Source of the DNA: a virus
Lineage: Duplodnaviria > Caudoviricetes
Virus record (IMG/VR): IMGVR_UViG_3300029309_000040
Location: 1-58,273 of that record
Strand: one strand, 5' to 3'
DNA: 58,273 nucleotides
The position numbers were made by a program, and so were the translations under genes. How positions within the stretch are numbered: the first letter of the stretch is position 1; each line of letters starts with the position of its first letter. Positions 1 to 58,273 of this stretch are shown here, one piece after another. The notes under the pieces are model-generated. The model made no database searches. It was not told the origin of the DNA and saw nothing but the letters and a program-made list of their open reading frames with translations.

Positions 1-104
1 CGATCCTCAACCGCCATGCAAGACGCATCGCAGTGGCCTGTCGGTACGTATCACTTGATTGTGGTGTCTGACAATCGCATGTTCAAGCAAACCATCGTGA
101 AGCT
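1..104. repeat. Terminal direct repeat, left copy (circular assembly overlap)
   Basis: Identical to 58170-58273 except G99 vs T58268 (synonymous GTG/GTT in the wrapping ORF). Confidence 0.95.
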
Positions 105-108
105 ATGA
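1..108 (+). CDS. C-terminal end of the origin-spanning T9SS type A CTD protein starting at 55593
   Basis: Frame from position 1 reads RSSTAMQDASQWPVGTYHLIVVSDNRMFKQTIVKL-TGA(106-108); the stop overlaps the ATG at 105. Confidence 0.85.
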   Translation, partial: RSSTAMQDASQWPVGTYHLIVVSDNRMFKQTIVKL

Positions 109-1139
109 GACTCCTACTGGCTCTACTCCTGTGCATCCCGCTAGCGAGTGGGGCTCAGACACTAAAGAAGGCGTTTCGCTTCTCCACTTTTTACGCTGCT
201 GTCAACGGGAACAACTCCCTGTCTGACTACAATACGTACTCTGTACTTAGTGGTCCACTGCAAACAGATATTGTAGAGACCCCTTTCGACTATTCCCTTA
301 CCCTGGGGATACGAAAGATTGCTAGGTTCAAGTATGAGAACCGAGCCAATGTATTTTACAACGGTGAGGAGCACTCTTACTCTGATGCAGCTACAATCGG
401 TACGGTCAAAGGTTTTGAGTTCCTATTCGAAAGCGACTATCGCAGGCAGCAAGGGGTGCTGTACCTAGACCAGAACCACTTCCTCAGATACGTCGGGGGG
501 AGGTTCGTCGGGAAGGTAGAGTACGTCCAGGATGGTTTTGCTGACGTGAGCTACCTCGAGGCTTCGCAGAGGCTGCGCATCAACTCTAAGGGGAAGCTGT
601 CTTTCAATATAGGGGGGGCACAACGCATATCGGAACCATACGGTTATGATCCGCTCAAGCAGTGGGAGCTGCCTGACGAAAGTTTGCACTACACGCAGCT
701 TGCCTTGAGCGAGGGTTATAGCTATGACTTCGTTACAGGGGAGTACATGAACCCTGACGGGGATGTAGTAGCCAGCAGCTTCGATGTATGGCGAGAAGTT
801 GTCATCCCAAAAGTCCTTGACGATTATGTACAGCGCAAGCGAGGGGAGCTAAACACAGAGTGGAACTACTCTTTAGTAGTAGGGTTTGACTACTACCACT
901 ATACCAAAGACTTCTGGCTGCACTCTTGGGGGAATGTCTTGCCTCGACATTTAGATACGGGGTCAGAGTTTTCTTACTTCCAGCTCAACGGGGGGCAATG
1001 GGTGGATTATAGTGGGGGACTAATCTTCGGATGGAAGTTGAATAGGTCCTTCGGCTGGTTCCTAGAAGGACGATACAATAAGTACTGGAACAGGGAGTGG
1101 CACGACTTCTCGGTTGGGGTCAACTATGTAATATTCTGA
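105..1139 (+). CDS. Putative outer-membrane beta-barrel protein
   Basis: Signal peptide MRLLLALLLCIPLASGA|Q; aromatic-rich alternating beta strands; C-terminus SVGVNYVIF resembles a BAM beta-signal ending in Phe. Confidence 0.7.
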   Translation: MRLLLALLLCIPLASGAQTLKKAFRFSTFYAAVNGNNSLSDYNTYSVLSGPLQTDIVETPFDYSLTLGIRKIARFKYENRANVFYNGEEHSYSDAATIGTVKGFEFLFESDYRRQQGVLYLDQNHFLRYVGGRFVGKVEYVQDGFADVSYLEASQRLRINSKGKLSFNIGGAQRISEPYGYDPLKQWELPDESLHYTQLALSEGYSYDFVTGEYMNPDGDVVASSFDVWREVVIPKVLDDYVQRKRGELNTEWNYSLVVGFDYYHYTKDFWLHSWGNVLPRHLDTGSEFSYFQLNGGQWVDYSGGLIFGWKLNRSFGWFLEGRYNKYWNREWHDFSVGVNYVIF

Positions 1140-1140
1140 T

Positions 1141-1425
1141 ATGGCAAAGGAGATTAACGAGGATATGGGGTTCAACGTCAGCATTAAATCGCTGGCAGGG
1201 ATTGGAGTGGGGATGGCTTCTTTAATCGGGATGTGGTTTACCCTGCAGGCCGATATCGCTGAGGCTAAGATGCTCCCTGAGCCACTCCCCTCGGAGGTTT
1301 CCCGTATGGAGTTTGATATGAAAGACCAACTGATTCGTCAGACGATTATGTCTACTCAAGAGGATGTCGGGGAGATTAAAGAAGACATCAAGCGAATAGA
1401 AGAAAAGATTGATCAACTCAAGTAA
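1141..1425 (+). CDS. Single-pass membrane protein with C-terminal coiled coil
   Basis: Hydrophobic segment LAGIGVGMASLIGMWFTL followed by heptad-like EIKEDIKRIEEKIDQLK. Confidence 0.7.
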   Translation: MAKEINEDMGFNVSIKSLAGIGVGMASLIGMWFTLQADIAEAKMLPEPLPSEVSRMEFDMKDQLIRQTIMSTQEDVGEIKEDIKRIEEKIDQLK

Positions 1426-1433
1426 CATGAATT

Positions 1434-1799
1434 ATGAAAGCAATACTTGCCCTCTTTACAGCATTTGCGTTCTTCTCAGCGGCGGCCTATGTAGCCGAGG
1501 TTGCGGAGGCTGAGGTCTGCAACTCTGGTGTATGCGTCGTGGAGTTTAACGCCTCTTTCAATAAGAGCAACGGGGTGGAGTGGATTGAAAAACTCAACGA
1601 TTGCACTACTTCGCGCATAGATATCGTAGAGAGCCCAGCCCTACAGCAGAAGCATAAAATCGTAGTAGTCCCTACTATTATTATCTTTAACGACGGGGAG
1701 GAAGTAGAAAGATTTCAGGCAAATATTATGATGGCTATAGAAGCCTCAAAGTCTGATGTACAAGAAAGTGTAGATGAAATATTAATGAGCTCTTTTTGA
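1434..1799 (+). CDS. Exported thioredoxin-fold protein lacking CxxC
   Basis: N-terminal signal; VVEFNASFN in place of VVDFWAxWC; VVPTIIIFNDGEEVERF matches the thioredoxin cis-Pro region. Confidence 0.7.
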   Translation: MKAILALFTAFAFFSAAAYVAEVAEAEVCNSGVCVVEFNASFNKSNGVEWIEKLNDCTTSRIDIVESPALQQKHKIVVVPTIIIFNDGEEVERFQANIMMAIEASKSDVQESVDEILMSSF

Positions 1800-1801
1800 T
1801 A

Positions 1802-2050
1802 ATGCCACAAGGAAAAGGAACATACGGAAATCAAGTGGGGCGCCCACCTAAGAAGATGAAAATCTTGAAAAAGGGTGGGAAGGTCCCTAAGCTTACAATT
1901 TTGAACAAGATAGTTATGGTTGACCCCCCCAAAGGTTTTCACTGGATGGAGGAGCAGGGCCGTTACTACTTGATGAAAGGGGATTACAAGCCACACCCAG
2001 GAGCTGTCAAGCAGGCCAAGTTTAAGCAGGCGAACCACCCGAAAGGATAA
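1802..2050 (+). CDS. Small basic hypothetical protein
   Basis: ORF track (1796 start); MPQGKG ATG at 1802 preferred; K-rich with an LKKGG motif. Confidence 0.65.
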   Translation: MPQGKGTYGNQVGRPPKKMKILKKGGKVPKLTILNKIVMVDPPKGFHWMEEQGRYYLMKGDYKPHPGAVKQAKFKQANHPKG

Positions 2051-2463
2051 TGGCTAAGAAAAAGAAATTCAAGGTCAAGAAGTCAAAGATCAATTACGAC
2101 CTTCCTTACGAGGGTCCAGAGTTCACCTCTAACAGGGGTGATTTGACCAGCCTGAAGGAAAAATTCGCTGCGCGTGGAGGTAGCTTGCGTGATGGCGAGT
2201 ATATCATTGAAAGACTTGACGACGGTTCGAAGCGAATCAGGCAGAGGCTGTCTTCTCCTGCTGAGTACAAGAAGGGCGGCAAGTTCAATCCAAAGTACAC
2301 AAAGGGTAGCTCGAATGTAGCGGAGCGCAAGAAGCTGATGGCTCAGATTTCTGCTATCTACGATAAGTATCGGGGCACTAAAATCAAAAGGAAAAAGAAA
2401 GGATTCCCACCCGCAGTAGAGGCTAGACTAAAACAACTCATGAAAAGAAGAGATAAGATATGA
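2050..2463 (+). CDS. Basic hypothetical protein
   Basis: Stop/start overlap with neighbours; K/R-rich; YKKGG motif. Confidence 0.65.
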   Translation: MAKKKKFKVKKSKINYDLPYEGPEFTSNRGDLTSLKEKFAARGGSLRDGEYIIERLDDGSKRIRQRLSSPAEYKKGGKFNPKYTKGSSNVAERKKLMAQISAIYDKYRGTKIKRKKKGFPPAVEARLKQLMKRRDKI

Positions 2464-2666
2464 AGATGAAAAAGAAAGACACCCCTATGTATATGAAAGG
2501 GGGTATGATGCAAAAGATGCCAGGTGGTGGCATGATGAAGAAAGACAAGATGCCCATGTACATGTACGGGGGCAAGGTCTATGCCGAAAAGGGAGCTATG
2601 CTCAAGGCGATCTTGAAAGATCCTGCGCAAGCTAAGATGGCCCGCAAGGAACTTGGAATGAAATGA
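2460..2666 (+). CDS. Small Met/Lys/Gly-rich protein with repeated xxGG motifs
   Basis: YMKGG, MPGGG, YMYGG repeats; ATGA overlaps. Confidence 0.65.
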   Translation: MKMKKKDTPMYMKGGMMQKMPGGGMMKKDKMPMYMYGGKVYAEKGAMLKAILKDPAQAKMARKELGMK

Positions 2667-2875
2667 AGGTCCTAAAGAAGGGCGGAATGGCTGGCTTGGA
2701 CGCTGCGCAAAAGCAAGTGTACAAGCGAGGGTTGGCCGCATACATGTCCTCAGGGAATCGGCCCAAGGTTTCTCAGCACGCTTGGGCTATGGCAAGGGTG
2801 AAGTCTGCCTTTGGAAAAAGAGAGGCGGCTAAGATTCGTGCAGGAAAGGGCAAGAAGAAGGGCAAGAAGAAATAG
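2663..2875 (+). CDS. Small basic hypothetical protein
   Basis: QVYKRGLAAY...QHAWAMARV motif; ATGA overlap. Confidence 0.65.
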   Translation: MKVLKKGGMAGLDAAQKQVYKRGLAAYMSSGNRPKVSQHAWAMARVKSAFGKREAAKIRAGKGKKKGKKK

Positions 2876-2878
2876 TAT

Positions 2879-2886
2879 TATATTTG
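2879..2886 (+). promoter_or_regulatory. Bacteroidota -7 promoter box TATATTTG
   Basis: Matches TAnnTTTG consensus, intergenic upstream of 2902. Confidence 0.65.
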
Positions 2887-2901
2887 CTGTAAATATTTAC
2901 A

Positions 2902-3306
2902 ATGGCTACCACGACTGCAACACTAACGCTTTCCAGTGCGGACCTGACAGGTGACGCGCTGTCCCTTTCATCTACCGCTACTCTGACGAAGGCTGGTACG
3001 TTGACTGGGTTGGACCAGACTTCAGGGGTAGGTCGCAAGACGACTACCGCTACGGCTCAGTACACACTGTTTGATGGGACTGACTACACTGCTGCTAAAG
3101 CGCATAAGGTGTACATCAAGAACACCAGCACAGTGGCTACAGAGTATGTAACCTTGACGGTAAACGCTGAAGAGGTTGGACGCCTATACTCTGGCGACTG
3201 GGCCTTTTTCCCTTGGTCTGCTCACGATGCAGACAACGACATCAAGCTCACCCCTAGTGTAAGCACCGCGCTTACAGTAGAGTACGCTTTGATTTTCGAA
3301 GCCTAA
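2902..3306 (+). CDS. Putative virion structural protein, paralog of 3306 and 42427
   Basis: MATTTATLTL N-terminus; VYIKN and G.WAFFP motifs shared with 3306..3713; lies in the head module. Confidence 0.6.
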   Translation: MATTTATLTLSSADLTGDALSLSSTATLTKAGTLTGLDQTSGVGRKTTTATAQYTLFDGTDYTAAKAHKVYIKNTSTVATEYVTLTVNAEEVGRLYSGDWAFFPWSAHDADNDIKLTPSVSTALTVEYALIFEA

Positions 3307-3713
3307 TGGCAACCATTAAAGCTAGCCTAACGCTGAACAGTCCTGCGGTGCTTACGTCGCCGCTGGCTCTGACTGTCAACGCCAACCTCACTGTGGATTC
3401 AGGTAGCCTGATCCGCCAGAAGGTAAAAGGGACGGCGGCAGATACAAACGACTTGGCTATATATATCGCCAACCAGTGTTCTGAGCGGGCTTACGTGTAC
3501 ATCAAGAACCTCGAGACGGAGCTAGAGAACTACATCTACATCCACAACGACACCGATACAGGTTTGGTAGCCAAAATCGGTGGTGGGGAGTTTGCCTTTA
3601 TCCCTGTCTCACCAGACAAGAAGTACGAAGTGTACGGGACTCGCGTAGACCAGATGGTAGAGTACGGTGTGTTCGGTAACGATAACTCTGACGCTCCATA
3701 CGGGGGCAGCTAA
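3306..3713 (+). CDS. Putative virion structural protein
   Basis: Paralog of 2902 (YVYIKN, GGEFAFIP, VEY). Confidence 0.6.
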   Translation: MATIKASLTLNSPAVLTSPLALTVNANLTVDSGSLIRQKVKGTAADTNDLAIYIANQCSERAYVYIKNLETELENYIYIHNDTDTGLVAKIGGGEFAFIPVSPDKKYEVYGTRVDQMVEYGVFGNDNSDAPYGGS

Positions 3714-3723
3714 TAGGTAGAAT

Positions 3724-4260
3724 ATGCCTTTTGATATTGTAACCATAGCCCCCACAACAGTTTCTGGAAGTCTTTCTGAAGGGGATGTGATGTTCAACCT
3801 GACTAAGGTTGATCTCCCTGCTCGGGCATGTAAACTGATTAGCGTATTTATGCAGGTGTCTTCTGCTACAGCACAAGAAGACAATTGTAAAATCGGCGTT
3901 CTGTTTTTTAAAAAGAACACCCAAGCTACTCTAGGCGCTTTGGATGCTACGGCAAGTATCAGTAGTGCGGACTTTACTGCAAACGAGTACATCGGTCAGA
4001 CTTTTCTCTCGTTGACAAACAACGCGAATACTTTGGACCTCGATGTCATTGACAATGTATCCCTCTACTACCCTTCTTCAAGCAATGCCGATACCAGCAC
4101 TACAGGTCAGGACGGGGAGCACCTTTCTGTTTTCGAGCCCATGCTATTGAAAGGTGACGAGGGTAATACAGAAGTTTACGCTGCAGGGGTAGTGCATGAT
4201 GGTACTCCAAATTTTGATGGTACTGATAAAGTGGAAATTCACCTTCACTTTGAATACTGA
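3724..4260 (+). CDS. Hypothetical beta-rich protein, tandem paralog of 4267
   Basis: Shares KxGVLFFKKNTQ, NEYIGQT, SVFEPM and IHxHFEY with 4267..4827. Confidence 0.7.
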   Translation: MPFDIVTIAPTTVSGSLSEGDVMFNLTKVDLPARACKLISVFMQVSSATAQEDNCKIGVLFFKKNTQATLGALDATASISSADFTANEYIGQTFLSLTNNANTLDLDVIDNVSLYYPSSSNADTSTTGQDGEHLSVFEPMLLKGDEGNTEVYAAGVVHDGTPNFDGTDKVEIHLHFEY

Positions 4261-4266
4261 TTATAT

Positions 4267-4827
4267 ATGCAGTATGAAATCGTTACGATATCACCAACGG
4301 TAAGTTCAGGTCTACACGCTACAGGAGATGTTGTTTTTAACCTAACTGAGGTAAAGCTCCCTGCAACCTCGTGTAAGCTAACCAGTGTATTTTTAACTGC
4401 TACTGGACTGGGAACTAGCGAAAAAGAAAGTTTTCTGGTAACAAAAAATAAAGTTGGTGTGTTATTCTTTAAAAAGAACACCCAACCCACGCTAGGCACG
4501 CTAAACGCAACAGCGGATATTTCTGCTGCTGACTTTGCTTTGAATGAGTATATAGGTCAGACATGCATTGCATCTCCAGCTGGGGGAAGCACACTGAAAA
4601 CAGTTCTCAGCGATGTGGGTTTTTTGTTTCCTGCATCAATAAATACAGACACCATCGGCGCAAATCATGGCGAACACGGTTCTGTTTTTGAGCCCATGGT
4701 CTTAAAGGGGGCGGGAGACAACAAGGTGTACGCCGCAGGCGTTCTTCACGCCGAAGAAATGTCTTCTTACGGCTTAAACTTTGGGGCTACGGACAACGTA
4801 AAAATTCACTTTCACTTTGAATATTAA
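4267..4827 (+). CDS. Hypothetical beta-rich protein, tandem paralog of 3724
   Basis: Same motifs as 3724..4260. Confidence 0.7.
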   Translation: MQYEIVTISPTVSSGLHATGDVVFNLTEVKLPATSCKLTSVFLTATGLGTSEKESFLVTKNKVGVLFFKKNTQPTLGTLNATADISAADFALNEYIGQTCIASPAGGSTLKTVLSDVGFLFPASINTDTIGANHGEHGSVFEPMVLKGAGDNKVYAAGVLHAEEMSSYGLNFGATDNVKIHFHFEY

Positions 4828-4836
4828 TTAAATAGA

Positions 4837-5976
4837 ATGGAGCAAGAAGTACAACAAGAAGCGCCTGCCAACGAGCAGGTGCCTGCACAAGAAGCAGCAG
4901 TTCAAGAAGCACCAGTACAGGAAACCCCTGCACAGGAGCAACCGAAGATCCAAATCTTTGACAACCCGCAAGACCTCGCGGCCAGCTTCCAACAGGAATT
5001 CGCTGCCAATACCGATAGCACTCCTGCTGCAGATGCAGAGCCTATCGAAACGCAAGTAGAAACTCCAGTTCAAGAACAGGCCATGCAGCCTGAACCAGAA
5101 CAGGTGCAGTACAGCCAACAAGACGTAGAGGGTGCTGTCTTCTCATATCTCAGCGAGAGGCTGGGGAGAGACATCACTTCGCTCGAGGAGTTGGCTGCAC
5201 CGCAAAAGCTCGACGAGGGGCTAGAAGTCATCGCCAAGTTCGTACAGGACACGGGGCGGAGACCTGAAGATTGGTTTGCATACCAGCAGTTGAATCCGTC
5301 CGAGATGGACGACTTCACAGCATTGCGTGTGCAGATGGCTTCAGATCACCCGAACCTCAGTGGCGAAGAAGTCAACCTCTTGCTCAAGAGCAAATACAAG
5401 TTGGACCCCGACGTTCATACTGAACAAGAAATCCAGCTTTCGCAGCTTCAGCTCAAAATGGATGGGCAGAAAGCAAAAGACAGCATCGAAACTTTGCGGT
5501 CGGGGTATATCGCCCCTAAGCAACAGGAAGTCGAGCAGGCCGAGATGGAACCGCTCATTGACGAGTCCTGGATAGCGGAGATGTCATACAACGTAGATGC
5601 ACTGACTGGGTTGGAGTTCGACCTCGGTGGTGACAAGACGTTTACGTTCGGTCTTGACGATGCCTACAAAGGACAGTTGAAGCAAAAGAACGCCCAGCTA
5701 GAGAACTACTTTGACCCATACGTCAGAGAAGACGGGAGCTGGGATTATGACACGTTGTCTTCACACCGCGCTGTCATTGACAACATCGATACAATCGTGC
5801 AGTCTGCCTATCGGCAGGGCATGAGCGATGGTCAACGTGGGGTGGTGACGAATGCAGCAAACGTACAGACTGCAGCACCAAACGATGCTAGCGGTCAAAA
5901 CCAAACTAACCCCCTCGCCGATCAGGTGAGACAGATCTTGCAGAAAAACAACAGCAAGGTCACATTCAACATTTAA
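4837..5976 (+). CDS. Capsid scaffolding protein
   Basis: Acidic, Q/E/P-rich N-terminus, helical; directly upstream of the major capsid gene. Confidence 0.65.
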   Translation: MEQEVQQEAPANEQVPAQEAAVQEAPVQETPAQEQPKIQIFDNPQDLAASFQQEFAANTDSTPAADAEPIETQVETPVQEQAMQPEPEQVQYSQQDVEGAVFSYLSERLGRDITSLEELAAPQKLDEGLEVIAKFVQDTGRRPEDWFAYQQLNPSEMDDFTALRVQMASDHPNLSGEEVNLLLKSKYKLDPDVHTEQEIQLSQLQLKMDGQKAKDSIETLRSGYIAPKQQEVEQAEMEPLIDESWIAEMSYNVDALTGLEFDLGGDKTFTFGLDDAYKGQLKQKNAQLENYFDPYVREDGSWDYDTLSSHRAVIDNIDTIVQSAYRQGMSDGQRGVVTNAANVQTAAPNDASGQNQTNPLADQVRQILQKNNSKVTFNI

Positions 5977-5987
5977 CATAAGAAACT

Positions 5988-7397
5988 ATGGCAACTATTA
6001 ACAGTCCCGCGAGCATGGATGTCGCTCCTGCGGACTTTCGTCTGACAGCAGACAAGTATACTACTGTCGACCAGCTCATTAACACGACCAAGGACTTGGT
6101 CATTCCTGAGTTGGTTGAAACCTACGGTGATCAAGGTATCACTGGATTTCTGCGCCTTACAGGTGCTATTAAGAGCGGTGGCAGTGCCGACCAAGTAGAT
6201 TGGTGGGAAGTTGGCCGTCGTCATAAAACAGCATCTATTAACTGCGGTACTGGTACGGGTGAGACTATCACTGGTGCTGTAGCGGCTGATGGTGATCCAG
6301 GAAGCGACCCAGCTACATCGAAGTTCTTCCAGACCAATGACGTTCTGATGAACACGGTCACGGGGGCTCGTCTCTTGGTCGTGGACGACTTGAGAACAGG
6401 TGATACGGATGGTGTGACTTTGGCTCGCCTTGATGGTGTTGCTATCGCAAACGATGGCCTTACTTACACGGCTTCTACTGCTGAGACCTACATCGTTCTC
6501 GGTAACATCTACGCGCAGGGTACAAACCAGCCTGAGCACTTCCTCGACACTGATGTGTTTCGTCAGAAGAATCCATTCATGATTGTAAAGGATCGCTTCC
6601 AAGTGAACGGTTCTCAGGCTACAAACATCGGATGGGTGAACGTCGGTGGCGGAGAGTATCGCTGGTTTATGTACGGTGAGCAAGAGGCACGTAAGCGCTT
6701 CGAGGATCGCCGCGAGATGATGATGCTCTTCGGTGAGCAGAACGCAGAGACAAGCACTGGCATCCTCAAGGACCTCCCTGGTTCAGACGGATACTTTACG
6801 CAGGTTGATGCTCGCGGTATCAAGGTTACCAACGCAAACGCTAACCCACTGGATAGCTTCGCTGAGTTTGACGATATCATCATCGAGCTGGATAAGCAAG
6901 GAGCTCCTAGCGAGTACGCCATGTACTTGAACCGCAAGCAAGACCTCGCTATCGACGATATGCTTGCTGCTGGAATTGCTACTAGTGTTACGGCTGGTTT
7001 ACCCGCTCAGTTTGGTGCTTTCCAAAACAGTGCAGACATGGCCGTGCAGCTCGGATTTAAGAGCTTCACCCGTGGTGGATACACGTTCCACAAGCACGAC
7101 TGGAAGTTGCTGAACGATCCTAATTTGCTGGGTGCTAGCACGAAGTTCCAAGGTGCCATGTTGCCTCTCACGCAGGTGGCTGATGCACGTACAGGAATGA
7201 AGGCTCCTTCCTTGGCTATGTACTACAAGGAAGCTAACGGATACAGCCGCGAGATGGAGCACTGGGTAACTGGTGGTGGAGTCCTCGGACACACCAACAA
7301 TGGCGATACTGGAGCTGACGTAGCGACGTTCCACTACCGCTCTGAGGTTGCTCTCTGCGTCCGCGCTGCTAACCAGCACGTTATCCTTAAGGGCTAA
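5988..7397 (+). CDS. Major capsid protein
   Basis: 469 aa after the scaffold; RFEDRREMMMLFGE and LGFKSFTRGGYTFHKHDWKLLND resemble Bacteroidota podovirus capsids; followed by a strong hairpin. Confidence 0.8.
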   Translation: MATINSPASMDVAPADFRLTADKYTTVDQLINTTKDLVIPELVETYGDQGITGFLRLTGAIKSGGSADQVDWWEVGRRHKTASINCGTGTGETITGAVAADGDPGSDPATSKFFQTNDVLMNTVTGARLLVVDDLRTGDTDGVTLARLDGVAIANDGLTYTASTAETYIVLGNIYAQGTNQPEHFLDTDVFRQKNPFMIVKDRFQVNGSQATNIGWVNVGGGEYRWFMYGEQEARKRFEDRREMMMLFGEQNAETSTGILKDLPGSDGYFTQVDARGIKVTNANANPLDSFAEFDDIIIELDKQGAPSEYAMYLNRKQDLAIDDMLAAGIATSVTAGLPAQFGAFQNSADMAVQLGFKSFTRGGYTFHKHDWKLLNDPNLLGASTKFQGAMLPLTQVADARTGMKAPSLAMYYKEANGYSREMEHWVTGGGVLGHTNNGDTGADVATFHYRSEVALCVRAANQHVILKG

Positions 7398-7410
7398 TAA
7401 CTTGAAGTGA

Positions 7411-7438
7411 GAGAGTGGACCCTTCGGGGTCTACTCTC
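7411..7438 (+). terminator. Stem-loop after the capsid gene
   Basis: GAGAGTGGACCC-TTCG-GGGTCTACTCTC; weak U tail, so possibly an mRNA-stabilising hairpin. Confidence 0.65.
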
Positions 7439-7461
7439 AATCTTCATAATCACAACCGATT

Positions 7462-7896
7462 ATGGCTATTAATAAATCATACCCAGGACCTCAGGTTGTT
7501 TCTAAGCGATTTATCGTTGCTGATGGATTGACTGGAAGCGGAGACACTGCTATTTACGGCATTACTCAGCCCGCAAACAGTGTCCTTGAAAAGGTTTTTG
7601 TCAGAGTCCTAGAGGCTCCTACGATGACATCTGGAGATATTTCACTTGAAGTAGGCACTGAGTCAGATGATCCTAACGACATCATTGACGATGCTTCCGA
7701 CCTGAATAATGTTCTTGATGGTGCGACTACGATTGCGGTTAATACTGTTAAGGACTTGACTTCGGATCTGGAGTCGGGTGTCGCCACTACCTTAAGGACA
7801 GACGATACTCAGGTGAACTTTAGGCTGAGAACATCCACTGCCGTTACTGTGGCGGGCAAGTTTGAAGTTTCTTTTGTCTTCAGAGTTTTTGAGTAA
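7462..7896 (+). CDS. Putative capsid-associated structural protein
   Basis: Beta-rich 144 aa immediately after the capsid gene. Confidence 0.55.
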   Translation: MAINKSYPGPQVVSKRFIVADGLTGSGDTAIYGITQPANSVLEKVFVRVLEAPTMTSGDISLEVGTESDDPNDIIDDASDLNNVLDGATTIAVNTVKDLTSDLESGVATTLRTDDTQVNFRLRTSTAVTVAGKFEVSFVFRVFE

Positions 7897-7919
7897 TCTC
7901 TAATGCAACAACTGCATAG

Positions 7920-7947
7920 AAAAAGGCTCCCTTCGGGGGCCTTTTTT
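7920..7947 (+). terminator. Intrinsic terminator
   Basis: AAAAAGGCTCCC-TTCG-GGGGCCTTTTTT. Confidence 0.85.
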
Positions 7948-7955
7948 ATTGTCGG

Positions 7956-7963
7956 TATATTTG
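7956..7963 (+). promoter_or_regulatory. -7 box TATATTTG, 4 nt before ATG 7968
   Basis: TAnnTTTG match. Confidence 0.7.
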
Positions 7964-7967
7964 TAAT

Positions 7968-9236
7968 ATGAAATTCTTCTTGTTCCGTAGAGAGGCTGTC
8001 ACTCCCTTCAGCACTGCAAAATCTAACACTGGGGATGGGCTTTCAGTGTTTGGGGTACCAGCAGAAAACCTGTCTCACATGACCGCCGAGAAGGGGAAGG
8101 TAAACTTCATATTCAAAGACGCAGGCGTATATGAGCACAGCAACTTGACCTCAAGAGAAGCGATAGAGCGCACTAAGGTTGCAGTGGCTTGTGAGGAAGG
8201 TCAAGAGTTTGAGTTCATGCGTAATGTCATGGAGTTCATAGGTTCCGATAGCAAAAAGAATGTCATGGTATTCGATACCGTGAGTGGGTTCTCTACCATC
8301 TCTCAAGCTAAAGTTTCAGATAAAACTGAAGTCAGTGCAGTGGTCCCCGCCCTCCCCGTTATCATGTCTACGCAGGCAATCAGCAATGACCCTGCATCTT
8401 CTGACTTGACGCAGACCACAACCACCACGATTGCCGACATCACGTTCCCCGCCCCGTCTTTGATGCCGATCATCGACTACAACGAAGCTGGACTAGCGGG
8501 ACTGAGCCTTAACGACCAAGTGGGGGCGGCAAACACTTGGGCCAACGCTGGTACTGGCGGCACTACATTCGACATCACGAACGACACAGGCACTCCAGAT
8601 GTACAGAGGAACAACGGGATTATGGGGAGTAATGACCTTGCTGTGCAGTTTGCCACCTCGGAAGATTTGCATTTGGCTAATACTTTGGAAGTAGAGGGGG
8701 CGTACACAGCATATGCAGTTGTTGGGACGACGGGTCCATATTCTGTGTTTGCAGGGAGTCTGTTTGCACACAACTCACTCGGCACTAACATTGGTTTTTC
8801 GGGGGCCGTAGGAGAATCGCCTGATGAGTTTTACGTAAATCATGCTATAGGGTCTTTGTATCCACAAGCCTTTGTCAACACCAACAACACCGCCGACGGG
8901 ACAGTTTCATACAGAATCCCCGACCCACTTTTAGATCGCCCTGAGGTCAACACAAGTTTGTTTGACGGTCAGCAGACATACGTTTTTGTTTTGCGTAGAG
9001 ACAAAGAGAACAACCTTTACTTACACAATCACCTTGGTGATATAGTGGGATTCATACCAAAGCAAGAAGAGGTGGGTATTGGCCGCACTAGCGGTATTCT
9101 TTCTGTAAACCGCATTGGTGGCGGGGCCTTCAGGCATAACATCCCTAGGATTGGGATAATTACTGAAGATATTGGGGCGGTATTTGCGGCAAAGCTTGCT
9201 AAGGACTTGTTCGAAAAGTACAAGTTCTCAGTTTGA
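7968..9236 (+). CDS. Putative virion protein with C-terminal lectin/LamG-like beta domain
   Basis: TWANAGTGG and YVFVLRRD...LYLHN beta-sandwich-like pattern; structural region. Confidence 0.45.
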   Translation: MKFFLFRREAVTPFSTAKSNTGDGLSVFGVPAENLSHMTAEKGKVNFIFKDAGVYEHSNLTSREAIERTKVAVACEEGQEFEFMRNVMEFIGSDSKKNVMVFDTVSGFSTISQAKVSDKTEVSAVVPALPVIMSTQAISNDPASSDLTQTTTTTIADITFPAPSLMPIIDYNEAGLAGLSLNDQVGAANTWANAGTGGTTFDITNDTGTPDVQRNNGIMGSNDLAVQFATSEDLHLANTLEVEGAYTAYAVVGTTGPYSVFAGSLFAHNSLGTNIGFSGAVGESPDEFYVNHAIGSLYPQAFVNTNNTADGTVSYRIPDPLLDRPEVNTSLFDGQQTYVFVLRRDKENNLYLHNHLGDIVGFIPKQEEVGIGRTSGILSVNRIGGGAFRHNIPRIGIITEDIGAVFAAKLAKDLFEKYKFSV

Positions 9237-9267
9237 TTATATTTGATAAAGTTTAATTCAATACATT

Positions 9268-10107
9268 ATGACTGAAACAAAGCGTAGCCCTGGTCGGCCT
9301 AAAAAGACCTTGTCCGATGCGACCAACAAAGTCGCCCCCCCAACTAAAACGACGCGAAGGAAGCCCACTGTAGTGCGCCGAGAGAAAGAGGTTTTGCGAC
9401 ACGCCGAATACGAGATTGTGAAAAACGGCGGTGTGGCAACCATGCTCCCGCAAAAAGGAGTGACGGTGTACGACGAGGAGCAAGATACAGTTCGTGAAAT
9501 ACGTTATTGTCCTAACGAGCCCAGCATCTGGGCCGATGAGCAAGGGGATAAAGCAAGGAAAGAGGCTGTTGTTTTTCGAGATGGCAAGTTGTTTGTAGCT
9601 CGTGATAAGCCGAACCTGCGTAAGTTTATTGATATCCACCCTATGAACGTGGCTAACGGAGGCAACCTCTTCCGTCAGATCGACAAGAAGCGTGACGCAG
9701 AGAAAGAGCTCGAGCAAGAGTTCCTGCTCAACGACGCCATCTCTATGGTTCGCGACAAAAGCATCGAAGAGCTGCTCCCTGTAGCTCTGTTCTTCGGGTT
9801 CAATGTCAACTCCCCCACTAGCGAAATCCGTTTTAACCTGCTCAACGTAGCCAAGAAGAAGCCAGCGGAGTTTATACAGTCCTTCGATAACCCTCAGGTG
9901 CAAGCACGGTCTATCGTCAAGCAAGCTGGTGACTACCAGTTCATCAACTTAAAGAAAGACGGGGTGTACTGGTTCGATAGCAACTCGCTCATCGTCTCGG
10001 TTCCTGTGGGTCAGGACCCTTTGGATGTAATGACGCGATTCTGCCTCACAGAGAAAGGGGCTTCGGTACTCAGCAACCTAGAGGATAAGCTCTCTAGGCT
10101 AGGTTAA
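9268..10107 (+). CDS. Hypothetical phage protein with N-terminal AT-hook-like motif
   Basis: KRSPGRPKK; TATATTTG box at 9238-9245. Confidence 0.7.
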   Translation: MTETKRSPGRPKKTLSDATNKVAPPTKTTRRKPTVVRREKEVLRHAEYEIVKNGGVATMLPQKGVTVYDEEQDTVREIRYCPNEPSIWADEQGDKARKEAVVFRDGKLFVARDKPNLRKFIDIHPMNVANGGNLFRQIDKKRDAEKELEQEFLLNDAISMVRDKSIEELLPVALFFGFNVNSPTSEIRFNLLNVAKKKPAEFIQSFDNPQVQARSIVKQAGDYQFINLKKDGVYWFDSNSLIVSVPVGQDPLDVMTRFCLTEKGASVLSNLEDKLSRLG

Positions 10108-10120
10108 GCGCCTGGTATAC

Positions 10121-10157
10121 AGAAGAGAAGGCCGCCTAGAGCGGTCTTTTCTTTTTT
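10121..10157 (+). terminator. Intrinsic terminator overlapping the next -7 box (10157-10164)
   Basis: AGAAGAGAAGGCCGC-CTAGA-GCGGTCTTTTCTTTTTT then TATATTTG. Confidence 0.8.
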
Positions 10158-10169
10158 ATATTTGTAATT

Positions 10170-10937
10170 ATGATTAGCGTACAGAGGGTATACGAGGTCG
10201 TGAGGGACATCTGTAACAAAGACCAGAAAGGCTTTGTGACCCCAAACGTATTCAACACGTTGGCTCGTATGGCACAGCAGAACATCTATAACGAGATGTT
10301 CAATGAGCTAAAAATAGCCAACGCACTCCGAGCTTCAGGTAGAGATGCAGGTAGAGATAAGTCTGCGTACAAGATGGTGGAGGAGGACCTGTCTACGTTC
10401 ATCAGGACGAGAAACGTACAGATAGATTCTTTAGTGTCTGAAGACCTAGTGTTGAATGGGGAGGACGGGGCTTTTATTTTCCGTCGCCCAGAGGACTTCA
10501 CGCGCCTCATCGCTATGAACGTAATCGATACAGACACTTCTGTGGAGCTGATTTTCGATAACGAAAAGGCATCGAGGATATTGAACAGCAACCTCTCTGC
10601 CCCCACTGAGGAGTTCCCTGTAGTGCTAGAGATGACCGATGTATTCCAAGTCTTCCCCTCTACTGTAGATGGTGTGAGCATGAGGTACTACAGGCAGCCT
10701 AGGTCGAGGATTATCAGTACAGGCTTAGTAGATTTCAGTGCCCACCCCACGTACTCCACTTTAGAGATAGACCAGGCTACTGGCTTTACGCTTTTCAATG
10801 AGTTCGATTCTCGCAACTTCGATTTGCCTGAGCACTACATCAACGAGGTGGTGTCAGAGATAGTGAAGATGACTGGGGTGCGGCTGAGGGATACAACACT
10901 GGCGGCCTATGGGTTGCAACAAACGCAAGCTGAATAA
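10170..10937 (+). CDS. Tail ring / head-tail adaptor protein
   Basis: NKDQKGFVTPNVFN, YYRQP and FDLPEH motifs resemble crAss-related ring proteins; position before the stabilization gene. Confidence 0.6.
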   Translation: MISVQRVYEVVRDICNKDQKGFVTPNVFNTLARMAQQNIYNEMFNELKIANALRASGRDAGRDKSAYKMVEEDLSTFIRTRNVQIDSLVSEDLVLNGEDGAFIFRRPEDFTRLIAMNVIDTDTSVELIFDNEKASRILNSNLSAPTEEFPVVLEMTDVFQVFPSTVDGVSMRYYRQPRSRIISTGLVDFSAHPTYSTLEIDQATGFTLFNEFDSRNFDLPEHYINEVVSEIVKMTGVRLRDTTLAAYGLQQTQAE

Positions 10938-11776
10938 TGGCAGTTGAAGACGGACAAAACTTTGTTACGCTGCGGCAGGTGGTCGATGACTTTATCATCA
11001 CCATGGACAGCGACGACTACATCAGCAACGTCAACGACGCAGCTATCAGGAACATCGCTTTGCGCGGCATCCGAGAGTTTGGTTTCGATGTCAGCTCCCG
11101 CGTGCGGTCTTTGAAGCGCACTGTAGGGAGCAACAATACAGTTACTCTCCCTGACGACTATGTCGATATGGTCAAGCTCGGTGTCGTGGGGGATGACGGG
11201 GTGCTCCACGTACTTGGGCAGAACAAAAACATCAACTACTCTCAAAAAATAAAGTCCCCTGAAAGCACAGCCGACTTTAACAACGGGCCACGGAACATCT
11301 TTGAAAATCAAATTTTAGACCGAGAGGACAGCAAGACGGGGACTGCAGGGAACGATAGCAACACTAACGACTACGACTACTACGTCTTCCAAAACTACCT
11401 GTACCAAGGTGGGTTGGGGAGGCTGTACGGTGTCGGGGGGGCTCACCTGCGTGGGGAGTACCGCATCAACCTAGACCAGAACAGAATCGAGATAGATACT
11501 GAATCTGGGGTGAGCGAAGTCGTGATCGAGTACATCGCTGACGAGGCCCGATCTACAAACCCTGTCATCCACGTGTATGTAGAGGAGGCGCTTCGGTGCT
11601 TCATGTACTACAAGCTGTGTGAGCGCAAGTCTACTGTCCCCGCAAATGAAAAGATGCGAGCTCGAGCAGAGTACTACAACGAGCGCCGCAAGGCTAAGGC
11701 ACGGCTAGGCAACTTCACTAAGGACGAGGCACTGAAGACCATCCGTAAGAACTTCAAGCAGGCTCCGAAGTACTAA
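10937..11776 (+). CDS. Tail tubular/ring protein
   Basis: VTLPDDYVDMVK, VVIEYIAD and EEALRCFMYY motifs typical of podovirus tail tubular A-like proteins. Confidence 0.65.
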   Translation: MAVEDGQNFVTLRQVVDDFIITMDSDDYISNVNDAAIRNIALRGIREFGFDVSSRVRSLKRTVGSNNTVTLPDDYVDMVKLGVVGDDGVLHVLGQNKNINYSQKIKSPESTADFNNGPRNIFENQILDREDSKTGTAGNDSNTNDYDYYVFQNYLYQGGLGRLYGVGGAHLRGEYRINLDQNRIEIDTESGVSEVVIEYIADEARSTNPVIHVYVEEALRCFMYYKLCERKSTVPANEKMRARAEYYNERRKAKARLGNFTKDEALKTIRKNFKQAPKY

Positions 11777-14700
11777 TGATTGAGAAGCTACTCCCAAGGG
11801 TCTTGAACTCTTCTAGCGATAACCGCATGAAGAAGAAGACCGAGATGAACGACGCCTATAACGTCGTGGTTACCGAGGACTTCAACGACTATGACGAAGC
11901 CACCGATACAGGGAACGAAGGGGTGCTTAAGCCCGTCAAGGGTAACGTAGCTCAAGATAGATTCCCGCTAGGTTTGTTCTCTACAGATGTAGACCGCAGG
12001 GCATTGGGGAGTGTATCCGATGCTCGGACGGGGGTGGTGTACTTCTTTGTCTTCTCGGAGAACGCACAGGAGATGGGGGTGTACGCTTACGACACCACCA
12101 ACTACTTCGGTAACGGGGAGTACGTATACACAGACGTCTACACCACTTCAGAGTTCAACTTCCAGCAAGATTCTGTTGTGCAAGGGGACATCGTTCACGT
12201 CTCTGGTGAGGCGGGGGAGTTCCGTCCTGTACTGTACTTCACTGACAACGTCAATGAGCCGAGGAAGCTAGACATCTTGCGTGCTATTGCAGGGTTGGGG
12301 TATGTAGAGAACAGCATCCACGAGAAGGACTTGATTACTGCGTGCCCCAAGGCGCCTTTGCACCCAGCTACGTTTGAGTTCTTACAGGCTTCAGACAGGC
12401 CCATCAGTGACTTCCGTCGCATCCCTGGGTTTCAGTTTGCATATCAGTGCATCTACGCTAGTGGAGAGGAGTCGGCACTGTCTACATACTCTGACATCGC
12501 CGTCCCCCCAGCTTATCTAAACCAAGGTAGCTCTGCCTCTGCTAGTCTCAACTTAGACAACCTGTGTAGGGTGACTGTACCAGAGACGGTTGATGGGGTA
12601 GACAACTTCACGAGAGAGATAGAAAAGATTAGGCTCTTGGTTCGCAGAGGCAACACTGGGGCATTCTTCGTTGTCGACGAAATAGAGCGTGAAACAGACG
12701 GGACTTTCTCCCCATTCGACTTCTACAACGACAGCGTTCTCACAGGTATTACCACGGAAGAGGAGCAGAAACAGTTTGACAGCCTCCCTAAAGTTGCTCA
12801 AGCGCTTTCTGTAGTAGAGAACAGGCTGTTCTATGGGAACTATATCGAAGGCTTTGATGAGCCCGAAGTAGTAGGGACTCTGACCGTAAACTATGCAGAT
12901 CGCCCTCAAAGTTTCTTTGATGTAGACATCGAAGTCACCCCAAAGATTCTCCCGAAAGCCCCGCTTTCTGATTTGAATCCAACAAAGCTCACCCCCACCA
13001 CTCTATCTAATAGAACAGCGGGGTACCAAATCAACACCAGTGGACTTGACAACAGCATGCCTGTAGGTACTGTTGTGACTTTCTCTCTACAGATTAATCC
13101 TGGAGGGAACTTTGAGTTCTACGACGCAACAAAGTCTTATCACTCTAGCAGAAGGGTTGGTTTCGCGACCAATAACATTGACGTACCCATGAGCGCTACG
13201 GTTGATTCTAGTGTCTTAGTTATACCGCCAAGCACTATCAACCAAACGCTACCTCTATTTGGTATGAACAAAGGCGTGGGTTCACCAGCACAAGACACGG
13301 TAAGGTGGGTTACTACAGAAGGGGCGGACATCCCTAGCAATGCAAAAGCTATTTACGGGACTTCCGCAGCCAATGCTTTCAAGATTAAGCAGAGCAACTT
13401 AGAGTTTAGCGTTACCCTGCGCACACTAACAGACCTCAGCGATGCCTCTACGCAAGTAAGGGACGCCATATGCGCCGCTTTTGACGAAAGCAAGTCTATA
13501 GACGAAAGTGCATTTGAAGTTATCGCTCTAGAAGATGAGTTCACTTACACCTACAACTTAGGATTTGAAGATCCAGACCCATCTGGAGACCAAGATTTAG
13601 CTGTTCTCTCCAATACCGTTACCTCTGAAACGGGTATGAGTATGGATGACGCTCAACAGAAAGAGACATCCAAGCTGATTGTGGCGGTGGGAAATGACAC
13701 CAATAGCGCTATCAGCGGTGGGACCTCTTTCCCGAATGTCGAGGACATGAAAGCGCCGTGCGGATACTTCATTGTGAATCAAGCCACTGTGCAGTTTCGT
13801 TTGCGACAACTGCAACACCTCACCCAAGGTGGTATAGTAAGCGGCTTTCTTGCCCCTGAAATGTCTAGCCTTAGTGGGGTTGATGTGCGGACGTGTATCC
13901 CTGTATTTGGGAACATGTTTGATGAAGACAATCAAGATGTAGCTAAACGTCCTTTCAAGGTAAACGCATGGAGGGTATTTAGTAAAGAGTACTTGCAGCA
14001 GAATCAGGTCAGTGGGGAGATAGATACAAACATTAATGAGGAGTATACTCAGGGGACCTATCTCTTAAAAGAGACTGGAAATGATAGAGCAGATAGCCAA
14101 AAAAGCAACAGGCAGAGGACACTAGGGTATTTGCATTACGTTGACGAAGAAGATCTGTTCGTTACAAACGCGCAGATACGTGAGGATTTCGACATCCAAG
14201 ACATGGTGGCTGCAGATTCTGTCGGCAGCAGCTTTATGGATGGTGAAGCAGGGCTGAGTCTATCTATAAAAGATCACACCGTTGAACAACAGACAGATTC
14301 AGGTGGCGGATTTGGTGGCGGATCTCCTAGCGCTACCAACAACTTCAATGTGGAGTTTACAGAAGAAGTCCAAGGGAGTGCCCGTGGACCTTACGGTTTT
14401 ATGCAATGCTTCTTTGGGTATGGGGTGCATTTGCAAAACATGGATGAGGGAACGACCCAGAATACCACAGGTAGTGGTTATCCTTGGGGAACAGGTTCAG
14501 ATCCTATCACACTTGATGTGGGTTTTTCTGATGTTATCGACGTCGACTTACCTAGCAACCCTGATTTCACAACAGTAGGATTGTTGGGCCCAGATACCGA
14601 TGGTATTCGTTTCAAAGAAGGGGATGGGGGGCAACAGCTTCTTGAATTGCAAGGGGTAACCAATGCTTTCGCCGACCAATCGGACTTGACTGGTGGCTAT

Positions 14701-17004
14701 CGATCATTCAAAACCTACGCCAACCATGACTTTGGTGTGGTGTACTACGATGAAAGAGGTAGGGCAGGGAATGTCAATCGATTGGGGTCTGTATACGTGC
14801 AAGGCTACAGTGACCAAGAGCGAGAAAACTCCTTGCGAGGCAGGGCCGAAGTGCAAGTAAATTTAACCTCCAATCCACCAGATTGGGCTCACCACTACCA
14901 ATTTGTGTACGCAGGCAACAGCTCTATCAGGAGCTTTATACAGTACACGGCAGGGGGGGCTTTCTTTTCTACCGCTACCGAGGGGGGGCAAGACAACAAC
15001 ATCTATGTGTCTTTGAACTACTTGCAGAGCAACGCAGATGTCTCATACTCTGGGGCTTTCGGTGCTGTTGCCCCTGACGGGACGCAGAATCTGTATGTAT
15101 ACTCTCCTGGTGATACGCTTCGCATAATCTCATACAACACTGACGAGACTACAATTGTATACCCCAACCAGTACTTGTTTGAGGTTGTCGATGTGGTCGA
15201 TTTAGGTTCTAATGTAGATGAAAACCCCCTTCACAATTTAGGTGATGTCCCTGCGGCAAAACAAGGGCAGTTTGTTGTTCTCAAAAACAACTCAAACGCC
15301 ACGAACTTTACGTTCAACGATGTCGTCGGTGGCGATCATGCGTGGGGCAACAGGTGCATATTTGAAATAGCATCGCCTAAGTCTGCTTCCGACCCAGAGG
15401 ATACGGTTTACTACGAAATAGGAGAGGTATACAACGTGGGTAGGAACCCCTCTGGTCAGGTGTACCACCAATCGCAGTCTGTAACGCTACAGAACGGCGA
15501 CGTATGGTGGCGGCGAGTCCCTATCAATGCCGCTGAATTTGACGATGGGGAGTTTTTGAATTTGATTCAAGATGAAGATGAAGATTCAGTTACTGAACCT
15601 AGGTTCCGCAACTACTACTTGGAGAGCAAGACGTTCAACGATACCTTCCCTGGGACAGACGTAAATAACTTCGGGAAGCGGAAGTTTATGAGCACCCTGA
15701 GCAACGAAGTGAGGCGGTTCTCTTCAGTGACTTTCTCTGACCAGAACGACTACAGCACCAAGAGGCTGAGGTTTACTTCGTTCAATGCTTTCAACGCCCC
15801 GTTCAAAGACCTACCTAACGAACACGGGAATATCAATACCCTGCTCAACTTCTCTGACGCCCTGTTTGTGGTGCAAGAGAACAAAGCCAGCGCCATCCCT
15901 GTATCTCGCACGGTATTGTCCGATGCCTTGGGTCAAGACACTTTAATCGGTTCTGATAAAATCCTTGGGGAGCAGCGGTTCTACGCTGGGCAGTACGGTA
16001 GTGACAACAACCCAGAGTCTGTGCTGCGTGTAGACAACAACATCTACTTTGCACACAAGTCTCGCGGGGAGGTATATAAGTTCAACCCCTCTAACGGTAT
16101 ACAGGTCATCTCTCAGAAAGGGATGAACAGCTTCTTCCGCGATGCTTTTCAAGACAGCATCAATCAAGGGGGACAGATCCGCGTAGTCAGCGGCTATGAC
16201 CCTCTGAAAGACGAGTACTTGATTTCGATTTTGAATGTAGAGGACTTGGTGCAGCCTGCCGTAGCACAGTATACGCAGCCTGACGTAGACGTGATTGGAG
16301 ACTCTGTCACCCCCGTGGGGGAGGAAACAGAAGATGATGGTGGCATCCTCGATGACACTGGCGACCCCATCCCTGATGACAGTGGCGATGTGGCCCTTTC
16401 CCCATACAGCTTTACGTTTGACTTCTCTTTTACCCCAGACACGGGGCTTGATGGGGATGACTACATGCATTCTGATGGAGACGGTCAAGGGTATGAAAAT
16501 GACGTATTAACTAACTCCCCTTCATACAATCAAACTGTAAATGCAAGAGATAAAGTAGCTAAATGGACTAAACTTGACGGGGTCAACTGGGGTAACGTTG
16601 CGTTTGCTGCCACGAAGACTTCTTACTTCGCAGACTACCCGCAGTTTGCTCAGAAAACTGGACGCATTACGTCTTGGCCCGAAAACTGGTTGGAATACTC
16701 TACTTACAGGTTGACGTTTGACATATACTTTTCTGGTGTTAACGCCACTGATTGGATTAGAATTGCTTTTGGGGTGGGCATAAATCCACTACAAGAAACT
16801 GATGCCCCAGTGGTAGAGAACGAATGGTTGAGCTACGATACAGGGGAGCAAGATGTGTCTCTTTTAGATCCAGAAAGGGAGCTAATTGCTATCCGATTCG
16901 AATCTGTTCTAGGCTCTAATTACTCGAACCTCTCTGAATCTTTGGGGTTTGCTGACGGAGGGTTTGTAGCTCTGGACAACGTAACCCTCACTTTCACCCC
17001 ATAA
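11776..17004 (+). CDS. Tail stabilization (muzzle) protein
   Basis: LYFTDNVNEPRKL, FQFAYQ, NRLFYGNYIEG, RSFKT...FGVVYYDERGR and YGSDNNPES motifs; 1742 aa. Confidence 0.75.
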   Translation: MIEKLLPRVLNSSSDNRMKKKTEMNDAYNVVVTEDFNDYDEATDTGNEGVLKPVKGNVAQDRFPLGLFSTDVDRRALGSVSDARTGVVYFFVFSENAQEMGVYAYDTTNYFGNGEYVYTDVYTTSEFNFQQDSVVQGDIVHVSGEAGEFRPVLYFTDNVNEPRKLDILRAIAGLGYVENSIHEKDLITACPKAPLHPATFEFLQASDRPISDFRRIPGFQFAYQCIYASGEESALSTYSDIAVPPAYLNQGSSASASLNLDNLCRVTVPETVDGVDNFTREIEKIRLLVRRGNTGAFFVVDEIERETDGTFSPFDFYNDSVLTGITTEEEQKQFDSLPKVAQALSVVENRLFYGNYIEGFDEPEVVGTLTVNYADRPQSFFDVDIEVTPKILPKAPLSDLNPTKLTPTTLSNRTAGYQINTSGLDNSMPVGTVVTFSLQINPGGNFEFYDATKSYHSSRRVGFATNNIDVPMSATVDSSVLVIPPSTINQTLPLFGMNKGVGSPAQDTVRWVTTEGADIPSNAKAIYGTSAANAFKIKQSNLEFSVTLRTLTDLSDASTQVRDAICAAFDESKSIDESAFEVIALEDEFTYTYNLGFEDPDPSGDQDLAVLSNTVTSETGMSMDDAQQKETSKLIVAVGNDTNSAISGGTSFPNVEDMKAPCGYFIVNQATVQFRLRQLQHLTQGGIVSGFLAPEMSSLSGVDVRTCIPVFGNMFDEDNQDVAKRPFKVNAWRVFSKEYLQQNQVSGEIDTNINEEYTQGTYLLKETGNDRADSQKSNRQRTLGYLHYVDEEDLFVTNAQIREDFDIQDMVAADSVGSSFMDGEAGLSLSIKDHTVEQQTDSGGGFGGGSPSATNNFNVEFTEEVQGSARGPYGFMQCFFGYGVHLQNMDEGTTQNTTGSGYPWGTGSDPITLDVGFSDVIDVDLPSNPDFTTVGLLGPDTDGIRFKEGDGGQQLLELQGVTNAFADQSDLTGGYRSFKTYANHDFGVVYYDERGRAGNVNRLGSVYVQGYSDQERENSLRGRAEVQVNLTSNPPDWAHHYQFVYAGNSSIRSFIQYTAGGAFFSTATEGGQDNNIYVSLNYLQSNADVSYSGAFGAVAPDGTQNLYVYSPGDTLRIISYNTDETTIVYPNQYLFEVVDVVDLGSNVDENPLHNLGDVPAAKQGQFVVLKNNSNATNFTFNDVVGGDHAWGNRCIFEIASPKSASDPEDTVYYEIGEVYNVGRNPSGQVYHQSQSVTLQNGDVWWRRVPINAAEFDDGEFLNLIQDEDEDSVTEPRFRNYYLESKTFNDTFPGTDVNNFGKRKFMSTLSNEVRRFSSVTFSDQNDYSTKRLRFTSFNAFNAPFKDLPNEHGNINTLLNFSDALFVVQENKASAIPVSRTVLSDALGQDTLIGSDKILGEQRFYAGQYGSDNNPESVLRVDNNIYFAHKSRGEVYKFNPSNGIQVISQKGMNSFFRDAFQDSINQGGQIRVVSGYDPLKDEYLISILNVEDLVQPAVAQYTQPDVDVIGDSVTPVGEETEDDGGILDDTGDPIPDDSGDVALSPYSFTFDFSFTPDTGLDGDDYMHSDGDGQGYENDVLTNSPSYNQTVNARDKVAKWTKLDGVNWGNVAFAATKTSYFADYPQFAQKTGRITSWPENWLEYSTYRLTFDIYFSGVNATDWIRIAFGVGINPLQETDAPVVENEWLSYDTGEQDVSLLDPERELIAIRFESVLGSNYSNLSESLGFADGGFVALDNVTLTFTP

Positions 17005-17005
17005 G

Positions 17006-17992
17006 ATGCCAGATAAGACAATAGCATACTCAAACCGAGGGGGGTTCTGGAAGACTAGGTATACGTTCTTCTCTTCTTGCTACGCCTTTGTAGACCGCTG
17101 CTTTATTTCTTTCGCTAAGTCTTTCATCAGCGATGCGGTATGGAAGCACGATGAGAACGAGACGCGCACTTCTTTCTACGGAGGGGCGCCTTCAGGGAGC
17201 GGGGTTTCGGTTACGTTCAATGAGAACCCTTCGCAGAACAAAGTGTACAAGGCTTTCTCTTTAGAGAGCACGAACAACGTCACTGGGGACAGCACCTTTA
17301 CAGTGAACAACAGTTCTGTACCTGCACAGACAAAAGAAGTGCAGGCTGCCCCACTGGTAGAGCGCGGTGGGATTATGTACGGTCACATAGGCATGGAGAC
17401 TAGGTCTTCTGGTAGCAACGTCAGGTTGGTGGGGAGAATCGTAAGGGTTGATAACGATACCTTCTCAGGCGTGTTTCAGCCTACATCAATTGAAACTGCC
17501 GTTTACCAAGTTGAGTTTGCTGAAGGTGGTAAGAGCAACCTCTCTAAGCTTTTATTTACCACGCTGCCAGATAGTGTTGGTAGCACCAAGTTCTTTATCT
17601 ACAACAACTCCCCTGCAGGAAATCAAGCGCAGTACTTCACTATCAACAGTGCTACGGCTATAGACCCCTCTCTAGACTACGACGAATTCCCTAGCGACCT
17701 CATCCTTTCTAACAACGCTGAAACAAACACCACTGAAGACAGCATCTTCTTGACTGCTACTTTCAGTGAAGAGCAACAGTACCTCACTTATTTAGAAGAG
17801 ACGGCTACAGCAGGGGAGGATATATACAGCAGTGGGGAGTTCTTGTTGTTTAGTATCACACCAGAATCGATTAATGGGGAGTCACCGAAAGGGCAAACTG
17901 CGGATGCAGTCATCAACCTTGGGAGCGCCCCATATGAGCTGTATGCCTTGAATGTAGAGTACTCTCCGACCGACCTCGATCACAGCAAGTAA
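17006..17992 (+). CDS. Tail protein resembling a split C-terminal part of the stabilization protein
   Basis: TIAYS...WKTRYTF, FYG and FNENPSQNKVYKAFSLES. Confidence 0.55.
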   Translation: MPDKTIAYSNRGGFWKTRYTFFSSCYAFVDRCFISFAKSFISDAVWKHDENETRTSFYGGAPSGSGVSVTFNENPSQNKVYKAFSLESTNNVTGDSTFTVNNSSVPAQTKEVQAAPLVERGGIMYGHIGMETRSSGSNVRLVGRIVRVDNDTFSGVFQPTSIETAVYQVEFAEGGKSNLSKLLFTTLPDSVGSTKFFIYNNSPAGNQAQYFTINSATAIDPSLDYDEFPSDLILSNNAETNTTEDSIFLTATFSEEQQYLTYLEETATAGEDIYSSGEFLLFSITPESINGESPKGQTADAVINLGSAPYELYALNVEYSPTDLDHSK

Positions 17993-18013
17993 CTTATTTT
18001 GTATTTTTGAATT

Positions 18014-18889
18014 ATGTCCGTACTTCTTAGTCTTATCCCTTCAGTCATAGGTACTGGCGTGGGCCTAGCCCAACAGAGCAAGCTGCGCCAAGACCTTGCT
18101 GAAAGGCAGAAGCAAGCTGAGAGTCAGTTCGATCGCAGCCTACAGGCCATCCGCGACATTAGCTTCGACCCTAGCCAAGAGCTGCGTGCAGCACGCATGT
18201 CTCAACTAGAAGCAGGGAGGGCGATTGGGGATATGGCCGCGCAGAGGACTGACGAAGCCCAAGCTAGAGCTATCGCAGCTTTGCGTGACTCCCCGAGGGC
18301 CTTGCAATCAGCAGGGACGAGAGTAATAGACAGCGCTTTGGCTGCACAGCAACAGGCTGATGTAGCTGGGACGCAACAGATTTTGGCTGCAGAGATGGGG
18401 ATGGCGCAAGACGCCGAGCAAGCACGCATGCAAGCGCTGCAGCGAGACCTGTCTTTAGAGCAGATGCTGATGAACAGGGCTGCTCAGGCTGGGGATGCTG
18501 CTCAACAGGGCATCTTCGCTAGCCAAGCGGCTGGCACAGAGGCGATTCAAGCGTTAGGAAATTTGGGCAGTCAGGCTCTACTGCAAGGAGTTGACTTCGA
18601 CGACATCGGTGGGCCGCCAGGATCAGGCAAGGTCACCGACCTAGAGAGTGGAGGTTATATCGGTGAGGAAGGTGGGGTGACTGAAGGGGAGTTTGACCAC
18701 GACACCAACAAGAAAGCCATCATCGACGAGGAGAACGGACAGAAAGAAGGGGAGCTGACAGGTGGGGAGATGGTTCTCAACCCAGAGCAGACCGACGGTA
18801 TTACCACCCTTGTAGAAAAAGGGGATGCCGAGGGATTGCTGATGTTCTTGCGTGACCTCCTCAGCCAACCGCAGTTCGAAGAAGCATGA
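18014..18889 (+). CDS. Internal virion / ejection protein
   Basis: Hydrophobic Gly-rich N-terminus, A/Q-rich coiled coil; -7 box TATTTTTG at 18002-18009. Confidence 0.55.
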   Translation: MSVLLSLIPSVIGTGVGLAQQSKLRQDLAERQKQAESQFDRSLQAIRDISFDPSQELRAARMSQLEAGRAIGDMAAQRTDEAQARAIAALRDSPRALQSAGTRVIDSALAAQQQADVAGTQQILAAEMGMAQDAEQARMQALQRDLSLEQMLMNRAAQAGDAAQQGIFASQAAGTEAIQALGNLGSQALLQGVDFDDIGGPPGSGKVTDLESGGYIGEEGGVTEGEFDHDTNKKAIIDEENGQKEGELTGGEMVLNPEQTDGITTLVEKGDAEGLLMFLRDLLSQPQFEEA

Positions 18890-20472
18890 GCGAGCTACTG
18901 TTTACAGGTCAAGTCCCTATCCCAGATCTAGCTGGGGGGGTGCAGCAGACAAGCCAGATACTGCAGAACGCCCTTACCCTTCGGTCTCGACAGCAAGCTT
19001 TGCAGGCTCAACAAATGAGAGCCACCACAGCGCAGGCATCCAGAACGATGTCTAAGTTGTACGGGAAGGGTTTGGCAAACGTGCATGAGTCTGCCATTCC
19101 TTTTGCACGACAAGCGATTGAGATGACCGCAGAGCGGATTAGACCTCTGTTGATGTTGCCGAATGGAGCTATCGAAGCAGAGCGCATCATGCGCAACACT
19201 TTTGATGCAATAGACAGATACGCGGATAGTGAGGCGTGGCACACGGCGGAACAGAAAGCGGCTGCTTTGATTGACCCAAACTCTCCTGAGTACAAGGCAG
19301 AGGTAAAGGGTATGAAGTTCTTTCGCCCTAACGTAACCCTTGAATCGGTTGCCGCGCAGTCGCGTCGCGCTCGTGGAGGTGACGTCCTAGATATGGCACT
19401 CGACTATCAAGAGGACGGCAACTTTCGTATTGTCGGAACCGATGTAGGTACCGATGGGTTGATTGACATCTCGCAACACAAGTGGTTCAACAATCCCAAC
19501 GAATTTCAATACGGTGTTGTGCCTGTCTCTGTCCGCGATTCTCAAACTATCGGGCAAAAAGAAGGGGAGGAGCACAAGAAGCTGAAGAATAATTCTGCCA
19601 CGGTCAAAGCTTACGTAGAGAAAAATGCTTTTGAAAACGGCACTCTACCCGTAGACTTTGAGGGGTTGCGAGCAGAGGACCCGAAGTTCGAGGTCCGCGT
19701 GAATGCCTTCCTCCGAGACAAGGACGATATTCTAGGAGGGTACCCGAATATGGACCAAGAGGATTTGTTCGCTCTGTATGAGTTCAAAGACCCGATTATG
19801 TTCAGCACCTCTGAGGAAGATGGCCTATCGGCGTTGGGGAGGCGCCTGACTAGATCGGTGCGTGACGAAGCGAAGAGGGAGGCAGAGTTTGCATACTATC
19901 CGCCAGATGATGAAGATGGGGAGAACATCGATAAACTCCGTGAAGACACTTATAACACAGGCTTCAAGTCAGAAGAGGAAGTGCCTAGTCTAGCCTTGCC
20001 TGGTGCGCCAGGGGCTCAGTCGGGCACACGTAATGTCGCCACCTTCCCTCTGCGTACCCTGCAAACCAAAGCCTTTGATGAAATTACGGTAATGGTTCCT
20101 AACCCAGAGTACGACGCTTTCCTAGAAAAGTATGGCAGCGAGGCCGCTTTAGTTGATTTGGCTACTGCAGGTATTCGCGTCCCTGACAAAGAGATAGCTA
20201 GAAAAATCGATGGCCTTACGCTTCGTGAAGACTCTCCGAACCTTATTCAAGTCGACATCTTTGGTAGTGACGAAAAGTACACAATCGATTTAAATGCTGT
20301 TGTTCTTGACGAGCAAGAACGTGAAATCAAAAAAGCCCTATTGGGTGCATTCGATAAGATTGGATTGACCTTCGACGGATTTAGGCAGAAAGCCAATGAA
20401 CTGTGGGGGGTGGATACTGGAGAGCCAACAGAATCTATGCGCCCCATACTTACTGGAAGCCCTAGACAATAA
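18886..20472 (+). CDS. Internal virion / ejection protein
   Basis: Middle of a three-gene block after the tail genes; helical. Confidence 0.5.
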   Translation: MSELLFTGQVPIPDLAGGVQQTSQILQNALTLRSRQQALQAQQMRATTAQASRTMSKLYGKGLANVHESAIPFARQAIEMTAERIRPLLMLPNGAIEAERIMRNTFDAIDRYADSEAWHTAEQKAAALIDPNSPEYKAEVKGMKFFRPNVTLESVAAQSRRARGGDVLDMALDYQEDGNFRIVGTDVGTDGLIDISQHKWFNNPNEFQYGVVPVSVRDSQTIGQKEGEEHKKLKNNSATVKAYVEKNAFENGTLPVDFEGLRAEDPKFEVRVNAFLRDKDDILGGYPNMDQEDLFALYEFKDPIMFSTSEEDGLSALGRRLTRSVRDEAKREAEFAYYPPDDEDGENIDKLREDTYNTGFKSEEEVPSLALPGAPGAQSGTRNVATFPLRTLQTKAFDEITVMVPNPEYDAFLEKYGSEAALVDLATAGIRVPDKEIARKIDGLTLREDSPNLIQVDIFGSDEKYTIDLNAVVLDEQEREIKKALLGAFDKIGLTFDGFRQKANELWGVDTGEPTESMRPILTGSPRQ

Positions 20473-23400
20473 TGGAAGACGAGGATTTTCAGCAGCTCCT
20501 GCTCGATTATGCAGCCACTGCTAATCTGCCGAAGAACAACGGAGACTGGGACGTCATTGACGCCAAGTTTCCTGAGTTAGAAAAGTATGATCGTGATGTT
20601 CTGCACAGCTATGTGTTGACTTACAACCAGGCAAATCAGCCTGACAACATGGAGGATTTAGGCGTCATAAATGCCAAGTTCCCTGAGCTCTTCCCTGTAA
20701 AAAAAAAAGACGAGGCACAGGTCGCACCTTCCGTATCTGTTGCGGATGGGGAGGAAACTTCTGCGGTCTCACCGTCCATATCGGACGCTCCATCCATCGA
20801 CTCGGGTACTCCCGAGCCACTGACGGCTAAGACCCCAGACGAAGTTCCGTTCCAAGAGGTTCAGTTCCTCACGGGGGACTTTGGTAACGCCATCAACAGC
20901 GTCCCATTCCTCGGAGATATCATTGATGATAGCGCGAGAGCTATAGCTCAAGGTAAGCGCCAAGGCAACGTAGTGAACGACGCTCTGTCGGTTATGAGTC
21001 GTGGTGCTGCGGCGTCTGACGAAGACGTCTTGGCCTTGATTGCTGAGGTCCAGCGTATGGAGGAGCTGGGTCCAAGTGAAGAGTTCAACAACTTCCAGAA
21101 GGTAGCGACTGAAGAAGGTGGGGTGTTCGGATTCTTGAAAGCTTTGGCTACGGAACCTCAAGCTGTACCTGAGGTTTTCCTTCAGTCCATGTCGGCCCTT
21201 GTGAACCCAGCCAGTGCAGCAGTAGCCCTTCCGATTGTTTCGGGGGGCGGACTGCTAGGCGGTCCTGGTGGTGCGGCGGCGTCCTTGCCTTACGCTATGG
21301 CTGCGGCAGGGACTACGCTTGAGACGGCATTGACTTTTGCAGAGCTACTGCAAGAGGAAGTAAAAGAGAAGGGGCTGGAGTTTGATCTCGATGGGGTGAA
21401 TGCGGTACTGGACGATACTGAAGCTCTGAATAGAATCCGAAGGAAGTCTGCTGTTCGCGGTGGCGTCATTGGAACTGTCGACGCTCTCACGGGTAGAGTG
21501 TCTACTAAAGTTGCTCAGAAGGCGCTGCTCACTGGATCCAAGGCCAAGGCCGTAGTAAAGACTGGTGCTGTTGAGGCAGTTGGAGGTGGTGTGGGAGAAG
21601 CAACGGGTAGTGCAGCTATCGGCAAGCCCATTGAAGTCGTTGAGGTTGGTCTTGAAATGGCGGGTGGGACTCCTGGTGCTGGGGTGTCTCTAGCCTCGGC
21701 AGCCCTACGACCAGGCAAGTACAAGGTCAACGGTGAGACTGTGGACCGTGCTTTCGTTCAGGACATCTTGAAGAACGCCACTCCAGAGGAGTTGGCCAAC
21801 TTAGAGATTTCTGTTGAGAACGATAAGGACCTGAAGGCTGAGATGCAGGAGCAACAGCTCCGCTCTCAGCTAGCAGAGAATTTGCCGCGCAACTTTAGTG
21901 AAGAAGCCAATGCCGAGCTCTTAGACTTGGAGTACGAGCGTGCTGTCCTAACGGGTAAGCGTGACAGTCGGTCCAAGAAGAAGCGCATTGATGAGATCGA
22001 CGCTCGCATCGACGAGATCTTCGAGTCCGAGAAGATGCGGAAAGCCCAAGAGGCTGGGATGGGCGAATTGCGTGAGACAGGATTGATTGTTGGTGGAGAA
22101 AAGGGCTTTGAGGTTACCAGAACTGTCACCCCCGTCGAGCAGGAGGTCGCGACGATGGAGGGTGGTGAGGTTGCAGGGCAGGAGACAGATATCGGGGCTC
22201 CGCTCCCGCCACCAGAGCCGTCTGGTAAAGCTTTCGAAGCACCGAAGAAAACCAGATACGAAGCCACTCGCGACTTGTTGATCCGAAAATTTCAGGACAA
22301 GTTTATTGATGTGTTCAGGCTTCAGGATGCAGTCACCGCCGCGCGCGGTGATTTAAGTCAGGACCAAGACTTCCGCATGGCGGAGGAGTTGTTCTATGGT
22401 CGGGCTGCCGATAAGATTGAGAAGCTTGAGGGTAAGCTCGAGGATATCACAAGCGGGATGAAAGAGGCTGGCCTTACGATGGACCAGTTCGATGAGTACC
22501 TCTATGCTCGCCACGCTAAAGAGCGGAATTCAAAAATCTTTGAATCTCAGAAGGCTGAAGCTGATAAGCTGAGAAGTAAAGAGAACAAGACCTCTAAGGA
22601 GAAGAATCGCCTCAAGCAGTTGGAGGAACGCATGCGCAACATGGACGGTAGTGGCATGAGTGACGCTGAAGCTGATGCCATCCTTCAGTCCTACGAAAAG
22701 GAGTTCGGGGATATGATCGGGCCCGACCAGAAATCGAGCATCCAAAACCTGCACGACCTAGTGATGGAAATCACGGCGGAGAACCGTGCCTTGGCTGTTG
22801 AGGCAGGACTGATTAGTCAAGAGGAAGCTGACCGCCAGTTTGCCGAGCAACCGAACTATGTGCCACTGCAAGGTTTCGCCGTAGACGAAAGCGGGGCGCA
22901 GACAGGTAGCTCCTACGTTAGCGGTGGGCAGGGCTTTAACGTTCGCGGAAAGGAAGGGAAGAGGGCCAAAGGCAGACAGAGCAAGGCAGCCAATCCATTG
23001 GCCCAGCTTGTCACTAACTCGGCTACCCTGCGCATCCGTGCGGAGCGCAACATGGCGTTGCAGAAACTGCACAACTTGGTAGCGGAAAACCCGAACCCAG
23101 ACGTGTGGACTGTACTTGGCCCAGGTCAAAAGCCTGACCCAACCCGCTCTGTCGGAGTGAAGATTAACGGGGAGGAACACTTCATTCAGTTCGAAAACTC
23201 TGACCATGTAAAATCCCTGAAGGAGATGGGGGTTGAAGACATCGGGATGTTGGGTCGTTTTTTCCGAGGGGCAAACAACTGGTTAAGACGGTCTTTCACA
23301 ACTATCAACCCAGAGTTCGTTCTCACAAACTTCTCTCGCGACATTCAGTCCGCTGTGCTGAACGCCGTCGCTGAAACCGATATTCCTGGTGGGCAAATAT

Positions 23401-24899
23401 CAGGGAGGTCTGACATGGTGCAGAAGATGGTGAAACGCGTGCCGCAAACCCTCAAGGCTCTGATGCAAGAAGAGGTGAGAGGCAAGGACTCTGCTCTGTC
23501 TCAGTACTACGCCGAGTTTAAAGAAGACGGTGGAAAGACGGGATGGGCATACGCTAAAAGTCTAGCACAGAGAAAAACAGAAATCGAAAATTCTCTGCGG
23601 GGAGCTGAGTTCAAAGGCAAAGGTTTTCTGAATCTTCTTGAGGGAGTCAACGACGCAGTAGAGAACAGCATCCGTCTAGCTGCATACATCGAAGCTCGTG
23701 AAGCTGGGGTGACGCGAGAGAAGGCAGCTCAACTCGCGAAGAACATCACTGTAAACTTCAACAAATCAGGTACGCTAGGCCCTGCAGCTAACAGCCTGTT
23801 TCTTTTCTTCAACGCAGCGGTGCAAGGTAGTGCCCGCACCGTTCGGAGTCTGAAGTCCCCCAAAGTGCAAAAAGCTGTAGGGCTGATGACTCTCAGTGCG
23901 GCGATGTTGGATATGGCAAATCGAGGCATGTCTGGGGAAGATGAAGATGGAGTTCTCTGGTACGACAAAATCTCCCCGTACAAGAAAGAGAGAAGCATCA
24001 TCATCATGACGGGGACAGGTCCTGACGACTACGTATCGATTCCTCTACCGTATGGGTTTGGAGCATTCTGGAGTGTCGGAACTGCGATGTCTGCTGTAGC
24101 AAACGAAGCCATGTCCGTCGATCAGGCCTTAGGCTTTACTGCTCGCAGTGTCATCACCAACTTCTCTCCAGTGCAACTGAGTGAGGGTGACAACCCTGAT
24201 GTAAACGCCCTTCGTACTATCACCCCTACCGTTCTTACACCTCTTCTCGATCGGGCAACGAATCAAACTTACTATGGTGGGAAAGTATACAGAGAGCAGT
24301 TTCCAGGTGGCACGCCTAAGCCAGAGTCTGAACTCGCGTATCGCGCTCCGCGCCTTGCCATTGAAGCTGCCCGAGCCGTAAATGTCGCTACTGGTGGTAG
24401 CCCCAACGTGCCAGGCAAGATAGATTACAACCCCGACAAGGATTGGTACACCCTTGATTTTGCGATGGGAAGTGCAGGTAAGACTGCCATTCGAACAGGA
24501 CAACTTGCCAAGGATATAGTGACGGGAGCGCCAATCAAAACTAGGAACGTTCCGTTCGCTCGGGTATTTCTCGGGAGCGCACAGGAAGACGCATACTCTT
24601 ATGACATCGATCGCTTCGAAGCGAACCGAGTAGAGGTCGAGCAGCTATTCAATGAGTTCAAGAGCAAGTCAAAGGAAGATCCTGAAGCGGGCAGATACAC
24701 GGGCATCCCAAAGCTCAAAGGGCAGCTACGTAAAGCTGAGAACCTACTGAAGGTTCAGAGAAAGAAGTTGCGCGACGCTCAGGATATCGAAAACTACGCG
24801 GAGCGATCTGAGGTTATTCAAAACATCCGCGAGGCTCAACGTAAGATTATGATGAACTTCAACAAAGAATATAATCGTGTCAGAAAAGAAAAAGATTAA
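20472..24899 (+). CDS. Large internal virion protein with LPD38-like C-terminal domain
   Basis: NPEFVLTNFSRD, ENSIRLAAY, ITVNFNKSG, FLFFNAAVQG and IPLPYGFG motifs typical of large polyvalent/ejection proteins. Confidence 0.7.
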   Translation: MEDEDFQQLLLDYAATANLPKNNGDWDVIDAKFPELEKYDRDVLHSYVLTYNQANQPDNMEDLGVINAKFPELFPVKKKDEAQVAPSVSVADGEETSAVSPSISDAPSIDSGTPEPLTAKTPDEVPFQEVQFLTGDFGNAINSVPFLGDIIDDSARAIAQGKRQGNVVNDALSVMSRGAAASDEDVLALIAEVQRMEELGPSEEFNNFQKVATEEGGVFGFLKALATEPQAVPEVFLQSMSALVNPASAAVALPIVSGGGLLGGPGGAAASLPYAMAAAGTTLETALTFAELLQEEVKEKGLEFDLDGVNAVLDDTEALNRIRRKSAVRGGVIGTVDALTGRVSTKVAQKALLTGSKAKAVVKTGAVEAVGGGVGEATGSAAIGKPIEVVEVGLEMAGGTPGAGVSLASAALRPGKYKVNGETVDRAFVQDILKNATPEELANLEISVENDKDLKAEMQEQQLRSQLAENLPRNFSEEANAELLDLEYERAVLTGKRDSRSKKKRIDEIDARIDEIFESEKMRKAQEAGMGELRETGLIVGGEKGFEVTRTVTPVEQEVATMEGGEVAGQETDIGAPLPPPEPSGKAFEAPKKTRYEATRDLLIRKFQDKFIDVFRLQDAVTAARGDLSQDQDFRMAEELFYGRAADKIEKLEGKLEDITSGMKEAGLTMDQFDEYLYARHAKERNSKIFESQKAEADKLRSKENKTSKEKNRLKQLEERMRNMDGSGMSDAEADAILQSYEKEFGDMIGPDQKSSIQNLHDLVMEITAENRALAVEAGLISQEEADRQFAEQPNYVPLQGFAVDESGAQTGSSYVSGGQGFNVRGKEGKRAKGRQSKAANPLAQLVTNSATLRIRAERNMALQKLHNLVAENPNPDVWTVLGPGQKPDPTRSVGVKINGEEHFIQFENSDHVKSLKEMGVEDIGMLGRFFRGANNWLRRSFTTINPEFVLTNFSRDIQSAVLNAVAETDIPGGQISGRSDMVQKMVKRVPQTLKALMQEEVRGKDSALSQYYAEFKEDGGKTGWAYAKSLAQRKTEIENSLRGAEFKGKGFLNLLEGVNDAVENSIRLAAYIEAREAGVTREKAAQLAKNITVNFNKSGTLGPAANSLFLFFNAAVQGSARTVRSLKSPKVQKAVGLMTLSAAMLDMANRGMSGEDEDGVLWYDKISPYKKERSIIIMTGTGPDDYVSIPLPYGFGAFWSVGTAMSAVANEAMSVDQALGFTARSVITNFSPVQLSEGDNPDVNALRTITPTVLTPLLDRATNQTYYGGKVYREQFPGGTPKPESELAYRAPRLAIEAARAVNVATGGSPNVPGKIDYNPDKDWYTLDFAMGSAGKTAIRTGQLAKDIVTGAPIKTRNVPFARVFLGSAQEDAYSYDIDRFEANRVEVEQLFNEFKSKSKEDPEAGRYTGIPKLKGQLRKAENLLKVQRKKLRDAQDIENYAERSEVIQNIREAQRKIMMNFNKEYNRVRKEKD

Positions 24900-25326
24900 G
24901 GATACAGCCCTCGGGGCGTGGCTGAGTACGAAGGTGCCAGCCCTAGCAGATAAAGTCGGGGACCTCCTCCCAGAGAGCGGGGTGCTGGGCGTAGTCAAGA
25001 ACCTCGTAGACAAAGAGCCAGGTGTATCTACTGAAGACAAGCTAGAGTTTGAGAAGCTCAAGCAGCAGCAAGAGGTAGAGGCTCAGAAGCAAGTGACTGA
25101 GCGCTGGAAAGCAGACATGGGGAGCGATGTAAAGCTCGCCAAGATGATCCGTCCCGTCACCCTTATCGCACTGATGACGATGTTTATGGTGACGATGGTG
25201 GCAGATAGCATGGACAACTGGGCCTTCAATGTAAAGGACAGCTATGTCGATCTACTGCAGATACTGATGCTTACGGCCTTTGGTGCGTACTTCGCTGGAA
25301 GAACTATCGAGAAGGCTAAGAAGTGA
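24877..25326 (+). CDS. Holin (3TM, GTA-holin-like)
   Basis: VTERWKADMGSD..LAKMIRP, hydrophobic segments, GAYFAGRTIEK C-terminus. Confidence 0.75.
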   Translation: MSEKKKIKDTALGAWLSTKVPALADKVGDLLPESGVLGVVKNLVDKEPGVSTEDKLEFEKLKQQQEVEAQKQVTERWKADMGSDVKLAKMIRPVTLIALMTMFMVTMVADSMDNWAFNVKDSYVDLLQILMLTAFGAYFAGRTIEKAKK

Positions 25327-25329
25327 TTG

Positions 25330-25386
25330 TTAGGCGCTGATGCCGAGGGCGGCAAGGGTCAGCATGAATACGATCAATAGTGTCAT
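25330..25386 (-). CDS. 18-aa hydrophobic peptide MTLLIVFMLTLAALGISA
   Basis: ATG..TAA; own TACCTTTG -7 box (25392-25399) 5 nt upstream; below the ORF-track cutoff. Confidence 0.55.
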   Translation of the reverse strand: MTLLIVFMLTLAALGISA

Positions 25387-25416
25387 ATGTACAAAGGTAC
25401 GTAACATTCCCTTAAC

Positions 25417-25456
25417 ATAAAGGAGGGGGAGTGCCGTTGCACCACCCCCTCTTTAT
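25417..25456. terminator. Long stem-loop, probable bidirectional terminator between converging arms
   Basis: ATAAAGGAGGGGGAGTGC-CGTT-GCACCACCCCCTCTTTAT. Confidence 0.75.
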
Positions 25457-25543
25457 CAATCGAAACTCTACCGAGGAAAAAACACACAAACCTCTTCGTC
25501 CTTGCGGACTAGCTGGGTAGCCAGCTGAACCAAAATCCTGTTA
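25417..25543 (-). ncRNA. Candidate small RNA (~125 nt)
   Basis: TATATTTG box on the minus strand at 25547-25554, three consecutive hairpins, then the terminator; no ORF evident. Confidence 0.5.
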
Positions 25544-25555
25544 GCACAAATATAG

Positions 25556-26071
25556 TCAGCGCTTGAATACGCTACAAACTTTCTTTGTCTCAGGGTGGAT
25601 GTATGTATTGCAGTACCCAACAAGCTGATAGCTATCTAAGGTTTGTAAATCATCAAGCACCAAGTAGGTGATGAGATCGCCCCTGCCCTTTCGGCTGTAA
25701 CACTTCTTGTACGCTTGGCTTTTGCTCACCAGACCATCAAAGTCTACGTGCTCTTTGCAGTAAGCTTTCAACTCCTCTCTGTCAACAACGACAAAAGCAG
25801 CTAGCTCGGGCATGTCAAATGCAATGCTTATAGCCTCACCAAACAACCACCCGTGATTGCCTTTTACGTTCTTCAACTCCACCCAAATCTCGTCAGGGAG
25901 GTTGTTCCCTTTGACATCGACCCCCTGATCGTCGTGCCAATAGTCAATATGCATGTGTCTGTCCTCGTCTCGTGAGGACTTCCTCACCCCAGGGTTGGCA
26001 CGCTCGTACCTTGTGGCGGAGACACCGCCATTACGCCATGACGCTTTCCTTCGTTCTTTACTGGGCTTCAT
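25556..26071 (-). CDS. PD-(D/E)xK-like nuclease
   Basis: HIDYW...VDVKG...IWVELKNVKGNHGWL. Confidence 0.6.
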   Translation of the reverse strand: MKPSKERRKASWRNGGVSATRYERANPGVRKSSRDEDRHMHIDYWHDDQGVDVKGNNLPDEIWVELKNVKGNHGWLFGEAISIAFDMPELAAFVVVDREELKAYCKEHVDFDGLVSKSQAYKKCYSRKGRGDLITYLVLDDLQTLDSYQLVGYCNTYIHPETKKVCSVFKR

Positions 26072-26282
26072 TGTATTGCTTCACTGCCTCTCGGATAAGG
26101 TCAGCTTCAATAAGCATCCATCGCCTGTACTCGCTGATGGTGTCGTAGACTTTGTCAGTGCTAGTTTCGACCGCGCCGCTGCTAGTATGTAATGCTTCAT
26201 ACAGCTCCCTAGACGCTTCTTGCATGCGACTGCAAGCACCGTAGTAGGTTTGGCTCAGGTCTGTTTCCGCACCGTTAGACAT
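26058..26282 (-). CDS. Hypothetical protein
   Basis: ORF overlapping both neighbours in the operon. Confidence 0.6.
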   Translation of the reverse strand: MSNGAETDLSQTYYGACSRMQEASRELYEALHTSSGAVETSTDKVYDTISEYRRWMLIEADLIREAVKQYNEAQ

Positions 26283-26718
26283 CCGAAAGCTTCTTGATAT
26301 CCTCGATCACTTGATCAATTTGCTGTTTGTTTTTTGCAATATAAACAGCACAGGCTTTGTCATTTTCCACTAAGTGATGCAGAAAAAGCTTCCACCGCAT
26401 AGGGAAGTCGTGGTGCGAATGCAAGTACCCCTTGGTCTCTATCACCCAACTCTCGTCCTTAGCTACGAAGTCGGGGGTGTACCTGATGGGGAGCTGAACA
26501 GAGTCTGACCTGTCTGTCAAGTGCTTGCGCTTGGCCGTCATCTTCAAGTACCTGTTCGGATACCTGAACTTATCCATCAGCACATACTCCTTGCCCTCGT
26601 AGTCGAAGTCCAACCCCGCAGCACGCAGTTGGTCGTTGCAATACTTCTCTATCCCACTCTTAAACTTCCCAAGGTTCTTCTTCCGACTCGGCTTCGTCCC
26701 AGCTTTGCGCTTCTTCAT
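26275..26718 (-). CDS. T7 endonuclease I-like Holliday junction resolvase
   Basis: FKSGIE, YE, YTPDF and IETKG motifs. Confidence 0.8.
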   Translation of the reverse strand: MKKRKAGTKPSRKKNLGKFKSGIEKYCNDQLRAAGLDFDYEGKEYVLMDKFRYPNRYLKMTAKRKHLTDRSDSVQLPIRYTPDFVAKDESWVIETKGYLHSHHDFPMRWKLFLHHLVENDKACAVYIAKNKQQIDQVIEDIKKLSDV

Positions 26719-28561
26719 CTATTGGTAATTTAGATAAAAAATCATCATTCCGAGACAAAGCATGGGATAATTTGTCAATAGCAATTTCTTGTTGCTCCCC
26801 GCCAGTAAAGACTTTTGGTGGCATCAACGTCTTCTGTTTCCCCCACTCGATAAATCCTGTGTGGCTCGTATTCATTATCATTTTGAACGGTTCATCTAAA
26901 GGAGAGGGGCTACCCCCCGTCTCAGTTTCGCGAACCTTGCGGATGTGAACCTCTGTCATGCTCCTAGTGTGCGGATCGGGGGCCTGTACCTTTCGGTGTA
27001 TGGTAAGGAAGCAGTCGGCTCTGTTCACGAACTTACCCCCACCCTCAGTGTCCTCAGCAAATGGGGCGATAGGCAATCCATCATCCCCCTTCCTGCGTTG
27101 TGCTTCCGTTACAGCATGCATGTTCAACCATACAGCTACGTTGTGCTTCTTACTGAACGTTAAGAAGGCCGTAGCAGCCTCGTAGTGGTACTCGTGGGTG
27201 CTCTGCATTTCAGACTTCCGCATGTCTAGTCGAAGACTGTTGTAGGGGTCTACAAAGACTGCGTCTACATCGTGGTAGAAGTGTGTCTTTTCCATAAACA
27301 ACAGCATCTCCATGTAAGAGTAAACATGGCTAGTGCTGACGATGTAGAAGTGTTCGTTGACCCAATCGTAGCTGCACTTGCGCTCGTGATATGTCATGGC
27401 TGCTACTTTCTTATCGCAGACCATCTGCATCAACGACATTTTAATACTGCTGGTTCTGTTCTCAGCGGAGTATATCATCCACTTCCAACCGTGGCGCACA
27501 GTACAGTTTACGATGAGGTACAAGGCCGCCGTGGTCTTACCCACGTTGCTGTGACCGTTCATAATCAAGAACTCTTTCTTGTACCTGAACAACTTGTCTA
27601 ACTCTTCACTGCCTGTATCCAACCCTTGCTCGATCCTGCCCTGGGCATAGTCTTCAATCCATTGGAAGTCATCGTCAGGGTCGACGAGGAAACTCAGGTC
27701 CCCGTCTTCAATACGCATGTGCCTCTCGGCCTCCTCTTCTTGCTGTACTATGTCACGTATGGGTCGGGTCTTGCCATGCTCGATACCCTCTCGGATAGCG
27801 GTGATGGCAGAGTCCATACTGTCTATGTCTCGCTTCGATATCTCCCGAGAGAGGACGCGCACGACCTCCTCCTCCTCCATCTTACCGACAGCGATATAAC
27901 CACCACACAAGGTGGCAGCCTTAATAAGTACGTTGTGCTTCTCCCCTTCTTCTGCTCTGCGCACCATACGCGCAGCGATGTTGAGTTTGTCGTAGTCTGT
28001 GTGCTGAGGAGTGGCCTCCTGTATGGCAGCCTCAAACTTCTCCTCCGTGACAAACTTCCCGAACTTCTGACATGTCGTTTTAATTACTATGTCTGGGTCG
28101 TAAGACTCGAAGCACGCACGGCTTAGATTGATGCCGCTCTCATCGAGCTCCAACCCATACCGACTGTCGAAGTATCGGACGAGGGCGCGAAAGTGATCTC
28201 TGTGTCTTTCAGGGTGACTAATCTTTACCAGTGCCTTGACCCCATTCCCTGATGGGGAAACCCAGCAACTGTATATGTACTCGTCACGGCTTAAAAATTT
28301 CTTTACCGAGTCGACATCTACTTTATCGAAGTCGAGAACGATATAACCGCTGTGCTCTTTAATTCCAGAGTCGACGCGAGATGAAAACTCCCCACTGAAT
28401 AGTACAGCGGGGAGCTTCATTTTCTTCTCCTTGTCGCCTGATCTTACCTGCTCAACTGTGGTACGAGAGGCCCCTATCTTGATCCGTTGTAGTGCTTGTG
28501 GCACTGTGATCTTTACTGGGTTCCCCTTCTCGTATATGCTTGTGAAGATTGTAGCCTTCAT
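26660..28561 (-). CDS. Primase-helicase (VirE-N/BT4734-like primase plus SF4 DnaB-like helicase)
   Basis: KMKLPAVLFSGEF, LDFD, VSPSGNGVK, RACFESYD; Walker A GHSNVGKT; VFVDPYN. Confidence 0.85.
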   Translation of the reverse strand: MKATIFTSIYEKGNPVKITVPQALQRIKIGASRTTVEQVRSGDKEKKMKLPAVLFSGEFSSRVDSGIKEHSGYIVLDFDKVDVDSVKKFLSRDEYIYSCWVSPSGNGVKALVKISHPERHRDHFRALVRYFDSRYGLELDESGINLSRACFESYDPDIVIKTTCQKFGKFVTEEKFEAAIQEATPQHTDYDKLNIAARMVRRAEEGEKHNVLIKAATLCGGYIAVGKMEEEEVVRVLSREISKRDIDSMDSAITAIREGIEHGKTRPIRDIVQQEEEAERHMRIEDGDLSFLVDPDDDFQWIEDYAQGRIEQGLDTGSEELDKLFRYKKEFLIMNGHSNVGKTTAALYLIVNCTVRHGWKWMIYSAENRTSSIKMSLMQMVCDKKVAAMTYHERKCSYDWVNEHFYIVSTSHVYSYMEMLLFMEKTHFYHDVDAVFVDPYNSLRLDMRKSEMQSTHEYHYEAATAFLTFSKKHNVAVWLNMHAVTEAQRRKGDDGLPIAPFAEDTEGGGKFVNRADCFLTIHRKVQAPDPHTRSMTEVHIRKVRETETGGSPSPLDEPFKMIMNTSHTGFIEWGKQKTLMPPKVFTGGEQQEIAIDKLSHALSRNDDFLSKLPIDEEAQSWDEAESEEEPWEV

Positions 28562-28811
28562 CTCTAGCGATCATAAGCAGGATGAAGTACCCTGCCAAGT
28601 CGAGTAGGGTGTCCTCCGTTCGAGCATCCAAGCCAACGTTTTTGATGCGCTTGAGCTTGTCGTCGATGCGGATTCGTATCCCATACTCGGCATTGGCAGA
28701 AGAAAAGATGTTCAGAGGGGACAGCGCACTGTCACCGTAAGCATCATTCTTGGCTAGTAGCAGGTCTCGAACCTTGGCTGTGGCCGCTACTATCTGGTCC
28801 TTTCTTGTCAT
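28452..28811 (-). CDS. Nucleotide-modification-associated domain protein (Nmad1/DUF1599-like)
   Basis: KNDAYGDS, IRIDDKLKRI, EDTLLDLAGY. Confidence 0.7.
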   Translation of the reverse strand: MTRKDQIVAATAKVRDLLLAKNDAYGDSALSPLNIFSSANAEYGIRIRIDDKLKRIKNVGLDARTEDTLLDLAGYFILLMIARDEGYNLHKHIREGEPSKDHSATSTTTDQDRGLSYHS

Positions 28812-29067
28812 CCGTAGGTTGATTTTCTCTACCCAACACTGTGACGTCGAGAACTTCTGTGATGTTGACAGGCTTCTCTTTCACCTTCCTGTTGCCATAG
28901 TACTCTCGCCGTAGCCGCTGCATGGTAGTTTTATCATACAGCATGATGTCTATGGGGTCCAGGTATCGCGTGATTACCCACGCTTCGGTCGTCACTTCTC
29001 GCTTGCTACGGGTGTAGGTCAGCGTGACGGTCAGGTAGTAAATCGGATCTTTAGAACGGTAGGTCAC
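28744..29067 (-). CDS. Hypothetical protein
   Basis: ORF in operon; overlaps neighbours. Confidence 0.5.
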   Translation of the reverse strand: MTYRSKDPIYYLTVTLTYTRSKREVTTEAWVITRYLDPIDIMLYDKTTMQRLRREYYGNRKVKEKPVNITEVLDVTVLGRENQPTDDKKGPDSSGHSQGSRPATSQE

Positions 29068-29347
29068 TGCTTACGTTCGCAGCGGCCTTCTTCTCCCGCG
29101 CTTCCTTGGCCCCTTCACTGTTGGGGTCGTAGACGCGGCAACAAGCTTTACCGCTGCGGCTCATGAACATCGTGAGGTATACGTTGCCTCCACCGCGCTC
29201 ACTCTTCTGTGTGAGATACTTGTCTAGCATCTCCTGCAACTCATGGTCTTTGAGCTTGAGCCTCCAACTCAAAAGCTCATTGTTGTCATTGAATTGGGGG
29301 TCGTCGGCCCAGCCGACCAGCACACTATCGGGCTTTCTATCAGTCAT
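29051..29347 (-). CDS. Single-stranded DNA-binding protein-like
   Basis: C-terminal SSDLPF tail; next to the exonuclease/recombinase pair. Confidence 0.55.
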   Translation of the reverse strand: MTDRKPDSVLVGWADDPQFNDNNELLSWRLKLKDHELQEMLDKYLTQKSERGGGNVYLTMFMSRSGKACCRVYDPNSEGAKEAREKKAAANVSSDLPF

Positions 29348-29409
29348 TTTCTGTGTGTTAAAGAATGTGTATGAGGACGAATGTAAGCAAAGCTATTATA
29401 TACAACAAG

Positions 29410-30174
29410 TCAGACTTCGAATTTTGCATAGCCTTCTAATTCTGATTCAGGTGTCTGTAACCATTGCTGGATGTTATCCACTGCCTCGTTGAACTTCATC
29501 TCCCCTGCAAACAGGGTCTTGTCCGTGCATTTTACTAGCCCAGGGTAGTAGGGGTCTGTCTTCTCCTGTACTAACCAGTAGAAGTCAGACTTGCCCGTGA
29601 CCAACGTATATATGTACGCTTGGATGTCGTAGCAAAACGAGTTGACATCGTATCGGAACTTGTCCATGGATCGTGTCGACTTACTGTCCACTACATAGTC
29701 TGGGTGTAAGTAGTCGATGAACCCTTTGAGGGGGATGTCATCTACGTCAGTGTTGAACTCCACTTGTGGTTGCCCCTCGGTAAGTACAAAGTCTAGCAAC
29801 CCCTCGTCGTCAAGGCGAGTAATCATATCCTCGGCCCTCTGCCAATCGTCGCTGCTGACGATGGTGCGTCCTGACTCTGAAGCTGCGTTTTGAAAAGTTT
29901 TGACTCGGTCCTTATACTCCTTTGTGAGCTTCACATTCTTGGCCTGAATACCCTTGCTCAGTTCTTCTTCGTCCATCACGATGTATTGATCGGGGGCGAG
30001 GTTGGGGGTCAAGAGCAGACAGTCGTATAGGGAGCCGAAGCGCAATGCTTCGGACTCCTTGAACAACTCACCACGCATGTACTTCTCGAACTGTCGCATA
30101 TCCCCAAGGGCATACTTCAGTGACGAATAAGACAGGTGCGGCTTCCCGTACCGTTCTTGTAGTTGGTCTCTCAT
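29410..30174 (-). CDS. RecE-like PD-(D/E)xK exonuclease
   Basis: HLSYSSLK, FGSLYDCLLL, LKGFID, VVDSKST, YDIQAYIY. Confidence 0.8.
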   Translation of the reverse strand: MRDQLQERYGKPHLSYSSLKYALGDMRQFEKYMRGELFKESEALRFGSLYDCLLLTPNLAPDQYIVMDEEELSKGIQAKNVKLTKEYKDRVKTFQNAASESGRTIVSSDDWQRAEDMITRLDDEGLLDFVLTEGQPQVEFNTDVDDIPLKGFIDYLHPDYVVDSKSTRSMDKFRYDVNSFCYDIQAYIYTLVTGKSDFYWLVQEKTDPYYPGLVKCTDKTLFAGEMKFNEAVDNIQQWLQTPESELEGYAKFEV

Positions 30175-30755
30175 CTTACAAACTTGAATAGCCCAGCAAG
30201 CTGTTGCTCGGTGAGTTGCCCCCCGTACTTACTCTCAATTAAATCGTATGCCTTGCGCTTGTCCTTGGACCCTTTGACGTAGTTCACTGCCTTGTCCATG
30301 ATGTCTTCGACAGGGGCCTCCTCTTTCTTAGGAGCTGCCTTTTTCGCAGGGGCTTTCTTAGCAGGGGCCTTCTTCTTTGCAGGGGTGGGCTTCTCTTCCT
30401 GTTGCTCGATAGCCGTCTCGACCTCGTTGGCAGAAGCGATGCTGGTATCGATACCGATGCCTAAGCATGCAAGAGCGCGGCCCCAGGCAGAGGTCTCACA
30501 GTTCTCCACATAGGAGGTCTTGTTAATGTTGGAGGCGGAGCGAACCTCCATGGCGTGGCCCACGGCCCTTGTCCTCCCCTGATCGTCCACAATGCATGCG
30601 CGGCACATAGCATGCTCTGCATCCAACTCCGTGAATTCCGAGAGGATGCTCCAATTCTCGTACTTCTTCTCCTGACGGAAGAACTTGATGCGTTCGTTGA
30701 CTTCAACGTACTGCTTGCCACGGATGTTCGTGGTCTTGAATTTGTAGTTACTCAT
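30171..30755 (-). CDS. Single-strand annealing recombinase (Sak/Rad52-like)
   Basis: IRGKQYVEVNERI and ENCETSAWGRALACLGIG; PAKK linker. Confidence 0.65.
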   Translation of the reverse strand: MSNYKFKTTNIRGKQYVEVNERIKFFRQEKKYENWSILSEFTELDAEHAMCRACIVDDQGRTRAVGHAMEVRSASNINKTSYVENCETSAWGRALACLGIGIDTSIASANEVETAIEQQEEKPTPAKKKAPAKKAPAKKAAPKKEEAPVEDIMDKAVNYVKGSKDKRKAYDLIESKYGGQLTEQQLAGLFKFVR

Positions 30756-30766
30756 GTGAATTGTAG

Positions 30767-31369
30767 TTAGAATCCGTGTTTCACTGCCCTCGATTTTAGA
30801 TTGTTGAAGGCTTCGATCAAAGGTTGGTTGTTCTCATGGTATCGCCCGACGAGCCGCTCCCCAGTCCAAATCGTGATGAACTCATCGAGCAGTTCTTGGG
30901 CCAACTTCCCTCGCTGCAGTTGTTTCTCAGTGCCATAGACTGGGACTCTAGACATATCGTGCTTCCCTGATATATCGCTAAGCCTGTCTAAACAAGCTTG
31001 GAATAGAGCAGAGAACTTCAAGTCAGTCTCACGTAGCATGTTGCACTTCTTGATGCTGTTTAGTATCGTAGCGTGATCCCTCCCTATACTTTTAGCCGTT
31101 TGTGTCAGAGTAGATTCTGGGTCTAAGCTGTGGCATAACATACTGTAGGTGTGTCGGGCGTATACCACACACCGCTTTCTAGACCTCCCCAATATCTCTG
31201 TCCCTTCTATGTTAAAGACGTCTGTAACAACGCTCATCACATCGTGACGTATTTTTTCAGAGGATATCGCATTCAAATGCACTTTGGTGGCTACAGCGGT
31301 CAACTGCTGCTGCTCTTTTTTAAGTCGCTCTGCTACAACCTTAAACTTCTTCCTTTGTGATGTACTCAT
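30767..31369 (-). CDS. DnaA C-terminal (domain IV) HTH protein
   Basis: SRKRCVVYARH...LTQTAKSIGRDHATIL matches the DnaA DNA-binding signature. Confidence 0.8.
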   Translation of the reverse strand: MSTSQRKKFKVVAERLKKEQQQLTAVATKVHLNAISSEKIRHDVMSVVTDVFNIEGTEILGRSRKRCVVYARHTYSMLCHSLDPESTLTQTAKSIGRDHATILNSIKKCNMLRETDLKFSALFQACLDRLSDISGKHDMSRVPVYGTEKQLQRGKLAQELLDEFITIWTGERLVGRYHENNQPLIEAFNNLKSRAVKHGF

Positions 31370-31748
31370 GGTGTGTTGGTATTATGATTAGCCTACCGAA
31401 TGTGGCAATCAATTTGTGTTTGGTGTTGTCGATGTCTTCTCTCTTGTTGTCGAACCAATGCGCCCTGCGCTTTGGATTGTAGTGACAGAAGCTCTTGACA
31501 TCGGGGATGTAGTGCTGGCCTCGTGGCTCGACCACTAGGCGGTCGCACTCGACCCACGCACATACAGTTTTGTTTTCCCCCTGGAGAATCTTCTCCGCCG
31601 TACCACGTTGGTTGCGTAAGGTGGCGTTGTGCATCTCCAAGATGACGTCCTCGGGGTCGTAGTACTCTGGGTCTGTGTCGCCTAAGCGCACCTGCCAACG
31701 TTGATAGTTCGGGCCTCGGCCCAAGTGGAATCTCACTCTAGTCTTCAT
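31341..31748 (-). CDS. Hypothetical early protein
   Basis: Likely start MKTRVRFHL at 31748 within track ORF 31341..31832. Confidence 0.6.
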   Translation of the reverse strand: MKTRVRFHLGRGPNYQRWQVRLGDTDPEYYDPEDVILEMHNATLRNQRGTAEKILQGENKTVCAWVECDRLVVEPRGQHYIPDVKSFCHYNPKRRAHWFDNKREDIDNTKHKLIATFGRLIIIPTHHEYITKEEV

Positions 31749-32393
31749 GGTTGTGTAGTTCAAGGACTTTGTTGATAGTGACAGTACCGAACTGGGTCTG
31801 CCTCTGTATGCGCTTCTTGTGGTTGACGGCATCGGTCATGTCAGAGCAGGGGATCCACCCTGAAGACATCCCCTCCCCGTCTTTACCTGAGAGGTACGCC
31901 ACTACATATTTAACTCTGTTGTTCATTGTACTTTTTTACTTTCTGGTTGTATTCTGAGACGTGTTGTTCTAGTGACGCTCGTAGCTCTTCGTTCTCTGGT
32001 TCATCGAGTAGTTCGTTGCTTAGCTTCAAGATGTCCGCATACAATTCTTTGAGTTTCTCTTCTGTCACTTCCTGTTTCTTTTTTTGACGGGCCTCATACC
32101 GCCTACCCGCTCGGTTGTTGGGGTTGACAAGTATTTGTGGGTTGTGCATCGCTATCGCCTTCATAGCGTTCTTGTTTGGCATGTGCTTTTTAGTGCTTCT
32201 TTTCATTGTGATGTGGGTTTCGGGCGGCGATACGCTCAGGGAACATGACGTCTAGCAGCTTCCTGTATCGCTTCACATATTTATCGTGTTGGTACTGGTC
32301 GTCTACGTGCCTGTCCAGTAACTCATCTAGCAAGTCCAGCAACTTATTCAGTGCCATGGCTTGTTTGATAGTCCATTTAGTTTCAGTCTTCAT
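31738..32393 (-). CDS. Three small hypothetical early ORFs (31738-31926, 31910-32206, 32190-32393)
   Basis: Tightly overlapping co-oriented ORFs. Confidence 0.55.
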
Positions 32394-32396
32394 CGT

Positions 32397-32828
32397 TCAT
32401 GTTGTTTCTCTGTACCACGTCTTGCCATTTCTTTCAAGCAAAGCGTCTAACTCTTTTAGTTTGCATTCTCCAACACCACGGAATCGCCCCATTTCTTTTC
32501 GGGTCAGCGAAGAGATAAACTCGAGAGTCATCTCGCCGTCACGAATGATTCGTTGTAACGAAGAAGAGAGAGAGCGAAACTCTTTCGGCCATGAGTACAC
32601 CTCAGACCCAACGATAATCCTCGACGGTCTGGGTATTGATGGTTTTGAATTTATCGGTTTGATTGGAGACCCTTTCAAAAACTCTGATAAGGTCTCTTCT
32701 GTAATGCGATAGGTTCTACTCCCTGGTAATTTGATGGCGGGGAGGTCGCCGCGCCGTATCATGTTTCGAATTGTTGCGTCTGATACTCGCAGTGTCTGGG
32801 CTACTTCTTTTGGCTTGTATAGTCTCAT
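32397..32828 (-). CDS. Excisionase-type HTH fused to an RNA polymerase alpha-CTD-like domain
   Basis: LYKPKEVAQTLRVSDATIRNMIRRGDLPAIK plus LSSSLQRII...LTRKEMGRFRGVGECKLKELDALL. Confidence 0.7.
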   Translation of the reverse strand: MRLYKPKEVAQTLRVSDATIRNMIRRGDLPAIKLPGSRTYRITEETLSEFLKGSPIKPINSKPSIPRPSRIIVGSEVYSWPKEFRSLSSSLQRIIRDGEMTLEFISSLTRKEMGRFRGVGECKLKELDALLERNGKTWYRETT

Positions 32829-34119
32829 CCGTTGAATGTGTTTTTGTAGGTGTCGTCGGGGCCTGTGACCAAGGTCTCCATGGGGTCGTCGTACTCCACA
32901 TCATCGAGCCGACCCTTCATTGCTTCAATGATGTCTTTCATGGTGATGTCTGATCCGTACTCTTTGTCGTGGTCAATCGACAGGGCGATAGTAAATACGG
33001 AGTTGTAGTTTTTCATCGGTTGTGTTTTTTGGGGTTGATGGCCTTCACCCTGCGGCGTTGGGCCTGTTGCTTTTCGTATGCCTCTCGGTCGATCTTGATT
33101 TCCACCTCCCCGCTGATGGGCTTGAGCAGTCGAGCGAAGAGTGGGTGGATGTGGTCGTCTTTCATTTGTTGTCGTTTGCGGCGTGGATAGCGTTCAAGTA
33201 CCTGTCATGCAAGGATTGGTATGCAGTGGACATGGCGGCCATCTTGTCCTCCACGGAGTCGAGAAAGACCCCGATGTATTCGAGGTCTGCATCGAGACCC
33301 CACCTACGGAATTTGGCGTTGTCGCTCCAGAACTCAATGAAGTCTGTCATGCGCTTCTGCGCACCCTCAATAGTGGTTTCCATAACGGGGGTGATTTTGC
33401 TCACTCTGTCCTTGTACAGTTGTTCTTTTGTCATGTCGTGTGTGTTGCGATGATGAGTAGCAGGGTGAGCAGGAGTCCCGCCCACCCCCATGCTACGATG
33501 TCTTCAGTGTGCTTCATCCGTTAGGGAGGAAGGTGTCCATGATACGGTTGAAGTGGTCGAGGTAGTCAGCCTTGATGCTGTCCTCGTCTTTGTTCAAGAC
33601 TCGGAGGAACTTGCGTACCTCTTCTTCACGCGCTTGATACTCGTGGATTTGTTTCAGCAAGTTGTTGCGCTGAAGGTTCTCTTGGTCTGCCATTGTGTTT
33701 TGATTGATGTGCAATTGTACTAATTGTTTATGACTTGTGCAAGCTGTGGGTTTGTTTTTAACATTGTGTGTGTATTCGTTTCCGTCTGCTGCGTATAGTT
33801 TCATCGTTCGTCGTGTTTTGTGTCAGGGTCGGGTTGCCAAGTGCAGTCTGGGCAGGGGATGAGTTTGCTTGCAGGGTCCATCTTGAACCCGTCCCATATC
33901 TCCTGCTCTCCATCGCAGGTCTCGCAGGTGTGTTCGTCTTCGTTCATGTCAGTGGATTTTGTGAATTTCGATGTCATCGTAATGCAAGGACCAAAACGCC
34001 CTGCATCTCTGCGCTTCGTGTTCTGTGCTGCACAGCCCAAGTTCGAATGTCTTTCCGTTGCTCATACTATGTCTAGGTGCTACGCCTGTGACTCGGAATA
34101 AAGGTTTGTCTTCGTTCAT
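32825..34119 (-). CDS. Cluster of small early ORFs (32825-33016, 33013-33165, 33162-33434, 33514-33693, 33801-33947 and others)
   Basis: Co-oriented short ORFs with ATGA overlaps and CA-rich leaders; 33801 ORF has CxxC..CxxC. Confidence 0.5.
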
Positions 34120-34134
34120 GTGTGTGTGTTAAAC

Positions 34135-34767
34135 TCACAGCGTATTGGAAACGTGGAGTAAGATTTCTGTACAGAGCGCATCGGGGATTTTGCTTCGCTC
34201 GTGGTTGCCCTTCAATCCCTGGGTTCCCGTCCGTGACCCCCGTGGGGCAGCCTCATGGCACGGAGCGCCGTTCTTGCACATCGGGCGACCAACCCAAGTG
34301 CATCTCGTGCTGTGCCATATATCCGTGGGCTTCATTCGGGTGTCCCCATATTGGCAGTACGTCACTGTCGTTCGTTGGAACTGTTGGACCTCAGGGGTCT
34401 TCCTCATCATCCCCCGTGGATTCTCAATGAAGAAGTGTGATGGCTGCAAGGTTTCAATAATGTTGATTGTCTTGCGCAGTAACTCAAGGCCCAACCTAGC
34501 CGTGTCCGTTTTAGGGGTGTGAAACTCCTCCCCCCTCTCCCAATGGTGACCGATCGCGGCTACACTGAACCCCGTACAAGGTGGGGAAGCCCAAATCATA
34601 TCAGGTTTCCAAGGGATGCGGGAAAGGTCGAACTCCCGCACATCGCACACATAATCGATGCCCCCAAAGTCGGTGATGTCTGAACTGAAGACCTCCATCC
34701 CCAACCTTTCAGCGGCCTTGCCTATGCTTCGGCTACCTGCAAATAGTTCTAGCACTTTCATAATCAA
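34135..34767 (-). CDS. DNA cytosine-C5 methyltransferase (short)
   Basis: Motif I ELFAGS, motif IV SPPC, motif VI ENP. Confidence 0.85.
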   Translation of the reverse strand: MIMKVLELFAGSRSIGKAAERLGMEVFSSDITDFGGIDYVCDVREFDLSRIPWKPDMIWASPPCTGFSVAAIGHHWERGEEFHTPKTDTARLGLELLRKTINIIETLQPSHFFIENPRGMMRKTPEVQQFQRTTVTYCQYGDTRMKPTDIWHSTRCTWVGRPMCKNGAPCHEAAPRGSRTGTQGLKGNHERSKIPDALCTEILLHVSNTL

Positions 34768-35456
34768 CAGCAGTTTTCATCGTAGACCTTGTCGAACTCG
34801 ATGTGATTGATGCGGCCACCATAGTATTCGAACCTCTTGAGAAATGAGTCAGTAAGATTTTTCCCCCTAGCCTTCATGCCTTCACGATAGGCCACCTCTA
34901 CTTTCTTCAAAGCATCCGTGGACGACTCTTTAGAAAAACAAGTGATCCCATACCCGAATACATCGGGCATCTGTGCCATATAGATTGTATCTGTCATGTT
35001 TTCTTGAATTAGTATGATTTTCATATGTCCTTGTACCCGAATACCTTCACCTCGACTACTTCCCCATAGCTTCCGAGTATTTCGCACTTCCCAAAGAAGG
35101 GGTGTTGCGGGATATAATCGAAGATGAGAGGACCTTCGGTGTCTGGGTATGCGGAAAGGAACTGCTCGCATTGGTGTTCTTCTTGGGCGGACAGAGCAGA
35201 ATCGTCGCCGTTGATGAGGGAGGGGAGGAGGTGCTGATTAATCAGGCACACGTCTATTTCAATGAGTGTTTTCATGGCTTCTGTTGTTGAGTTAGTCGTC
35301 GTAGACGTTGAGGTGTACTTCGTGAATGGTCCCATCTTCACGGTCGATCACGTCCACGTCAATACCGTAAATGTCATGCGTGGACTGCACCCATACATAC
35401 AGCGGGGTAGCGTCAGGGATGCCGTCGAGGGCCTTGATGAGTTCTGATTTTGTCAT
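34764..35456 (-). CDS. Three small early ORFs (34764-34997, 35021-35275, 35292-35456)
   Basis: Co-oriented ORFs; probable minus-strand promoter TTTG-N20-TAGTTTTA near 35481-35512. Confidence 0.5.
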
Positions 35457-35526
35457 GGGTGGTGGGGTTGATTGATGTGGTAAAACTAATAATTGTTTCC
35501 GACTTGTCCAAATTGTGCGTAAAGAA

Positions 35527-36138
35527 TCAACGTAAGACCCCCTCCCAATGTCTTTTAATCGTTACCCATATTATGGCCTGCAATTCGTAGCCCTTGAACC
35601 CTTCCCTCTTAGCTAGTCGGGCCGTGAGCCGTTCGATTCTTCTGTACTGCATCGCAGTGGGGGACTCTTGCACCGTGACCCGCTTGAGGGATGAAGTCAG
35701 GCAGGCCCGCATATGCCACTTGTCCACCGTGACGTGATCGTCGCTGTTCTCCCCAACGTTCATCGCGAAAGCGTACGTTTTCGGAGACTTGCGTAGGATC
35801 GACTCATCACCCTTAGCAATTGCAAAGGCTTTCCTCTTGTTCGCATCATAGGTGCAAACCTTCACGTCATCGGGTCCGAGTCCATCACGCACAGCTTGCA
35901 GCACTGTGAATGCATCGATTTTGTTACGTTCCCATTTATTATTCGGGGATAGGGCAGAGATGACCCCTGCGGCAACTTTGCGCGATACGTTGAATTCAAC
36001 CGACAGATACCTTGCATAATCCATCGCCTCACGATACCAAGCCCGACCCGTTTCAATGTCCTCGGGTGTTGACTCCGCCAACCATCCGCGAAGGTTACGC
36101 AGGATGGTGCCATCTTTTGTGATAGTCGCGGTTTTCAT
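35527..36138 (-). CDS. Conserved phage early protein, possibly HhH-glycosylase-like
   Basis: AWY..A, ISALSP..KWERN, KT.AF..N, VTVDKWH.R and LQAIIW motifs; likely start MKTAT at 36138. Confidence 0.55.
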   Translation of the reverse strand: MKTATITKDGTILRNLRGWLAESTPEDIETGRAWYREAMDYARYLSVEFNVSRKVAAGVISALSPNNKWERNKIDAFTVLQAVRDGLGPDDVKVCTYDANKRKAFAIAKGDESILRKSPKTYAFAMNVGENSDDHVTVDKWHMRACLTSSLKRVTVQESPTAMQYRRIERLTARLAKREGFKGYELQAIIWVTIKRHWEGVLR

Positions 36139-36685
36139 AACCCTAACTGTTTGTTTAAGTGAGTTATAAAGGTGTCCTTCCGCAGTTGCGATGCAGTCCA
36201 ACAGTAGAACCCAATCTCACAGCTTCGTGGACCAGCCCAGGGCAAGGTCGGGGCCGTCTCCGTTTGGTGTTCGCTGATATCCTTAAGCGCCTGAATTCGG
36301 GCCGCGCTGATGCCCCCTCTGTAATTGCTCATGACTCTGTCTTGATGGTGAATTCGATACAGGCTGCAGTTTCATGTAAAGAGAGGTCTGCATCCGAGGG
36401 GTTAGCCTCCGTCATGTACACGTCATCGATGGCAACTTGGCTGTGTGGGTGCATCTGCCCAATCTCGAACAAGGCCCGAGAAATTCCAAGCAACCTGTAA
36501 TACCAACCGCAATCTGCCGTCCCCTCGAACACCAACAGGCGTGCCTTTGCATACCCGCCTCGTCTCTGTACTTCTAGTCGGTACGTCCCTAACTCAGCGT
36601 CTACCGTTACATGGTTTCGTATCTGCTCATTAATTGTGTGGATCACTATATCCAAAGAGTGCGCTATGTTGAATTTTATTTTCAT
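36135..36685 (-). CDS. Two hypothetical early ORFs (36135-36332, 36329-36685)
   Basis: ATGA overlaps. Confidence 0.55.
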
Positions 36686-36758
36686 CTGTCCTAGAAATTA
36701 TAGTTGGCTGCGATAGCGTTGTAGTTGTAATCTGACACTAGCTTCATGTCGGTTTTAT

Positions 36759-37028
36759 TTACTTGATCGGGGTGGCGAAGTCAGGGGTGGCAAGGGTGTA
36801 TCCGTCCTGCGTGTCGTGCAGTACGACAGCGCTTAGGCCGATTCCCTGTGTGTGTAGATAGTCGCCCGCTTGGTTCACGATGTCACCGATTTCGTGGTTG
36901 TACGGGAGCCAAACAGTGTCGCCCCTGCGCATGTCCTTGATTCGGATGCGAACACCCTTGGTGTTCGTAGGGCCGTAAAAACGTACGTGGATGGCGCGAT
37001 AGCGCAGAAGGGTGTTGTGAAAGTCCAT
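36759..37028 (-). CDS. First early gene, hypothetical
   Basis: YGPTNTKGVRI motif; minus-strand TATCTTTG box at 37053-37060. Confidence 0.6.
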   Translation of the reverse strand: MDFHNTLLRYRAIHVRFYGPTNTKGVRIRIKDMRRGDTVWLPYNHEIGDIVNQAGDYLHTQGIGLSAVVLHDTQDGYTLATPDFATPIK

Positions 37029-37060
37029 TGTGTTTTCATTGATTGATGCCGACAAAGATA

Positions 37061-37849
37061 GTCACAGAATTCACAATTCATACACATTTTCGTGAATGTT
37101 TATTGTTTTTCCACAGGGCAAAGGGCGGAAACCCAGTAACGGCGCGGGGTGTGGGCGATGTCTTTTTTATGGCATCATGTCCGACGAAAGCGGGGGGGCA
37201 TGTCATATAGTAGGAACGGGCGGGGGGGTTGTCCCCTGCTCTCCTTTGCCGTCATCGGATGAAAACGGGGGGAACTTGGGCGGGATCGAACGGGGGTCCG
37301 TCTATAGGTTGGCGGGGATAGGCTGTGGATATCGGGGGGAAACGCTGAAAACCTGAAAAGCCCACCGATAGCAGCGGGGGGAGGGGGTTCGAGGATGCGG
37401 TTTGCGTTGCGTTGCGCAGCGTGTGCATGTATACATAATCCCCTCGCGTCAATGTTCTGGCTTCTTTTGTGGATACTTTATTACCAACTGCCCCTTGGTG
37501 CTTGTAGTTGGGTCAGGTTCGACCGTCAGGGTCCCCCCAGACCCCTGACGCAAAGAACCGCATAGAGAATCTGTCATAGAATCTTGCATTTGGGGGTTGA
37601 CATTGTCATTTTTTTTGTGTAACTTCGCATCACTCCTAGTGCTAGATTCTCAAGGTTACTCAGCGCGGGGCCTTGGGGGGCCCCACTTGGTAACCTAAGC
37701 AAATAAGAAACCCCGTTTGGGTTTTTTTTTTGGCTATACAGTGTTGACTGTGTTACTCAGTTAGGAAGTGAATACAGGGATGCTGTGTCTTGTTGTGAAG
37801 TGGGGGTTGTATGCAGTTGAGGGACAGATAGTTGCATTATCTTAGCAAT
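37061..37849. other. Divergent non-coding control region between early and late arms
   Basis: No credible ORF; G-run repeats, hairpins, promoters in both directions. Confidence 0.7.
37630..37731 (+). ncRNA. Candidate small RNA (~100 nt)
   Basis: TTGACA 37597 and TAACTTCG 37620; nested stem AGGTTAC/GTAACCT with GGGGCC/GGCCCC; terminator AAGAAACCCCGTTTGGG followed by 10 T. Confidence 0.45.
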
Positions 37850-38560
37850 ATGAGACTGAAAAAGCTGCAAAACGGGGGTCGGCCAGGGGGTGACCCTGTG
37901 CAAGACAGCGTAGGTACATCTGTCCCTGACACGGTTAGAAAAATACTTTTGGGTTTACCGCAAGTCACAAGGCAGATTGTCCTCGACAAAGTTGATTCCG
38001 ATCAAGGAGAAGTCGCAATCAGCGATTACACCCCTGAAGAAAAAGAGGCTTACACGAAGTACTTTGAAGAGAACTTCCCTTTTATAGATTTCACCATTCA
38101 GGAGTTTGTTTCAAACAACAGGCGTGAAGCCGCCCCCCCGCCAATCCCATCGGGTGAGCATGGGCCTGACCCAGACATTGAAATACGACCTAGTGTAAGA
38201 CCCCCCACTCCAAGGATAAAACCATTAGAAACAAAGGGGTTACCTGAAACAGAACTAGACAAAAACTTGCGCCCCATGCTACGCCTGAAAAGGGACGTTC
38301 TGATTGACGAGCAACCTCTTATGCATGACCCCGCAGAGGCGGCTCGAAAAGCTGGGTTTAGGGGGGTAAAGAGTGAGCCCGTCCAGATTGGTCTGAAGCG
38401 GTTCTTTCGCCGTCCTGACGGAACGGGGTACGTTAACACAGAGATGTTTAAATCAGGAGGAAAGATTGGCAAGAAAATCAAAGTCTTGAAGAAAGAAGGT
38501 CGACCACACGATCAAGCTGTAGCCATCGCACTATCTATGAGAGACCGAGGACAGCTATGA
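37850..38560 (+). CDS. Hypothetical late protein with xxGG motifs
   Basis: ATG 37850 lies 4 nt after TATCTTAG; LQNGG and FKSGG motifs; C-terminal KKEGRPHDQAVAIALS. Confidence 0.65.
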   Translation: MRLKKLQNGGRPGGDPVQDSVGTSVPDTVRKILLGLPQVTRQIVLDKVDSDQGEVAISDYTPEEKEAYTKYFEENFPFIDFTIQEFVSNNRREAAPPPIPSGEHGPDPDIEIRPSVRPPTPRIKPLETKGLPETELDKNLRPMLRLKRDVLIDEQPLMHDPAEAARKAGFRGVKSEPVQIGLKRFFRRPDGTGYVNTEMFKSGGKIGKKIKVLKKEGRPHDQAVAIALSMRDRGQL

Positions 38561-38640
38561 AGAGCAAAAAGCGTAGAGCCAAAGGCATGCTCCCGAAGAA
38601 GCGGCGCATGTACCAGAACGGTGGTGGTGTCGGAGACCCA
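38557..38640 (+). repeat. ~84-nt leader repeated at 39234-39317
   Basis: Both encode MKxKKRRxKGMLPKKRRMYQNGGGVGxP. Confidence 0.9.
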
Positions 38641-39234
38641 AAGAAAAATGGGATGCCAGATTGGTACCCTGCTTTCTTGCATGCTCTGTCAGGGGTGGAA
38701 TCCTCGTATGGTAAGAATATGATGAACCCCACCACTACAGCAACGGGGTTGTACCAGCAGATGTATGACGAAATCAAGGACATGCCAGAGATGAAAGGGG
38801 TGTCTAGAGCTGATTTCGCTAAAGACCTAAAGCTGCAGAGACAGATTCAAGACATGCGCATGCGTGGGGAGATACCTGGGGTGCCAGGGTTGCTGCGTAA
38901 CGCAAGAGACATCAAGTCTAAAAACCTCTCCCCAGACGAAGTAGCGGCTATGAGCCACTTTATAGGTAGGGATGGGTTGATGCAGCAGCTCAAAAGCGGG
39001 TATGATATCCCAGGGAACAACGCTTCTTTCGATGAGTACTTGTCTCGGTACCGAAAGGCAAGAGCTACATACAAACCCCCAGTAGCAGAATCAGACACTA
39101 TACCTATGCTACCCGTCTCCGCCCCACGGGAGGTGACTTCAGATTTGAAAAATGCATTTAAAATCTTGCGGGAATCCCCGCGAATCTCACCTCAGTTGCA
39201 AAACGCTATTGGTATACTAAGGGATAGTCAGTAA
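38557..39234 (+). CDS. Lytic transglycosylase / lysozyme-like virion protein
   Basis: FLHALSGVESS...ATGLYQ (catalytic ES and GLxQ motifs). Confidence 0.7.
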   Translation: MKSKKRRAKGMLPKKRRMYQNGGGVGDPKKNGMPDWYPAFLHALSGVESSYGKNMMNPTTTATGLYQQMYDEIKDMPEMKGVSRADFAKDLKLQRQIQDMRMRGEIPGVPGLLRNARDIKSKNLSPDEVAAMSHFIGRDGLMQQLKSGYDIPGNNASFDEYLSRYRKARATYKPPVAESDTIPMLPVSAPREVTSDLKNAFKILRESPRISPQLQNAIGILRDSQ

Positions 39235-42200
39235 TGAAGAACAAGAAGCGTAGACCTAAAGGCATGCTCCCTAAGAAGCGGCGCATGTACCAAAACGGTG
39301 GTGGCGTCGGGAATCCCCCACAGGGTACTATCACCCCACAAGAAGTGTTAGCTCGACTAGAGCAACTTCGAAACCCCGACAGGTTGAGAACTGGGGACGC
39401 CCCGTTCCGTACTATTAGGCAGGAGAAAAATCGTCAGGCATCGGAAGGGACGGACGAAGCTATGTTTGAGTTCATCCGTATGTTCCCTGTACTCGGTGAT
39501 GCTATTGACTTGGTTGAGGCGGGGAAGGTGAACCTTACGGGGAAGGACCTTAGCGGACGTGAGACGGACAAAAGCCTGTACAATACGTTTGCTGCTGCAG
39601 GGCTTGTCATCCCGAATGTTTTAGAAAGGCCCTTGAAGTTCCTTTTGAGGAAGGGGGCACGCAGTGCAGACGACATAGCTAGGGTAATCAGGGAGAATCG
39701 TGGTGCTGAAGAGCTCGCCCCGCTGAAAGAGTTGCAGCAGAAGGCTGAAGCGTTCGAGAGTAGGTTGATTAAGGGGGCTAGACCGACTCGTGACGCCCTG
39801 CAAAGTAGCGGTATAAACTTCAACACATACACAAGACCAGAACAAGGTGCTAAGAACTGGATGCTAGAAAACGACCCTGACCTTCTGATGAAGTTTACCC
39901 CTGAAGCATACGACCAAGGTATGTTCGATCGTAGGATGCAGGAGTTCGGGGATCAGTACCTCACAATGTATAGAGGTGTGGATGCCGACAACCCAGAACA
40001 GGCTGCGCGATATATGACTGAAGTCCAAAAAGGCGGAAACCTTGGAGGGCAAAATGCAGGTCCAGGTATTTACGGTACGTCAGAAGTAAGGGTGGCAGAT
40101 GATTACGGAGGGTATATAGGTACAGTTCGCACCGCCCCAGACGTAGCTCAGTCTTTCGACCCATCAGACAGAATCATATCTGACTTGGTTAGACTAGAAG
40201 AAGAGGGGGCAATGTATCTCCCCATTGAAGAGCGACAGCTTCTGTCTGACTTGGGGGCATTTCCTGGCATGGAAACTCGTAGCGACCGCGTAAGAGTGGT
40301 GCGTTCTCTCCCTGCTAGTCAGCAAAAGATTCTAGAGATCACCTCTCCAGGTGAGCAATTTGTGCCGAAGTACAAGAGCGACTTCGCTGGTTCAAACGTG
40401 AGTTTGCTTCCTGGAGATAAACGAACTAGAGGTCTACAGACGGCATACGAAAGGCTCTTCCCGCTTGTCGAAAAATACAAGAACGGTGGTAAGGTAGATG
40501 GGGACCCCCCACAGGGTACTATCACCCCGCAAGATGCTTTGATGCGTGCACTGCAACCTGACAATCAATTCAGGTTGACTGGTGGGGACGCCCCGTTCCG
40601 CACTATCAAGCAGGAGCAAGACCGTATGACAGCAGAGACTGTCGATGACAGCATGTTTGAGACGGCTAGGTTCCTCCCAGTTATCGGTGAGGGTATCGAC
40701 GCTGCCGAGCTAGCTAAAGTAGCCGCTACAGGTGAGGACTTCTACGGGGAGGAGCAAGACCCAGCTATGTTCGCTGGTATGACGGCGGCGGGGTACCTCA
40801 TCCCAAACATACTTGAGAAGCCTTTGAAGTCGGCGTGGAGAGCCGTAAAGAAGTTCCCAGCGAAGCTACCGAAGCGAGAGTTCCGAGAACTCCCTAGCGA
40901 GCAGAGAGAGGCGGTACTGCAAAACCTGACTCAAGCTCATAATGAGGTGTACGATATGTCACCTCGTCTGAGTGACTTGGATCGAGATGTTTTCGACCTA
41001 AGTGGAGGTTCTTACAACGTCCGCCAGCTCCCGTCGCTGATGTCAGGGAGTAAGCTAGAGAACGCTGTAGGTAAAGACGGGTTGATTCAAGTTAGTCAGA
41101 TTGAGAACCTCATCAACAGCAAAGACATCTCTGCGGCAGAGCGGGAGGCTCTGCAAGACGCCCTGTTCAAGTCTCGTGTCCAGCAGGGAGAAGCATTGGG
41201 CCTAGAATCTGGCGCACCGCTCCCTGATAAAATTGACTACCTGAACTTCAAGCGGGCAGGTATGGGGAATATGAATCGTCCTTTCCGTGTCGAGGAGAGT
41301 AACCAATACGCAGACTACGGATTGGGCAATCTAGGATACTCGTTTGATGCAATTCCTTCGTTAGAGAAACAGGGTCTAGAGGCTCGTACCAACCTTATCC
41401 GCACCACAGACCCTGAGCTGCAGTCTACTGAGTACGGTCACTTTGGGGAGGACGTCATCGGGCACTACCGCACCTTCGAGCGCCCAGACGAGGAAGGGGT
41501 GCTGTACATCTCTGAGCTGCAGGCCGACCCGCTACAAGCGCGTGGACCTGCAGGGGAGAAGCGTGTGGGTTTGAACATTGGGGAGGGAGGACCTACTACT
41601 AAGCAAGCAAGCCTCATCAAAAACCAAGACCAGTTCCTTATTTCTCACATCCTAGAGAACGAAGCGAAGGGGGCAGACAAGCTTCGCTTCCCGACAGGGG
41701 AGACGACAAGCAAGATTCAGGGTTATGGGTATCAGACCCGTAGGATTAGCAGGGCGAAGTCAGACGTAGAGTTGTACGAGAACATTTCTAAAGAAGCTAG
41801 GGGGAACGAGCTCGTGGACAAGACCTTCAAAGAACACCCGATGTTCAAGGGAAAGAGTGAGGGTGAGATTATGTACATGATGGAAGGTGTCGCTTCAGTA
41901 AGGACGAAAGTCAGTAGCCTGGGTGAAACTGACCAAAGAATTTTCAATGAATACGAGCAGGGGTTCAGGGAGCTTGGTGGTGATGATAACGCCACCCGAA
42001 AAGCCGTCTTCGATTGGTACGACGCAACCAAGAAGCTGCGCTCTTCGCGTGAGCACCTATCTCGCATCAACGCTAGTGAGCAAGCCACTCAAGGCATTAT
42101 GAAAGGTTACGACCGCCTCCCGAAAGCTTTGAAGAAGCATGGGTTGGATGCCACCAAAGTCACTGACGATGTAGGCAATACTTGGTGGGAGGTAGATATC

Positions 42201-42278
42201 CCCGCTCGCCTCGGAGAAGGTGTAGGGGAGATTCGTGCCTATAATAGCGGTGGTAAGTTCAGAATCTTAAAGAAGTAA
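39234..42278 (+). CDS. Polyvalent protein: two PT-TG-like modules, an ART-like domain and an ELQ-type domain
   Basis: FPVLGDAIDLVEA..TGKDLSG and LPVIGEGIDAAEL..TGEDFYG; MYRG...GPGIYGTS...ADDYG; YISELQADP. Confidence 0.6.
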   Translation: MKNKKRRPKGMLPKKRRMYQNGGGVGNPPQGTITPQEVLARLEQLRNPDRLRTGDAPFRTIRQEKNRQASEGTDEAMFEFIRMFPVLGDAIDLVEAGKVNLTGKDLSGRETDKSLYNTFAAAGLVIPNVLERPLKFLLRKGARSADDIARVIRENRGAEELAPLKELQQKAEAFESRLIKGARPTRDALQSSGINFNTYTRPEQGAKNWMLENDPDLLMKFTPEAYDQGMFDRRMQEFGDQYLTMYRGVDADNPEQAARYMTEVQKGGNLGGQNAGPGIYGTSEVRVADDYGGYIGTVRTAPDVAQSFDPSDRIISDLVRLEEEGAMYLPIEERQLLSDLGAFPGMETRSDRVRVVRSLPASQQKILEITSPGEQFVPKYKSDFAGSNVSLLPGDKRTRGLQTAYERLFPLVEKYKNGGKVDGDPPQGTITPQDALMRALQPDNQFRLTGGDAPFRTIKQEQDRMTAETVDDSMFETARFLPVIGEGIDAAELAKVAATGEDFYGEEQDPAMFAGMTAAGYLIPNILEKPLKSAWRAVKKFPAKLPKREFRELPSEQREAVLQNLTQAHNEVYDMSPRLSDLDRDVFDLSGGSYNVRQLPSLMSGSKLENAVGKDGLIQVSQIENLINSKDISAAEREALQDALFKSRVQQGEALGLESGAPLPDKIDYLNFKRAGMGNMNRPFRVEESNQYADYGLGNLGYSFDAIPSLEKQGLEARTNLIRTTDPELQSTEYGHFGEDVIGHYRTFERPDEEGVLYISELQADPLQARGPAGEKRVGLNIGEGGPTTKQASLIKNQDQFLISHILENEAKGADKLRFPTGETTSKIQGYGYQTRRISRAKSDVELYENISKEARGNELVDKTFKEHPMFKGKSEGEIMYMMEGVASVRTKVSSLGETDQRIFNEYEQGFRELGGDDNATRKAVFDWYDATKKLRSSREHLSRINASEQATQGIMKGYDRLPKALKKHGLDATKVTDDVGNTWWEVDIPARLGEGVGEIRAYNSGGKFRILKK

Positions 42279-42279
42279 C

Positions 42280-42408
42280 ATGAACGAAGAAGACGACATC
42301 AGCTTCCTCAACCCTGAGCGGGTGAAGAAGACAGAAGAGAAACTTGAGAGTGGGGAGATCACTTGTAACATCGACTCCCCAGAGGACTGCGAATCCTGCA
42401 GCGGGTAA
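42280..42408 (+). CDS. 42-aa peptide ending CNIDSPEDCESCSG
   Basis: ATG..TAA fills the gap between genes; below the track cutoff. Confidence 0.65.
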   Translation: MNEEDDISFLNPERVKKTEEKLESGEITCNIDSPEDCESCSG

Positions 42409-42426
42409 TCATATTATATTTGTAGT

Positions 42427-42897
42427 ATGGCAACACTAACAGTATCTCTGACTGAAGAGCTAGAACTGAACGGGAAGAATCGCGGGGGTGAGCATACGTT
42501 CAGTATCTCAAGCGTAACTCAGGCATACACCCGTGTGGTGACGTGCCCAGCCAATAACGATACCACCATAGCGACATTCCAGACGGCAGTGCATACTGCA
42601 GACAACGCCATCGATCTAGAAGACACCAAGTACATACGAGTAACGAACCTAGATTCTAGTAACGAAGTCGTGCTTTCCCTTCAGATATCTAACGATGAAG
42701 ACGGGGCGGCTGACGGGAGCACCAGCATTTTGCTGGCTGCAGGGCAGAGCTACATGATGGGGGTACCTCACGAAGGCATCGCGTGTGACGACGATGCTGC
42801 CACCCCGATTACTGACGCTGCATTGCACGATCTAGAGTCTATCATTGTAGACCCTAAGACCAACTCTGTTAGCGTAGAGGTCTTCGTAGCTAGCTGA
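42427..42897 (+). CDS. Putative structural protein related to 2902/3306
   Basis: MATLTVSLTE; KYIRVTNLD; TATATTTG box at 42415-42422. Confidence 0.6.
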   Translation: MATLTVSLTEELELNGKNRGGEHTFSISSVTQAYTRVVTCPANNDTTIATFQTAVHTADNAIDLEDTKYIRVTNLDSSNEVVLSLQISNDEDGAADGSTSILLAAGQSYMMGVPHEGIACDDDAATPITDAALHDLESIIVDPKTNSVSVEVFVAS

Positions 42898-42939
42898 TGG
42901 GGAGTAAAGGATACTTCAACCCCAGACTAAAGAAATTCA

Positions 42940-43428
42940 ATGAACTTAAAAGAACCAAGCTTGCAGCTAGAGGTACTACGCTTCAGCAGCGAGAAAGACA
43001 GCACCAACGGCCTCCTGTTCGATATCACAGGGGACCATCGTGAGTTTTTATGTTACACCTTAGAAGATGAGCTCAGAGAACAAAAAATCAAAGGGGAGAC
43101 TAGAATCCCTGAAGGAGAGTATGACATCACGCTACGCACGTTTGGTGGCTTTCATCATCGATATCAAAAACGATTTGCTGATATTCATCTGGGAATGCTG
43201 TGGGTACGTGACGTCGCTGAGTTCTCGGATATTCTCATTCATTGTGGAAATACTGACGAAGACACGTCGGGCTGTCTCCTCGTGGGTGACTCGCAAGAAA
43301 ACAACCAAGTAAAGAAGAACGGGTTTATAGGGCACTCCACCCGTGCATACTTCCGACTCTACCCCTTGGTGGCCAAACAGCTCCGTGACGGGAATCGCGT
43401 TACCATCAAGTACACCGACTTGAGTTAA
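42940..43428 (+). CDS. DUF5675-like peptidoglycan enzyme (endolysin candidate)
   Basis: CYTLED, ETRIPEGEY, ILIHCGNT..DTSGCLLVG. Confidence 0.75.
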   Translation: MNLKEPSLQLEVLRFSSEKDSTNGLLFDITGDHREFLCYTLEDELREQKIKGETRIPEGEYDITLRTFGGFHHRYQKRFADIHLGMLWVRDVAEFSDILIHCGNTDEDTSGCLLVGDSQENNQVKKNGFIGHSTRAYFRLYPLVAKQLRDGNRVTIKYTDLS

Positions 43429-43847
43429 GACTCCAGTCTGTTGTAAAAGCGCTGTACCATCAGCCGCCCTTTCTGCGAAAGAGCATACCTCACCCTGTAG
43501 TTGTACTTCGTCTCTTCTCGAAAGAGGTGGTCCTCACGACACTCAGACAAGGTCTTCTTCTCGAAGTGCTTGTATAGATAACCTTCTCTAACCATAGGGT
43601 ATACAATCCTGTCGGCAAGCTTATCCTTGTACATACCGTAGTCTTTAGATGCAAAGTCTAGAGTCCAAAACTCTAAATCATAGCACCAAAGGAGGAAGTA
43701 TAGCTCCGTTTGATACAAGTCGTGTTGCTTCTGACACCATAACAGGTTCTCTCTCAGCCGCTTGAGGTGGTTCTTTTTTACGTATTTTTGAGGGAGAGGG
43801 GACATGTCCCGAAACATCCTCTTTTTACTTACAGTACTTCGCGGCAT
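43425..43847 (-). CDS. Winged-helix (MarR-like) regulator
   Basis: EGYLYK...RYALSQKGRLMV wing motif; the only minus-strand gene in the late arm. Confidence 0.55.
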   Translation of the reverse strand: MPRSTVSKKRMFRDMSPLPQKYVKKNHLKRLRENLLWCQKQHDLYQTELYFLLWCYDLEFWTLDFASKDYGMYKDKLADRIVYPMVREGYLYKHFEKKTLSECREDHLFREETKYNYRVRYALSQKGRLMVQRFYNRLES

Positions 43848-44593
43848 GAATAACAGAGAAAAGTTCTTGATGGAAGTTCAGAAGCTTCATGTCTTACTTG
43901 AGGCCATCACTCAAAAGTACGACATGGAGCATGAAGTGGTAAACATCATGCTGACGGGAATGCTCGATAGCGATGATATGGGGGAGCCAGTGCTCAAAGC
44001 TGTCTACAGTATGAACGTAGACAACGAAGAGCTGTTGATGGAGGCTCTAGATTTCTTGCACTTCTCTTACAGCGCTCCGATAGATTTGGATGAGGAGTTC
44101 TATTCTGAGACTTGGTACCTTCCTATTCTCGATGAATTAAACGATATTGACCCATCTCTGAACTGATGGGAGGGTTGATACGAAAGATTGTGATTGGGAG
44201 AGACCCGAAGGATGCCATGGCTTACTACGTTGGCATGCGTGCTGGTAGCGGTAAGGTAGCGGCCATAGTGCTTGACGAAGCCCACTTGCATCGCTATGGG
44301 AAGATGCGATATTTAGTCTATCTAGATATAGACGATGCACAGGTGCTATGGAAGGCCATCGACGATATGCCCTGTATACTTGAATACGATTTAAATTTTT
44401 AATTATGGAAGAAAACCTATACACTGCTGGGGGGGAGTTTAGGAAGCTAAACGGAGAGGAATACATAGGGCCATATCATGTACATCCAGAGTTCGGTGCT
44501 ATGATAGGACCGTACCACCTCCCCACCCCTCACGAAAGGTTGATTCCGATTACCAATCCTAGCTCGGATATGGTGAGAGCAAGCGGATACTAA
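43846..44593 (+). CDS. Three small hypothetical ORFs (43846-44166, 44166-44402, 44405-44593)
   Basis: Co-oriented, abutting ORFs. Confidence 0.55.
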
Positions 44594-45168
44594 TGAATAT
44601 GCTGTATTACTTCGTTGTGGAACTCCCAAAAAAGTTCCGTGACGAAATCGACTTCGCCGATACCACGCTGAAGATTGAGACCAAGTTCAACGAGTTTGAG
44701 CACAGAGTAAACGAAGGGGAGGTGAAGCACATCCCCTTGAAGTTTGATACCCCAGTAAAACCTGGGGACACGTTATATTTCCACCACAACGTAGTTATAA
44801 ACGGGGGGATGCCGTTTGCAGACTACAAAGACCACTATGTGGTAAGCTTCGACCCGAAGGTAGCTGTGAACAGCCACGCCTATGCCTACAAGCCCCAAGG
44901 AACAGACGAGCTCATCCCGCTAGAGGGGTGGAGCATATTACAGGAATCGTTTGAAAAGGAAGTAGAAGAGGCTATGTTCGAAGTCGTAGAGTTCAAAAAG
45001 AAGCCTCGAACTACGGGGGTAGTGGCCGCTATGAGCGATCAGATTGCAGAGCTCGGGTTGTCTGTGGGGGATACCGTCGGGTTCAAAGAGAACAGGGACT
45101 ACGAGTTCAAAGCCAACGATAAGGTTTACTTCCGTACCCGAGTAGAGGACTTGCTCTATGCCATCTAA
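44593..45168 (+). CDS. Tandem GroES-like co-chaperonin
   Basis: GEVKHIP..VKPGDTLYF and TGVVAAM..LSVGDTVGF, two GroES-like repeats. Confidence 0.65.
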   Translation: MNMLYYFVVELPKKFRDEIDFADTTLKIETKFNEFEHRVNEGEVKHIPLKFDTPVKPGDTLYFHHNVVINGGMPFADYKDHYVVSFDPKVAVNSHAYAYKPQGTDELIPLEGWSILQESFEKEVEEAMFEVVEFKKKPRTTGVVAAMSDQIAELGLSVGDTVGFKENRDYEFKANDKVYFRTRVEDLLYAI

Positions 45169-45451
45169 GAAGTTTACTACGCTGGATGCAGCGAAGCGGT
45201 TGATGGGGAGCATGGAGGTCGCCATAGACAATATGATTGAGGAGATTAAGAAGCCTGTAGACTCCGAAGTGAACGGGAGCGCGAGGAAGGCGGAGTTGCA
45301 ATCCATCAAGCAGACAGCCGTAGATTGCAAAGAGCTTTTGGTTGAAAGACAGAAGTTGGAGCAGATGATGAAGGACCTTACTTTGGGGGGCGAAGTCTCT
45401 GAGGGTAAAGACTACACTGGGGGGTTCGCAGAAAAATTCAGTAAGAAATAG
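45158..45451 (+). CDS. Terminase small subunit
   Basis: Helical 97 aa upstream of TerL; C-terminal GFAEKFSK. Confidence 0.55.
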   Translation: MPSKKFTTLDAAKRLMGSMEVAIDNMIEEIKKPVDSEVNGSARKAELQSIKQTAVDCKELLVERQKLEQMMKDLTLGGEVSEGKDYTGGFAEKFSKK

Positions 45452-45453
45452 TT

Positions 45454-46785
45454 ATGCGGATATGTAAAGTATTCCTAATACTACTTTGGGTTACCTCTCC
45501 ACTGTACTCGCAGTGTGACTTAGAGATACTCGATGTAGACCTAATCGAGGGTAGCGTAACGATTGCATTCAACAACACGGAGAACTGCGGGGGGACGGCA
45601 GGTCCATACGGGGTATCTGAAATCCAGTTTGGGTTCCAAGCTTTAGATAGCGATTGCAACGCAATGAATCAGGGGTGGGACTTTCCCTCTGGATTCTCTA
45701 TATCTGATGATTCTAGTCACCCAGGCTGGTTGTACTCGGCTACGACTATGGAGTCCATTAATAACTGGACCAACCTTTATGATGAGCTGATAGATCCCCC
45801 ATACTATACTGGAGATACAGTAGAGTTTCCGTTGTACAACCCCTATCAAAACGATTGCGTAGATGGTCCTTTCGCAGCTCAACTGTACTGTAACCTTGAA
45901 GGGGGGATAGACTATTGGTTGAGCTTAGACCTCAGCGTACAAGTCGTGATTTGGCAGATAAGTTATGGTCCCACTATGTATGCCGAAGACGGGGGTTGGG
46001 CAGAGGTAGGCATCAACGGGGATGGCACTTCTACGGGCAATGGAGTATATGACGACGAAAACTGGGTGGACAACTGGGTGGTAGTGGGCCCCTGCGGAGA
46101 CCCCCTCCCAGAGGTTATCGTAGACACCGTTTACATTGAGCTTCCCCCAGATACTGTCATCGTGGTAGAGTACGATACAATACCAATACCTATCAATTGG
46201 TACTTCTACGACACGACCTATATATACGTCTCTGACACGCTCTATCTAACTGAGTATCTTACAGATACAATCTACGAGACTGAGTATGTATATGATACAA
46301 CCTGGGTGGATAACTATATATACGACACAACCTATGTGTATATACTTGACACCATACTATCCACAGACTACGTTTATGACACCACCTATGTATACCTGCT
46401 GGACACCCTACACGAGTACATAGTGCAAGAGCTGTGGTTGGATTGCGATACAGGTCTCCCGTGTGACGACCAGCCAGGGGTTGACGATTGCGAAGAGATG
46501 GTGGTGTTTGTACCTAACGTATTTACCCCAAACAACGATGGGGTAAACGATAGTTTCTATGCCCAGCAATCTGACCCTAGCTGTTGGAATGATTGGACTA
46601 TGACCATATACAACAGGTGGGGTAGGGTAGTTTTTCAAACCGACGACCCAGAATACGGTTGGGACGGGAGCTACAACGGCGGGGGTCACTACGTTCCTGA
46701 CGGCGTGTATGCTTGGGTGATTAAGGCCAGCTCGTACTCTGGCAGGGCCATAGGTATAGAGGGGACAGTACAGATTTTTAGATGA
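45454..46785 (+). CDS. Secreted protein with T9SS type B (gliding-motility-associated) C-terminal sorting domain
   Basis: Signal ..SPLYS|Q; VFVPNVFTPNNDGVNDSF..IYNRWG..VF..WDG..PDGVY..GTVQIFR. Confidence 0.9.
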   Translation: MRICKVFLILLWVTSPLYSQCDLEILDVDLIEGSVTIAFNNTENCGGTAGPYGVSEIQFGFQALDSDCNAMNQGWDFPSGFSISDDSSHPGWLYSATTMESINNWTNLYDELIDPPYYTGDTVEFPLYNPYQNDCVDGPFAAQLYCNLEGGIDYWLSLDLSVQVVIWQISYGPTMYAEDGGWAEVGINGDGTSTGNGVYDDENWVDNWVVVGPCGDPLPEVIVDTVYIELPPDTVIVVEYDTIPIPINWYFYDTTYIYVSDTLYLTEYLTDTIYETEYVYDTTWVDNYIYDTTYVYILDTILSTDYVYDTTYVYLLDTLHEYIVQELWLDCDTGLPCDDQPGVDDCEEMVVFVPNVFTPNNDGVNDSFYAQQSDPSCWNDWTMTIYNRWGRVVFQTDDPEYGWDGSYNGGGHYVPDGVYAWVIKASSYSGRAIGIEGTVQIFR

Positions 46786-48905
46786 GCGTTTTAGTTGATG
46801 TCAAAGGCTATGAAGAGAAAGCAGTGGCGATATGTCCCAACGGCACGCATGGTGACCACATCGAAATCGGTGGCATTCTCATTGTCCTTCCAAAGCCCCC
46901 TAAAGTCAAAGACATCCTCTACCAGAATCTACCCATCAAGGATCAGCACTGGCGGAGAGCTGATCTACCCAAAGAGATATCGCGTATTCGTTCTATGGAT
47001 GAGTGGGCGGAGATGCCTCGGGAGTTTCGAGAAAAGTTTCGTCCATATATCGAAGAAGAATTTCGCCGTAGGCGTGAGGGCGTTTGGTTTTATAACCGAG
47101 GTGACGCTACATACATCACGGGGCGTCACTACATGATGCTGCAGTGGTCGGTGCTAGACATCGGCCACCCCTACTACCTTGATTTCCAAAGGGATATATT
47201 CTTACATTTGGCTGCGTGTGAGGCGGACCCTCGTTGTATTGGACAGTTATATACCAAGTGCCGTAGATCAGGATATACAAACATATGTTCCTCAGTCATA
47301 GTTGACGAAGCTACCCAAGTAAAAGACAAGCTGCTGGGGATACAGAGCAAGACAGGTAAAGACGCACAGGAGAATATCTTCATGAAGAAGGTGGTCACTA
47401 TGTTCCGCAAGTACCCATTCTTCTTCAAGCCTATCCAAGACGGCACCACCAACCCCCGTATGGAGCTAGCTTTCCGTGAGCCTTCAAAAAAGATTACGAA
47501 GAACAACAAGACAGCTACAGTGGGGGACGCCTTGAATACGGTCATCAACTGGAAGAACACCACGAACAACGCCTACGACGGAGAGAAACTACACTTGCTG
47601 TATCTAGACGAAGCGGGGAAATGGGAAAAACCCACCGACATAAGGGAGGCTTGGAGGATTCAGAGGACCTGTTTGATCGTAGGAAGAAAAATCGTGGGGA
47701 AGGCTATGGTCGGAAGCACCGTAAACCCCATGGCAAAAGGGGGGAGCGAGTACAAAGATTTATGGGGGGACTCGGACCCGCAGGAGAGGAACAAGAATGG
47801 GAGGACTAGGTCGGGTCTTTACAGGCTGTTTATCCCTGCTTACGAATCCCTAGAGGGCTTCTTCGATGTTTATGGGAGGGCTATAATAGAAGACCCAGAG
47901 CAACACGTAGAGGGCATCGATGGGGAGTACGTTCATATGGGGGCCAAGACGTTCTTGAAGAACGAAAGGGAGAGCCTAAAGCACGACGCCTCGGAGCTAA
48001 ACGAAACCATTCGCCAGTTCCCGTTTACCACTGATGAAGCCTTCCGAGATAGTATCGATGGGAGCCTGTTTAATATCGGTCAGATATACGAGCAAGTAGA
48101 GCACAACGACAACCTATTTCCAAACCCCGTAGTTACGGGGCAGTTCACTTGGAAAGGTGGGGTAGAGGATACTGAAGTTATCTTTACACCAGATCCCAAA
48201 GGGAGGTTCAAGGTAGCTTGGATGCCCCCAGTAGAACTCCGAAACAAGAAGGCTCATGACCGAACGAAGAGAATCGCTCCTCACCCTCACCTTGGTTGTG
48301 GCGGGGTGGATAGCTACGATCTCGATGCTACTGTGGATGGGCGCGGATCCAAGGGTGCGCTACATCTGTACAACAAGTTCAATATGGAAGTACCTGCTAA
48401 CATGTTTGTTCTTGAGTACGCTTCCCGTCCGCCTTTGGCTTCGATATTTTATGAAGACGTGCTTATGGCGGCGGTCTTCTACGGGTACCCCATTTTGATA
48501 GAGAACAACAAGTACGGGATAGCTAGGTACTTTGAGCAGCGCGGATATGATGGGTACTTGATGGATAGACCGAAGCACCTGATGAGCACCAGCGCGAAGG
48601 TCAACGTGAAGACCAAAGGGATACCATCTAACTCTGTCGATGTAATCCAATCTCACGCCCAAGCTATAGAGGCTTACGTCCACGATCACGTAGGCATCAA
48701 CAGGGAGACTGGGGAGGTGGGGAGTATGTATTTCAACCGCACCCTAGAGGATTGGATTGGTTATGACATCAGCAACAGAACCAAGTTTGACTTGACCATC
48801 AGCTCTGGTTTGGCTTTGCTAGCGGCACAGAAAGTGAAGGTGAAAAAGAAAGAGTCGAACTTCAATGAGAAGCGCTTCTTCAGGCGGTATAAGGTGAGGG
48901 GTTGA
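46782..48905 (+). CDS. terL: Terminase large subunit
   Basis: KCRRSGYT Walker A, YLDEAGK Walker B, GGVDSYD nuclease, IENN and KFDLTISSG. Confidence 0.9.
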   Translation: MSVLVDVKGYEEKAVAICPNGTHGDHIEIGGILIVLPKPPKVKDILYQNLPIKDQHWRRADLPKEISRIRSMDEWAEMPREFREKFRPYIEEEFRRRREGVWFYNRGDATYITGRHYMMLQWSVLDIGHPYYLDFQRDIFLHLAACEADPRCIGQLYTKCRRSGYTNICSSVIVDEATQVKDKLLGIQSKTGKDAQENIFMKKVVTMFRKYPFFFKPIQDGTTNPRMELAFREPSKKITKNNKTATVGDALNTVINWKNTTNNAYDGEKLHLLYLDEAGKWEKPTDIREAWRIQRTCLIVGRKIVGKAMVGSTVNPMAKGGSEYKDLWGDSDPQERNKNGRTRSGLYRLFIPAYESLEGFFDVYGRAIIEDPEQHVEGIDGEYVHMGAKTFLKNERESLKHDASELNETIRQFPFTTDEAFRDSIDGSLFNIGQIYEQVEHNDNLFPNPVVTGQFTWKGGVEDTEVIFTPDPKGRFKVAWMPPVELRNKKAHDRTKRIAPHPHLGCGGVDSYDLDATVDGRGSKGALHLYNKFNMEVPANMFVLEYASRPPLASIFYEDVLMAAVFYGYPILIENNKYGIARYFEQRGYDGYLMDRPKHLMSTSAKVNVKTKGIPSNSVDVIQSHAQAIEAYVHDHVGINRETGEVGSMYFNRTLEDWIGYDISNRTKFDLTISSGLALLAAQKVKVKKKESNFNEKRFFRRYKVRG

Positions 48906-48942
48906 TTTATTATATTTGTGGGTAATAATTACTTGACCCCAC

Positions 48943-51378
48943 ATGTATAACAATAAGAGTGACCAGTCAGGTGGTTTCCCCGATCCCTTGGCCCCATACG
49001 AGGAGAAAATCTCCAAGGAGTATGGGTTGAGGTACGCCAAGGCCATAGAGGGCCAGTGGGGGAGCACGGACAGCACATCTTCAACTTACGGGGGTAGGAA
49101 GAATATTTTTGCTCGCAATAGGGACTACGCTAACGGAACACAAGATACGAGCATATACAAGCAGCTCTTAAATGCTCTAGACCCAAACAATGGGGACGGG
49201 AGTCTGATGAACTTAGATTTCACGTCTGTCCCTATCCTACCTAAGTTCGTTCGTGTCGTAGTCAATAAGATTCTCTCTCGCAACCCATACCCCAACCTTG
49301 AGGCGGTAGATCCGCTCTCCTCTTCGGAGAAGAACCGAGAGAAGAACAGGATTAAAAACCAGATTAAGTTGCGCCCACAGCTACAGAAGCTGAAGGAACT
49401 AACAGGAGAGGTGTTGGTGGGGGAAGACCCCGACACCCTCCCAGAAACTATCGAGGAGGCAGAAATCTTGATGGATACCAACATCAAGACTGACGCAGAG
49501 ATTGCAGCCCAGGTAGCCACGGATATGACTTTGTCTTGGAATAATTTCGAAGACAATACTTTCCGTCGCTGCGTAAACGACCTCGCAGCCTTGGGTATGA
49601 GCGTGGTCAAGCGCACAAACGACAGCAACTACGGGATTCGGGTGGAGTATGTAGACCCAGTCAACTTCGTACACAGCTACACTGACGACCCCAACCTCGA
49701 CGACATAGTATACGCGGGTTGCGTCCGAGAGATACCTTTGCAAGAGCTAAAGCGCTTGGCGGGGGACCAGCTTACAGAACAAGACTTGCAGAAGATTACG
49801 AAGAACGCCAAGCGAGCTTCTTCTAACAGGTCTATGAAAGCCCCCTACTACCCTTCTAAAATTGACAAGAGTCAGTACGGGGGGTATACAGTGGAGGTCT
49901 TGGACTTTGAGTTCAAGTCTGTAGACTGCATGCACTTCGAAGAAAAGCAAAACCGCTTTGGCAATACGGGGTTCTTCTTCGAGGGGATGAAGTACAAGGA
50001 GCGTACAGGTAGTGTATACGAGCGCACCCCACATAAAATGGAGGTGGAGACGGTGTACTCAGGTATGTACATCCTCGGTACCGACCACATCTTGAACTAC
50101 GGTAGGACCGCGAACGTACCTAAAAACATCCACGATATCTCTCGTGCCAAGCTTTCTTTCTCTGCTGTAGCGGTCAACCTCAACGACCAACTGCCTAAGT
50201 CTATGGTGGATAGCTGCGTCGGCTTTGCCGATATGCTACAGCTCACCCACTTGAAGCTCCAGCAAGCTATCGCTAAAGCCAAGCCAGATGGGTTGGTAAT
50301 CGATATCGAAGGGTTGGAGAACGTACAGCTCGGGAAGGGTGGGGAGTTGCAGCCTTTGGAGCTCCACGATATCTACGAGCAGACGGGGGTGTTCTACTAT
50401 CGCAGTAAGAACCCAGAGGGGGGATTCCAGAATCCGCCAGTACGAGAGATTGGGAACAGCATCCGCAACATCAATGAGTTGATTGCGCTGTACAACCACT
50501 ACTTGCGTATGATTCGCGATACCACTGGGATTAACGAAGCGGTCGATGCTTCTACACCGAAGAGCGACGCCCTAGTGGGTGTTCGGGAGCAAGCCATCGC
50601 AGCGAGCAACAACGCCACTTACGACGTCACCAATGCAGCCATGGTGTTGTACAAGAAGGTTTGTCAAGACGTAGTGAAGTGCTTGCAAATCCTCCCCCCA
50701 GAGTCAGTCATCTTCAAAGCGTATGAGAACGCCATCGGCGAAACCAATATGGGGGTGCTGTCTTCTTTCAGCGACCTTCCGATGTACAACTTCGGGGTGC
50801 AAGTGCAGCGAGAGATGGAGGATAAGGATAGGGTGTATTTGGAGCAGAACATCCAAATCGCTTTGTCACAGAAAGAGCTAGACCTAGAAGACGCTATGGC
50901 GGTGCGTGCTATGAAAGACGTAAACCAAGCCGAGCAACTTCTTATGGTACGGCGCAAGAAGCGCATGAAGAAGCAGCAAGAAATCGCTATGCAGAACTCG
51001 CAGATGCAATCTCAGCAGGCGCAGCAAGCGGCTTTAGTTGCTTCACAAGCCAAGCAGCAAGAGATGCAGATGACGGCGCAGCTCGATGCACAGAAGATTC
51101 AGCTCGAAACCGAAGCAGAGATTGCTATCGCGAAGGTGAAGCACGAGATGCAGAAAGAGATTGAGCAGTTGCGCATTATGAATCGCAGTGCCGAGAAGGG
51201 GGCGGATCAGATGGCCCGTTCGCAGATAGAGAAGCAAAAGGACGATAGGAAAGACGAGCGCGTCAAGAAGCAAGCTATAGAGCAGAGCAAGCTCATAGCG
51301 CAGCGCAAAGGGGAGAGAGGAACTTTAGAGGAGCAAGTGGGGGCTGGATTTGATATTTCACAACTACTACAAGGATGA
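48943..51378 (+). CDS. Portal protein
   Basis: 811 aa after TerL; PILPKFV, IRDTTGINE, Q-rich C-terminal coil; TATATTTG at 48911. Confidence 0.85.
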   Translation: MYNNKSDQSGGFPDPLAPYEEKISKEYGLRYAKAIEGQWGSTDSTSSTYGGRKNIFARNRDYANGTQDTSIYKQLLNALDPNNGDGSLMNLDFTSVPILPKFVRVVVNKILSRNPYPNLEAVDPLSSSEKNREKNRIKNQIKLRPQLQKLKELTGEVLVGEDPDTLPETIEEAEILMDTNIKTDAEIAAQVATDMTLSWNNFEDNTFRRCVNDLAALGMSVVKRTNDSNYGIRVEYVDPVNFVHSYTDDPNLDDIVYAGCVREIPLQELKRLAGDQLTEQDLQKITKNAKRASSNRSMKAPYYPSKIDKSQYGGYTVEVLDFEFKSVDCMHFEEKQNRFGNTGFFFEGMKYKERTGSVYERTPHKMEVETVYSGMYILGTDHILNYGRTANVPKNIHDISRAKLSFSAVAVNLNDQLPKSMVDSCVGFADMLQLTHLKLQQAIAKAKPDGLVIDIEGLENVQLGKGGELQPLELHDIYEQTGVFYYRSKNPEGGFQNPPVREIGNSIRNINELIALYNHYLRMIRDTTGINEAVDASTPKSDALVGVREQAIAASNNATYDVTNAAMVLYKKVCQDVVKCLQILPPESVIFKAYENAIGETNMGVLSSFSDLPMYNFGVQVQREMEDKDRVYLEQNIQIALSQKELDLEDAMAVRAMKDVNQAEQLLMVRRKKRMKKQQEIAMQNSQMQSQQAQQAALVASQAKQQEMQMTAQLDAQKIQLETEAEIAIAKVKHEMQKEIEQLRIMNRSAEKGADQMARSQIEKQKDDRKDERVKKQAIEQSKLIAQRKGERGTLEEQVGAGFDISQLLQG

Positions 51379-51803
51379 GCAAGAGACTCAACTTAGACAC
51401 TAGCGAAAAGCTCGCTATCACCACCCGTCGCGGCGATAGCTTCGATGTGACTCTGACTTTCTTCACTGGGGCCGAGGCCGCAGGCAACGAAGATAGTTTG
51501 GATGGGGACACTTTTATAATGGAGGTCCGCGATAGCCCTAACAGCGATGGTGATGTTGGGGTGGTGCTGTCATCTAACTCTGGTGGCTTTACGTTTGATA
51601 TCGGTGGGGCCTCGAGCAATACAGCGGGGATAAACAACCAACTTACAGTTAGGGCTACGGCGGCTACTATGAGGCTAGTGAACGCGGGGCGCTACGTCTA
51701 CGACCTGCAGCGCTTGAACAGTTCAACTAACGAAGAGAAAACAATTTTACGTGGTGCCTTCAAGGTTATCGAAGACGTATCAGAACCATTGGCAAGTACA
51801 TAA
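51375..51803 (+). CDS. Tail fibre adaptor-like protein
   Basis: RRGDSF..GRYVYDLQ..ILRGAFKV pattern typical of BppU-like phage proteins. Confidence 0.6.
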   Translation: MSKRLNLDTSEKLAITTRRGDSFDVTLTFFTGAEAAGNEDSLDGDTFIMEVRDSPNSDGDVGVVLSSNSGGFTFDIGGASSNTAGINNQLTVRATAATMRLVNAGRYVYDLQRLNSSTNEEKTILRGAFKVIEDVSEPLAST

Positions 51804-51806
51804 AGC

Positions 51807-53294
51807 ATGGCTATTTCCACTAATAATACTACCAATACGATTGTCGTAACCTCTACTGGTCCGAAGGGAGAGGCTGGGGGAAGCAATATCGTAATCAAAG
51901 ACGACGGTGGAGATATCACCTCTTCGGCTTCGTCTATCGACTTTGTCGGTACAGGCGTTACAGCTTCGGCTTCGGGGGACAACGTTACGGTCACTATCAC
52001 TGGTGGTGGCGGCGGAGGCGGTGGCGGTCAGTTCATCACTGTTATTGATGAGAGCACCACCCTTACCTCTTCGGTATCTCAGTTTACGTTTACTGGGGAT
52101 GGGGTTACGGTTACCGAGCCTGTTTCGGATCAGGTTACCGTTACTATCCCTGGTGGGGGTGGGTCTTTTACTGCTGGGGACGGCCTCGACCTTACTTCTA
52201 CGGAGTTCAGCGCAGACCTGAAAGCCAACGGGGGACTCGTTATAGAGTCTACCGAGATGGCTGTTGACTTGGGGGCTTCTTCTATCACGGGTACGCTCGG
52301 GGTAGCTGACGGCGGTACTGGGGCTACGAGCCTCGCGGCCAACTCTGTGTTGACTGGAAACGGTACTAGCGCGGTGGTAGCTGAGGCCAACCTCACTTAC
52401 GACGGACAGCTCTTAGATGTCAAGAACGACGGTACGGACCAGTCGGAGATACGTTTGTATTGCGAGTCTAGCAACGCCCACTACGTCGGTATCGCAGGGT
52501 CTCCTCACGCTGGTGCGGCTAGTCATACTTTGCAACTGCCTTTGCAGCCAGGTACGGCGGGGCAAGTACTGAAAGTAGATAGCGTAAACGGGAATACTCA
52601 GCAGCTCGCCTTCACATCTAATATCGCAGGTAACGCAGCGGGGTTGTCTTCTACTCTGGCTGTCGGTAGCGGCGGTACTGGGGCCACCACCCTAGGTGAC
52701 GGCCACGTCTTGTTGGGGAATGGAACCTCTGCGGTAAGCTCTGTCGACGTAACTGCCAAGGGTAGCATCTTGGTTGGTGACGGGAGCGGCGACCCTAGCG
52801 CCTTGGCTGTAGGCACTAACAACTACGTGTTGACAGCCGACAGCAGCGAGTCTACTGGTCTGAAGTGGGCTGCGGCCTCTGGGGGGACGGAGATTGAGTT
52901 CGCTAGCCAGAGCAGCGCCGTCAACGCTGCTGGTGAGGCCGAGGGTACGATCGTAAAGTTCGGGGATGACTCTACTGTAGCTGGTAAGGTTTACACTTTC
53001 TATTCTGGCACATGGACCTTGGTCGATGCAGATGGTGAGGATACCACAAGGGGGTTGTTAGGTATGGCCCTTGGGGGTAACTCTAGTACTAACGGGATGT
53101 TGGTTTATGGGGTGGGGTATGTAGCTGTAGACCCAGGGGATGCAGGTAAGCCTTTGTATATTTCTACTACTGCAGGAGATTTGACTGAGACGCAGCCTAC
53201 TGACGCCTCTGACTTCGTCAGGGTGGTTGGGTATTGCTTGGCTGACCAGAAGATTTTCTTCTCACCATCACAAGACTACATCGACCTTGCCTAA
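51807..53294 (+). CDS. Tail fibre protein
   Basis: Gly/Thr-rich; GTLGVADGGTGAT, KGSILVGDG and GLKW fibre repeats. Confidence 0.75.
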   Translation: MAISTNNTTNTIVVTSTGPKGEAGGSNIVIKDDGGDITSSASSIDFVGTGVTASASGDNVTVTITGGGGGGGGGQFITVIDESTTLTSSVSQFTFTGDGVTVTEPVSDQVTVTIPGGGGSFTAGDGLDLTSTEFSADLKANGGLVIESTEMAVDLGASSITGTLGVADGGTGATSLAANSVLTGNGTSAVVAEANLTYDGQLLDVKNDGTDQSEIRLYCESSNAHYVGIAGSPHAGAASHTLQLPLQPGTAGQVLKVDSVNGNTQQLAFTSNIAGNAAGLSSTLAVGSGGTGATTLGDGHVLLGNGTSAVSSVDVTAKGSILVGDGSGDPSALAVGTNNYVLTADSSESTGLKWAAASGGTEIEFASQSSAVNAAGEAEGTIVKFGDDSTVAGKVYTFYSGTWTLVDADGEDTTRGLLGMALGGNSSTNGMLVYGVGYVAVDPGDAGKPLYISTTAGDLTETQPTDASDFVRVVGYCLADQKIFFSPSQDYIDLA

Positions 53295-55074
53295 TATCAG
53301 TGACATAAACGGGGTAGCTGTAGCTAGCCTCGGGGATTTCAACGGGGTAGCTAAAGCCAGCATCACCGATATCAACGGGGTGACTATCGTTGTCTCTGGT
53401 ACGAATCTATTGCTTGACACGTACACAGGGGCGGCAGCAGCCTACTCCGTGCGCAAGCTTGACAAAGACTACAGCGGCAGCTGCATGCGAATCCGCAGGG
53501 ACAGCGACGACAGCGAGACAGACATTGGTTTTGATAGTTCTGGAGACCTGGACACTTCAGCGATTGCCACGCATTGCGGAAGCGCTAACGGCTACCTAGT
53601 TACTTGGTATGACCAAGCAAACGTAGGTGGCACTGCGGCAAACGCTACGCAAAGTTTAGGCTCACGTCAACCGCAGATATACAACGGCAGTGGGGTAATT
53701 ACTGAAAACGGCAAGCCAGCCGTTAAATCAGGAGCGAACATGGGGCTAGAAGCTCAGGTTGCAGGAGAGCTGAAAGGCTTTAGCGTTAGCTTTTTAAGCA
53801 CTGCAAAAAGCGTTTTGTTTCACAGGTCACAAGTGGTAAGGACTGGCAATGGGTGGTTTTTAGCAGCAGAGCAAACAAGCTCAACCGCCTTAATTGATAC
53901 AGCCGAGTACAGCAATGTGGCAATACGTAAAAACGGATCCGCATACAGCTTAACAAGCAAGACTAGACAGGATTTATATAACGACTTTTCAAGTCAGCAC
54001 TTATTGCATTTTAATGCTGATATGAGTACAGGTTCAATCACTCAGTATTTTATCGGTTACAATTGGGCTGGAACTAATTGGACATATTCAATGTTCAGCA
54101 CTCAAGAGCTAATATTGTACCCTAGCACTAGCAGCCACAGTATAAGCGCCATAGAGGGGAACGTCAACGCCTACTACCAAATCGGCAACTTCGGCACGCC
54201 CACCTCTGGGCTTCTTTCTGAGAGCTATGGCACAGGAGCAGCGGCCGCCTATTCAGTACGTCAGCTTGCCAATACCGCTAGCAAGTGCATGCGCATTGTA
54301 GTAGACAGTGCAGCTACAGTGGGGACGCTCGATAGCAGTGACCCAGAGTATGATATCGGATTTGATACTAACGGGGACTTGGATACTGCTGCAATTGTAA
54401 GCTACTGCAACAACCCTAGTGGGACTAACTACAATGCTTATGTGACTAAATGGTACGATCAGAGCGGTAATGGAAACGACGCTTCTCAGACTAGTTATAC
54501 TGCTATGCCGCAGATATACAACGGCTCTGCTGTAATTACTGAGAACGGGAAGCCAGCGTTGGACTTTAATGGGACATCAGATTATTTAAAAACCACCACG
54601 TATGCTGTTGAATTATCACAGAATAATGCAAGCGTTTTTACAGTTCACAATTCGGCTGTAGCGGCTTCAAACACTCAATATTTGTTGGCTGAGGCAGATT
54701 CGGCCTCCCCCTACAGCTCCAACTTCATATATGGCAACTTCGATCCCCCAGGTGGCGGCACAACCAATATTATTCTTTGGATGAATGGCACTCATTTCGG
54801 CACCTCTGTATCAGGTCAATGTTTGAGCGGTTTCGACTATAACGGCACCAATTTTCAAGCGCATTTAAATGGCAGCTCTTCTGGGAGTTCGGCTACAGCA
54901 ACGGTAAACACAGAGGCAAACACTTCTACTTACATTGCGAGTCAAGCCCAAGATTCTAGTTCGGTTTACTTTGACGGAAAGGTACAGGAGATTATTACGT
55001 ACAAGACCAACAAATCCAGCAACCGCAGCGCCATAGAAGGAAACATCAACGGGTACTTCTCGATTTATACTTAA
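53287..55074 (+). CDS. Receptor-binding protein with two tandem ConA/LamG-like domains
   Basis: Duplicated GAAAAYSVRxL..DIGFD..GDLDT..WYDQ..PQIYNGS..ITENGKPA; probable TTG start at 53287. Confidence 0.7.
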   Translation: MPNISDINGVAVASLGDFNGVAKASITDINGVTIVVSGTNLLLDTYTGAAAAYSVRKLDKDYSGSCMRIRRDSDDSETDIGFDSSGDLDTSAIATHCGSANGYLVTWYDQANVGGTAANATQSLGSRQPQIYNGSGVITENGKPAVKSGANMGLEAQVAGELKGFSVSFLSTAKSVLFHRSQVVRTGNGWFLAAEQTSSTALIDTAEYSNVAIRKNGSAYSLTSKTRQDLYNDFSSQHLLHFNADMSTGSITQYFIGYNWAGTNWTYSMFSTQELILYPSTSSHSISAIEGNVNAYYQIGNFGTPTSGLLSESYGTGAAAAYSVRQLANTASKCMRIVVDSAATVGTLDSSDPEYDIGFDTNGDLDTAAIVSYCNNPSGTNYNAYVTKWYDQSGNGNDASQTSYTAMPQIYNGSAVITENGKPALDFNGTSDYLKTTTYAVELSQNNASVFTVHNSAVAASNTQYLLAEADSASPYSSNFIYGNFDPPGGGTTNIILWMNGTHFGTSVSGQCLSGFDYNGTNFQAHLNGSSSGSSATATVNTEANTSTYIASQAQDSSSVYFDGKVQEIITYKTNKSSNRSAIEGNINGYFSIYT

Positions 55075-55077
55075 AAA

Positions 55078-55134
55078 ATGGCCACAGTATATCTCCCCGT
55101 AAAGCCCATCGAGGGCATGGAAAGCATTTATTAA
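55078..55134 (+). pseudogene. Truncated copy of the N-terminus of 55144
   Basis: MATVYLPVKPIEGMESIY-stop versus MATIYLPVEA. Confidence 0.6.
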
Positions 55135-55143
55135 ATTTGCAAC

Positions 55144-55554
55144 ATGGCAACGATTTACCTCCCAGTAGAAGCAACAGATACGCTCACAAGCCAAGAGAGA
55201 GCCACAGCTATAAATGCAGAGATATGGCATATGCGCAAACCAGCGCAATACATCTCTGCTCAAGATGTAACTAGGTACTACTTCAGTACCGTAACTCACC
55301 CTAGCACCTCTCAAGTGGCTGTAGTAGGGGGTAGCGATGACGCCCTGCGAGTGCACCCAGAGGCAGATATCACAGCCTTGCTAGCCCTACTCCCAGAAAT
55401 AACAGAGAGCGAAAGGACGTCTCTGACAAACCTCATCGAAGCCAATAAAGGGGGGACGGTAACGTTTAGCGATATCATCCCTACTACCTCCGTGCAGCTC
55501 ACAGAGGCAGAGGCCGACGCCGCAGGGTGGACGCAGACAGATGAGATAGAGTAA
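55144..55554 (+). CDS. Hypothetical tail-associated protein
   Basis: TAAATTTG box at 55132-55139, 4 nt before the ATG. Confidence 0.65.
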   Translation: MATIYLPVEATDTLTSQERATAINAEIWHMRKPAQYISAQDVTRYYFSTVTHPSTSQVAVVGGSDDALRVHPEADITALLALLPEITESERTSLTNLIEANKGGTVTFSDIIPTTSVQLTEAEADAAGWTQTDEIE

Positions 55555-55592
55555 CGTAAAATACTGACTGCTATAGTATTTATATTTGTACT

Positions 55593-58273
55593 ATGGCAAA
55601 CGATCGTGTGCGGAAACGAGTAGCTCGGCTATTAAAAAAGCACGGGCTCAAAGGCGTGAATAAGCCGAAGCGAACACCGCAGCACCCCAAAAAGTCACAT
55701 ATAGTATTAGCTAAAGAAGGGGATAAAGTAAAGCTGATACGCTACGGCGAGCAAGGGGCTAGCACAGCAGGGAAACCGAAAGCAGGGGAGAGCGCACGGA
55801 TGAAGGCCAAGCGCAAAAGCTTCAAGGCCCGACACCGACGCAACATAGCCAAGGGGAAGATGAGTGCTGCATACTGGGCCAATAAAACTAAATGGTTCTT
55901 GCTCCTCCCCATTTTGTCTCTGCAGGCGCAAAGCTGGGTAAACGTAAACTTCGTTTCTGATCAGTACGCTGACGAAAGCTCATGGGAGATACTGTCTGAC
56001 ACCAACGTTGTCGCTTCGGGGGTGGCAGAAGAAGTTCTAGTAACCCTACCCCCTGGACAGTATACGTTCGTAGCATACGATGAGTTTGGTGACGGGATAT
56101 GCTGCCAATACGGGGAGGGGTTCTTTACCCTAACTAACGGATGTGGGCTAGACATAGGGGTGTATGACTTCGCCTCTGCTCAAATGGAAATCCCGTTTAA
56201 CCTGCTCCCTTGCCCCCCACCAGTTGTTGGGTGCATGGATGAAGAGGCCAGCAATTACGACCCCTTGGCCGTTATTGATGACTACTGTCTTTACAGCGTA
56301 AGGTTTCGGCTAGACTTAAACGGGCCACACCCAGAAGGTATCGTAACACCAGAGGTGAACACAAGCTGGTATGGGTGGTGCGGTAGCTGCAATCAAATGC
56401 AAGACCTAGACGGGGACGGGATATGGGAGGTTACCATTGACTTCCCGCTAGGCGATTACCTATGGAAGTTTTCAGCAGATGATTGGGGGTATCAAGAAAT
56501 GCCAGCGGGAGTTCTAAACTCCCCGTGTTTTCTGTTTGATGAATGGGGGTTCGTAAACAGACCCTTAAACGTAGAGGGATCGCTGACCCTCCCTACCTTC
56601 TGTTGGGAGAGCTGCTTCCCTTGCGGTTCTATAGTTGGGTGTACTGACTCCACCGCCACAAACTACAACCCTTGGGCCAACTTCAATCAGGGGTGCAACG
56701 TAGTCGAGTCAGCTAATTGCGACATCACGCAAACAGAGGTTTCTGTAACTGTCATCCCCGACAACTACCCAGCAGAAACCAGTTGGGGCTTGGTGGACCT
56801 GACTTTAGGCGGGGTTATAGCCTCGATTAATACAGGGGACCTGTCTGGAGCCCCTGTGGGGATACCCCTCGTAACAAACACCTGCGTATCTATAGGGAGT
56901 GAAATACAAATCCTTGTGTTGGATTCGTATGGTGACGGAATGAATGGGTCTCAGTGGGGTGGCGAAGACGGGACGGTGATAGTAGAGGCTTGTGGTGAAG
57001 AAATCTGGTCACTCCCATCAGAAAACATAAACTTCGGTTACAGTTTAGAAGCTTCTTTCCCTGCCCCTGTATGCCAAACCATAGAGGATTTGGTGGGGTG
57101 TGGGGACCCAGATTACCTAGAGTACAACCCCGACGCCACGGTGTTTCTTGATTTGCTCTGCGAAACTCCAGTCGTATACGGATGTATAGACACGGCGTAT
57201 TATAACTACAGCCCAGAGGCTAACGTAGAGCAGCAGCCAGACTCTTGTTTTTACACGCTAACCCTTACTGACGGCGTTGGTGATGGATGGTTTGGTAGTT
57301 GGATTGGAGTAAAGCAAGGGGAGTGGATTTCCCCGCAGTACCAAATGGGGCCAGCAGATGGGGTGGAAGAAAGCTTTGAGCTATACCTCCCTTCTGACGA
57401 AGAGGTAGAGCTGTTCTTCTTCTCCACGCCGCAGTCTTTGTTTACTGTGGCTCAGTGCGGATTTATACTTGAGGGCCCAACGGGGGACACGCTCATTGAC
57501 GTGCCTCAGTGGAATATCATCCCCTTCCCATACACATACACAGCGACGACATACTGCGGCAACCTTTGCGAAGAGTATGTCTATGGGTGTATGGATACGA
57601 CGGCACAAAACTATGTCGCACTAGCCAACACCGCTGACAGCAGTTGCTACTATGCCGCTGGCTGCATGCAGGCTGGATATCTAGAGTACTACACTCAAGG
57701 GTATGAAGCAGATTATGATGATGGCTCTTGTTTAACGTTGGCTGTGTTTGGGTGCACAGAACCGACTGCGCTGAACTTTGATGAGGGGGCCAACGTGGAC
57801 AACGGTAGCTGCATCCCCGTGGTGGTGGGGTGTATGGATGTATCAGCTTACAACTACAGCGTCGAGGCTAATACCGAAGGGGAGTGCCTGTATGACGCAG
57901 GCTGCGCTACAGGTGCAGGCGTCCCATACTGGCTTAACGATTCTTGCTACGGGTGGGTGATTGAGGTGGACCCCTACTGCTGTGAAGCGGAGTGGGACGG
58001 GGGGTGTATCGGACTGTACGATTACTGTCAGCAGGGCTGGCCTACGGGTGTCACTGAATTAGCAGAGGAGGTTACTATCCGCCCGACGGTTGTAGAGCGT
58101 CATTTCTATGTGGACTCCCCATACCCGTTTGTGTTGACTGTCTTCGATGCTACAGGGAGGGAGGTGCTACGATCCTCAACCGCCATGCAAGACGCATCGC
58201 AGTGGCCTGTCGGTACGTATCACTTGATTGTGGTGTCTGACAATCGCATGTTCAAGCAAACCATCGTTAAGCT
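55593..58273 (+). CDS. 894-aa origin-spanning protein: basic N-domain, signal peptide, Cys-rich repeats, CBM48-like domain, T9SS type A CTD
   Basis: Translated by hand, open from ATG 55593 through the origin to TGA 106-108; eight GCx(D/E/Q) repeats; DLDGDGIWEVTIDFPLGDYLWKF; VFDATGREV..WPVGTYHLIV..QTIVKL. Confidence 0.85.
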   Translation, partial: MANDRVRKRVARLLKKHGLKGVNKPKRTPQHPKKSHIVLAKEGDKVKLIRYGEQGASTAGKPKAGESARMKAKRKSFKARHRRNIAKGKMSAAYWANKTKWFLLLPILSLQAQSWVNVNFVSDQYADESSWEILSDTNVVASGVAEEVLVTLPPGQYTFVAYDEFGDGICCQYGEGFFTLTNGCGLDIGVYDFASAQMEIPFNLLPCPPPVVGCMDEEASNYDPLAVIDDYCLYSVRFRLDLNGPHPEGIVTPEVNTSWYGWCGSCNQMQDLDGDGIWEVTIDFPLGDYLWKFSADDWGYQEMPAGVLNSPCFLFDEWGFVNRPLNVEGSLTLPTFCWESCFPCGSIVGCTDSTATNYNPWANFNQGCNVVESANCDITQTEVSVTVIPDNYPAETSWGLVDLTLGGVIASINTGDLSGAPVGIPLVTNTCVSIGSEIQILVLDSYGDGMNGSQWGGEDGTVIVEACGEEIWSLPSENINFGYSLEASFPAPVCQTIEDLVGCGDPDYLEYNPDATVFLDLLCETPVVYGCIDTAYYNYSPEANVEQQPDSCFYTLTLTDGVGDGWFGSWIGVKQGEWISPQYQMGPADGVEESFELYLPSDEEVELFFFSTPQSLFTVAQCGFILEGPTGDTLIDVPQWNIIPFPYTYTATTYCGNLCEEYVYGCMDTTAQNYVALANTADSSCYYAAGCMQAGYLEYYTQGYEADYDDGSCLTLAVFGCTEPTALNFDEGANVDNGSCIPVVVGCMDVSAYNYSVEANTEGECLYDAGCATGAGVPYWLNDSCYGWVIEVDPYCCEAEWDGGCIGLYDYCQQGWPTGVTELAEEVTIRPTVVERHFYVDSPYPFVLTVFDATGREVLRSSTAMQDASQWPVGTYHLIVVSDNRMFKQTIVK
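58170..58273. repeat. Terminal direct repeat, right copy
   Basis: Matches 1-104 with one mismatch. Confidence 0.95.

Follow-up and report, generated by a model that had tools for sequence, protein, structure and literature searches.

The opening of this phage record raises the question of whether an outer-membrane barrel, a small membrane protein, and a thioredoxin-fold protein, encoded directly behind a type IX secretion system (T9SS) cargo gene, serve that cargo, as an earlier note on this DNA had proposed, or make up a system of their own. The window analyzed here is the whole stretch of 58,273 nt, and its relevant features are collected in Table 1. The source is an uncultured, lytic-looking marine phage, presumably of flavobacteria-type hosts; among cultured phages, those infecting Flavobacterium, Cellulophaga, and Maribacter have the capsid proteins nearest to its own, at 31% identity. 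The Bacteroidota-type promoter TTTG-N17-21-TAnnTTTG matched once, against 0.74 matches expected by chance, and away from the genes. Among 20 marine metagenome runs listed, no RNA dataset carrying the sequence turned up. The two ends of the record repeat each other (positions 1 to 104 and 58170 to 58273, 99% identical, i.e., a 104-nt terminal repeat), so that the 3'-open ORF 55593..58271 continues into positions 1 to 108. Its stop codon TGA (106 to 108) overlaps the ATG (105 to 107) of the 344-aa ORF, just as had been described.

Table 1. Features of the window, listed by position
Feature	Coordinates	Strand	Description
Cargo A, last 35 codons and stop	1..108	+	Bases 1-104 repeat 58170-58273
bb344	105..1139	+	344-aa exported protein, cleavage between SGA and Q; modelled 12-strand outer-membrane beta-barrel
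cc94	1141..1425	+	94 aa; one hydrophobic segment (17-35), charged helical tail
trx121	1434..1799	+	121-aa exported thioredoxin fold, CGPC loop deleted
Holin-like protein	24877..25326	+	phrog_3427; GTA_holin_3TM 23.7 bits, under cut-off 24.8
Candidate endolysin, DUF5675 protein	42940..43428	+	Family 0.6-2.7 kb from the trio in relatives
Cargo B	45454..46785	+	443 aa, signal-bearing; type B T9SS domain CHU_C 66.7 bits
Cargo A, main part	55593..58273	+	ORF open at record end, resumes at 1-108; 893 aa (55593..58271)

The earlier description of cargo A held, with one amendment: an in-frame, basic domain (phrog_7595, residues 1 to 89) precedes the signal peptide. The secreted form probably starts at M90 (position 55860), with a signal peptide that runs from M90 to SLQA and a cleavage site before Q113 that was read by eye; the relatives of cargo A begin directly with a signal peptide ending in G/A before Q. 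After the signal come Cys-rich modules (39 Cys) with linkers of the form GCxDxxAxNYxxxAxxxxxxC and then a probable type A T9SS C-terminal domain (CTD); no enzyme domain was recognized. The model TIGR04183 (Por_Secre_tail) scored 17.8 bits with the whole protein and 21.6 bits with its last 124 aa, the curated cut-off being 23; the C termini of all 32 homologues tested, among the 74 loci with cargo, passed it (25.5 to 51.5 bits), the closest relative in this test (L004) at 25.5 bits. After Sec export, the host T9SS would carry this Cys-rich modular protein to the cell surface. Cargo B, encoded just upstream of the large terminase, has an acidic (D/E)T-x-Y repeat stretch and a DCDTGLPC motif and would be a second protein addressed to the host T9SS, by way of its type B domain. 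The two types of cargo show that proteins with an address for the surface-secretion system of the host are a routine product of lytic marine phages.

The protein bb344 starts with MRLLLALLLCIPLASGA, followed by Q at the cleavage site, and ends in NYVIF, in agreement with the Q-rule signal and terminal Phe noted before, and its predicted structure is indeed an outer-membrane barrel, with 12 long strands (AlphaFold2 model built on a 28-row alignment; mean pLDDT 73.1, pTM 0.67). The best matches among solved folds were NanC (Z 12.9, rmsd 4.2, 173 residues aligned) and KdgM (Z 12.9, rmsd 4.0, 163 aligned), with further matches to Tsx, FapF, and autotransporter barrels; overall, the 12-strand matches had Z scores of 12.9 to 12.3 over 163 to 189 aligned residues. 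Two parts of the sequence stand out, an insert of ca. 75 residues at 177 to 251 and a conserved segment at 72 to 102, modelled with low confidence, which is probably periplasmic. Six basic residues (R70, K71, R114, R128, R156, and R174) are conserved across the family. No Pfam or NCBIfam model matched any of the 28 family members, and no PHROG model matched the family either. For P0195, a barrel of 25% identity, no viral locus was found. An enzymatic role for the barrel (OMPLA- or LpxR-like, Z 9.7 to 10.4) was considered and dropped, since the conserved Ser, His, and Asp could not be assigned to one site without model coordinates. In the Protein Atlas, the 30 nearest clusters of bb344 and of cc94 were all viral and unnamed; its named neighbors, to be taken as leads only, were DUF6850, autotransporter, and OmpG for the barrel and DUF2730 (at 0.83) for cc94.

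The single-pass protein expected after the barrel was found in cc94, whose one hydrophobic segment is followed by a tail that is 45% charged, with helical periodicity, and which has no Cys. It is very conserved (mean column identity of 67% over 23 sequences), and the part that is presumably periplasmic is short, ca. 58 residues. The third protein, trx121, has an N-terminal signal-like segment of the SPI type, with no lipobox Cys. Compared with the PDB, its family profile gave a best E value of 3e-7, and among the 60 rows listed, all were thioredoxins or thioredoxin-domain proteins; Pfam PF00085 scored 22.8 bits, just under the cut-off of 23.5. The AF2 model has low confidence (pLDDT 61), too low to rank folds by, and the order beta-alpha-beta-alpha-beta-beta-alpha; the Foldseek matches, all of them thioredoxins, reached only E values of 1.5e-3 or above. 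A 5-residue deletion takes the position of CGPC, where the family has an invariant FNA..N..N instead; it retains the VPT motif with the cis-Pro, and residues N43 and N46 do not vary, nor does the Phe at the C terminus. The signal and the fold without CxxC, read earlier from the DNA, were upheld; a part in periplasmic redox folding, which the earlier note named as a need of Cys-rich exported proteins, was not, since trx121 is incapable of redox folding with its CxxC loop deleted. A complex prediction with trx121 (22-121), cc94 (37-94), and bb344 (18-344) scored 0.00, which speaks neither for nor against binding.

The four-gene order recurs, as the earlier note would have it: in the 80 viral loci of the bb344 clade, kept from 438 viral contigs, cc94 is present in 77, trx121 in 74, and the cargo in 74. 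A recent capture from a host had been considered, and the data argue against it, given that only 3 phage-sized MAG contigs matched in 185,579 species genomes; the MAG G001, with one matching contig, was the only one to match among 401 sampled genomes of its phylum. Along the same lines, the barrel family was seen in virus-type records only, which again means that it is not a recent host capture. The set had also been called unexpected in an apparently lytic podovirus, but it is common, not exceptional, in lytic-looking marine phages. Among cultured phages, nothing relevant was matched when bb344 and one cc94 and one trx121 of the P0134 clade were compared by tblastn with 50,697 phage records.

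Three sister barrel clades (P0134, P0164, and P0146), with 31 to 35% identity to bb344, keep the trio together. In the P0134 clade (80 loci), the barrel was found in 78, cc94 in 69, and trx121 in 65, the gap from cc94 to trx121 being -32 to +5 nt in 65 of 65, and P0164 and P0146 together have 82 loci with a barrel ORF, of which 79 contain the trio. Once the six closest loci (L001 to L006) had been dropped, the median identities to this phage were 63% for the barrel (n = 74), 67% for cc94 (n = 70), and 57% for trx121 (n = 68), against 59% for the major capsid protein (n = 15) and 34% for cargo A (n = 45); in conservation, the trio equals the capsid protein, and the cargo does not. In loci L125 and L129 to L132, where DUF5675 and cargo B adjoin the trio, the large terminase is only ca. 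20% identical to that of this phage and the barrel ca. 60%, so the set moves between phage backbones. We read bb344, cc94, and trx121 as a separate, conserved, phage-only trio. It is found in hundreds of marine viral contigs, and two of its families are large: at E values of ≤0.001, the barrel is matched by 3576 proteins (sequence clusters) and trx121 by 3131, numbers that identify them as genuine genes and not chance ORFs. Whatever its role in the envelope, few gene sets without annotation that were met in these phages are as well conserved as the trio.

The sister clades often have the trio in a lysis cassette, which suggests a role other than one in T9SS. Of the 65 loci counted in the P0134 clade, 28 have the thioredoxin gene abutting a candidate endolysin gene, at 10 nt or less, 48 have a lysin candidate at up to 2.5 kb, and 27 have a holin-like gene at up to 3.5 kb. 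For the P0164 and P0146 clades, the corresponding numbers were 38 of 79 loci with a lysin candidate within 2.5 kb and 50 of 79 with a lysin, a holin, or a small two-helix membrane protein, and the gene orders there include barrel-cc-trx-lysin-holin and cc-trx-barrel-M15-holin. Neighbors that were checked matched Peptidase_M15_3 (59.6 bits), the endolysin family phrog_894 (8.5e-32), and the holin family phrog_3427 (1.6e-18 and 1.6e-25). In the clade of bb344 itself, a lysin candidate follows within 2.5 kb downstream in 16 of 74 loci. The loci with no lysin candidate nearby were 58 of 74 in this clade, 17 of 65 in P0134, and 41 of 79 in P0164 and P0146; lysins were detected with 10 query proteins and some loci end too soon, so that the positive counts are lower bounds. 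In this phage, the candidate lysis genes, holin-like at 24877 and DUF5675 at 42940, lie away from the trio, which comes after cargo A and before small basic and structural genes. The product of 24877..25326 is 35 to 37% identical to those of the holin genes that follow the trio and the endolysin in loci L184 and L204. When the ORFs of ≥35 aa in this record were all scanned crudely for a lipobox, the late strand gave no match. Accessory genes also collect beside lysis genes, such as lambda bor next to Rz/Rz1, so adjacency is no proof of a role in lysis.

We favor the reading, at a probability of roughly 45%, that the trio reaches across the envelope and has a spanin-like part in lysis, with cargo A as a separate, fast-evolving accessory gene. 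From the folds, export signals, three-gene linkage, and neighborhood observed for the trio, bb344 would be placed in the outer membrane, cc94, with its presumed topology, in the inner membrane, and trx121 in the periplasm, where the three might form an envelope-spanning complex. Its target would be the outer membrane, attacked late and jointly with holin and endolysin, in a putative lysis role in which the beta-barrel would replace the lipoprotein as outer-membrane anchor, the inactive thioredoxin would be an adaptor, and the whole would be a functional analogue of a spanin. What counts for this reading is the linkage of the trio in four clades, the absence of T9SS cargo elsewhere, the linkage to lysis genes, the moves between backbones, the capsid-like conservation not shared by the cargo, and the absence of a lipobox ORF; against it count the lack of adjoining lysis genes in this phage, the loci of all clades with no lysin candidate nearby, the short tail of cc94, and its unusually high conservation. 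Known spanins evolve fast and use a lipoprotein, and we know of no beta-barrel spanin. Published full text outside subscription journals yielded no account of the trio or of a barrel-based spanin analogue. As to size, a 94-aa inner-membrane component is not out of range, since the T4 i-spanin has 117 aa according to Kongari et al. 2018 (PMC6139136), who also give 91 of 677 phages of Gram-negative hosts as having no recognizable spanin.

That the four genes are one dedicated system building a surface structure specified by the phage, be it to exclude other phages, mask receptors, adhere, or capture glycans, with the barrel as a PorV- or PorP/SprF-like shuttle or anchor, the thioredoxin as folding helper of the cargo, and cc94 to tether or energize it, now appears quite unlikely. 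The ATGA overlap of cargo stop and barrel start, seen here and in 21 of the 68 loci with the cargo upstream, is what such a system would lead one to expect, as is the persistence of the cargo in 74 of 80 loci, including those where it has moved behind trx121 and is still with the trio (L017, L036, L067, L076, and L077), and the flanking of the trio by cargoes A and B in another phage backbone. In 46 of the 68 loci, however, the cargo-barrel gap is 14 to 568 nt, other genes intervene in many loci, e.g., a 113-aa basic protein in L070, and the rate of evolution of the cargo is about double that of the trio. The claim that barrel, helix protein, and thioredoxin are dedicated to T9SS cargo finds no support in the sister clades, where the trio occurs without a recognizable CTD protein: no type A or B CTD was over the cut-off in 16 of 16 whole P0134 phage records with the trio, most of them ≥90% complete, and among the P0164 and P0146 loci with the trio, 79 in all, none was matched by the CTD profiles. 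T9SS coupling is clade-specific. The proposed kinship of the barrel with PorP/SprF was not borne out either; these proteins are similar in size (323 to 346 aa) and adjoin type B cargo genes in host genomes (in G001 and G004, the upstream neighbors of PorP/SprF genes end in type B-like tails), but when the barrel alignment of 28 rows was compared by hhalign with 10 PorP-family proteins of these two genomes, the probability was 1.3% and only the signal peptide was covered. The T9SS models of Pfam and NCBIfam matched none of the 28 barrel family members, and PorV, a FadL-like barrel of 14 strands, ranked only 34th among the fold matches of bb344 (chain 6h3i_F, Z 7.6, rmsd 6.0, 188 aligned, the top Z being 12.9). 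The missing CxxC loop of the thioredoxin also speaks against a folding helper. On the other side, a Cys-rich secreted, LDLa-like protein of 180 to 240 aa, sharing the repeat of cargo B and a DCxTGxPC motif, follows the barrel in 76 of 80 P0134 loci. Two of the four clades thus encode a Cys-rich secreted protein beside the barrel (cargo A in the clade of this phage, the LDLa-like protein in P0134), so that the barrel may also be linked to cargo, which counts against the lysis reading.

Two further possibilities were weighed. The trio might alter the envelope without breaking it, in superinfection exclusion, in lysis timing (antiholin- or sensor-like), or in protecting progeny from adsorption to debris, its position in lysis cassettes merely reflecting the late accessory genes that collect there. 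Phage outer-membrane proteins with roles in exclusion or serum resistance are known (lambda Lom and Bor, T5 Llp); all three proteins here are exported or membrane bound and encoded on the late strand, their position relative to lysis genes varies, up to being apart in this phage, and the high conservation of cc94 and trx121 would fit binding of a conserved host target. We nevertheless consider this not very likely: such accessory genes are usually patchy, whereas the trio is in nearly every member of four clades and conserved like a capsid protein; exclusion genes are typically early or lysogeny expressed, whereas the trio lies in the late structural and lysis region; and the close arrangement of the cc94, trx121, and endolysin genes, which abut in 28 of 65 loci, suggests coexpression with lysis. 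Finally, the barrel could be a solute or polymer channel, either KdgM/NanC-like for acidic oligosaccharides or FapF/autotransporter-like for an unfolded partner, possibly the beta-rich acidic repeat protein that neighbors the barrel in the P0134 clade, with cc94 and trx121 as accessories. The top fold matches and the six conserved basic residues point in this direction, but identities of 8 to 14% at rmsd values of 4 to 6 A amount to a generic 12-strand barrel match, the acidic repeat neighbor is missing from two clades, and the tightly linked cc94 and trx121 would be left without a role. Fused or longer forms, including passenger-barrel forms, were absent among 2603 candidates, which is weak evidence pointing the same way, and we regard the channel as very improbable.

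Returning to the spanin analogue, it is possible, with the balance leaning slightly to the other side, that the trio is an undescribed three-part machine, with a BAM-inserted barrel as its anchor, that opens the outer membrane when marine Bacteroidota phages lyse their hosts. If so, spanins and disruptin would be joined by a third way of completing Gram-negative lysis and, with thousands of sequence clusters, one abundant in the ocean. How phages of Bacteroidota pass the outer membrane at lysis is little settled, and the trio is a concrete candidate for the missing step.

Among known systems, the 12-strand barrels (NanC/KdgM porins, Tsx, and the autotransporter and FapF translocators) share the fold class of bb344, which differs from them by the extra conserved segment 72-102, the 75-residue insert at 177-251, a sequence identity of only 8 to 14%, and the lack of a sequence family match. 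PorP/SprF barrels (TIGR03519/PF11751) resemble bb344 as outer-membrane proteins of ca. 340 aa encoded beside a T9SS cargo gene; unlike them, bb344 has a type A cargo adjoining it, belongs to a family that also occurs in phages without a CTD protein, and shows no profile-profile similarity to them. In the available part of Bellas et al. 2020 (PMC7468147), "Cryophage" has genes with T9SS sorting domains of type A that differ greatly from one phage variant to another and encode cargo presumed to use the host secretion system; the cargo of our phage differs in being Cys-rich and modular, with no recognized enzyme domain, and is accompanied by a type B cargo and a conserved envelope trio, such a trio being unmentioned in that part of the article. 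The two-component spanins (lambda Rz/Rz1 and T4 PseT.3/PseT.2) show no sequence relationship to the trio, which, in contrast to them, has no lipoprotein (trx121 and the barrel have SPI-type signals), has a 344-aa beta-barrel as its outer-membrane part and a third, thioredoxin-fold protein, has no Cys in cc94, and is far more conserved than the cargo. Like these spanins, the trio includes a small protein, presumably of the inner membrane, in which a hydrophobic segment near the N terminus precedes a helical tail, as well as partners that are sent past the inner membrane; its genes adjoin or overlap and, in many of its relatives, form one block with endolysin and holin.

The first 104 bases of the 58,273-base record recur at its end (58170-58273), one synonymous mismatch apart, so that the genes at both ends are contiguous; the repeat suggests a complete genome, either circularly permuted or terminally redundant. 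This 104-nt direct repeat sits within the gene of cargo A, the type A T9SS cargo, and the record is labelled linear. The cargo A ORF (55593..58271) runs on into 1..108, where its stop codon (TGA, 106-108) and the start codon (ATG, 105-107) of a 344-aa ORF overlap, as the earlier note had described. Both genes belong to a single long plus-strand block that extends from ca. 37.8 kb through the record end to 25.3 kb. With podophages of Flavobacterium, Cellulophaga, and Maribacter, the capsid protein shares 31% identity; no tRNA genes were found in the window. The four small basic proteins (84, 137, 68, and 70 aa) are rich in Lys and Gly and are kept in part of the window's clade; the last matches DUF5824 and phrog_28338. 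Two adjacent genes open with the same 82-nt stretch (89% identity), which encodes a basic N-terminal leader of ca. 25 residues (MK.KKRR.KGMLPKKRRMYQNGGGV) that may be a targeting tag.

Features of the window, in the order of the plus-strand block
Feature	Coordinates	Strand	Remarks
82-nt stretch, first copy	38552-38633		opens gene 38557.. (225 aa)
82-nt stretch, second copy	39229-39310		opens gene 39234.. (1014 aa)
DUF5675 protein	42940-43428	+	before GroES-like gene
GroES-like gene		+	between DUF5675 protein and cargo B
Cargo B, type B T9SS	45454-46785	+	CHU_C, 66.7 bits; just upstream of large terminase
Large terminase, portal, then virion proteins		+	after cargo B, before four-gene set
Cargo A, type A T9SS	55593-58273, 1-108	+
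Basic phrog_7595 domain of cargo A	55593-55859	+
Barrel (344 aa)	105-1139	+
cc94 (94 aa)	1141-1425	+
trx121 (121 aa)	1434-1799	+
Four small basic proteins	1796-2875	+	before structural genes
Scaffold, then major capsid protein	5988-7397 (capsid)	+	after small basic proteins
Tail and giant proteins		+	after capsid gene, before holin-like gene
Holin-like gene	24877-25326	+	at 25.3-kb end of block

The 344-aa protein had no match in Pfam, PHROG, or NCBIfam, nor had 28 diverse members of its family. Its AlphaFold2 model, based on a 28-member family alignment (pLDDT 73.1; pTM 0.67), has 12 long strands; confidence is low at 73-100, and an insert containing a helix lies at ca. 177-251. The top fold matches (Foldseek, VIA-align) are likewise 12-strand barrels (NanC and KdgM, Z 12.9; EstA, 12.7; Tsx, 12.3), which bears out the barrel fold proposed earlier. 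As for PorV and PorP/SprF, PorV (6h3i_F) came 34th among the fold matches (Z 7.6), and the barrel profile had no similarity to that of ten PorP/SprF proteins from two Bacteroidota genomes (probability, 1.3%). The most conserved residues of the family (G68, R70, K71, F75, Y77, and G87) lie within or beside the 73-100 stretch, which, going by the usual barrel topology, would face the periplasm.

The next protein, the helical cc94, lacks cysteine; its single hydrophobic segment (17-35) is followed by a helical tail in which 45% of the residues are charged, and its conservation is striking (25 invariant columns across 23 sequences). For trx121, the thioredoxin fold without CxxC was confirmed: the family profile matches thioredoxins (best E value, 3e-7), a 5-residue deletion covers the position of the CGPC loop, and the cis-proline motif is retained. 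Invariant in the family are N43, N46, and the C-terminal Phe. The trx121 model, though poor (pLDDT 61), shows the strand and helix order of thioredoxin. Judged from its sequence, trx121 cannot be a redox enzyme.

The C terminus of the window's cargo A scored 17.8 to 21.6 bits with TIGR04183, under the cut-off of 23; all 32 C termini tested from the 74 loci with a homologue exceeded it (25.5 to 51.5 bits). In relatives the signal peptide stands at the very start; in the window and its six closest relatives (L001 to L006; 6/6), an in-frame basic phrog_7595 domain of 89 aa precedes it, which other relatives encode as a small gene of its own, downstream of trx121. Because of this difference, the secreted cargo A probably begins with M90 and is cleaved before Q113. 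Cargo B carries a signal peptide and 11 Cys, and DCDTGLPC closes its long acidic stretch of (D/E)T-x-Y repeats. Its relatives are encoded in 37 viral loci; in L110, L112, L118, and L120 the gene for the relative comes downstream of that for the capsid protein, and the stretch covered contains no trio (barrel, cc94, and trx121). A phage-encoded T9SS cargo has already been reported ("Cryophage"; Bellas et al. 2020, PMC7468147).

At an E value of ≤0.001, we found 3576 barrel relatives among 4754 candidates and 3131 trx121 relatives among 3138, from marine sources and mostly on short contigs or contigs of phage-genome size. Close barrel relatives were encoded on 438 viral contigs. In a search of one genome for each of 185,579 species, only 3 MAG contigs (63, 7, and 120 kb) matched, and in a sample of 401 genomes from the phylum of one of these MAGs (G001), the barrel profile matched G001 alone. 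The nearest 30 Protein Atlas clusters of both the barrel and cc94 were all viral, and cultured phage records gave no match to the trio. Since host-genome matches are rare and the Atlas neighbours viral, the set is, by its distribution, one of phage genes and not the single recent host capture that the earlier note had considered. Within the window's clade (80 loci kept), cc94 was present in 77, trx121 in 74, and a cargo in 74, so the four genes do co-occur in related phages. In 68 loci the cargo preceded the barrel, in 6 it followed trx121, and in the other 6 it was not found; the 68 upstream junctions comprised 21 ATGA overlaps, 1 one-base overlap, and 46 gaps of 14 to 568 nt, some containing another gene (e.g., a 113-aa basic protein in L070). 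Median identities to the window, computed after dropping the six nearest loci, were highest for cc94 (67%) and the barrel (63%), followed by the capsid protein (59%), trx121 (57%), and the cargo (34%); by these values the trio is core-like and the cargo a fast-evolving accessory gene. In L125 and L129 to L132, a backbone with a terminase only ca. 20% identical to the window's, DUF5675 and cargo B are followed by trx121-cc94-barrel-cargo A on the opposite strand. The set therefore moves as a block between phage lineages.

The sister clades decide the interpretation of the trio. Three distant full-length barrel relatives from an exhaustive search, each naming one clade, were followed: P0134 (34% identical; 96 viral contigs, 80 loci kept), P0164 (35%), and P0146 (31%), the last two with 222 and 8 contigs (88 loci). 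In the P0134 clade, the barrel was present in 78 of 80 loci, cc94 in 69, and trx121 in 65, the latter two always abutting (gap of −32 to +5 nt in 65/65), and of the 82 P0164 and P0146 loci that have a barrel ORF, 79 had the trio genes in one unbroken run. No P0134 locus matched the type A or type B CTD (T9SS C-terminal domain) profiles, and none of 16 whole records (most ≥90% complete) exceeded the cut-off for TIGR04183 (0/16) or CHU_C (0/16), searches in which three cargo B records, as positive control, scored 47.7 to 56.2 bits with CHU_C; CTD matches were also absent from the P0164 and P0146 loci (0/79). The trio thus travels without CTD cargo, and the idea of a four-gene system dedicated to such cargo is not supported. 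The trio is a conserved module of its own, with one member predicted for each envelope layer.

Across clades, endolysin and holin genes recur near the trio, by counts that are lower bounds because they come from 10 query proteins and loci of limited length. A lysin candidate abuts trx121 in 28 of 65 P0134 loci and lies within 2.5 kb in 48, and a holin-like gene lies within 3.5 kb in 27. These lysin neighbours include Peptidase_M15_3 (59.6 bits), phrog_894 and phrog_33083 endolysins (8.5e-32 and 8.5e-13), and DUF5675, proposed as a C82-like peptidase lysin in a 2026 preprint (10.64898/2026.04.11.717860); the holins match phrog_3427 (1.6e-18 and 1.6e-25). In the P0164 and P0146 clades, 38 of 79 loci have a lysin candidate within 2.5 kb, a number that rises to 50 when holins and small two-helix membrane proteins are counted as well, with orders such as barrel-cc-trx-(two-helix protein)-lysin-holin and cc-trx-barrel-M15-holin. 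In L249 to L252, L255, and L256, a single barrel gene has a cc94-trx121 pair on either side (cc-trx-barrel-cc-trx-M15 endolysin; ca. 6294-8800 in L249), a duplication of the two small genes within the cassette. In the window's clade, too, a lysin candidate was within 2.5 kb downstream of trx121 in 16 of 74 loci.

A Cys-rich secreted LDLa-like protein (180 to 240 aa) accompanies the barrel in 76 of the 80 P0134 loci and has an acidic repeat and a DCxTGxPC motif in common with cargo B. Where it adjoins the barrel in L204 (8011-8556) and L155 (8056-8772), with an LDL-receptor-A-like motif, its last ca. 26 residues (...YNLNGQ.I....IYIE.G.IK...) resemble the strands that close a type A CTD, with the CTD models unmatched. 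One P0134-clade phage (L143) carries a GH16 glycoside hydrolase gene (8047-8751; 58.4 bits; no obvious signal peptide) directly after the barrel and a staphylococcal-nuclease homologue after trx121.

The simplest mechanism consistent with these data would be that the trio bridges the envelope as a complex and, like spanins, acts on the outer membrane during lysis, a reading to which we assign a probability of roughly 0.45. A crude scan of the window's late strand gave no lipoprotein-type spanin candidate. Against a role in lysis count the distance of the window's trio from the holin-like gene and DUF5675, the many loci without a lysis neighbour, and the fact that accessory genes gather beside lysis cassettes too. 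So does the Cys-rich secreted protein that two of the four clades have beside the barrel (cargo A and the P0134 LDLa-like protein), and because of this companion the earlier model, in which the barrel set handles T9SS cargo, keeps some weight; we consider it quite improbable, given that the trio occurs without a CTD protein in 16 of 16 whole P0134 records and 79 of 79 P0164 and P0146 loci. It is also rather unlikely that the trio serves an envelope role other than lysis or cargo handling.

Full-text literature searches, as far as their listings and selected passages show, turned up neither the trio nor a device for outer-membrane lysis built on a barrel. As for the lysis complex proposed here, the defining feature of an o-spanin is that it is a lipoprotein; since the trio is without this feature, it does not belong to the spanins, and its analogy with spanins would be one of function only.

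Follow-up and report, generated by a model that had tools for sequence, protein, structure and literature searches.

A candidate family of pseudoknotted RNAs at the end of the early operon in uncultured marine phages, with possible pairing to early mRNA leaders

What does a phage keep in the 229-bp gap in which its last early/replication gene meets a convergent holin-like gene, and could an RNA read from that gap act on the phage's own early messages? To address this question, we analyzed the whole stretch of DNA that makes up an IMG/VR virus record (58,273 bp, the window), which is estimated to be 94% complete and whose large terminase is 41-49% identical to the terminases of Flavobacterium and Cellulophaga phages (101 matching records, of which 68 are from Flavobacterium and 15 from Cellulophaga). 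The plus strand carries the structural, packaging, and lysis genes (portal, terminase, virion proteins, and the holin-like gene at 24877-25326), and the minus-strand block at 25556-37100 is of the replication type, encoding a primase-helicase, an endonuclease, a PD-(D/E)XK protein, a methylase, a DnaA C-terminal-like protein, and an HTH protein. The last gene of this block encodes a 171-aa protein that matched no PHROG or Pfam entry and found no match by tblastn against 50,697 phage records. Positions 24800-26800 were likewise without a blastn match among these 50,697 records, and no tRNA or tmRNA was found in a search of the window. Regulatory RNAs of Bacteroidota phages are almost unknown, and six putative non-coding RNAs are reported from the transcriptome of a marine Bacteroidetes phage (PMC5335546). 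The initial annotation of the gap, made from its letters, proposed a promoter-driven small RNA whose GU-rich loop pairs with CA-rich early leaders, and our results partly support this idea.

The element spans positions 25414-25554 of the minus strand and consists of a -7 box, three hairpins, and a terminator (Table 1). All of these parts were found exactly where the initial annotation had placed them, and the unit that it described is indeed there: a discrete stretch of non-coding sequence that carries a late-type promoter box and a terminator and is conserved as a structured RNA of the minus strand. The centroid fold contains exactly the three hairpins and the terminator and leaves the loop of hairpin 3 (the GU loop) unpaired, with a fold-energy z-score of only -2.13 (7 out of 200 shuffles fold as well); conservation is stronger evidence than fold energy. 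The terminator was absent from the list of a simple scan because its stem is bulged. Its tail (CUUUAUGUU) is weak, its hairpin is conserved and covaries, and the A-rich run upstream of it forms a U tract on the plus strand, so that it is probably bidirectional. Rfam gave no match at gathering score in the whole window, and at E<=10 the stretch 25300-25600 drew only tpke11 (15.7 bits vs 43) and snoR114 (14.5 vs 45). With no Rfam match, the element is not a member of the GcvB family (RF00022). We also rejected a small-protein reading of the gap, which contains only a GTG frame of 12 codons that overlaps the box and a frame of 34 codons that extends through the terminator. Just before the box, a small hairpin at 25557-25574 (minus strand) overlaps the stop codon of the 171-aa gene and was flagged as terminator-like by the terminator scan. 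On the far side of the terminator, a TACCTTTG box at 25399-25392 (minus strand) is followed 5 nt on by a leaderless 18-codon ORF (25386-25330, minus strand), convergent with the holin-like gene, which encodes a hydrophobic peptide and whose product may be a lysis-related micro-protein. The relative L092 encodes the same 18-codon peptide with a synonymous change, and in L121 the same box precedes a different hydrophobic peptide of 18 residues.

Table 1. Positions of the element, its parts, and the related promoter and leader features in the window.
Feature	Position	Strand	Remark
171-aa gene, last of the minus-strand early/replication block	25556..26071	-	From the ORF list
Box TATATTTG	25554-25547	-	Exact Bacteroidota -7 element; identical to seven late-gene boxes
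Predicted transcription start	25542	-	By the rule that the G of the box lies at -5 (PMC6847099)
GAUUUUGGUU motif, 5' single-stranded part	25528..25537	-	Recurs in relatives
Hairpin 1, AGCTGG/CCAGCT, loop CTAC (RNA AGCUGG/CUAC/CCAGCU)	25526-25511	-	Stems differ among relatives
Pseudoknot 5' side, CUACC in the hairpin 1 loop	25520-25516	-	Covariation
Hairpin 2, GTCC-GCAA-GGAC	25509-25498	-	Position variable in relatives
Hairpin 3, GAGG-TTTGTGTGTTTTTT-CCTC (RNA loop UUUGUGUGUUUUUU), the GU loop	25494-25473	-	
UGUGUUUU, part of the GU loop	25486-25479	-	Complementary to AAAACACA in two early leaders
GGUAG, pseudoknot 3' side	25468..25472	-	Pairs with the hairpin 1 loop
GAUUGAU	25455..25461	-	Complementary to AUCAAUC at the predicted 5' end of early transcripts
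Terminator, GCAACGGC top, weak U tail	25414..25451	-	G/C-rich hairpin 25451-25423, then CTTTATGTT
Late boxes TATATTTG of predicted leaderless mRNAs	7956, 10157, 42415, 55581	+	422-aa, virion structural, 156-aa, and 893+-aa proteins
Early box TATCTTTG (37060-37053), leader C-AUCAAUC-aaug-AAAACACA, ATG 37028	37026..37060	-	Proposed partner
Early leader C-AUCAAUC-AAAACACA, ATG 33693	33691..33709	-	Proposed partner
Third early leader C-AUCAAUCAA-CCCCACCACCC, ATG 35456	35454..35477	-	Only the AUCAAUC block matches in co-linear order

Relatives were collected from metagenomes by the 171-aa gene (498 relatives, 80 kept) and by the holin-like gene (402 out of 419 candidate stretches were relatives, 80 kept; the gene order beyond this gene varies), the 171-aa gene being the rarer of the two. 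Where the 171-aa gene is at least about 60% identical, a non-coding stretch with the same layout follows it: a hairpin whose loop is of the AGCUAU type, a middle hairpin that varies, a hairpin with a short stem and a usually G/U-rich loop, rUAGC, GAUUGA, and a terminator topped by GCAACGGC. Below about 62% identity, relatives lack the element and have another coding gene after the 171-aa gene. GATTGA is invariant in 14 out of 14 aligned relatives, and the terminator is the best conserved part of the element; blastn of the gap against 81 loci gave weak matches only, with no similarity beyond the terminator. A covariance model from relatives was among the checks that the initial annotation had suggested. 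A model of the 3' module (R1) detects it at E<0.001 in 25 of the 80 metagenome loci, each time on the strand of the gene, and its one match among the 80 holin-anchored loci is L004, a locus that has the 171-aa gene as well. Wherever the element occurs, it comes after this gene.

Sequence conservation is uneven along the element. Between the window and L092 (protein 91% identical), the coding sequence agrees at 226 of 263 positions and the next 110 of 110 positions are identical, a block that runs from the end of the coding sequence, whose last 42 nt are invariant between the two, through the box, the 5' part, and the first two hairpins to the 5' arm of hairpin 3. The 14-nt GU loop, the conservation of which had been named as a check, agrees at 12 of 14 positions, with 2 substitutions in this relative (UUUCUGUGUUUUAU), and is AAG, UAUA, or G-rich in other clades. 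G/U-rich loops recur at this place in most clades, but the GU loop sequence itself is not conserved.

We observed strong covariation in the helices. In an 18-sequence model-fitted alignment, which by its making is biased towards the structure, all 4 hairpin 3 pairs and 7 out of 12 terminator pairs change on both sides, 98.5% of the hairpin 3 stem cells are paired, and 97.4% of all cells pair vs 85.6% in shuffles (0 out of 500). Better evidence comes from a pseudoknot, first spotted by eye, that joins the hairpin 1 loop to the GGUAG/rUAGC segment after hairpin 3. On an unfitted MAFFT alignment (A4), 93.9% of its 66 cells pair vs 76.6% in shuffled alignments, 4 out of 6 pairs change on both sides, none of 500 shuffles reaches its covariation score, and controls in which the pairing is slid pair in 15-50% of cells. 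The paired segments are CUACC/GGUAG in the window and GCUAUC/GAUAGC, GCUAUA/UAUAGC, and GCUACU/AGUAGC in three other clades. Across the three helices there are 30 G-U cells vs 3 A-C cells, which marks the minus strand as the RNA strand. RNAalifold recovered only the terminator from the MAFFT alignment. Automatic hairpin picking returned inconsistent hairpins, and the covariance model was used in its place. The alignments make a conserved knotted RNA well supported, and we regard the element, on this comparative evidence, as a structured non-coding RNA of a family not described before, which occurs in uncultured marine Flavobacteriia-type podophages.

With its compact, covarying fold immediately ahead of a terminator, the element might also be a cis-acting or protein-binding RNA, either a sensor of terminator read-through into the 18-codon micro-ORF and the holin antisense, or a decoy for a host RNA-binding protein that prefers G/U loops. 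The small leaderless ORF downstream in the window clade would fit such a sensor, and G/U-rich loops would suit a decoy, as would GAUUUUGGUU, a motif that some relatives carry in a large hairpin loop or within a second small unit and that has no exact complement elsewhere in the window. However, in many relatives the terminator abuts the convergent gene and leaves no micro-ORF, no match to a known riboswitch or protein-binding family was obtained, and no ligand or protein can be named. We consider a sensor or decoy quite improbable.

We then asked how the element is transcribed. The -7 element of Bacteroidota has the consensus TAnnTTTG (TAHHTTTG), and in Flavobacterium johnsoniae its G lies at -5, as given in PMC6847099. 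TATATTTG occurs in 8 exact copies in the window vs 1.35 expected, a number that none of 100 shuffles reaches, and the other 7 copies lie 4-24 nt before the ATGs of plus-strand late genes, including those for the portal and a virion structural protein. In 4 out of 7 of these late boxes, the ATG starts 4-5 nt after the box; with the G of the box at -5, four late mRNAs are therefore predicted to be leaderless. The proposal that late mRNAs are leaderless is supported by these four of the seven boxes. A single base separates the copy in the element from the stop codon of the 171-aa gene, no credible ORF lies behind it, and about 0.005 exact 8-mers would be expected in the gap by chance, as estimated from the box count. 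Upstream of it lies coding sequence that is less A/T-rich than at the seven late boxes, with a TTTG 20 nt upstream of the box; promoters of this type have an A/T-rich upstream region or a TTTG at -33.

In 26 distinct gaps of relatives (4427 nt), TAnnTTTG occurs 10 times in sense and once in antisense vs 1.08 expected, counts that come from box-bearing lineages which are not independent. Only 8 out of 26 gaps hold any sense-strand box. It stands at the start of the element in three lineages, namely the window clade, L106 (TATATTTG), and L098 (TAGATTTG), and in the L122 clade TATATTTG follows the first terminator and precedes a second small unit. Since most relatives have no promoter box, the element would there be a 3'UTR. 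The view of the element as an sRNA with its own promoter would fit the box in the window clade, and 18 out of 26 gaps have no box; in this phage, a separate late RNA is plausibly made. Second small units were observed after the first terminator in L122 (2075-2165), L109, L102, L106, L113, L114, and L124, and comprise a TATATT(T/A)G-like box, a GACAAG-loop hairpin, CAUCGUGAUUUUGGUU or AUUUGGUU, and a second GCAACGGC-type terminator; the window, by contrast, has GAUUUUGGUU at the 5' end of its single unit.

As to what such an RNA might act on, the GU loop had been taken to work alone, in the manner of GcvB, as the seed of a multi-target sRNA that silences many early, and perhaps host, mRNAs via CA-rich sites. 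The six leaders cited for this (33016, 29347, 34119, 33434, 33693, and 37028) are all present, with a 10-nt match at 33016 and 8 nt at the others. With start codons chosen regardless of their CA content, loop pairing of <= -9 kcal/mol was found at 7 out of 29 early starts, vs a background of 6.7% of 1731 windows and 0 out of 38 late starts, and the 12.1-kb early sense strand contains 14 copies of ACACAC (16 in the whole minus strand and 4 in the plus strand). The recurrence of G/U-rich loops in most clades also speaks for this reading. The substitutions in the 91%-identity relative and the different loops elsewhere speak against it, however, as do the tests of enrichment: a rank test against the early-strand background gave p=0.16, 10.5% of 200 permuted loops do as well, and the strongest loop duplexes lie inside coding regions. 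Start regions that are A/C-rich and G-poor are, moreover, expected anyway in Bacteroidota, according to PMC6847099. By itself, the loop shows no specific match to early start regions, and its action as a sole seed is decidedly unlikely.

What holds of this proposal is that CA-rich early leaders are complementary to the single-stranded parts of the element, and the better-supported pairing is in two blocks and at the promoter-proximal leaders 37028 and 33693, rather than at many internal starts. GAUUGAU, which the initial annotation does not mention, is the reverse complement of the predicted early transcript start and UGUGUUUU that of AAAACACA, and in the 33693 leader the complementarity to the two blocks is contiguous over 15 bases up to -1. 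The blocks are spaced 6 to 22 nt apart in the element and 0-4 nt in the leaders. The window contains exactly 4 copies of CATCAATCAA; 3 belong to the early region of the minus strand, where they precede the ATGs 37028, 35456, and 33693 by 8-25 nt. As a TATCTTTG box stands at 37060 before CATCAATCAA, early transcripts are predicted to start with (C)AUCAAUCAA, followed by a short C/A-rich leader. In G005, the closest relative with a long contig, there are four near-identical early promoters, and the predicted transcripts start with AUCAAUCAA. The three early promoter-leader units of the window (37060-37026, 35510-35454, and 33740-33691, minus strand) share CATCAATCAA at the predicted transcript start, with an upstream ACAAGTC...AAACAATTA pattern common to two of them.

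We searched each element for two exact, co-linear blocks of complementarity in the available sequence of its own genome, with 100 shuffles as the null. In the window, the top non-self score was 15, reached by five tied sites of which two are early leaders, vs a null maximum of 16.1 +/- 1.1; this score is not significant on its own. In G005, the top non-self score of 18 fell on the leader AUCAAUCAA-uca-ACACACCCC (null maximum 14.6 +/- 1.4), and in G001 the top non-self score of 17 fell on the leader CUCAACA-c-CCUAACCCC-AUG (null maximum 14.2 +/- 1.2), in which both blocks differ from those of the window. When the search was confined to leader space, composition-preserving shuffles reached the observed score in 3 out of 300 cases for the window, 0 out of 300 for G005, and 0 out of 300 for G001, whose leader space was partly set after the match was seen. 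Energy-based scans gave a different picture: among 4200 early-strand windows in a cofold scan, the best leader (33693) ranked 19th and the other two fell outside the top 25, an own-vs-foreign energy matrix gave no own-genome advantage, with modest pairing energies (about -10 kcal/mol), and RNAduplex on the whole element returned meaningless long-loop duplexes. In the more distant L178-L181, the 7-10 kb upstream held chance-level matches only and no early promoters were found there; nor were early promoters found in the available sequence of G002, G003, G004, and L179. Across genomes, the matched leaders are followed by first genes that share no homology, and a scan of viral contigs for the pattern TTTG-N3-4-CATCAATCAA gave scattered single matches in unrelated contigs.

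These results also bear on a purely structural explanation, in which the element would be a 3' end that stabilizes the long early mRNA against decay (3' or 5'-to-3') and insulates the convergent operons, while its likeness to the leaders would be a by-product, for example of an old inverted duplication, and TATATTTG would be idle or weak. The 18 gaps without a promoter box, the terminator as the best conserved part and the upstream A-rich run that lets it work both ways, the thermodynamic scans that do not single out leaders, and four genomes with no match are all in line with it. A stabilizer, however, needs no invariant GAUUGAU, and an 8-mer identical to the late boxes is unlikely to fall one base past the stop codon by chance. 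A structural role leaves unexplained that three genomes, each with a different sequence, have an early leader as their best same-genome complement. We hold such a role to be possible, if on the unlikely side.

At the DNA level, the same 7-8-mer is found at three early promoters and, inverted, in the gap, and the early block encodes DnaA C-terminal-like and HTH proteins. One could thus regard ATCAATCA as an operator or replication-related site for a phage DNA-binding protein, placed at the early promoter +1 and, inverted, in the convergence zone. This reading is highly improbable, given that the helices covary with 30 G-U vs 3 A-C cells, which is a property of one RNA strand, and that the block spacing differs between element and leaders to an extent that is tolerable for RNA and usually not for a protein site. 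The DnaA-domain protein itself (200 aa, 30767-31369, minus strand) contains the DnaA C-terminal helix-turn-helix domain (4.3e-13) and could be a candidate binder of a repeated DNA site in the phage.

Taken as a whole, the best explanation in our view is a structured 3'UTR or sRNA of a new family that pairs with early leaders, to which we assign a probability of roughly 0.4. The complementarity is observed, and the pairing is a plausible inference from it. In most relatives, the element would be the 3'UTR of the early operon, and in the window clade it would be an RNA of its own of about 125 nt (~25542 to ~25414), made late in infection from the late-type box. The fold would leave part of the GU loop (UGUGUUUU) and the invariant GAUUGAU single-stranded, and both segments would pair co-linearly with the short CA-rich early leaders, which start with AUCAAUC and end with AAAACACA before the AUG. 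Such pairing would cover the entire leader up to the start codon and could thereby block ribosome loading, in a host setting without Shine-Dalgarno pairing, or open the mRNA to decay. It might act in trans, as a late sRNA, or in cis, by pairing of the 5' and 3' ends of the long early mRNA. There is no strong minus-strand terminator between the early promoters and the element, and the long early mRNA probably carries both a leader and its complement. Pairing with early leaders offers a testable hypothesis of early-gene shut-off in a host with Shine-Dalgarno-less mRNAs, and the element adds a concrete, covariation-supported RNA family with a pseudoknot. As a by-product, the analysis yields a grammar of early and late promoters for a large group of uncultured marine phages, with late mRNAs predicted to be leaderless and early mRNAs predicted to have a 5'-terminal sequence in common.

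In its fullest form, early shut-off would be carried out by RNA only: a pseudoknotted anti-leader RNA from a late promoter would clamp the 5' AUCAAUC and the CA tract of early mRNAs and co-evolve with the leaders, and clades without the promoter would release the same RNA from the 3'UTR, the knot resisting 5'-to-3' decay. The co-evolving pairs would be AUCAAUC and AAAACACA in the window, AUCAAUCAA and ACACACCCC in G005, and CUCAACA and CCUAACCCC in G001. We judge this extended scheme rather unlikely. It would operate in the Bacteroidota, a host phylum that has no Shine-Dalgarno pairing and reportedly lacks Hfq.

By analogy, the element would work like a base-pairing regulator, with the seed logic of GcvB and the UTR pairing of icaR, but is a member of neither family. 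GcvB is an enterobacterial, Hfq-dependent RNA. As in GcvB, a G/U-rich segment of the element, unpaired in the predicted fold, would face C/A-rich sequence just before start codons, and ACA-type sequences are described as translation enhancers that GcvB silences (PMC3879156). Unlike GcvB, the element is phage-encoded, has no Rfam match and no conserved loop, and its pairing appears to be in two blocks and aimed at the phage's own early leaders. Some 3'UTR-derived sRNAs, such as DapZ, have their own promoter near the stop codon, and the element resembles these in having a putative promoter at the end of a coding sequence and sharing the operon terminator. It differs in that its promoter is a phage late-type box, so that timing, not a host signal, would set its expression. 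In Staphylococcus aureus icaR and Bacillus subtilis hbs, a 3'UTR complementary to the translation start or 5' end of its own mRNA controls translation or decay (PMC3868564, PMC5737220). The element likewise offers a 3'UTR segment complementary to the 5' region of its own mRNA, but here the transcript would be an 8-11 kb polycistronic phage RNA with a Shine-Dalgarno-less CA-rich leader and a pseudoknotted 3'UTR, which has a promoter box of its own in one clade.

Phage RNAs such as lambda PreS/LPR1, LPR2, and OOP, P1 c4, and P22 sar resemble the element as base-pairing RNAs that tune the infection programme. P1 c4 sets two short blocks against the leader of its own operon. For lambda, a preprint discusses an RNA of the late operon that possibly acts on RNA of the early operon (10.1101/2024.10.31.621285). 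These RNAs differ from the element in that they belong to temperate coliphages, depend on Hfq, or are true cis-antisense RNAs, and none is related to it in sequence. Our literature search found no early-leader clamp for a lytic-type Bacteroidota phage. In T4, the endonuclease RegB and the repressor RegA are proteins that shut off early mRNAs. The likeness lies in the inactivation of early messages at translation start regions, with the difference that there proteins act and here an RNA would. In exoribonuclease-resistant RNAs (xrRNAs), a junction and a loop-to-downstream pseudoknot stall a 5'-to-3' exonuclease; in the element, covariation supports a loop-to-downstream pseudoknot that encloses two hairpins.

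Two further observations concern the relatives. L181 has, at about 30-105, a stretch resembling a tRNA gene at the start of the locus. In L172 (G001), we observed five copies of a long inverted repeat (at about 370-450, 1484-1555, 1981-2033, 3645-3710, and 7332-7400), which lie directly upstream of C-rich leaders (CCCCAACCCC... followed by ATG) and resemble early promoters of a hairpin type, which sets them apart from the TAnnTTTG promoters of the window and G005.

Follow-up and report, generated by a model that had tools for sequence, protein, structure and literature searches.

SprB of Flavobacterium johnsoniae and PG1035 of Porphyromonas gingivalis are the described proteins closest to the one considered here, with which they share a Sec signal, a C-terminal domain (CTD) of type B for the T9SS, a beta-sandwich and a repetitive spacer. 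In those parts of PMC9143113 that treat the type B route, such cargo binds cognate PorP-like proteins and remains at the cell surface, and PorP/SprF is described as a 14-stranded barrel of the FadL type. A phage comparison is offered by 'Cryophage' (Bellas et al. 2020, PMC7468147), likewise a phage of a Bacteroidota-type host with variable cargo genes that are labelled as T9SS-dependent; in the sections of that paper that concern them, these cargo proteins are type A (PorV/PorU, covalent A-LPS anchoring) with enzyme or PA14 heads, and the authors suggest effects on inter-strain competition or superinfection.

Our locus lies in a window of 58,273 nucleotides, by which we mean the whole stretch of DNA analysed, from a marine phage of Bacteroidota. 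The 443-aa protein described below differs from SprB and PG1035 in being encoded by a phage, in having no adjacent PorP/SprF-like gene, in its position in what is most likely a late packaging operon and in a head of no described family; it differs from the Cryophage cargo in being type B, with an anchoring that would be PorP-like and non-covalent. The T5 protein Llp is an envelope protein made by the phage; by blocking the receptor, it keeps progeny from being lost to infected cells or debris. The logic that we propose for the present protein, whose function we infer, would be the same, but the two have no relation in sequence or structure, and Llp depends on lipoprotein sorting rather than on the T9SS. 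Finally, full-length relatives exist in uncultured marine viruses (UniProt A0A516LPX6 and A0A7S9STS8, Virus NIOZ-UU157); where the models align, they are 41% and 30% identical, with Foldseek E-values of 8e-39 and 3e-25, respectively. Both are automatically annotated as 'Gliding motility-associated C-terminal domain-containing protein', and we found no literature discussing either. The phage protein is also compact, at 443 aa vs 669 kDa for SprB (a size taken from the portion of PMC9143113 on that protein).

The gene and its setting upstream of terL

43783..43790, + strand: TATTTTTG, Bacteroidota-type element that may be the promoter of the unit 43804..48905
45158..45451, + strand: 97-aa helical ORF (orf97), conserved at a mean of 80% identity per column in 12 relatives
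45454..46785, + strand: type B cargo gene, 443-aa ORF
46782..48905, + strand: TerL (phrog_6681, E 2.4e-206, aa 10-704)

A sequence-only reading of this DNA had placed the 443-aa ORF 2 nt after the stop of the upstream ORF and in overlap with the TerL start, and the coordinates agree: orf97 ends with TAG at 45449-45451, TT follows, the ATG stands at 45454, and the TGA (46783-46785) and the ATG of TerL (46782-46784) overlap as ATGA. These junctions are no assembly artefact. Independent contigs bridge both of them: those of run X1 span the two (45358-45659 and 46625-47058) without a single difference, the first is also spanned in run X3 (45290-45542), in X5, from another study, a 14.6-kb contig runs from the ORF into TerL, and both junctions are identical in two IMG/VR contigs (L005 and L006). 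Because the junctions recur in this way, because there are 845 homologs at E<=1e-3 (with PF13585 in 120 of the 120 listed) and because dN/dS is 0.08-0.13 against five close relatives, in every domain, we conclude from these comparisons that 45454..46785 is a real and selected gene. Its dS is above that of TerL (0.13 vs 0.03, 0.54 vs 0.31 and 0.63 vs 0.26), which suggests exchange of alleles. The GC content is without anomaly across the gene, no tRNAs were found, and a megablast of 44000-49000 gave 0 matches.

TerL itself is 41-49% identical to the annotated TerL of Elemovirus and of MW202828 (the ORF had 0 matches to Pfam and NCBIfam models), and the portal gene was confirmed via phrog_6547. 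The label 'TerS', which the sequence-only reading had given to orf97, found no support: no family in NCBIfam, Pfam or PHROG was above threshold, the top PHROG match of its 12 relatives was a family of unknown function (E-value 0.0076), a profile search of the PDB did not find TerS, and tblastn against MW202828 and the Elemovirus loci, including the stretch before TerL, gave 0 matches, so that it is position alone that suggests TerS.

The insertion as such, also proposed by that reading, is well illustrated by the relatives. Of 80 related loci, 67 have orf97 upstream of TerL, with an interval between the two that varies from 2 to 3439 nt. A census of the 67 TerL-related loci that contain the whole interval gave 9 with the type B cargo gene, 2 with another type B cargo and 56 with neither; one of the loci (L198) has only the 2 nt, and elsewhere the occupants include genes for a 2OG-Fe(II) oxygenase, capsule synthesis and MazG. 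By this comparison the stretch between orf97 and terL is a hotspot for accessory genes. No gene of the type B cargo kind precedes TerL in MW202828 or in the Elemovirus record. Conversely, in 23 of the 37 IMG/VR loci with a cargo homolog, the homolog lies upstream of a TerL that is 71-99% identical; 7 loci belong to two other phage backbones and 7 are uninformative.

Full-length homologs were not found in GenBank/INPHARED phages, where two matches concern the CTD alone. In bacterial contigs the best 80 of 573 matches cover only the C-terminal part, from query residue 265 at the earliest, and the closest CTD among them is 37% identical. The head was found in one of 401 sampled genomes from the order of the Flavobacteriales-titled MAG G001. 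This copy (in G097) lies at a contig end with housekeeping-type genes alongside, and its nearest relatives include phage copies (for example P0076, on a 64,998-base contig); it may be a cellular gene or a prophage edge.

As for expression, TAnnTTTG is a Bacteroidota-type promoter motif. It has 23 plus-strand matches, and 10 ORF starts have one within about 35 nt upstream; the scan as a whole gave 37 matches vs 27.9 expected, a number that 5 of 100 shuffles reached (mild enrichment). None lies between 44089 and 45453, the flanking plus-strand matches being at 44081 and 47203, and since the cargo gene lacks a motif of its own, its co-expression with terL, as the earlier reading would have it, is plausible. 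There is a terminator-like hairpin at 43756-43772; sigma-70 and terminator scans remained at chance level. Going by the motif scan, the cargo gene most likely shares its transcript with the packaging genes, and hence would be made late.

Architecture of the 443-aa protein

45454..45510, + strand: signal peptide, aa 1-19; signal peptidase I is predicted to cut before Q20
45511..46098, + strand: head, aa 20-215, conserved, Cys/Trp-rich, beta-rich
46099..46488, + strand: stalk, aa 216-345, D/T/Y-rich repeats with DT each 8-12 residues, and a Cys-containing neck after
46489..46785, + strand: T9SS type B CTD, aa 346-443 and stop codon (TIGR04131, PF13585)

The order of domains is thus a signal peptide, a 196-aa head, a variable stalk of DT repeats and the CTD. 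The N-terminus, MRICKVFLILLWVTSPLYS followed after the predicted cleavage by QCD, has a basic n-region, and a hydrophobic core is present in 53/53 homologs with an intact N-terminus (alignment A1). In the same alignment all 54 homologs have Q at +1 of the predicted cleavage site and A, S or G at -1 (30, 13 and 11 times). Judged from these features it is a Sec-type signal peptide with Q-rule cleavage, as had been claimed. We also considered a lipoprotein. Q directly before Cys21 does not suit a lipobox, and in 54/54 homologs it is Q, not G/A/S, that stands there; we reject this reading.

The CTD exceeds the cut-offs of two curated models. TIGR04131 gives 45.6 bits (cut-off 35, E 5.6e-12, aa 353-424; 50.2 bits in a six-frame search) and PF13585 (CHU_C) 66.7 bits (cut-off 27, aa 352-426 of 443), and by these HMMs the protein is a T9SS type B cargo, in agreement with the claim that prompted the TIGR04131 search. 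AF2 models it as a beta-sandwich (pLDDT 70-91 for aa 350-443) that matches the NucA CTD in the T9SS complex (8glk_D, VIA) with Z 8.4 and rmsd 2.0 over 73 residues. Further T9SS matches are PorU (Z 8.0), PorZ (Z 7.9), the mirolase CTD (7.5) and RgpB; those to PorU, PorZ and RgpB presumably concern type A or T9SS-component domains, and generic Ig/PKD/Fn3-like domains match the model at similar Z (5xyr 9.7, PKD about 7).

The head is conserved but of no known family. Invariant residues include Q20, C21, D22, C45, C68, H89, W92, W155, W167, W182 and C214; over the protein as a whole Cys21/45/68/214/331/337 are invariant and Cys377 is kept in at least 90% of homologs (all in A1), a conservation of cysteines that suits an exported protein and would allow disulfides in the head. 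Its dN/dS is 0.05-0.13, and the AF2 pLDDT is about 60-90 across aa 22-170. Searches of the head against Pfam, NCBIfam, PHROG and PADLOC gave 0 matches, a profile of A1 gave 0 against PDB sequences at E<=1, and the ESM Atlas, queried with aa 20-220, gave top scores of 0.75, under the usable level; the structure searches used the whole model, and the CTD filled their matches. A phmmer search against 1.84 billion representatives found 22 matches, ten of which were scanned with Pfam: eight (at least 432 aa) carry CHU_C alone, and for two short ones (202 and 243 aa) the scan was empty. The stalk, for its part, contains 12 DT motifs in 130 aa vs one elsewhere in the protein, ranges from 78 to 210 aa in 54 homologs and has a pLDDT below 50 over aa 221-329. 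The repeat is seen at the protein level only (Tandem Repeats Finder detected 0 arrays in the cargo gene).

PorP/SprF and the barrel at 105..1139

The absence of an adjacent PorP/SprF gene, noted in the sequence-only reading, extends to the whole window: a six-frame search with PF11751 is empty at E<=1, and a custom PorP HMM finds 0 there and 0 in 37 viral loci. The accompanying premise, that such a gene is usually adjacent, fared less well: among 79 bacterial loci chosen as the best type B CTD matches, only 9 had a PorP-like ORF in a locus of up to 6 kb either side. Together with the 7-15 PorP_SprF genes per genome in three Flavobacteriales, these counts make a host PorP-like anchor plausible. 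A phage cargo without its own PorP would then have to mimic the CTD of a host cargo, and it speaks against this that the best bacterial CTD match is only 37% identical.

The same reading had named the barrel at 105..1139 as another possible partner.

105..1139, + strand: outer-membrane beta-barrel, 344 aa, signal peptide ending in SGA with cleavage before QT, C-terminus NYVIF
55860..58273, + strand: large secreted protein, rich in Cys and ending in a type A-like CTD, crossing the window ends, stop at 106-108

It is indeed an outer-membrane barrel, but it shows no sequence similarity to PorP/SprF. The AF2 model (pLDDT 72.7) has 12 long strands by DSSP, and Foldseek against the PDB gave 110 matches at E<=0.001, all of those listed being beta-barrel membrane proteins. 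The best ones (VIA) are EstA (Z 14.9), KdgM (14.8), NanC (14.5) and Tsx (14.1), which we take to be 12-stranded, while FadL and TodX reach 7.6 and 7.5, and no PorV/PorP chain is among the 50 matches listed. There were 0 matches to Pfam at E<=0.001, to PF11751 at E<=1 (six frames) or to NCBIfam at E<=1, and hhalign against 20 PorP/SprF sequences gave a probability of 9%, over the signal peptide only (the barrel alignment is of low diversity, Neff 1.85). A complex prediction of barrel aa 18-344 (A3) with CTD aa 328-443 (A1) scored 0.01 against a mark of 0.32, and weighs neither way.

The barrel gene shares a cassette with the type A-like cargo gene and with genes for a small membrane protein and for a thioredoxin-like protein of the periplasm. 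The window ends overlap each other, and the stop of the type A-like cargo overlaps the ATG of the barrel. The tail of this cargo (58101..58271) gives 23.1 bits with TIGR04183 (cut-off 23), hence a borderline match (17.8 bits in a hmmscan of the window-truncated ORF), and a signal-peptide-like stretch follows Met90 in the ORF starting at 55593. The idea that the phage uses both T9SS routes thus gains a second, borderline cargo. PADLOC had 0 matches for the type B cargo, the barrel, the type A-like cargo, orf97 and two small ORFs of the cassette.

A probably displayed protein and its alternatives

We think it likely that the product is a cell-surface protein of phage origin, exported by the secretion machinery of the host, with a binding head, a host PorP-like anchor and, as its likely role, the masking of a receptor. 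Since the tail is a T9SS surface-display signal, the phage probably redecorates the surface of the infected cell; our assumption of a T9SS in the host comes from the CTD and the Flavobacteriales-like relatives. After Sec export, the CTD would carry the cargo through the host SprA/Sov translocon, as in known type B cargo (Gorasia 2022), and, uncleaved, would hold it on the outer membrane through a host PorP/SprF-like barrel, again as in known type B cargo. The gene itself is accessory (a 'moron'), occupies a hypervariable slot and would be made late with the packaging genes. From architecture and composition our guess for the head is a lectin- or adhesin-like binding module, held off the membrane by the stalk, which once displayed would alter what the surface of the infected cell binds. 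Its likeliest use would be to mask or occupy the receptor of the phage itself, or surface structures that depend on the T9SS, so that progeny and competing phages are not wasted on infected cells and debris; alternatively, it may make infected cells stick to particles or neighbouring cells. We infer either role, masking or adhesion, from this layout. According to PMC12781566, when flavobacteria resist dsDNA phages, the resistance typically maps to genes of the T9SS and of gliding. One could go further and imagine a T9SS-based takeover of the surface by phages of marine Flavobacteriia, in which the CTD mimics that of a host adhesin and occupies its PorP/SprF-like anchor late, the head is displayed, the receptor structure is removed or masked, and the cassette, with a barrel of a new 12-stranded family, provides a second, phage-owned route, the outcome being exclusion and the prevention of re-adsorption; in this extended form we find the proposal rather doubtful.

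Other explanations have to be weighed. Slightly more doubtful still, in our opinion, is that the barrel at 105..1139 is a new, non-PorP barrel that binds the CTD and serves as the phage's own anchor, independent of the specificity of host PorP-like proteins. It has a signal peptide and ends in Phe, its barrel model is confident, and in a sample of 12 records (including the window, G000) it accompanies the cargo family in G000, G403, G404 and G406 (77-100% complete) among the seven records that have this family, and a different type B cargo in G412 (98% complete); moreover, in G406 and G412 the type B cargo is convergent to the cassette, with two small cassette genes between cargo and barrel. 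Yet the barrel went undetected in G405 and G407 (73% and 65% complete, respectively), both with the cargo family, and is present in near-complete relatives without any type B CTD (G410, 100%; G411, 96%). Its start overlaps the stop of the type A-like cargo (ATGA) in the window, G406 and G412, and is never coupled to the type B gene; its family is also the larger one (3576 vs 845 matches). The lack of a PF11751 match, the alignment with PorP/SprF confined to the signal peptide, and best folds that are 12-stranded (Z 14-15, vs 7.6 for FadL, the class of PorV/PorP) point the same way.

We regard it as unlikely, and a shade more so, that, once secreted by the T9SS, the protein is released from the cell, soluble or on vesicles, its head being an extracellular enzyme or a decoy acting, for instance, on capsule or exopolysaccharide. 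Release of T9SS cargo into the medium is possible according to the relevant part of PMC9143113, and the slot and neighbouring cassette hold other genes related to surfaces or polysaccharides (Capsule_synth, with an M15 peptidase nearby). One invariant His, invariant Asp residues and a nearly invariant Glu184 in the head could suit an enzyme, but no enzyme family in Pfam, NCBIfam or PHROG matches. A head, a length-variable stalk and an anchor are, in general, the layout of displayed proteins. As for the anchor, the type B CTDs studied so far remain attached via PorP-like proteins, in the account that PMC9143113 gives of them. Very improbable, finally, is a virion or assembly protein that is no secretion substrate and whose C-terminal beta-sandwich would be an Ig-like decoration resembling CHU_C. 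The gene does lie in the packaging and structural module, and the CTD model is equally near to generic Ig/PKD/Fn3-like domains; however, a signal peptide with its cleavage-site pattern in every homolog is unfit for assembly of virions in the cytoplasm, the evidence goes beyond the fold to sequence HMMs above curated cut-offs, a gene missing from 56/67 related phages is not a core structural gene, and one related copy (G097) is on a bacterial contig next to housekeeping-type genes.

Coming back to the reading that we prefer, a protein displayed through a host anchor, sorting of type B cargo is thought to need cargo-specific PorP/SprF-like partners, and the code of this specificity is a question. 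A compact, abundant and variable phage cargo that comes without its own partner would be a probe for which PorP-like protein accepts it and which residues of the CTD decide. It would also extend the published use of the T9SS by phages from type A to type B, with non-covalent anchoring, and it indicates that a widespread group of phages of marine Flavobacteriia may carry surface remodelling as an accessory trait; in flavobacteria, it is usually T9SS and gliding structures that decide whether a cell is susceptible to phages.

The type B cargo and its place before terL

The type B sorting domain of the cargo protein is, on profile evidence, real, as the sequence-only reading had proposed: TIGR04131 scores 45.6 bits (cut-off 35) and PF13585 (CHU_C) 66.7 bits (cut-off 27), both within residues 352-426 of 443. 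An AlphaFold2 model built on 54 homologs (mean pLDDT 61.5) is confident over residues 350-443 (pLDDT 70-91), and this predicted C-terminal sorting domain (CTD) resembles the NucA CTD in a T9SS (type IX secretion system) complex (Z 8.4, rmsd 2.0, 73 residues), PorU (Z 8.0), PorZ (Z 7.9), the mirolase CTD (Z 7.5) and the CTDs of RemZ, FspA and RemA (Z 7.2-7.3). Generic Ig/PKD-like domains reach about the same Z, so the modelled fold agrees with the type B family without proving it.

A phage T9SS cargo with a type A domain was published in 2020, and is termed a unique occurrence in passages of that paper (PMC7468147); relatives of the present protein stand under automatic names in UniProt, those of Virus NIOZ-UU157 being one example. 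Among CC-licensed PubMed Central papers and bioRxiv, we found no literature on type B cargo in phages. A phage T9SS cargo of type B is therefore a new variation on a known theme.

Features of the cargo region
44593..45168, GroES-like protein, 191 aa (phrog_13932; Cpn10 domain at residues 135-188)
45158..45451, orf97, the 97-aa ORF upstream of the cargo gene
45454..46785, plus strand, type B cargo open reading frame, 443 aa: head (residues 20-215), stalk (216-345), CTD (346-443)
46782..48905, terminase large subunit, TerL (phrog_6681, E 2.4e-206), followed by the portal gene (phrog_6547)

The orf97 stop (TAG, 45449-45451) is followed by two bases and then the cargo ATG at 45454, and the cargo TGA overlaps the terL ATG (ATGA, 46782-46785); the claimed placement is thus exact, and sequencing-run contigs confirm both junctions. 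In two runs (X4, X5) a naturally occurring variant has about 300 additional bases separating orf97 from the cargo gene (window 45444/45449-45498), matching a 93-aa ORF present in the related loci L004, L007 and L012. The name TerS formerly given to orf97 is suggested by position alone: no TerS family or structure matched it, and tblastn gave no match in MW202828 or the Elemovirus loci, the stretch before their TerL included. Its mean column identity is 80% (12 relatives). The GroES-like gene preceding it is conserved across the clade.

By its sequence the cargo is a protein for export, addressed to the T9SS and laid out as head, stalk and anchor. The proposed Sec signal with Q-rule cleavage held throughout the alignment, Q directly following the predicted site and A, S or G occupying position -1 in 54/54 homologs; a lipoprotein (lipobox) reading was rejected, the Q preceding Cys21 arguing against it. 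The head has invariant cysteines at 21, 45, 68 and 214, an invariant His89, and several invariant Trp, Asp and Gly residues. Its beta-rich model includes one helix (pLDDT about 60-90 across residues 22-170) and leaves unmodelled residues 171-201, the head's most conserved loop, and the stalk, which is D/T/Y-rich with DT each 8-12 residues and ranges from 78 to 210 aa among the aligned homologs. The head matched nothing in Pfam, NCBIfam, PHROG or PADLOC, and phmmer, run exhaustively against 1.84 billion representatives, returned 22 proteins only; when ten of these were scanned with Pfam, all eight of at least 432 aa had CHU_C alone and the other two, of 202 and 243 aa, gave no match.

A selected gene in a variable slot

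The cargo is a selected, widespread phage gene occupying a variable slot. The whole protein has 845 matches at E<=1e-3, many full-length at 45-86% identity and on contigs up to phage size, one being on a Tara Oceans scaffold labelled '<-0.22'. Against five close relatives dN/dS is 0.08-0.13, low across all domains. The cargo dS exceeds that of TerL (0.13 vs 0.03, 0.54 vs 0.31 and 0.63 vs 0.26), which suggests allele exchange at this gene. Homologs occur in 37 IMG/VR loci: in 23 the gene precedes a TerL of 71-99% identity, in 7 it belongs to two other phage backbones, and the last 7 loci are uninformative.

Among the best 80 TerL relatives, which are not an unbiased sample, 67 have orf97 and the whole orf97-terL interval; this holds the cargo gene in 9, a type B CTD with no match to the cargo head in 2, and neither in 56. 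The interval is as short as 2 nt in L198 and reaches 3439 nt in the longest case. Other genes in the slot (at L008:6019-6636, L015:1005-2743, L039:128-460 and L004:3842-4123, for example) encode 2OG-Fe(II) oxygenases, a capsule-polysaccharide-synthesis protein and MazG, and there are small ORFs too, among them a recurrent one of 93-101 aa. A type B cargo with a different head occupies the same slot at L039:913-1695, and relative G412 (L226:1638-2573) encodes a 311-aa type B cargo that keeps the mature start QCD(I/L)E(I/L)L; these differing bodies suggest that heads are exchanged modularly on one CTD. Sampling 401 genomes from the order to which G001, a MAG titled Flavobacteriales, belongs gave a single head match, at a bacterial contig end (L123, G097:C47, 17988-19431; 57% identity over residues 3-156). 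The ORFs before it look like housekeeping genes by eye from their N-terminal sequences, and the match may belong to the cell or mark the edge of a prophage.

The anchor of the cargo and the barrel cassette

According to PMC9143113, the partners of type B cargo are PorP/SprF-like barrels, each believed to be specific for its cargo. The sequence-only reading held that such a gene is usually adjacent; adjacency proved the exception, 9 of 79 bacterial type B loci having a PorP-like gene nearby. Since there is no PorP_SprF gene in the window or in 37 related viral loci, adjacency is rare, and three Flavobacteriales genomes carry 7, 14 and 15 such genes, a host PorP-like protein is the simplest reading of the anchor.

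The minority reading makes the ORF at 105..1139 a phage-owned partner. That it encodes an outer-membrane barrel, as had been proposed, is borne out by its model (pLDDT 72.7) and by 110 Foldseek matches in the PDB at E<=0.001, those listed being all beta-barrel membrane proteins; and a type B cargo gene convergent to the barrel cassette in G406 and G412 keeps the idea of partnership alive. However, the barrel has no PorP_SprF similarity, and its modelled fold appears nearer EstA, KdgM, NanC and Tsx (Z 14-15), which we take to be 12-stranded barrels, than FadL (Z 7.6). The barrel gene begins across the stop codon of a gene for a large, Cys-rich protein whose tail is a borderline type A match, and it occurs in the near-complete relatives G410 and G411 without any type B CTD.

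The conserved four-gene cassette
55593..58273 + 1..108, type A-like cargo, large and secreted, 39 Cys in 893 aa
105..1139, outer-membrane barrel
1141..1425, 94-aa membrane protein with a hydrophobic segment
1434..1799, thioredoxin-like protein with a signal peptide and no CxxC motif

The order is the same in G406 (L038), G411 (L227) and G412 (L226). The record of 58,273 bases has an estimated completeness of 94%, and bases 1-104 repeat as 58170-58273 with one mismatch; the genome is therefore effectively closed, circular or terminally redundant though classed linear, and a single ORF spans the junction, with its stop at 106-108. The first 100 or so residues of that ORF (55593..55900) match phrog_7595; the corresponding stretch is a separate 94-aa gene in G411, and in the window it is in frame with the type A-like cargo. 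The signal-peptide-like stretch of that cargo follows Met90 (55860), which may reflect a gene fusion or initiation inside the ORF.

Expression and possible role

The motif TAnnTTTG, which we take to be the Bacteroidota -7 promoter motif, looks like a promoter element of this phage. Often as TATATTTG, it lies 12-35 nt 5' of many plus-strand gene starts (examples: 2879, 7956, 9238, 10157, 18002, 42415, 43783, 48911, 55132, 55581), and 10 ORF starts have one of its 23 plus-strand matches within about 35 nt upstream. Overall enrichment is mild, 37 matches vs 27.9 expected, a number reached by 5 of 100 shuffles. The site at 43783 precedes the ORF at 43804 and that at 48911 the portal gene; none lies on the plus strand from 44089 to 45453, the nearest being at 44081 and 47203. 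We infer one transcription unit, 43804..48905, with the GroES-like gene, orf97, the cargo gene and terL.

By TerL, the relatives are uncultured podoviruses, Flavobacterium 'elemo' phages (41% identity) and Cellulophaga phages. The phage is probably lytic, which fits the absence of any integrase family among 56 ORFs scanned against Pfam, and it probably makes the cargo alongside its packaging genes. Adhesion of infected cells would be an alternative role. The role we favour is that the cargo would mask or replace T9SS-dependent surface receptors, because flavobacteria that resist dsDNA phages typically owe this to changes mapping to T9SS and gliding genes, according to PMC12781566. Such masking or replacement would lead to exclusion and prevent re-adsorption.

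Follow-up and report, generated by a model that had tools for sequence, protein, structure and literature searches.

[quoted passage not shown] Bacterial type A cargos of this system (TIGR04183/PF18962) have a signal peptide, a multidomain body and a seven-stranded C-terminal sandwich. In the SprB-SprF type, a cargo with a type B C-terminal domain (CTD) is accompanied by a PorP/SprF-like barrel. Among phage envelope proteins, lambda Rz/Rz1 are two-component spanins, and lambda Lom and Bor and T5 Llp are outer-membrane morons that alter the infected-cell surface or block receptors.

One published precedent exists for T9SS cargos encoded by a phage. The cryoconite "Cryophage" encodes proteins that carry sorting domains of type A (an endoglucanase, a GH39 protein and a PA14 protein) that differ between phage variants and were proposed to use the host T9SS (Bellas et al. 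2020, PMC7468147).

Our analysis concerns a gene in a ~58-kb phage contig, hereafter the window (58,273 nucleotides), whose ends overlap by 104 nt. Like the cryophage cargos, its product is phage encoded and appears to have a type A sorting domain. Unlike those enzymes and PA14 protein, it has no enzymatic part that could be detected, and the cassette to which it belongs recurs in hundreds of marine viral contigs. The accessible text of the cryophage account (PMC7468147) mentions neither such a cassette nor an N-terminal fusion. With bacterial type A cargos the phage protein shares the signal-peptide core, the multidomain body and the seven-stranded sandwich. However, a phage encodes it, its scores against general HMMs are borderline, and a fused basic domain precedes its predicted signal peptide, which is thus internal. 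Moreover, its core is nearly missing from species genomes, and its gene is paired with a virus-only barrel gene.

A phage gene that runs across the contig ends

The following genes and features are considered here.

1..104: terminal direct repeat; 99% identical to 58170-58273, with one mismatch
105..1139, + strand: virus-specific orphan protein of 344 aa, a predicted outer-membrane beta-barrel by its model; start overlaps the cargo stop
1141..1425, + strand: TM coiled-coil protein (TMcc), 94 aa, with one hydrophobic segment rich in Gly and a C-terminal part that is helical and charged
1434..1799, + strand: predicted secreted thioredoxin-fold (Trx-like) protein, 121 aa, without CxxC; sub-threshold HMM matches
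24877..25326, + strand: holin, directly 5' of the cassette in some relatives, not in the window
42940..43428, + strand: DUF5675 protein, candidate endolysin, flanking the cassette in some relatives
45454..46785, + strand: predicted secreted acidic repeat protein, 443 aa, with a T9SS type B CTD (CTD HMMs)
55593..58273, + strand: fused cargo ORF, 894 aa; last codon and stop run on to bases 105-108 over the contig ends

Profile searches find terminase, portal, virion proteins and primase/helicase all encoded in the window, its GC content is even (0.47-0.53), and IMG/VR rates the record 94% complete. The contig carrying the cargo gene is thus a phage, as an earlier note on this DNA had assumed. 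The closest terminases (101 records) include 68 from phages of Flavobacterium, 15 of Cellulophaga, two of Tenacibaculum and one of Maribacter, and the habitat is marine plankton. The host is probably a marine flavobacterium.

Within the window, the cargo frame is open from 55593 to 58271 (893 aa) and its 3' end is open. The final codon, cta (Leu), is made of bases 58272-58273 and base 105; the stop, tga at 106-108, shares bases with the start codon of the next ORF, an ATG at 105 (ATGA). The terminal repeat duplicates the final 34 codons of the ORF. In the uninterrupted contigs L005-L008 and L010, the same cargo gene is followed by the same next gene. The earlier note had proposed that the protein wraps the contig origin, and the end overlap and these relatives bear it out. 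Its proposed start at 55860, however, is an internal ATG (Met90), and the frame is open from the ATG at 55593.

A single mismatch in the terminal repeat and the IMG/VR topology label "linear" might be taken to mean that misassembly joined host DNA to the ORF, or that its fusion is a sequencing error. This is hardly credible. A 4,024-nt contig from another sample (X4 record 9) spans 55400-58273 with 31 substitutions and no gaps, and it and a contig of a second other sample (X5 record 17) bridge the junction gap-free. The fusion is kept with an intact frame in seven viral contigs from different samples, at 69-94% identity, and it is also present in protein clusters P0001-P0008. The dN/dS ratios, suggested earlier as a check, are far below 1: omega is 0.06-0.08 in the cargo body and 0.10-0.18 in the CTD, and in the N-terminal domain, where dN is 0.12-0.21 and dS is saturated, it is 0.07 in the sole measurable pair. 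The fused gene is under purifying selection. These observations, and the even GC content, already contradict an artifact.

A basic phage domain fused to the cargo

The fused ORF can be divided into the following parts, all on the + strand.

55593..55895: small basic phage protein domain of the phrog_7595 type, residues 1-101 (profile match)
55860..55934: Met90 internal ATG and predicted signal-peptide region (alignment with unfused relatives)
55932..56204: GDG beta domain 1, residues 114-204
56283..56615: predicted CBM20/48-fold (starch-binding type) beta sandwich, residues 231-341 (fold match)
56730..57062: GDG beta domain 2, residues 380-490
57243..57548: GDG beta domain 3, residues 551-652
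57576..58031: GC repeats 5-8, four in tandem, and a small helical module rich in Cys, residues 662-813
58059..58273, ending at base 105: predicted divergent T9SS type A CTD, residues 823-894 (family HMM, fold)

The N-terminal part had been overlooked in the earlier reading. Residues 11-101 match phrog_7595 with an E value of 5.2e-40 and nearly over its full length (profile positions 6-96 of 96), and residues 1-101 are markedly basic (32 K+R versus 5 D+E). In other phages, this domain is found as a stand-alone protein. Homologs occur in 44 phage records, with 60-80% identity in 27, and identity to Roseobacter phage CRP-1 gp66 and Synechococcus phage S-CBS2 gp046 is 75-76%. A domain of this type also lies inside phrog_220, the "minor head protein and DNA pilot" family (E 8.6e-7).

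Stand-alone homologs terminate at KW, which corresponds to residues 100-101 of the fused ORF. After Met90 come a hydrophobic core only 9 residues long and a cleavage-type motif rich in AQ (residues 102-114), which align with the N-terminal signal peptides of unfused relatives. By these alignments, phrog_7595 appears to be fused in frame to what was the signal peptide of the cargo. The fusion probably arose when the cassette landed directly behind a phrog_7595 gene. The predicted signal peptide is N-terminal only if Met90 is the start; otherwise it lies behind 101 basic residues.

Glycan-binding-type modules in a Cys-rich body

Past the fused domain, the cargo may be organized as beads on a string: three GDG domains, one CBM20/48-fold domain, eight Cys-knot linkers of ~25 residues, a helical Cys module and the CTD. 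The eight GCx(D/E/Q) repeats and three D.(Y/F/V)GDG beta domains reported earlier are all located, the former at residues 213, 349, 502, 530, 665, 690, 720 and 746 and the latter, by their motifs, at 163, 444 and 560. Residues 1-101 have no Cys, with all 39 coming after them, and the body is strongly acidic (114 D+E versus 12 K+R), which fits an exported protein.

Residues 231-341 are predicted to form a CBM20/48-fold domain of the starch-binding type. Their AF2 model matches CBM20 structures with Z scores of 10.5 (8x8k_A) and 10.4 (2z0b_A), with 89-92 residues aligned at rmsd 2.4-2.5, and the CBMs of AMPK-beta/SNF1/SEX4 with Z 7.4-8.0. Among known CBM20/CBM48 modules, the fold is shared with those of STBD1, GDE5, glucoamylase and AMPK beta (Z 10.5, 10.4, 9.1 and 7.4-8.0), whereas the cargo differs from these in an extra Cys pair and in a sequence below Pfam cut-offs. 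The best Pfam match, X25_BaPul_like, reaches 13.2 bits (E 0.096, cut-off 27), and the segment has only chance sequence matches in the PDB. However, the aligned stretch of a relative, P0048, passes AMPK1_CBM (35.8 bits, cut-off 26.8), and relatives also give CBM_48 matches. The segment had been called CBM48-like, with a CBM HMM scan as the suggested check; the description holds by fold and in this relative, but not by the segment's own score.

One flavobacterial MAG gives 81 matches to cargo modules, which points to a host-type domain pool. The cargo core itself is virus-biased: 106 of 175 candidates in IMG/VR are relatives, versus one of 60 in species genomes.

A starch-binding-type fold raises the idea of auxiliary nutrient capture, in which the cargo, released or displayed by the T9SS, would bind alpha-glucan or algal or bacterial polysaccharide and feed the infected cell during phage production. 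The Z score of 10.5, the Pfam matches of relatives, the plankton habitat and the precedent of phage T9SS cargos that are described as glycoside hydrolases (Bellas et al. 2020, PMC7468147) are in keeping with this idea. We nevertheless consider it quite improbable: Pfam, TIGR and fold searches detect no catalytic domain in the cargo, the gene lies in the late (structural) strand block, and the obligatory barrel, TMcc and Trx-like genes would be left unexplained.

A divergent type A sorting domain

General models are borderline for the cargo C-terminus. TIGR04183, proposed in the earlier note as a check, gives 23.1 bits in a six-frame local scan but 17.8 bits in the whole-protein scan (cut-off 23), so that only the former reaches the cut-off, and PF18962 has no match at E<=1. 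The N-terminal, PNP-type stretch of the domain is degenerate. Nevertheless, the type A assignment made earlier agrees with more specific comparisons. A family HMM, derived from the CTDs of 53 relatives positive for PF18962, matches at 47.6 bits (E 6.6e-12, model positions 1-85). Family profile A2 matches solved T9SS CTDs by sequence (8glk_D, E 7.8e-7; 8glj_D, E 1e-3), and also 7pzj_A and 5jvk_A. The modeled fold matches the solved CTDs of RemZ, NucA, RemA, FspA and RgpB, with Z scores of 8.9 (8gl8_D), 8.7 (8glk_D), 8.6 (8gl6_D), 8.5 (8glj_D) and 8.3 (RgpB, 5ag9_B) and rmsd 1.9-2.2 over 64-68 residues. Z is 10.9 against the C-terminal domain of 9x1i_B, and the Foldseek TM score against 8glk_D is 0.75. 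Close relatives score above the cut-offs (P0009, 40.4 bits for PF18962; the unfused L009, 31.9 bits for TIGR04183, cut-off 23). Family HMM and solved structures clearly indicate a divergent type A CTD.

This assignment bears on whether the cargo might be a virion component (a fiber, decoration or adhesin) that reuses host-type Ig-like and CBM domains and in which the CTD-like part is a mere beta-sandwich. The gene comes after a virion structural gene (53227-55074, phrog_10356), its fused domain recurs in the phrog_220 head family, and whole-model Foldseek matches are adhesins and pilins. However, the sequence profile ties the CTD to true T9SS CTDs, unfused relatives have signal peptides, and neighbouring genes encode secreted or membrane proteins. 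In addition, 39 Cys in knot-like repeats imply folding in an oxidizing periplasm. A virion role is therefore very improbable.

A conserved cassette with a virus-specific barrel

The cargo, the barrel, TMcc and the Trx-fold protein without CxxC constitute a conserved phage cassette. Among 79 viral loci seeded with the cargo, 74 have the barrel gene and the remaining five end just past the cargo; in 71, the cargo lies at most two genes upstream of the barrel. Among 80 loci seeded with the barrel, a cargo is found at most three genes upstream in 60, at most five downstream in nine and elsewhere in one, with none in 10 truncated loci, and the CTD HMM matches 69 of the 70 cargos. Of these 80 loci, 66 include TMcc and 69 the Trx-like gene. 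The tight pairs are cargo-barrel and TMcc-Trx, not TMcc-barrel. The cassette is located in a strand block shared with head, tail and holin genes.

The protein at 45454 has a clear type B CTD match (CHU_C, 66.7 bits; TIGR04131, 45.6 bits, cut-off 35). Its relatives lie at most two genes from the cassette in nine of the 79 loci, and in 63 of 80 loci of a distant barrel subfamily they are found downstream of the barrel, three genes away at most. The earlier note had joined the cargo to both 105-1799 and 45454, and these counts uphold both links. It had also named this its best candidate for an undescribed system. We found no published description of the cassette or the N-terminal fusion, and database names encountered for the cassette genes are uniformly "hypothetical protein," but the idea of a phage-borne T9SS cargo as such has been published before (Bellas et al. 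2020, PMC7468147). Cassette genes are absent from cultured phages, and the barrel has no match in 50,697 deposited phage records.

The product of 105-1139 is a predicted outer-membrane beta-barrel with a predicted signal peptide, a C-terminal Phe and no lipobox. Its AF2 model (pLDDT 72.8) matches only outer-membrane barrels, mostly 12-stranded, with a best Z of 11.3. No Pfam family matched it or any of 33 family members. The family comprises 3,576 protein clusters, and the top three Atlas clusters are 100% viral. Of pattern matches in IMG/VR, 437 of 444 (437 contigs) are true relatives, versus three of 105 in 185,579 bacterial species genomes.

The arrangement resembles the SprB-SprF type in that a T9SS cargo gene adjoins a gene for an outer-membrane barrel of ~300-350 aa (71 of 79 loci), and the window also encodes a type B protein (45454). 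However, the barrel was rejected as a PorP/SprF protein (PF11751): alignment of its profile A1 with 19 PorP_SprF proteins by hhalign gave a probability of 12%. By sequence, it is not recognizable as a T9SS part. The adjacent cargo CTD is, moreover, type A, and the 45454-like partners in the distant barrel subfamily have no detectable CTD (0 of 3 tested), which indicates that the barrel need not work with the T9SS.

TMcc has one hydrophobic segment, no Cys and ~55 periplasmic residues. The 1434-1799 product falls below the cut-offs of PF00085 (22.8 versus 23.5 bits) and TIGR01068 (22.9 versus 96.8 bits) and was not accepted as a regular thioredoxin family member, also because it has no CxxC active site. 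A single Cys is at least 90% conserved among the 63 members of its family.

Possible functions of the cassette

The reading to which we give slightly better than an even chance is that this intact phage gene encodes a Sec- and T9SS-exported, disulfide-rich acidic cargo, the variable first gene product of a conserved, movable phage cassette acting at the infected-cell surface. The cargo would use its signal peptide to pass the inner membrane, in the simplest case after translation from Met90, and its disulfides would form in the periplasm. The host T9SS would then recognize the CTD and place the cargo on or outside the outer membrane, where the barrel is its likely partner and the predicted glycan-binding-type domains would act. 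Candidate roles are protection from further phage adsorption, through a masked or changed surface, and polysaccharide binding. The host-surface remodeling through a hijacked T9SS that the earlier note inferred is thereby supported in part, in the phage gene, the type A CTD and the two gene links. Export to the infected cell's surface is most likely, and the biologic role is the least certain step of the proposal.

Because the cassette often adjoins a holin or lysin gene, lysis is the main competitor. The barrel and TMcc would be spanin-like, or would otherwise breach the outer membrane of Bacteroidota envelopes, with the cargo and Trx-like protein as accessory periplasmic or surface parts. A holin homolog (phrog_3427, E 5.4e-23) is at most two genes away in 18 of 79 cargo-seeded loci, DUF5675 in 10 and both in five; in the distant barrel subfamily, the first two counts are 14 and 10 of 80. 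DUF5675 is called a C82-like peptidase lysin in a 2026 preprint. All four cassette products are predicted envelope proteins, and no spanin was recognized among the scanned window proteins. Across loci, the barrel, at 53-67% identity, is far more conserved than the cargo, at 31-56%, which would suit a core function.

However, morons too tend to adjoin lysis genes, as lambda bor does, and in the window the holin (24877), DUF5675 (42940) and the cassette lie at widely separate positions. Neither TMcc nor the barrel matched a PHROG lysis family, and lysis offers no obvious part for a glycan-binding-type cargo with a CTD tag. The cassette does share with spanins an inner-membrane protein with a helical periplasmic part and an outer-membrane protein, often beside a holin or lysin gene. 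Known o-spanins, however, are small lipoproteins, not barrels, whereas the outer-membrane partner here would be a 344-aa barrel without a lipobox; the genes are not nested or always adjacent, the close pairs do not join TMcc to the barrel, and TMcc is Cys-less with a short periplasmic part. The cassette also adds a secreted cargo and a Trx-fold protein. The pair 1141-1425 and 105-1139 was therefore rejected as a classical two-component spanin, although its function could still be spanin-like. Overall, we regard a lysis role as unlikely. Like Lom, Bor and Llp, the cassette encodes phage outer-membrane or surface proteins, often beside lysis or tail genes, but it has no sequence or family relation to these morons and differs in its four genes, larger barrel and T9SS-tagged partners.

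A broader reading is possible, though doubtful: the barrel, TMcc, the Trx-fold protein and secreted acidic partners with a type A, type B or no CTD might together be an envelope apparatus of viral making, found in phages of marine Bacteroidota and without a cellular counterpart. It might breach the outer membrane for egress in place of spanins, or occupy or reprogram the host T9SS and surface late in infection. The N-terminal fusion would then be a case of one frame supplying two proteins, the first cytoplasmic or in the virion and the second exported.

Many phages may thus alter the infected-cell envelope in a so far unstudied way. If the envelope is indeed remodeled or breached, the cassette would be a missing piece in how marine flavobacterial phages control their hosts, and its barrels would be a new outer-membrane family. 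Cassette genes could also serve as a marker tying uncultured viral contigs to T9SS-bearing hosts. Some members of the barrel clusters bear Tara names that indicate the <0.22 um fraction.

A phage gene that spans the contig ends

Genes for a large terminase (phrog_6681, E 2.4e-206), a portal protein (phrog_6547, E 2.4e-196), virion structural proteins and a primase/helicase mark the window as a phage genome. Its GC content is even (0.47-0.53), and its IMG/VR record is rated 94% complete. Because bases 1-104 repeat bases 58170-58273 with 99% identity, the contig ends overlap. An earlier note had proposed that a T9SS type A cargo gene wraps this origin, beginning at 55860. Starting from ATG 55593, the frame remains open up to the last base (893 aa) and is completed by a Leu codon (58272-58273 plus base 105) and a tga (106-108) that shares bases with the start codon of the following ORF. 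The terminal repeat and uninterrupted contigs from other samples (L005-L008 and L010), which carry the same two genes with the same overlap, confirm this origin-spanning arrangement. The proposed start, however, is actually Met90 within the longer frame. The gene is intact: a 4,024-nt contig from another sample spans 55400-58273 with 31 substitutions and no gaps. The features considered here are as follows.

55593..58273 (+), end wrapping to bases 105-108: cargo, 894 aa, with its C-terminal domain (CTD) at residues 823-894
105-1139: barrel
1141-1425: TMcc
1434-1799: Trx-fold protein
24877..25326: holin
42940..43428: DUF5675 protein
45454..46785 (+): the 45454 gene, 443 aa

Domains of the cargo

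The AF2 model of the cargo (mean pLDDT 72.3, domain cores 80-90) predicts four beta sandwiches (residues 114-204, 231-341, 380-490 and 551-652), a small helical Cys module (779-813) and a 7-strand sandwich (828-892). All eight GCx(D/E/Q) repeats and all three D.(Y/F/V)GDG motifs that had been read from the sequence are present, and the protein contains 39 Cys. Foldseek searches with the whole model retrieve mostly generic multi-Ig adhesins. The predicted fold of residues 231-341 matches domains of the CBM20/48 type, with Z scores of 10.5 for STBD1, 10.4 for GDE5, 9.1 for glucoamylase, and 7.4-8.0 for AMPK-beta, SNF1 and SEX4. The CBM48-like segment proposed earlier thus draws support from the modeled fold, although the Pfam match of the window's own sequence is sub-threshold. 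In one relative (P0048), the stretch aligned to this region passes AMPK1_CBM. A phmmer search of the stretch against PDB sequences gave chance matches only (E at least 0.47). Residues 231-341 are probably a domain of the starch-binding CBM20/48 type and may bind a glycan.

The claim of a type A CTD stands on homology and fold, whereas TIGR04183 scores of 17.8/23.1 bits lie around the cut-off of 23; PF18962 does not match the CTD of the window. The CTDs of 53 relatives positive for PF18962 were used to build an HMM that scores the cargo CTD at 47.6 bits; this places it in the lowest class of viral cargos, most of which score 65-112. Solved CTDs are retrieved by sequence with the family profile, and the fold matches the CTDs of RemZ, NucA, RemA, FspA and RgpB with Z scores of 8.3-8.9. 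The C-terminal domain of the cargo is a divergent type A CTD.

A viral barrel in no described family

The ORF that follows the cargo encodes a protein of 344 aa that has a signal peptide, ends in Phe and models as an outer-membrane barrel (pLDDT 72.8, pTM 0.69). Its structure matches are exclusively outer-membrane barrels, mostly 12-stranded, including the EstA translocator (Z 11.3), KdgM (10.8), and LpxR, Tsx and NanC (~10). Neither Pfam nor NCBIfam matches the barrel of the window, and Pfam matched none of 33 diverse family members. A PorP/SprF identity was rejected (hhalign against 19 PorP/SprF proteins, probability 12%), as was a likeness to PorV, given that PorV-containing entries rank low (8gl6_F, E 6.7e-3) and no better than generic barrels. 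The barrel belongs to no described family.

At 90% identity its family forms 3,576 clusters, and at 50% identity 307 representatives cover it. Nearly all IMG/VR matches to the barrel pattern (437/444) were confirmed as relatives, and in each of the three top Atlas clusters 100% of the members are viral. Among 185,579 species genomes, only 3 of 105 candidates were confirmed; these lie on contigs of MAGs with unrelated taxon labels and are taken for mis-binned phage DNA. The barrel has no match in 50,697 deposited phage records, the cargo body was not found in GenBank phages, and no match came from scanning viral sequences with P0314, the most distant of the barrel representatives.

Four MAG contigs labelled Sphingobacteriales, Parvibaculum or Rickettsiales (L024, L025, L026 and L133) carry the cassette, with 58-60% identity in the barrel and ~40-52% in the cargo. 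These contigs probably derive from phages and were mis-binned.

The cassette is conserved and virus specific

The two remaining cassette members are TMcc (94 aa), which has a single hydrophobic segment rich in Gly and a tail that is helical and charged, and a secreted 121-aa protein with a thioredoxin fold and without CxxC. In 80 loci collected with the barrel as seed, the cargo lies at most three genes upstream in 60, at most five genes downstream in nine and elsewhere in one; the 10 loci without a cargo are all truncated. Almost every cargo in this set (69/70) matches the CTD HMM, and TMcc and the Trx-fold gene are present in 66 and 69 loci. When the cargo serves as seed (79 loci), a barrel is found in 74 and the remaining five stop directly behind the cargo; 71 have the cargo at most two genes upstream of the barrel. 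This near-complete synteny from both seeds bears out the earlier proposal that the cargo is linked with 105-1799. The order is either cargo-barrel-TMcc-Trx or TMcc-Trx-cargo-barrel; the cassette thus consists of two tight gene pairs.

Cargos (31-56% identity, 650-1,240 aa) are far more variable than barrels (53-67%). The conserved core of the cargo is likewise viral, with candidates confirmed in 106 of 175 cases in IMG/VR versus 1 of 60 in species genomes. Bacterial genomes hold the cargo module types only separately, including 81 matches at ~30-55% identity in one flavobacterial MAG. A cargo core phylogeny (FastTree) was built from 102 rows with at least 80% of residues 230-660 aligned, after 84 of 190 rows were dropped and four duplicates removed. 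The 13 known viral rows require at least two changes and do not form one clade, in a tree in which 87 of the 102 rows carry no assigned viral or cellular origin. The candidate counts from IMG/VR and species genomes bear on a phage-specific clade in place of this tree.

Across 2,500 sampled pairs out of 110 non-redundant loci, CTD and barrel co-vary (Spearman rho 0.43), and so does the pre-CTD region with the barrel (also 0.43); the partial correlations are both 0.32. The CTD shows no signal above that of the pre-CTD region, and linkage alone explains the correlation. A complex prediction for barrel residues 19-344 and cargo CTD residues 815-893 scored 0.00 against a mark of 0.32, which speaks neither for nor against binding.

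An in-frame fusion to phrog_7595

Cargo residues 11-101, which the earlier note overlooked, match the whole phrog_7595 profile (E 5.2e-40). This small, very basic protein occurs as a separate gene product in phages of Roseobacter, Synechococcus, Vibrio and others; 44 phage records contain such relatives, 27 of them at 60-80% identity, and their C-terminal end corresponds exactly to cargo residue 101. Next come a hydrophobic core of nine residues and an AQ-rich motif, and both align with the N-terminal signal peptide of unfused relatives such as P0009 and L009. The fusion is retained in protein clusters P0001-P0008 (75-96% identity) and in 7 of the 79 cargo-seeded loci, and the junction is also spanned by contigs that come from two other samples. 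An assembly chimera or sequencing error was rejected on these grounds, and we consider the chance of an artefact negligible; the fusion is real.

Its simplest history takes into account that a stand-alone phrog_7595 gene lies just 3' of the cassette in other phages (12/80 loci): the cassette may have landed directly behind such a gene, whose stop codon was then lost. No 19-residue TM-like window occurs anywhere in the cargo protein. Judging from the sequence, initiation at Met90 would provide the cargo with an ordinary signal peptide.

The dN/dS comparison proposed in the earlier note gave an omega of 0.06-0.08 for the cargo body and 0.10-0.18 for the CTD, and both are under purifying selection. 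The phrog_7595 part (dN 0.12-0.21, dS saturated) is also under purifying selection, with an omega of 0.07 in the sole measurable pair. Between the window and its unfused close relative L009, dN is 0.089 in the body but 0.92 in the CTD. Such close bodies with CTDs unrelated in sequence indicate a domain swap at the CTD, which is well conserved inside the fused clade. The signal peptides of the two cargos also differ, so that domains have been swapped at both ends of the gene.

Right after the cassette, at 1796-2875, the window has four small Lys-rich ORFs that are kept in relatives, and other phages have their stand-alone phrog_7595 gene among these ORFs. Contig depth over 55688-55879, within the phrog_7595 part, is up to ~10-fold higher in four marine runs. 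Loose contig ends in this interval lead into other sequence, some with a stop right after KW, and many other phages of the same waters carry the stand-alone gene.

Relation to known phage cargos

Phage-encoded type A cargos are already known from a single report. According to that report, the Cryophage of cryoconite encodes an endoglucanase, a GH39 protein and a PA14 protein proposed to hijack the host T9SS (Bellas et al. 2020, PMC7468147), and the cargo described here resembles these. The titles, abstracts and passages covered by the literature search yielded no description of a phage cargo-barrel cassette (genes next to the Cryophage cargos may be given in the supplements of that report), of an orphan viral barrel cassette, of its wide spread in marine viral contigs, or of an in-frame phrog_7595 fusion. 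Cassette members examined are named only "hypothetical protein" or left blank in their sources.

The 45454 gene and a distant barrel subfamily

The product of the 45454 gene, which the earlier note placed in the same system, is a secreted acidic repeat protein that carries a type B CTD (CHU_C, 66.7 and 71.2 bits; TIGR04131, 45.6 bits, cut-off 35). Relatives lie at most two genes from the cassette in 9/79 loci, and all three tested have a true CHU_C. A subfamily of distant barrels (31-35% identity) occurs on 96 viral contigs; in 63/80 of its loci, a 220-310 aa protein related to the 45454 body is encoded at most three genes after the barrel, and no CTD was detectable in the three such partners tested. 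The proposed link to the barrel is therefore supported, but barrel partners are not always T9SS-tagged.

The secreted neighbour in these distant loci (L215-L294; for example, L221:6238-7170) has a Cys-rich N-terminal motif with a sub-threshold score of 20.9 bits for LDL-receptor class A (cut-off 24.1). The same protein continues with acidic D/T/E/Y repeats of great length, ends in a short tail and has no T9SS CTD.

Possible function of the cassette

The host is presumably flavobacterial. The nearest relatives of the terminase are from phages of Flavobacterium, Cellulophaga, Tenacibaculum and Maribacter (86/101 records, best 48.8% identity), the cargo domain pool is flavobacterial, and one cluster member is labelled as a Bacteroidetes MAG. 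We lean slightly toward a reading in which the cargo would be exported by Sec, would then form disulfides, would pass through the T9SS by means of its CTD and would act on the cell surface late in infection, with the barrel as its outer-membrane partner. The late timing is suggested because the cargo gene lies in a strand block that extends from the terminase over the head and tail genes as far as the holin. The weakest step is the role itself, which may be to shield the surface from further adsorption or to bind glycans. That the cargo instead captures nutrients is improbable, and that it is a virion part is more improbable still.

The main rival is that the cassette is a lysis or egress device. 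A holin (phrog_3427) lies at most two genes from the cassette in 18/79 loci, a DUF5675 gene, whose product a 2026 preprint (10.64898/2026.04.11.717860) describes as a C82-like peptidase lysin, in 10/79, and both in 5/79, in several of which the cassette stands between them. However, holin, DUF5675 and cassette are far apart in the window, and the pairing of cassette genes is unlike that of spanins. We consider this alternative rather unlikely. The holin matches phrog_3427 with E 5.4e-23 and GTA_holin_3TM with 23.7 bits, just below the cut-off; the DUF5675 protein (88 bits) is encoded 18 kb from it, and no spanin was recognised among the window proteins scanned.

Other features of the window

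A phage GroES-like co-chaperonin is encoded at 44593-45168 (phrog_13932, E 8.8e-32; Cpn10, 24.9 bits). An 82-nt direct repeat (89% identity; 38552-38633 and 39229-39310) covers the 5' ends of the consecutive ORFs 38557-39234 and 39234-42278; thus, their products have the same basic N-terminus. A 137-nt repeat (72%) occupies 39309-39445 and 40500-40636. The virion structural gene 53227-55074 is internally duplicated, with 50-nt copies at 53671 and 54508 (88%), and contains a 33-nt tandem at 53297-53362.
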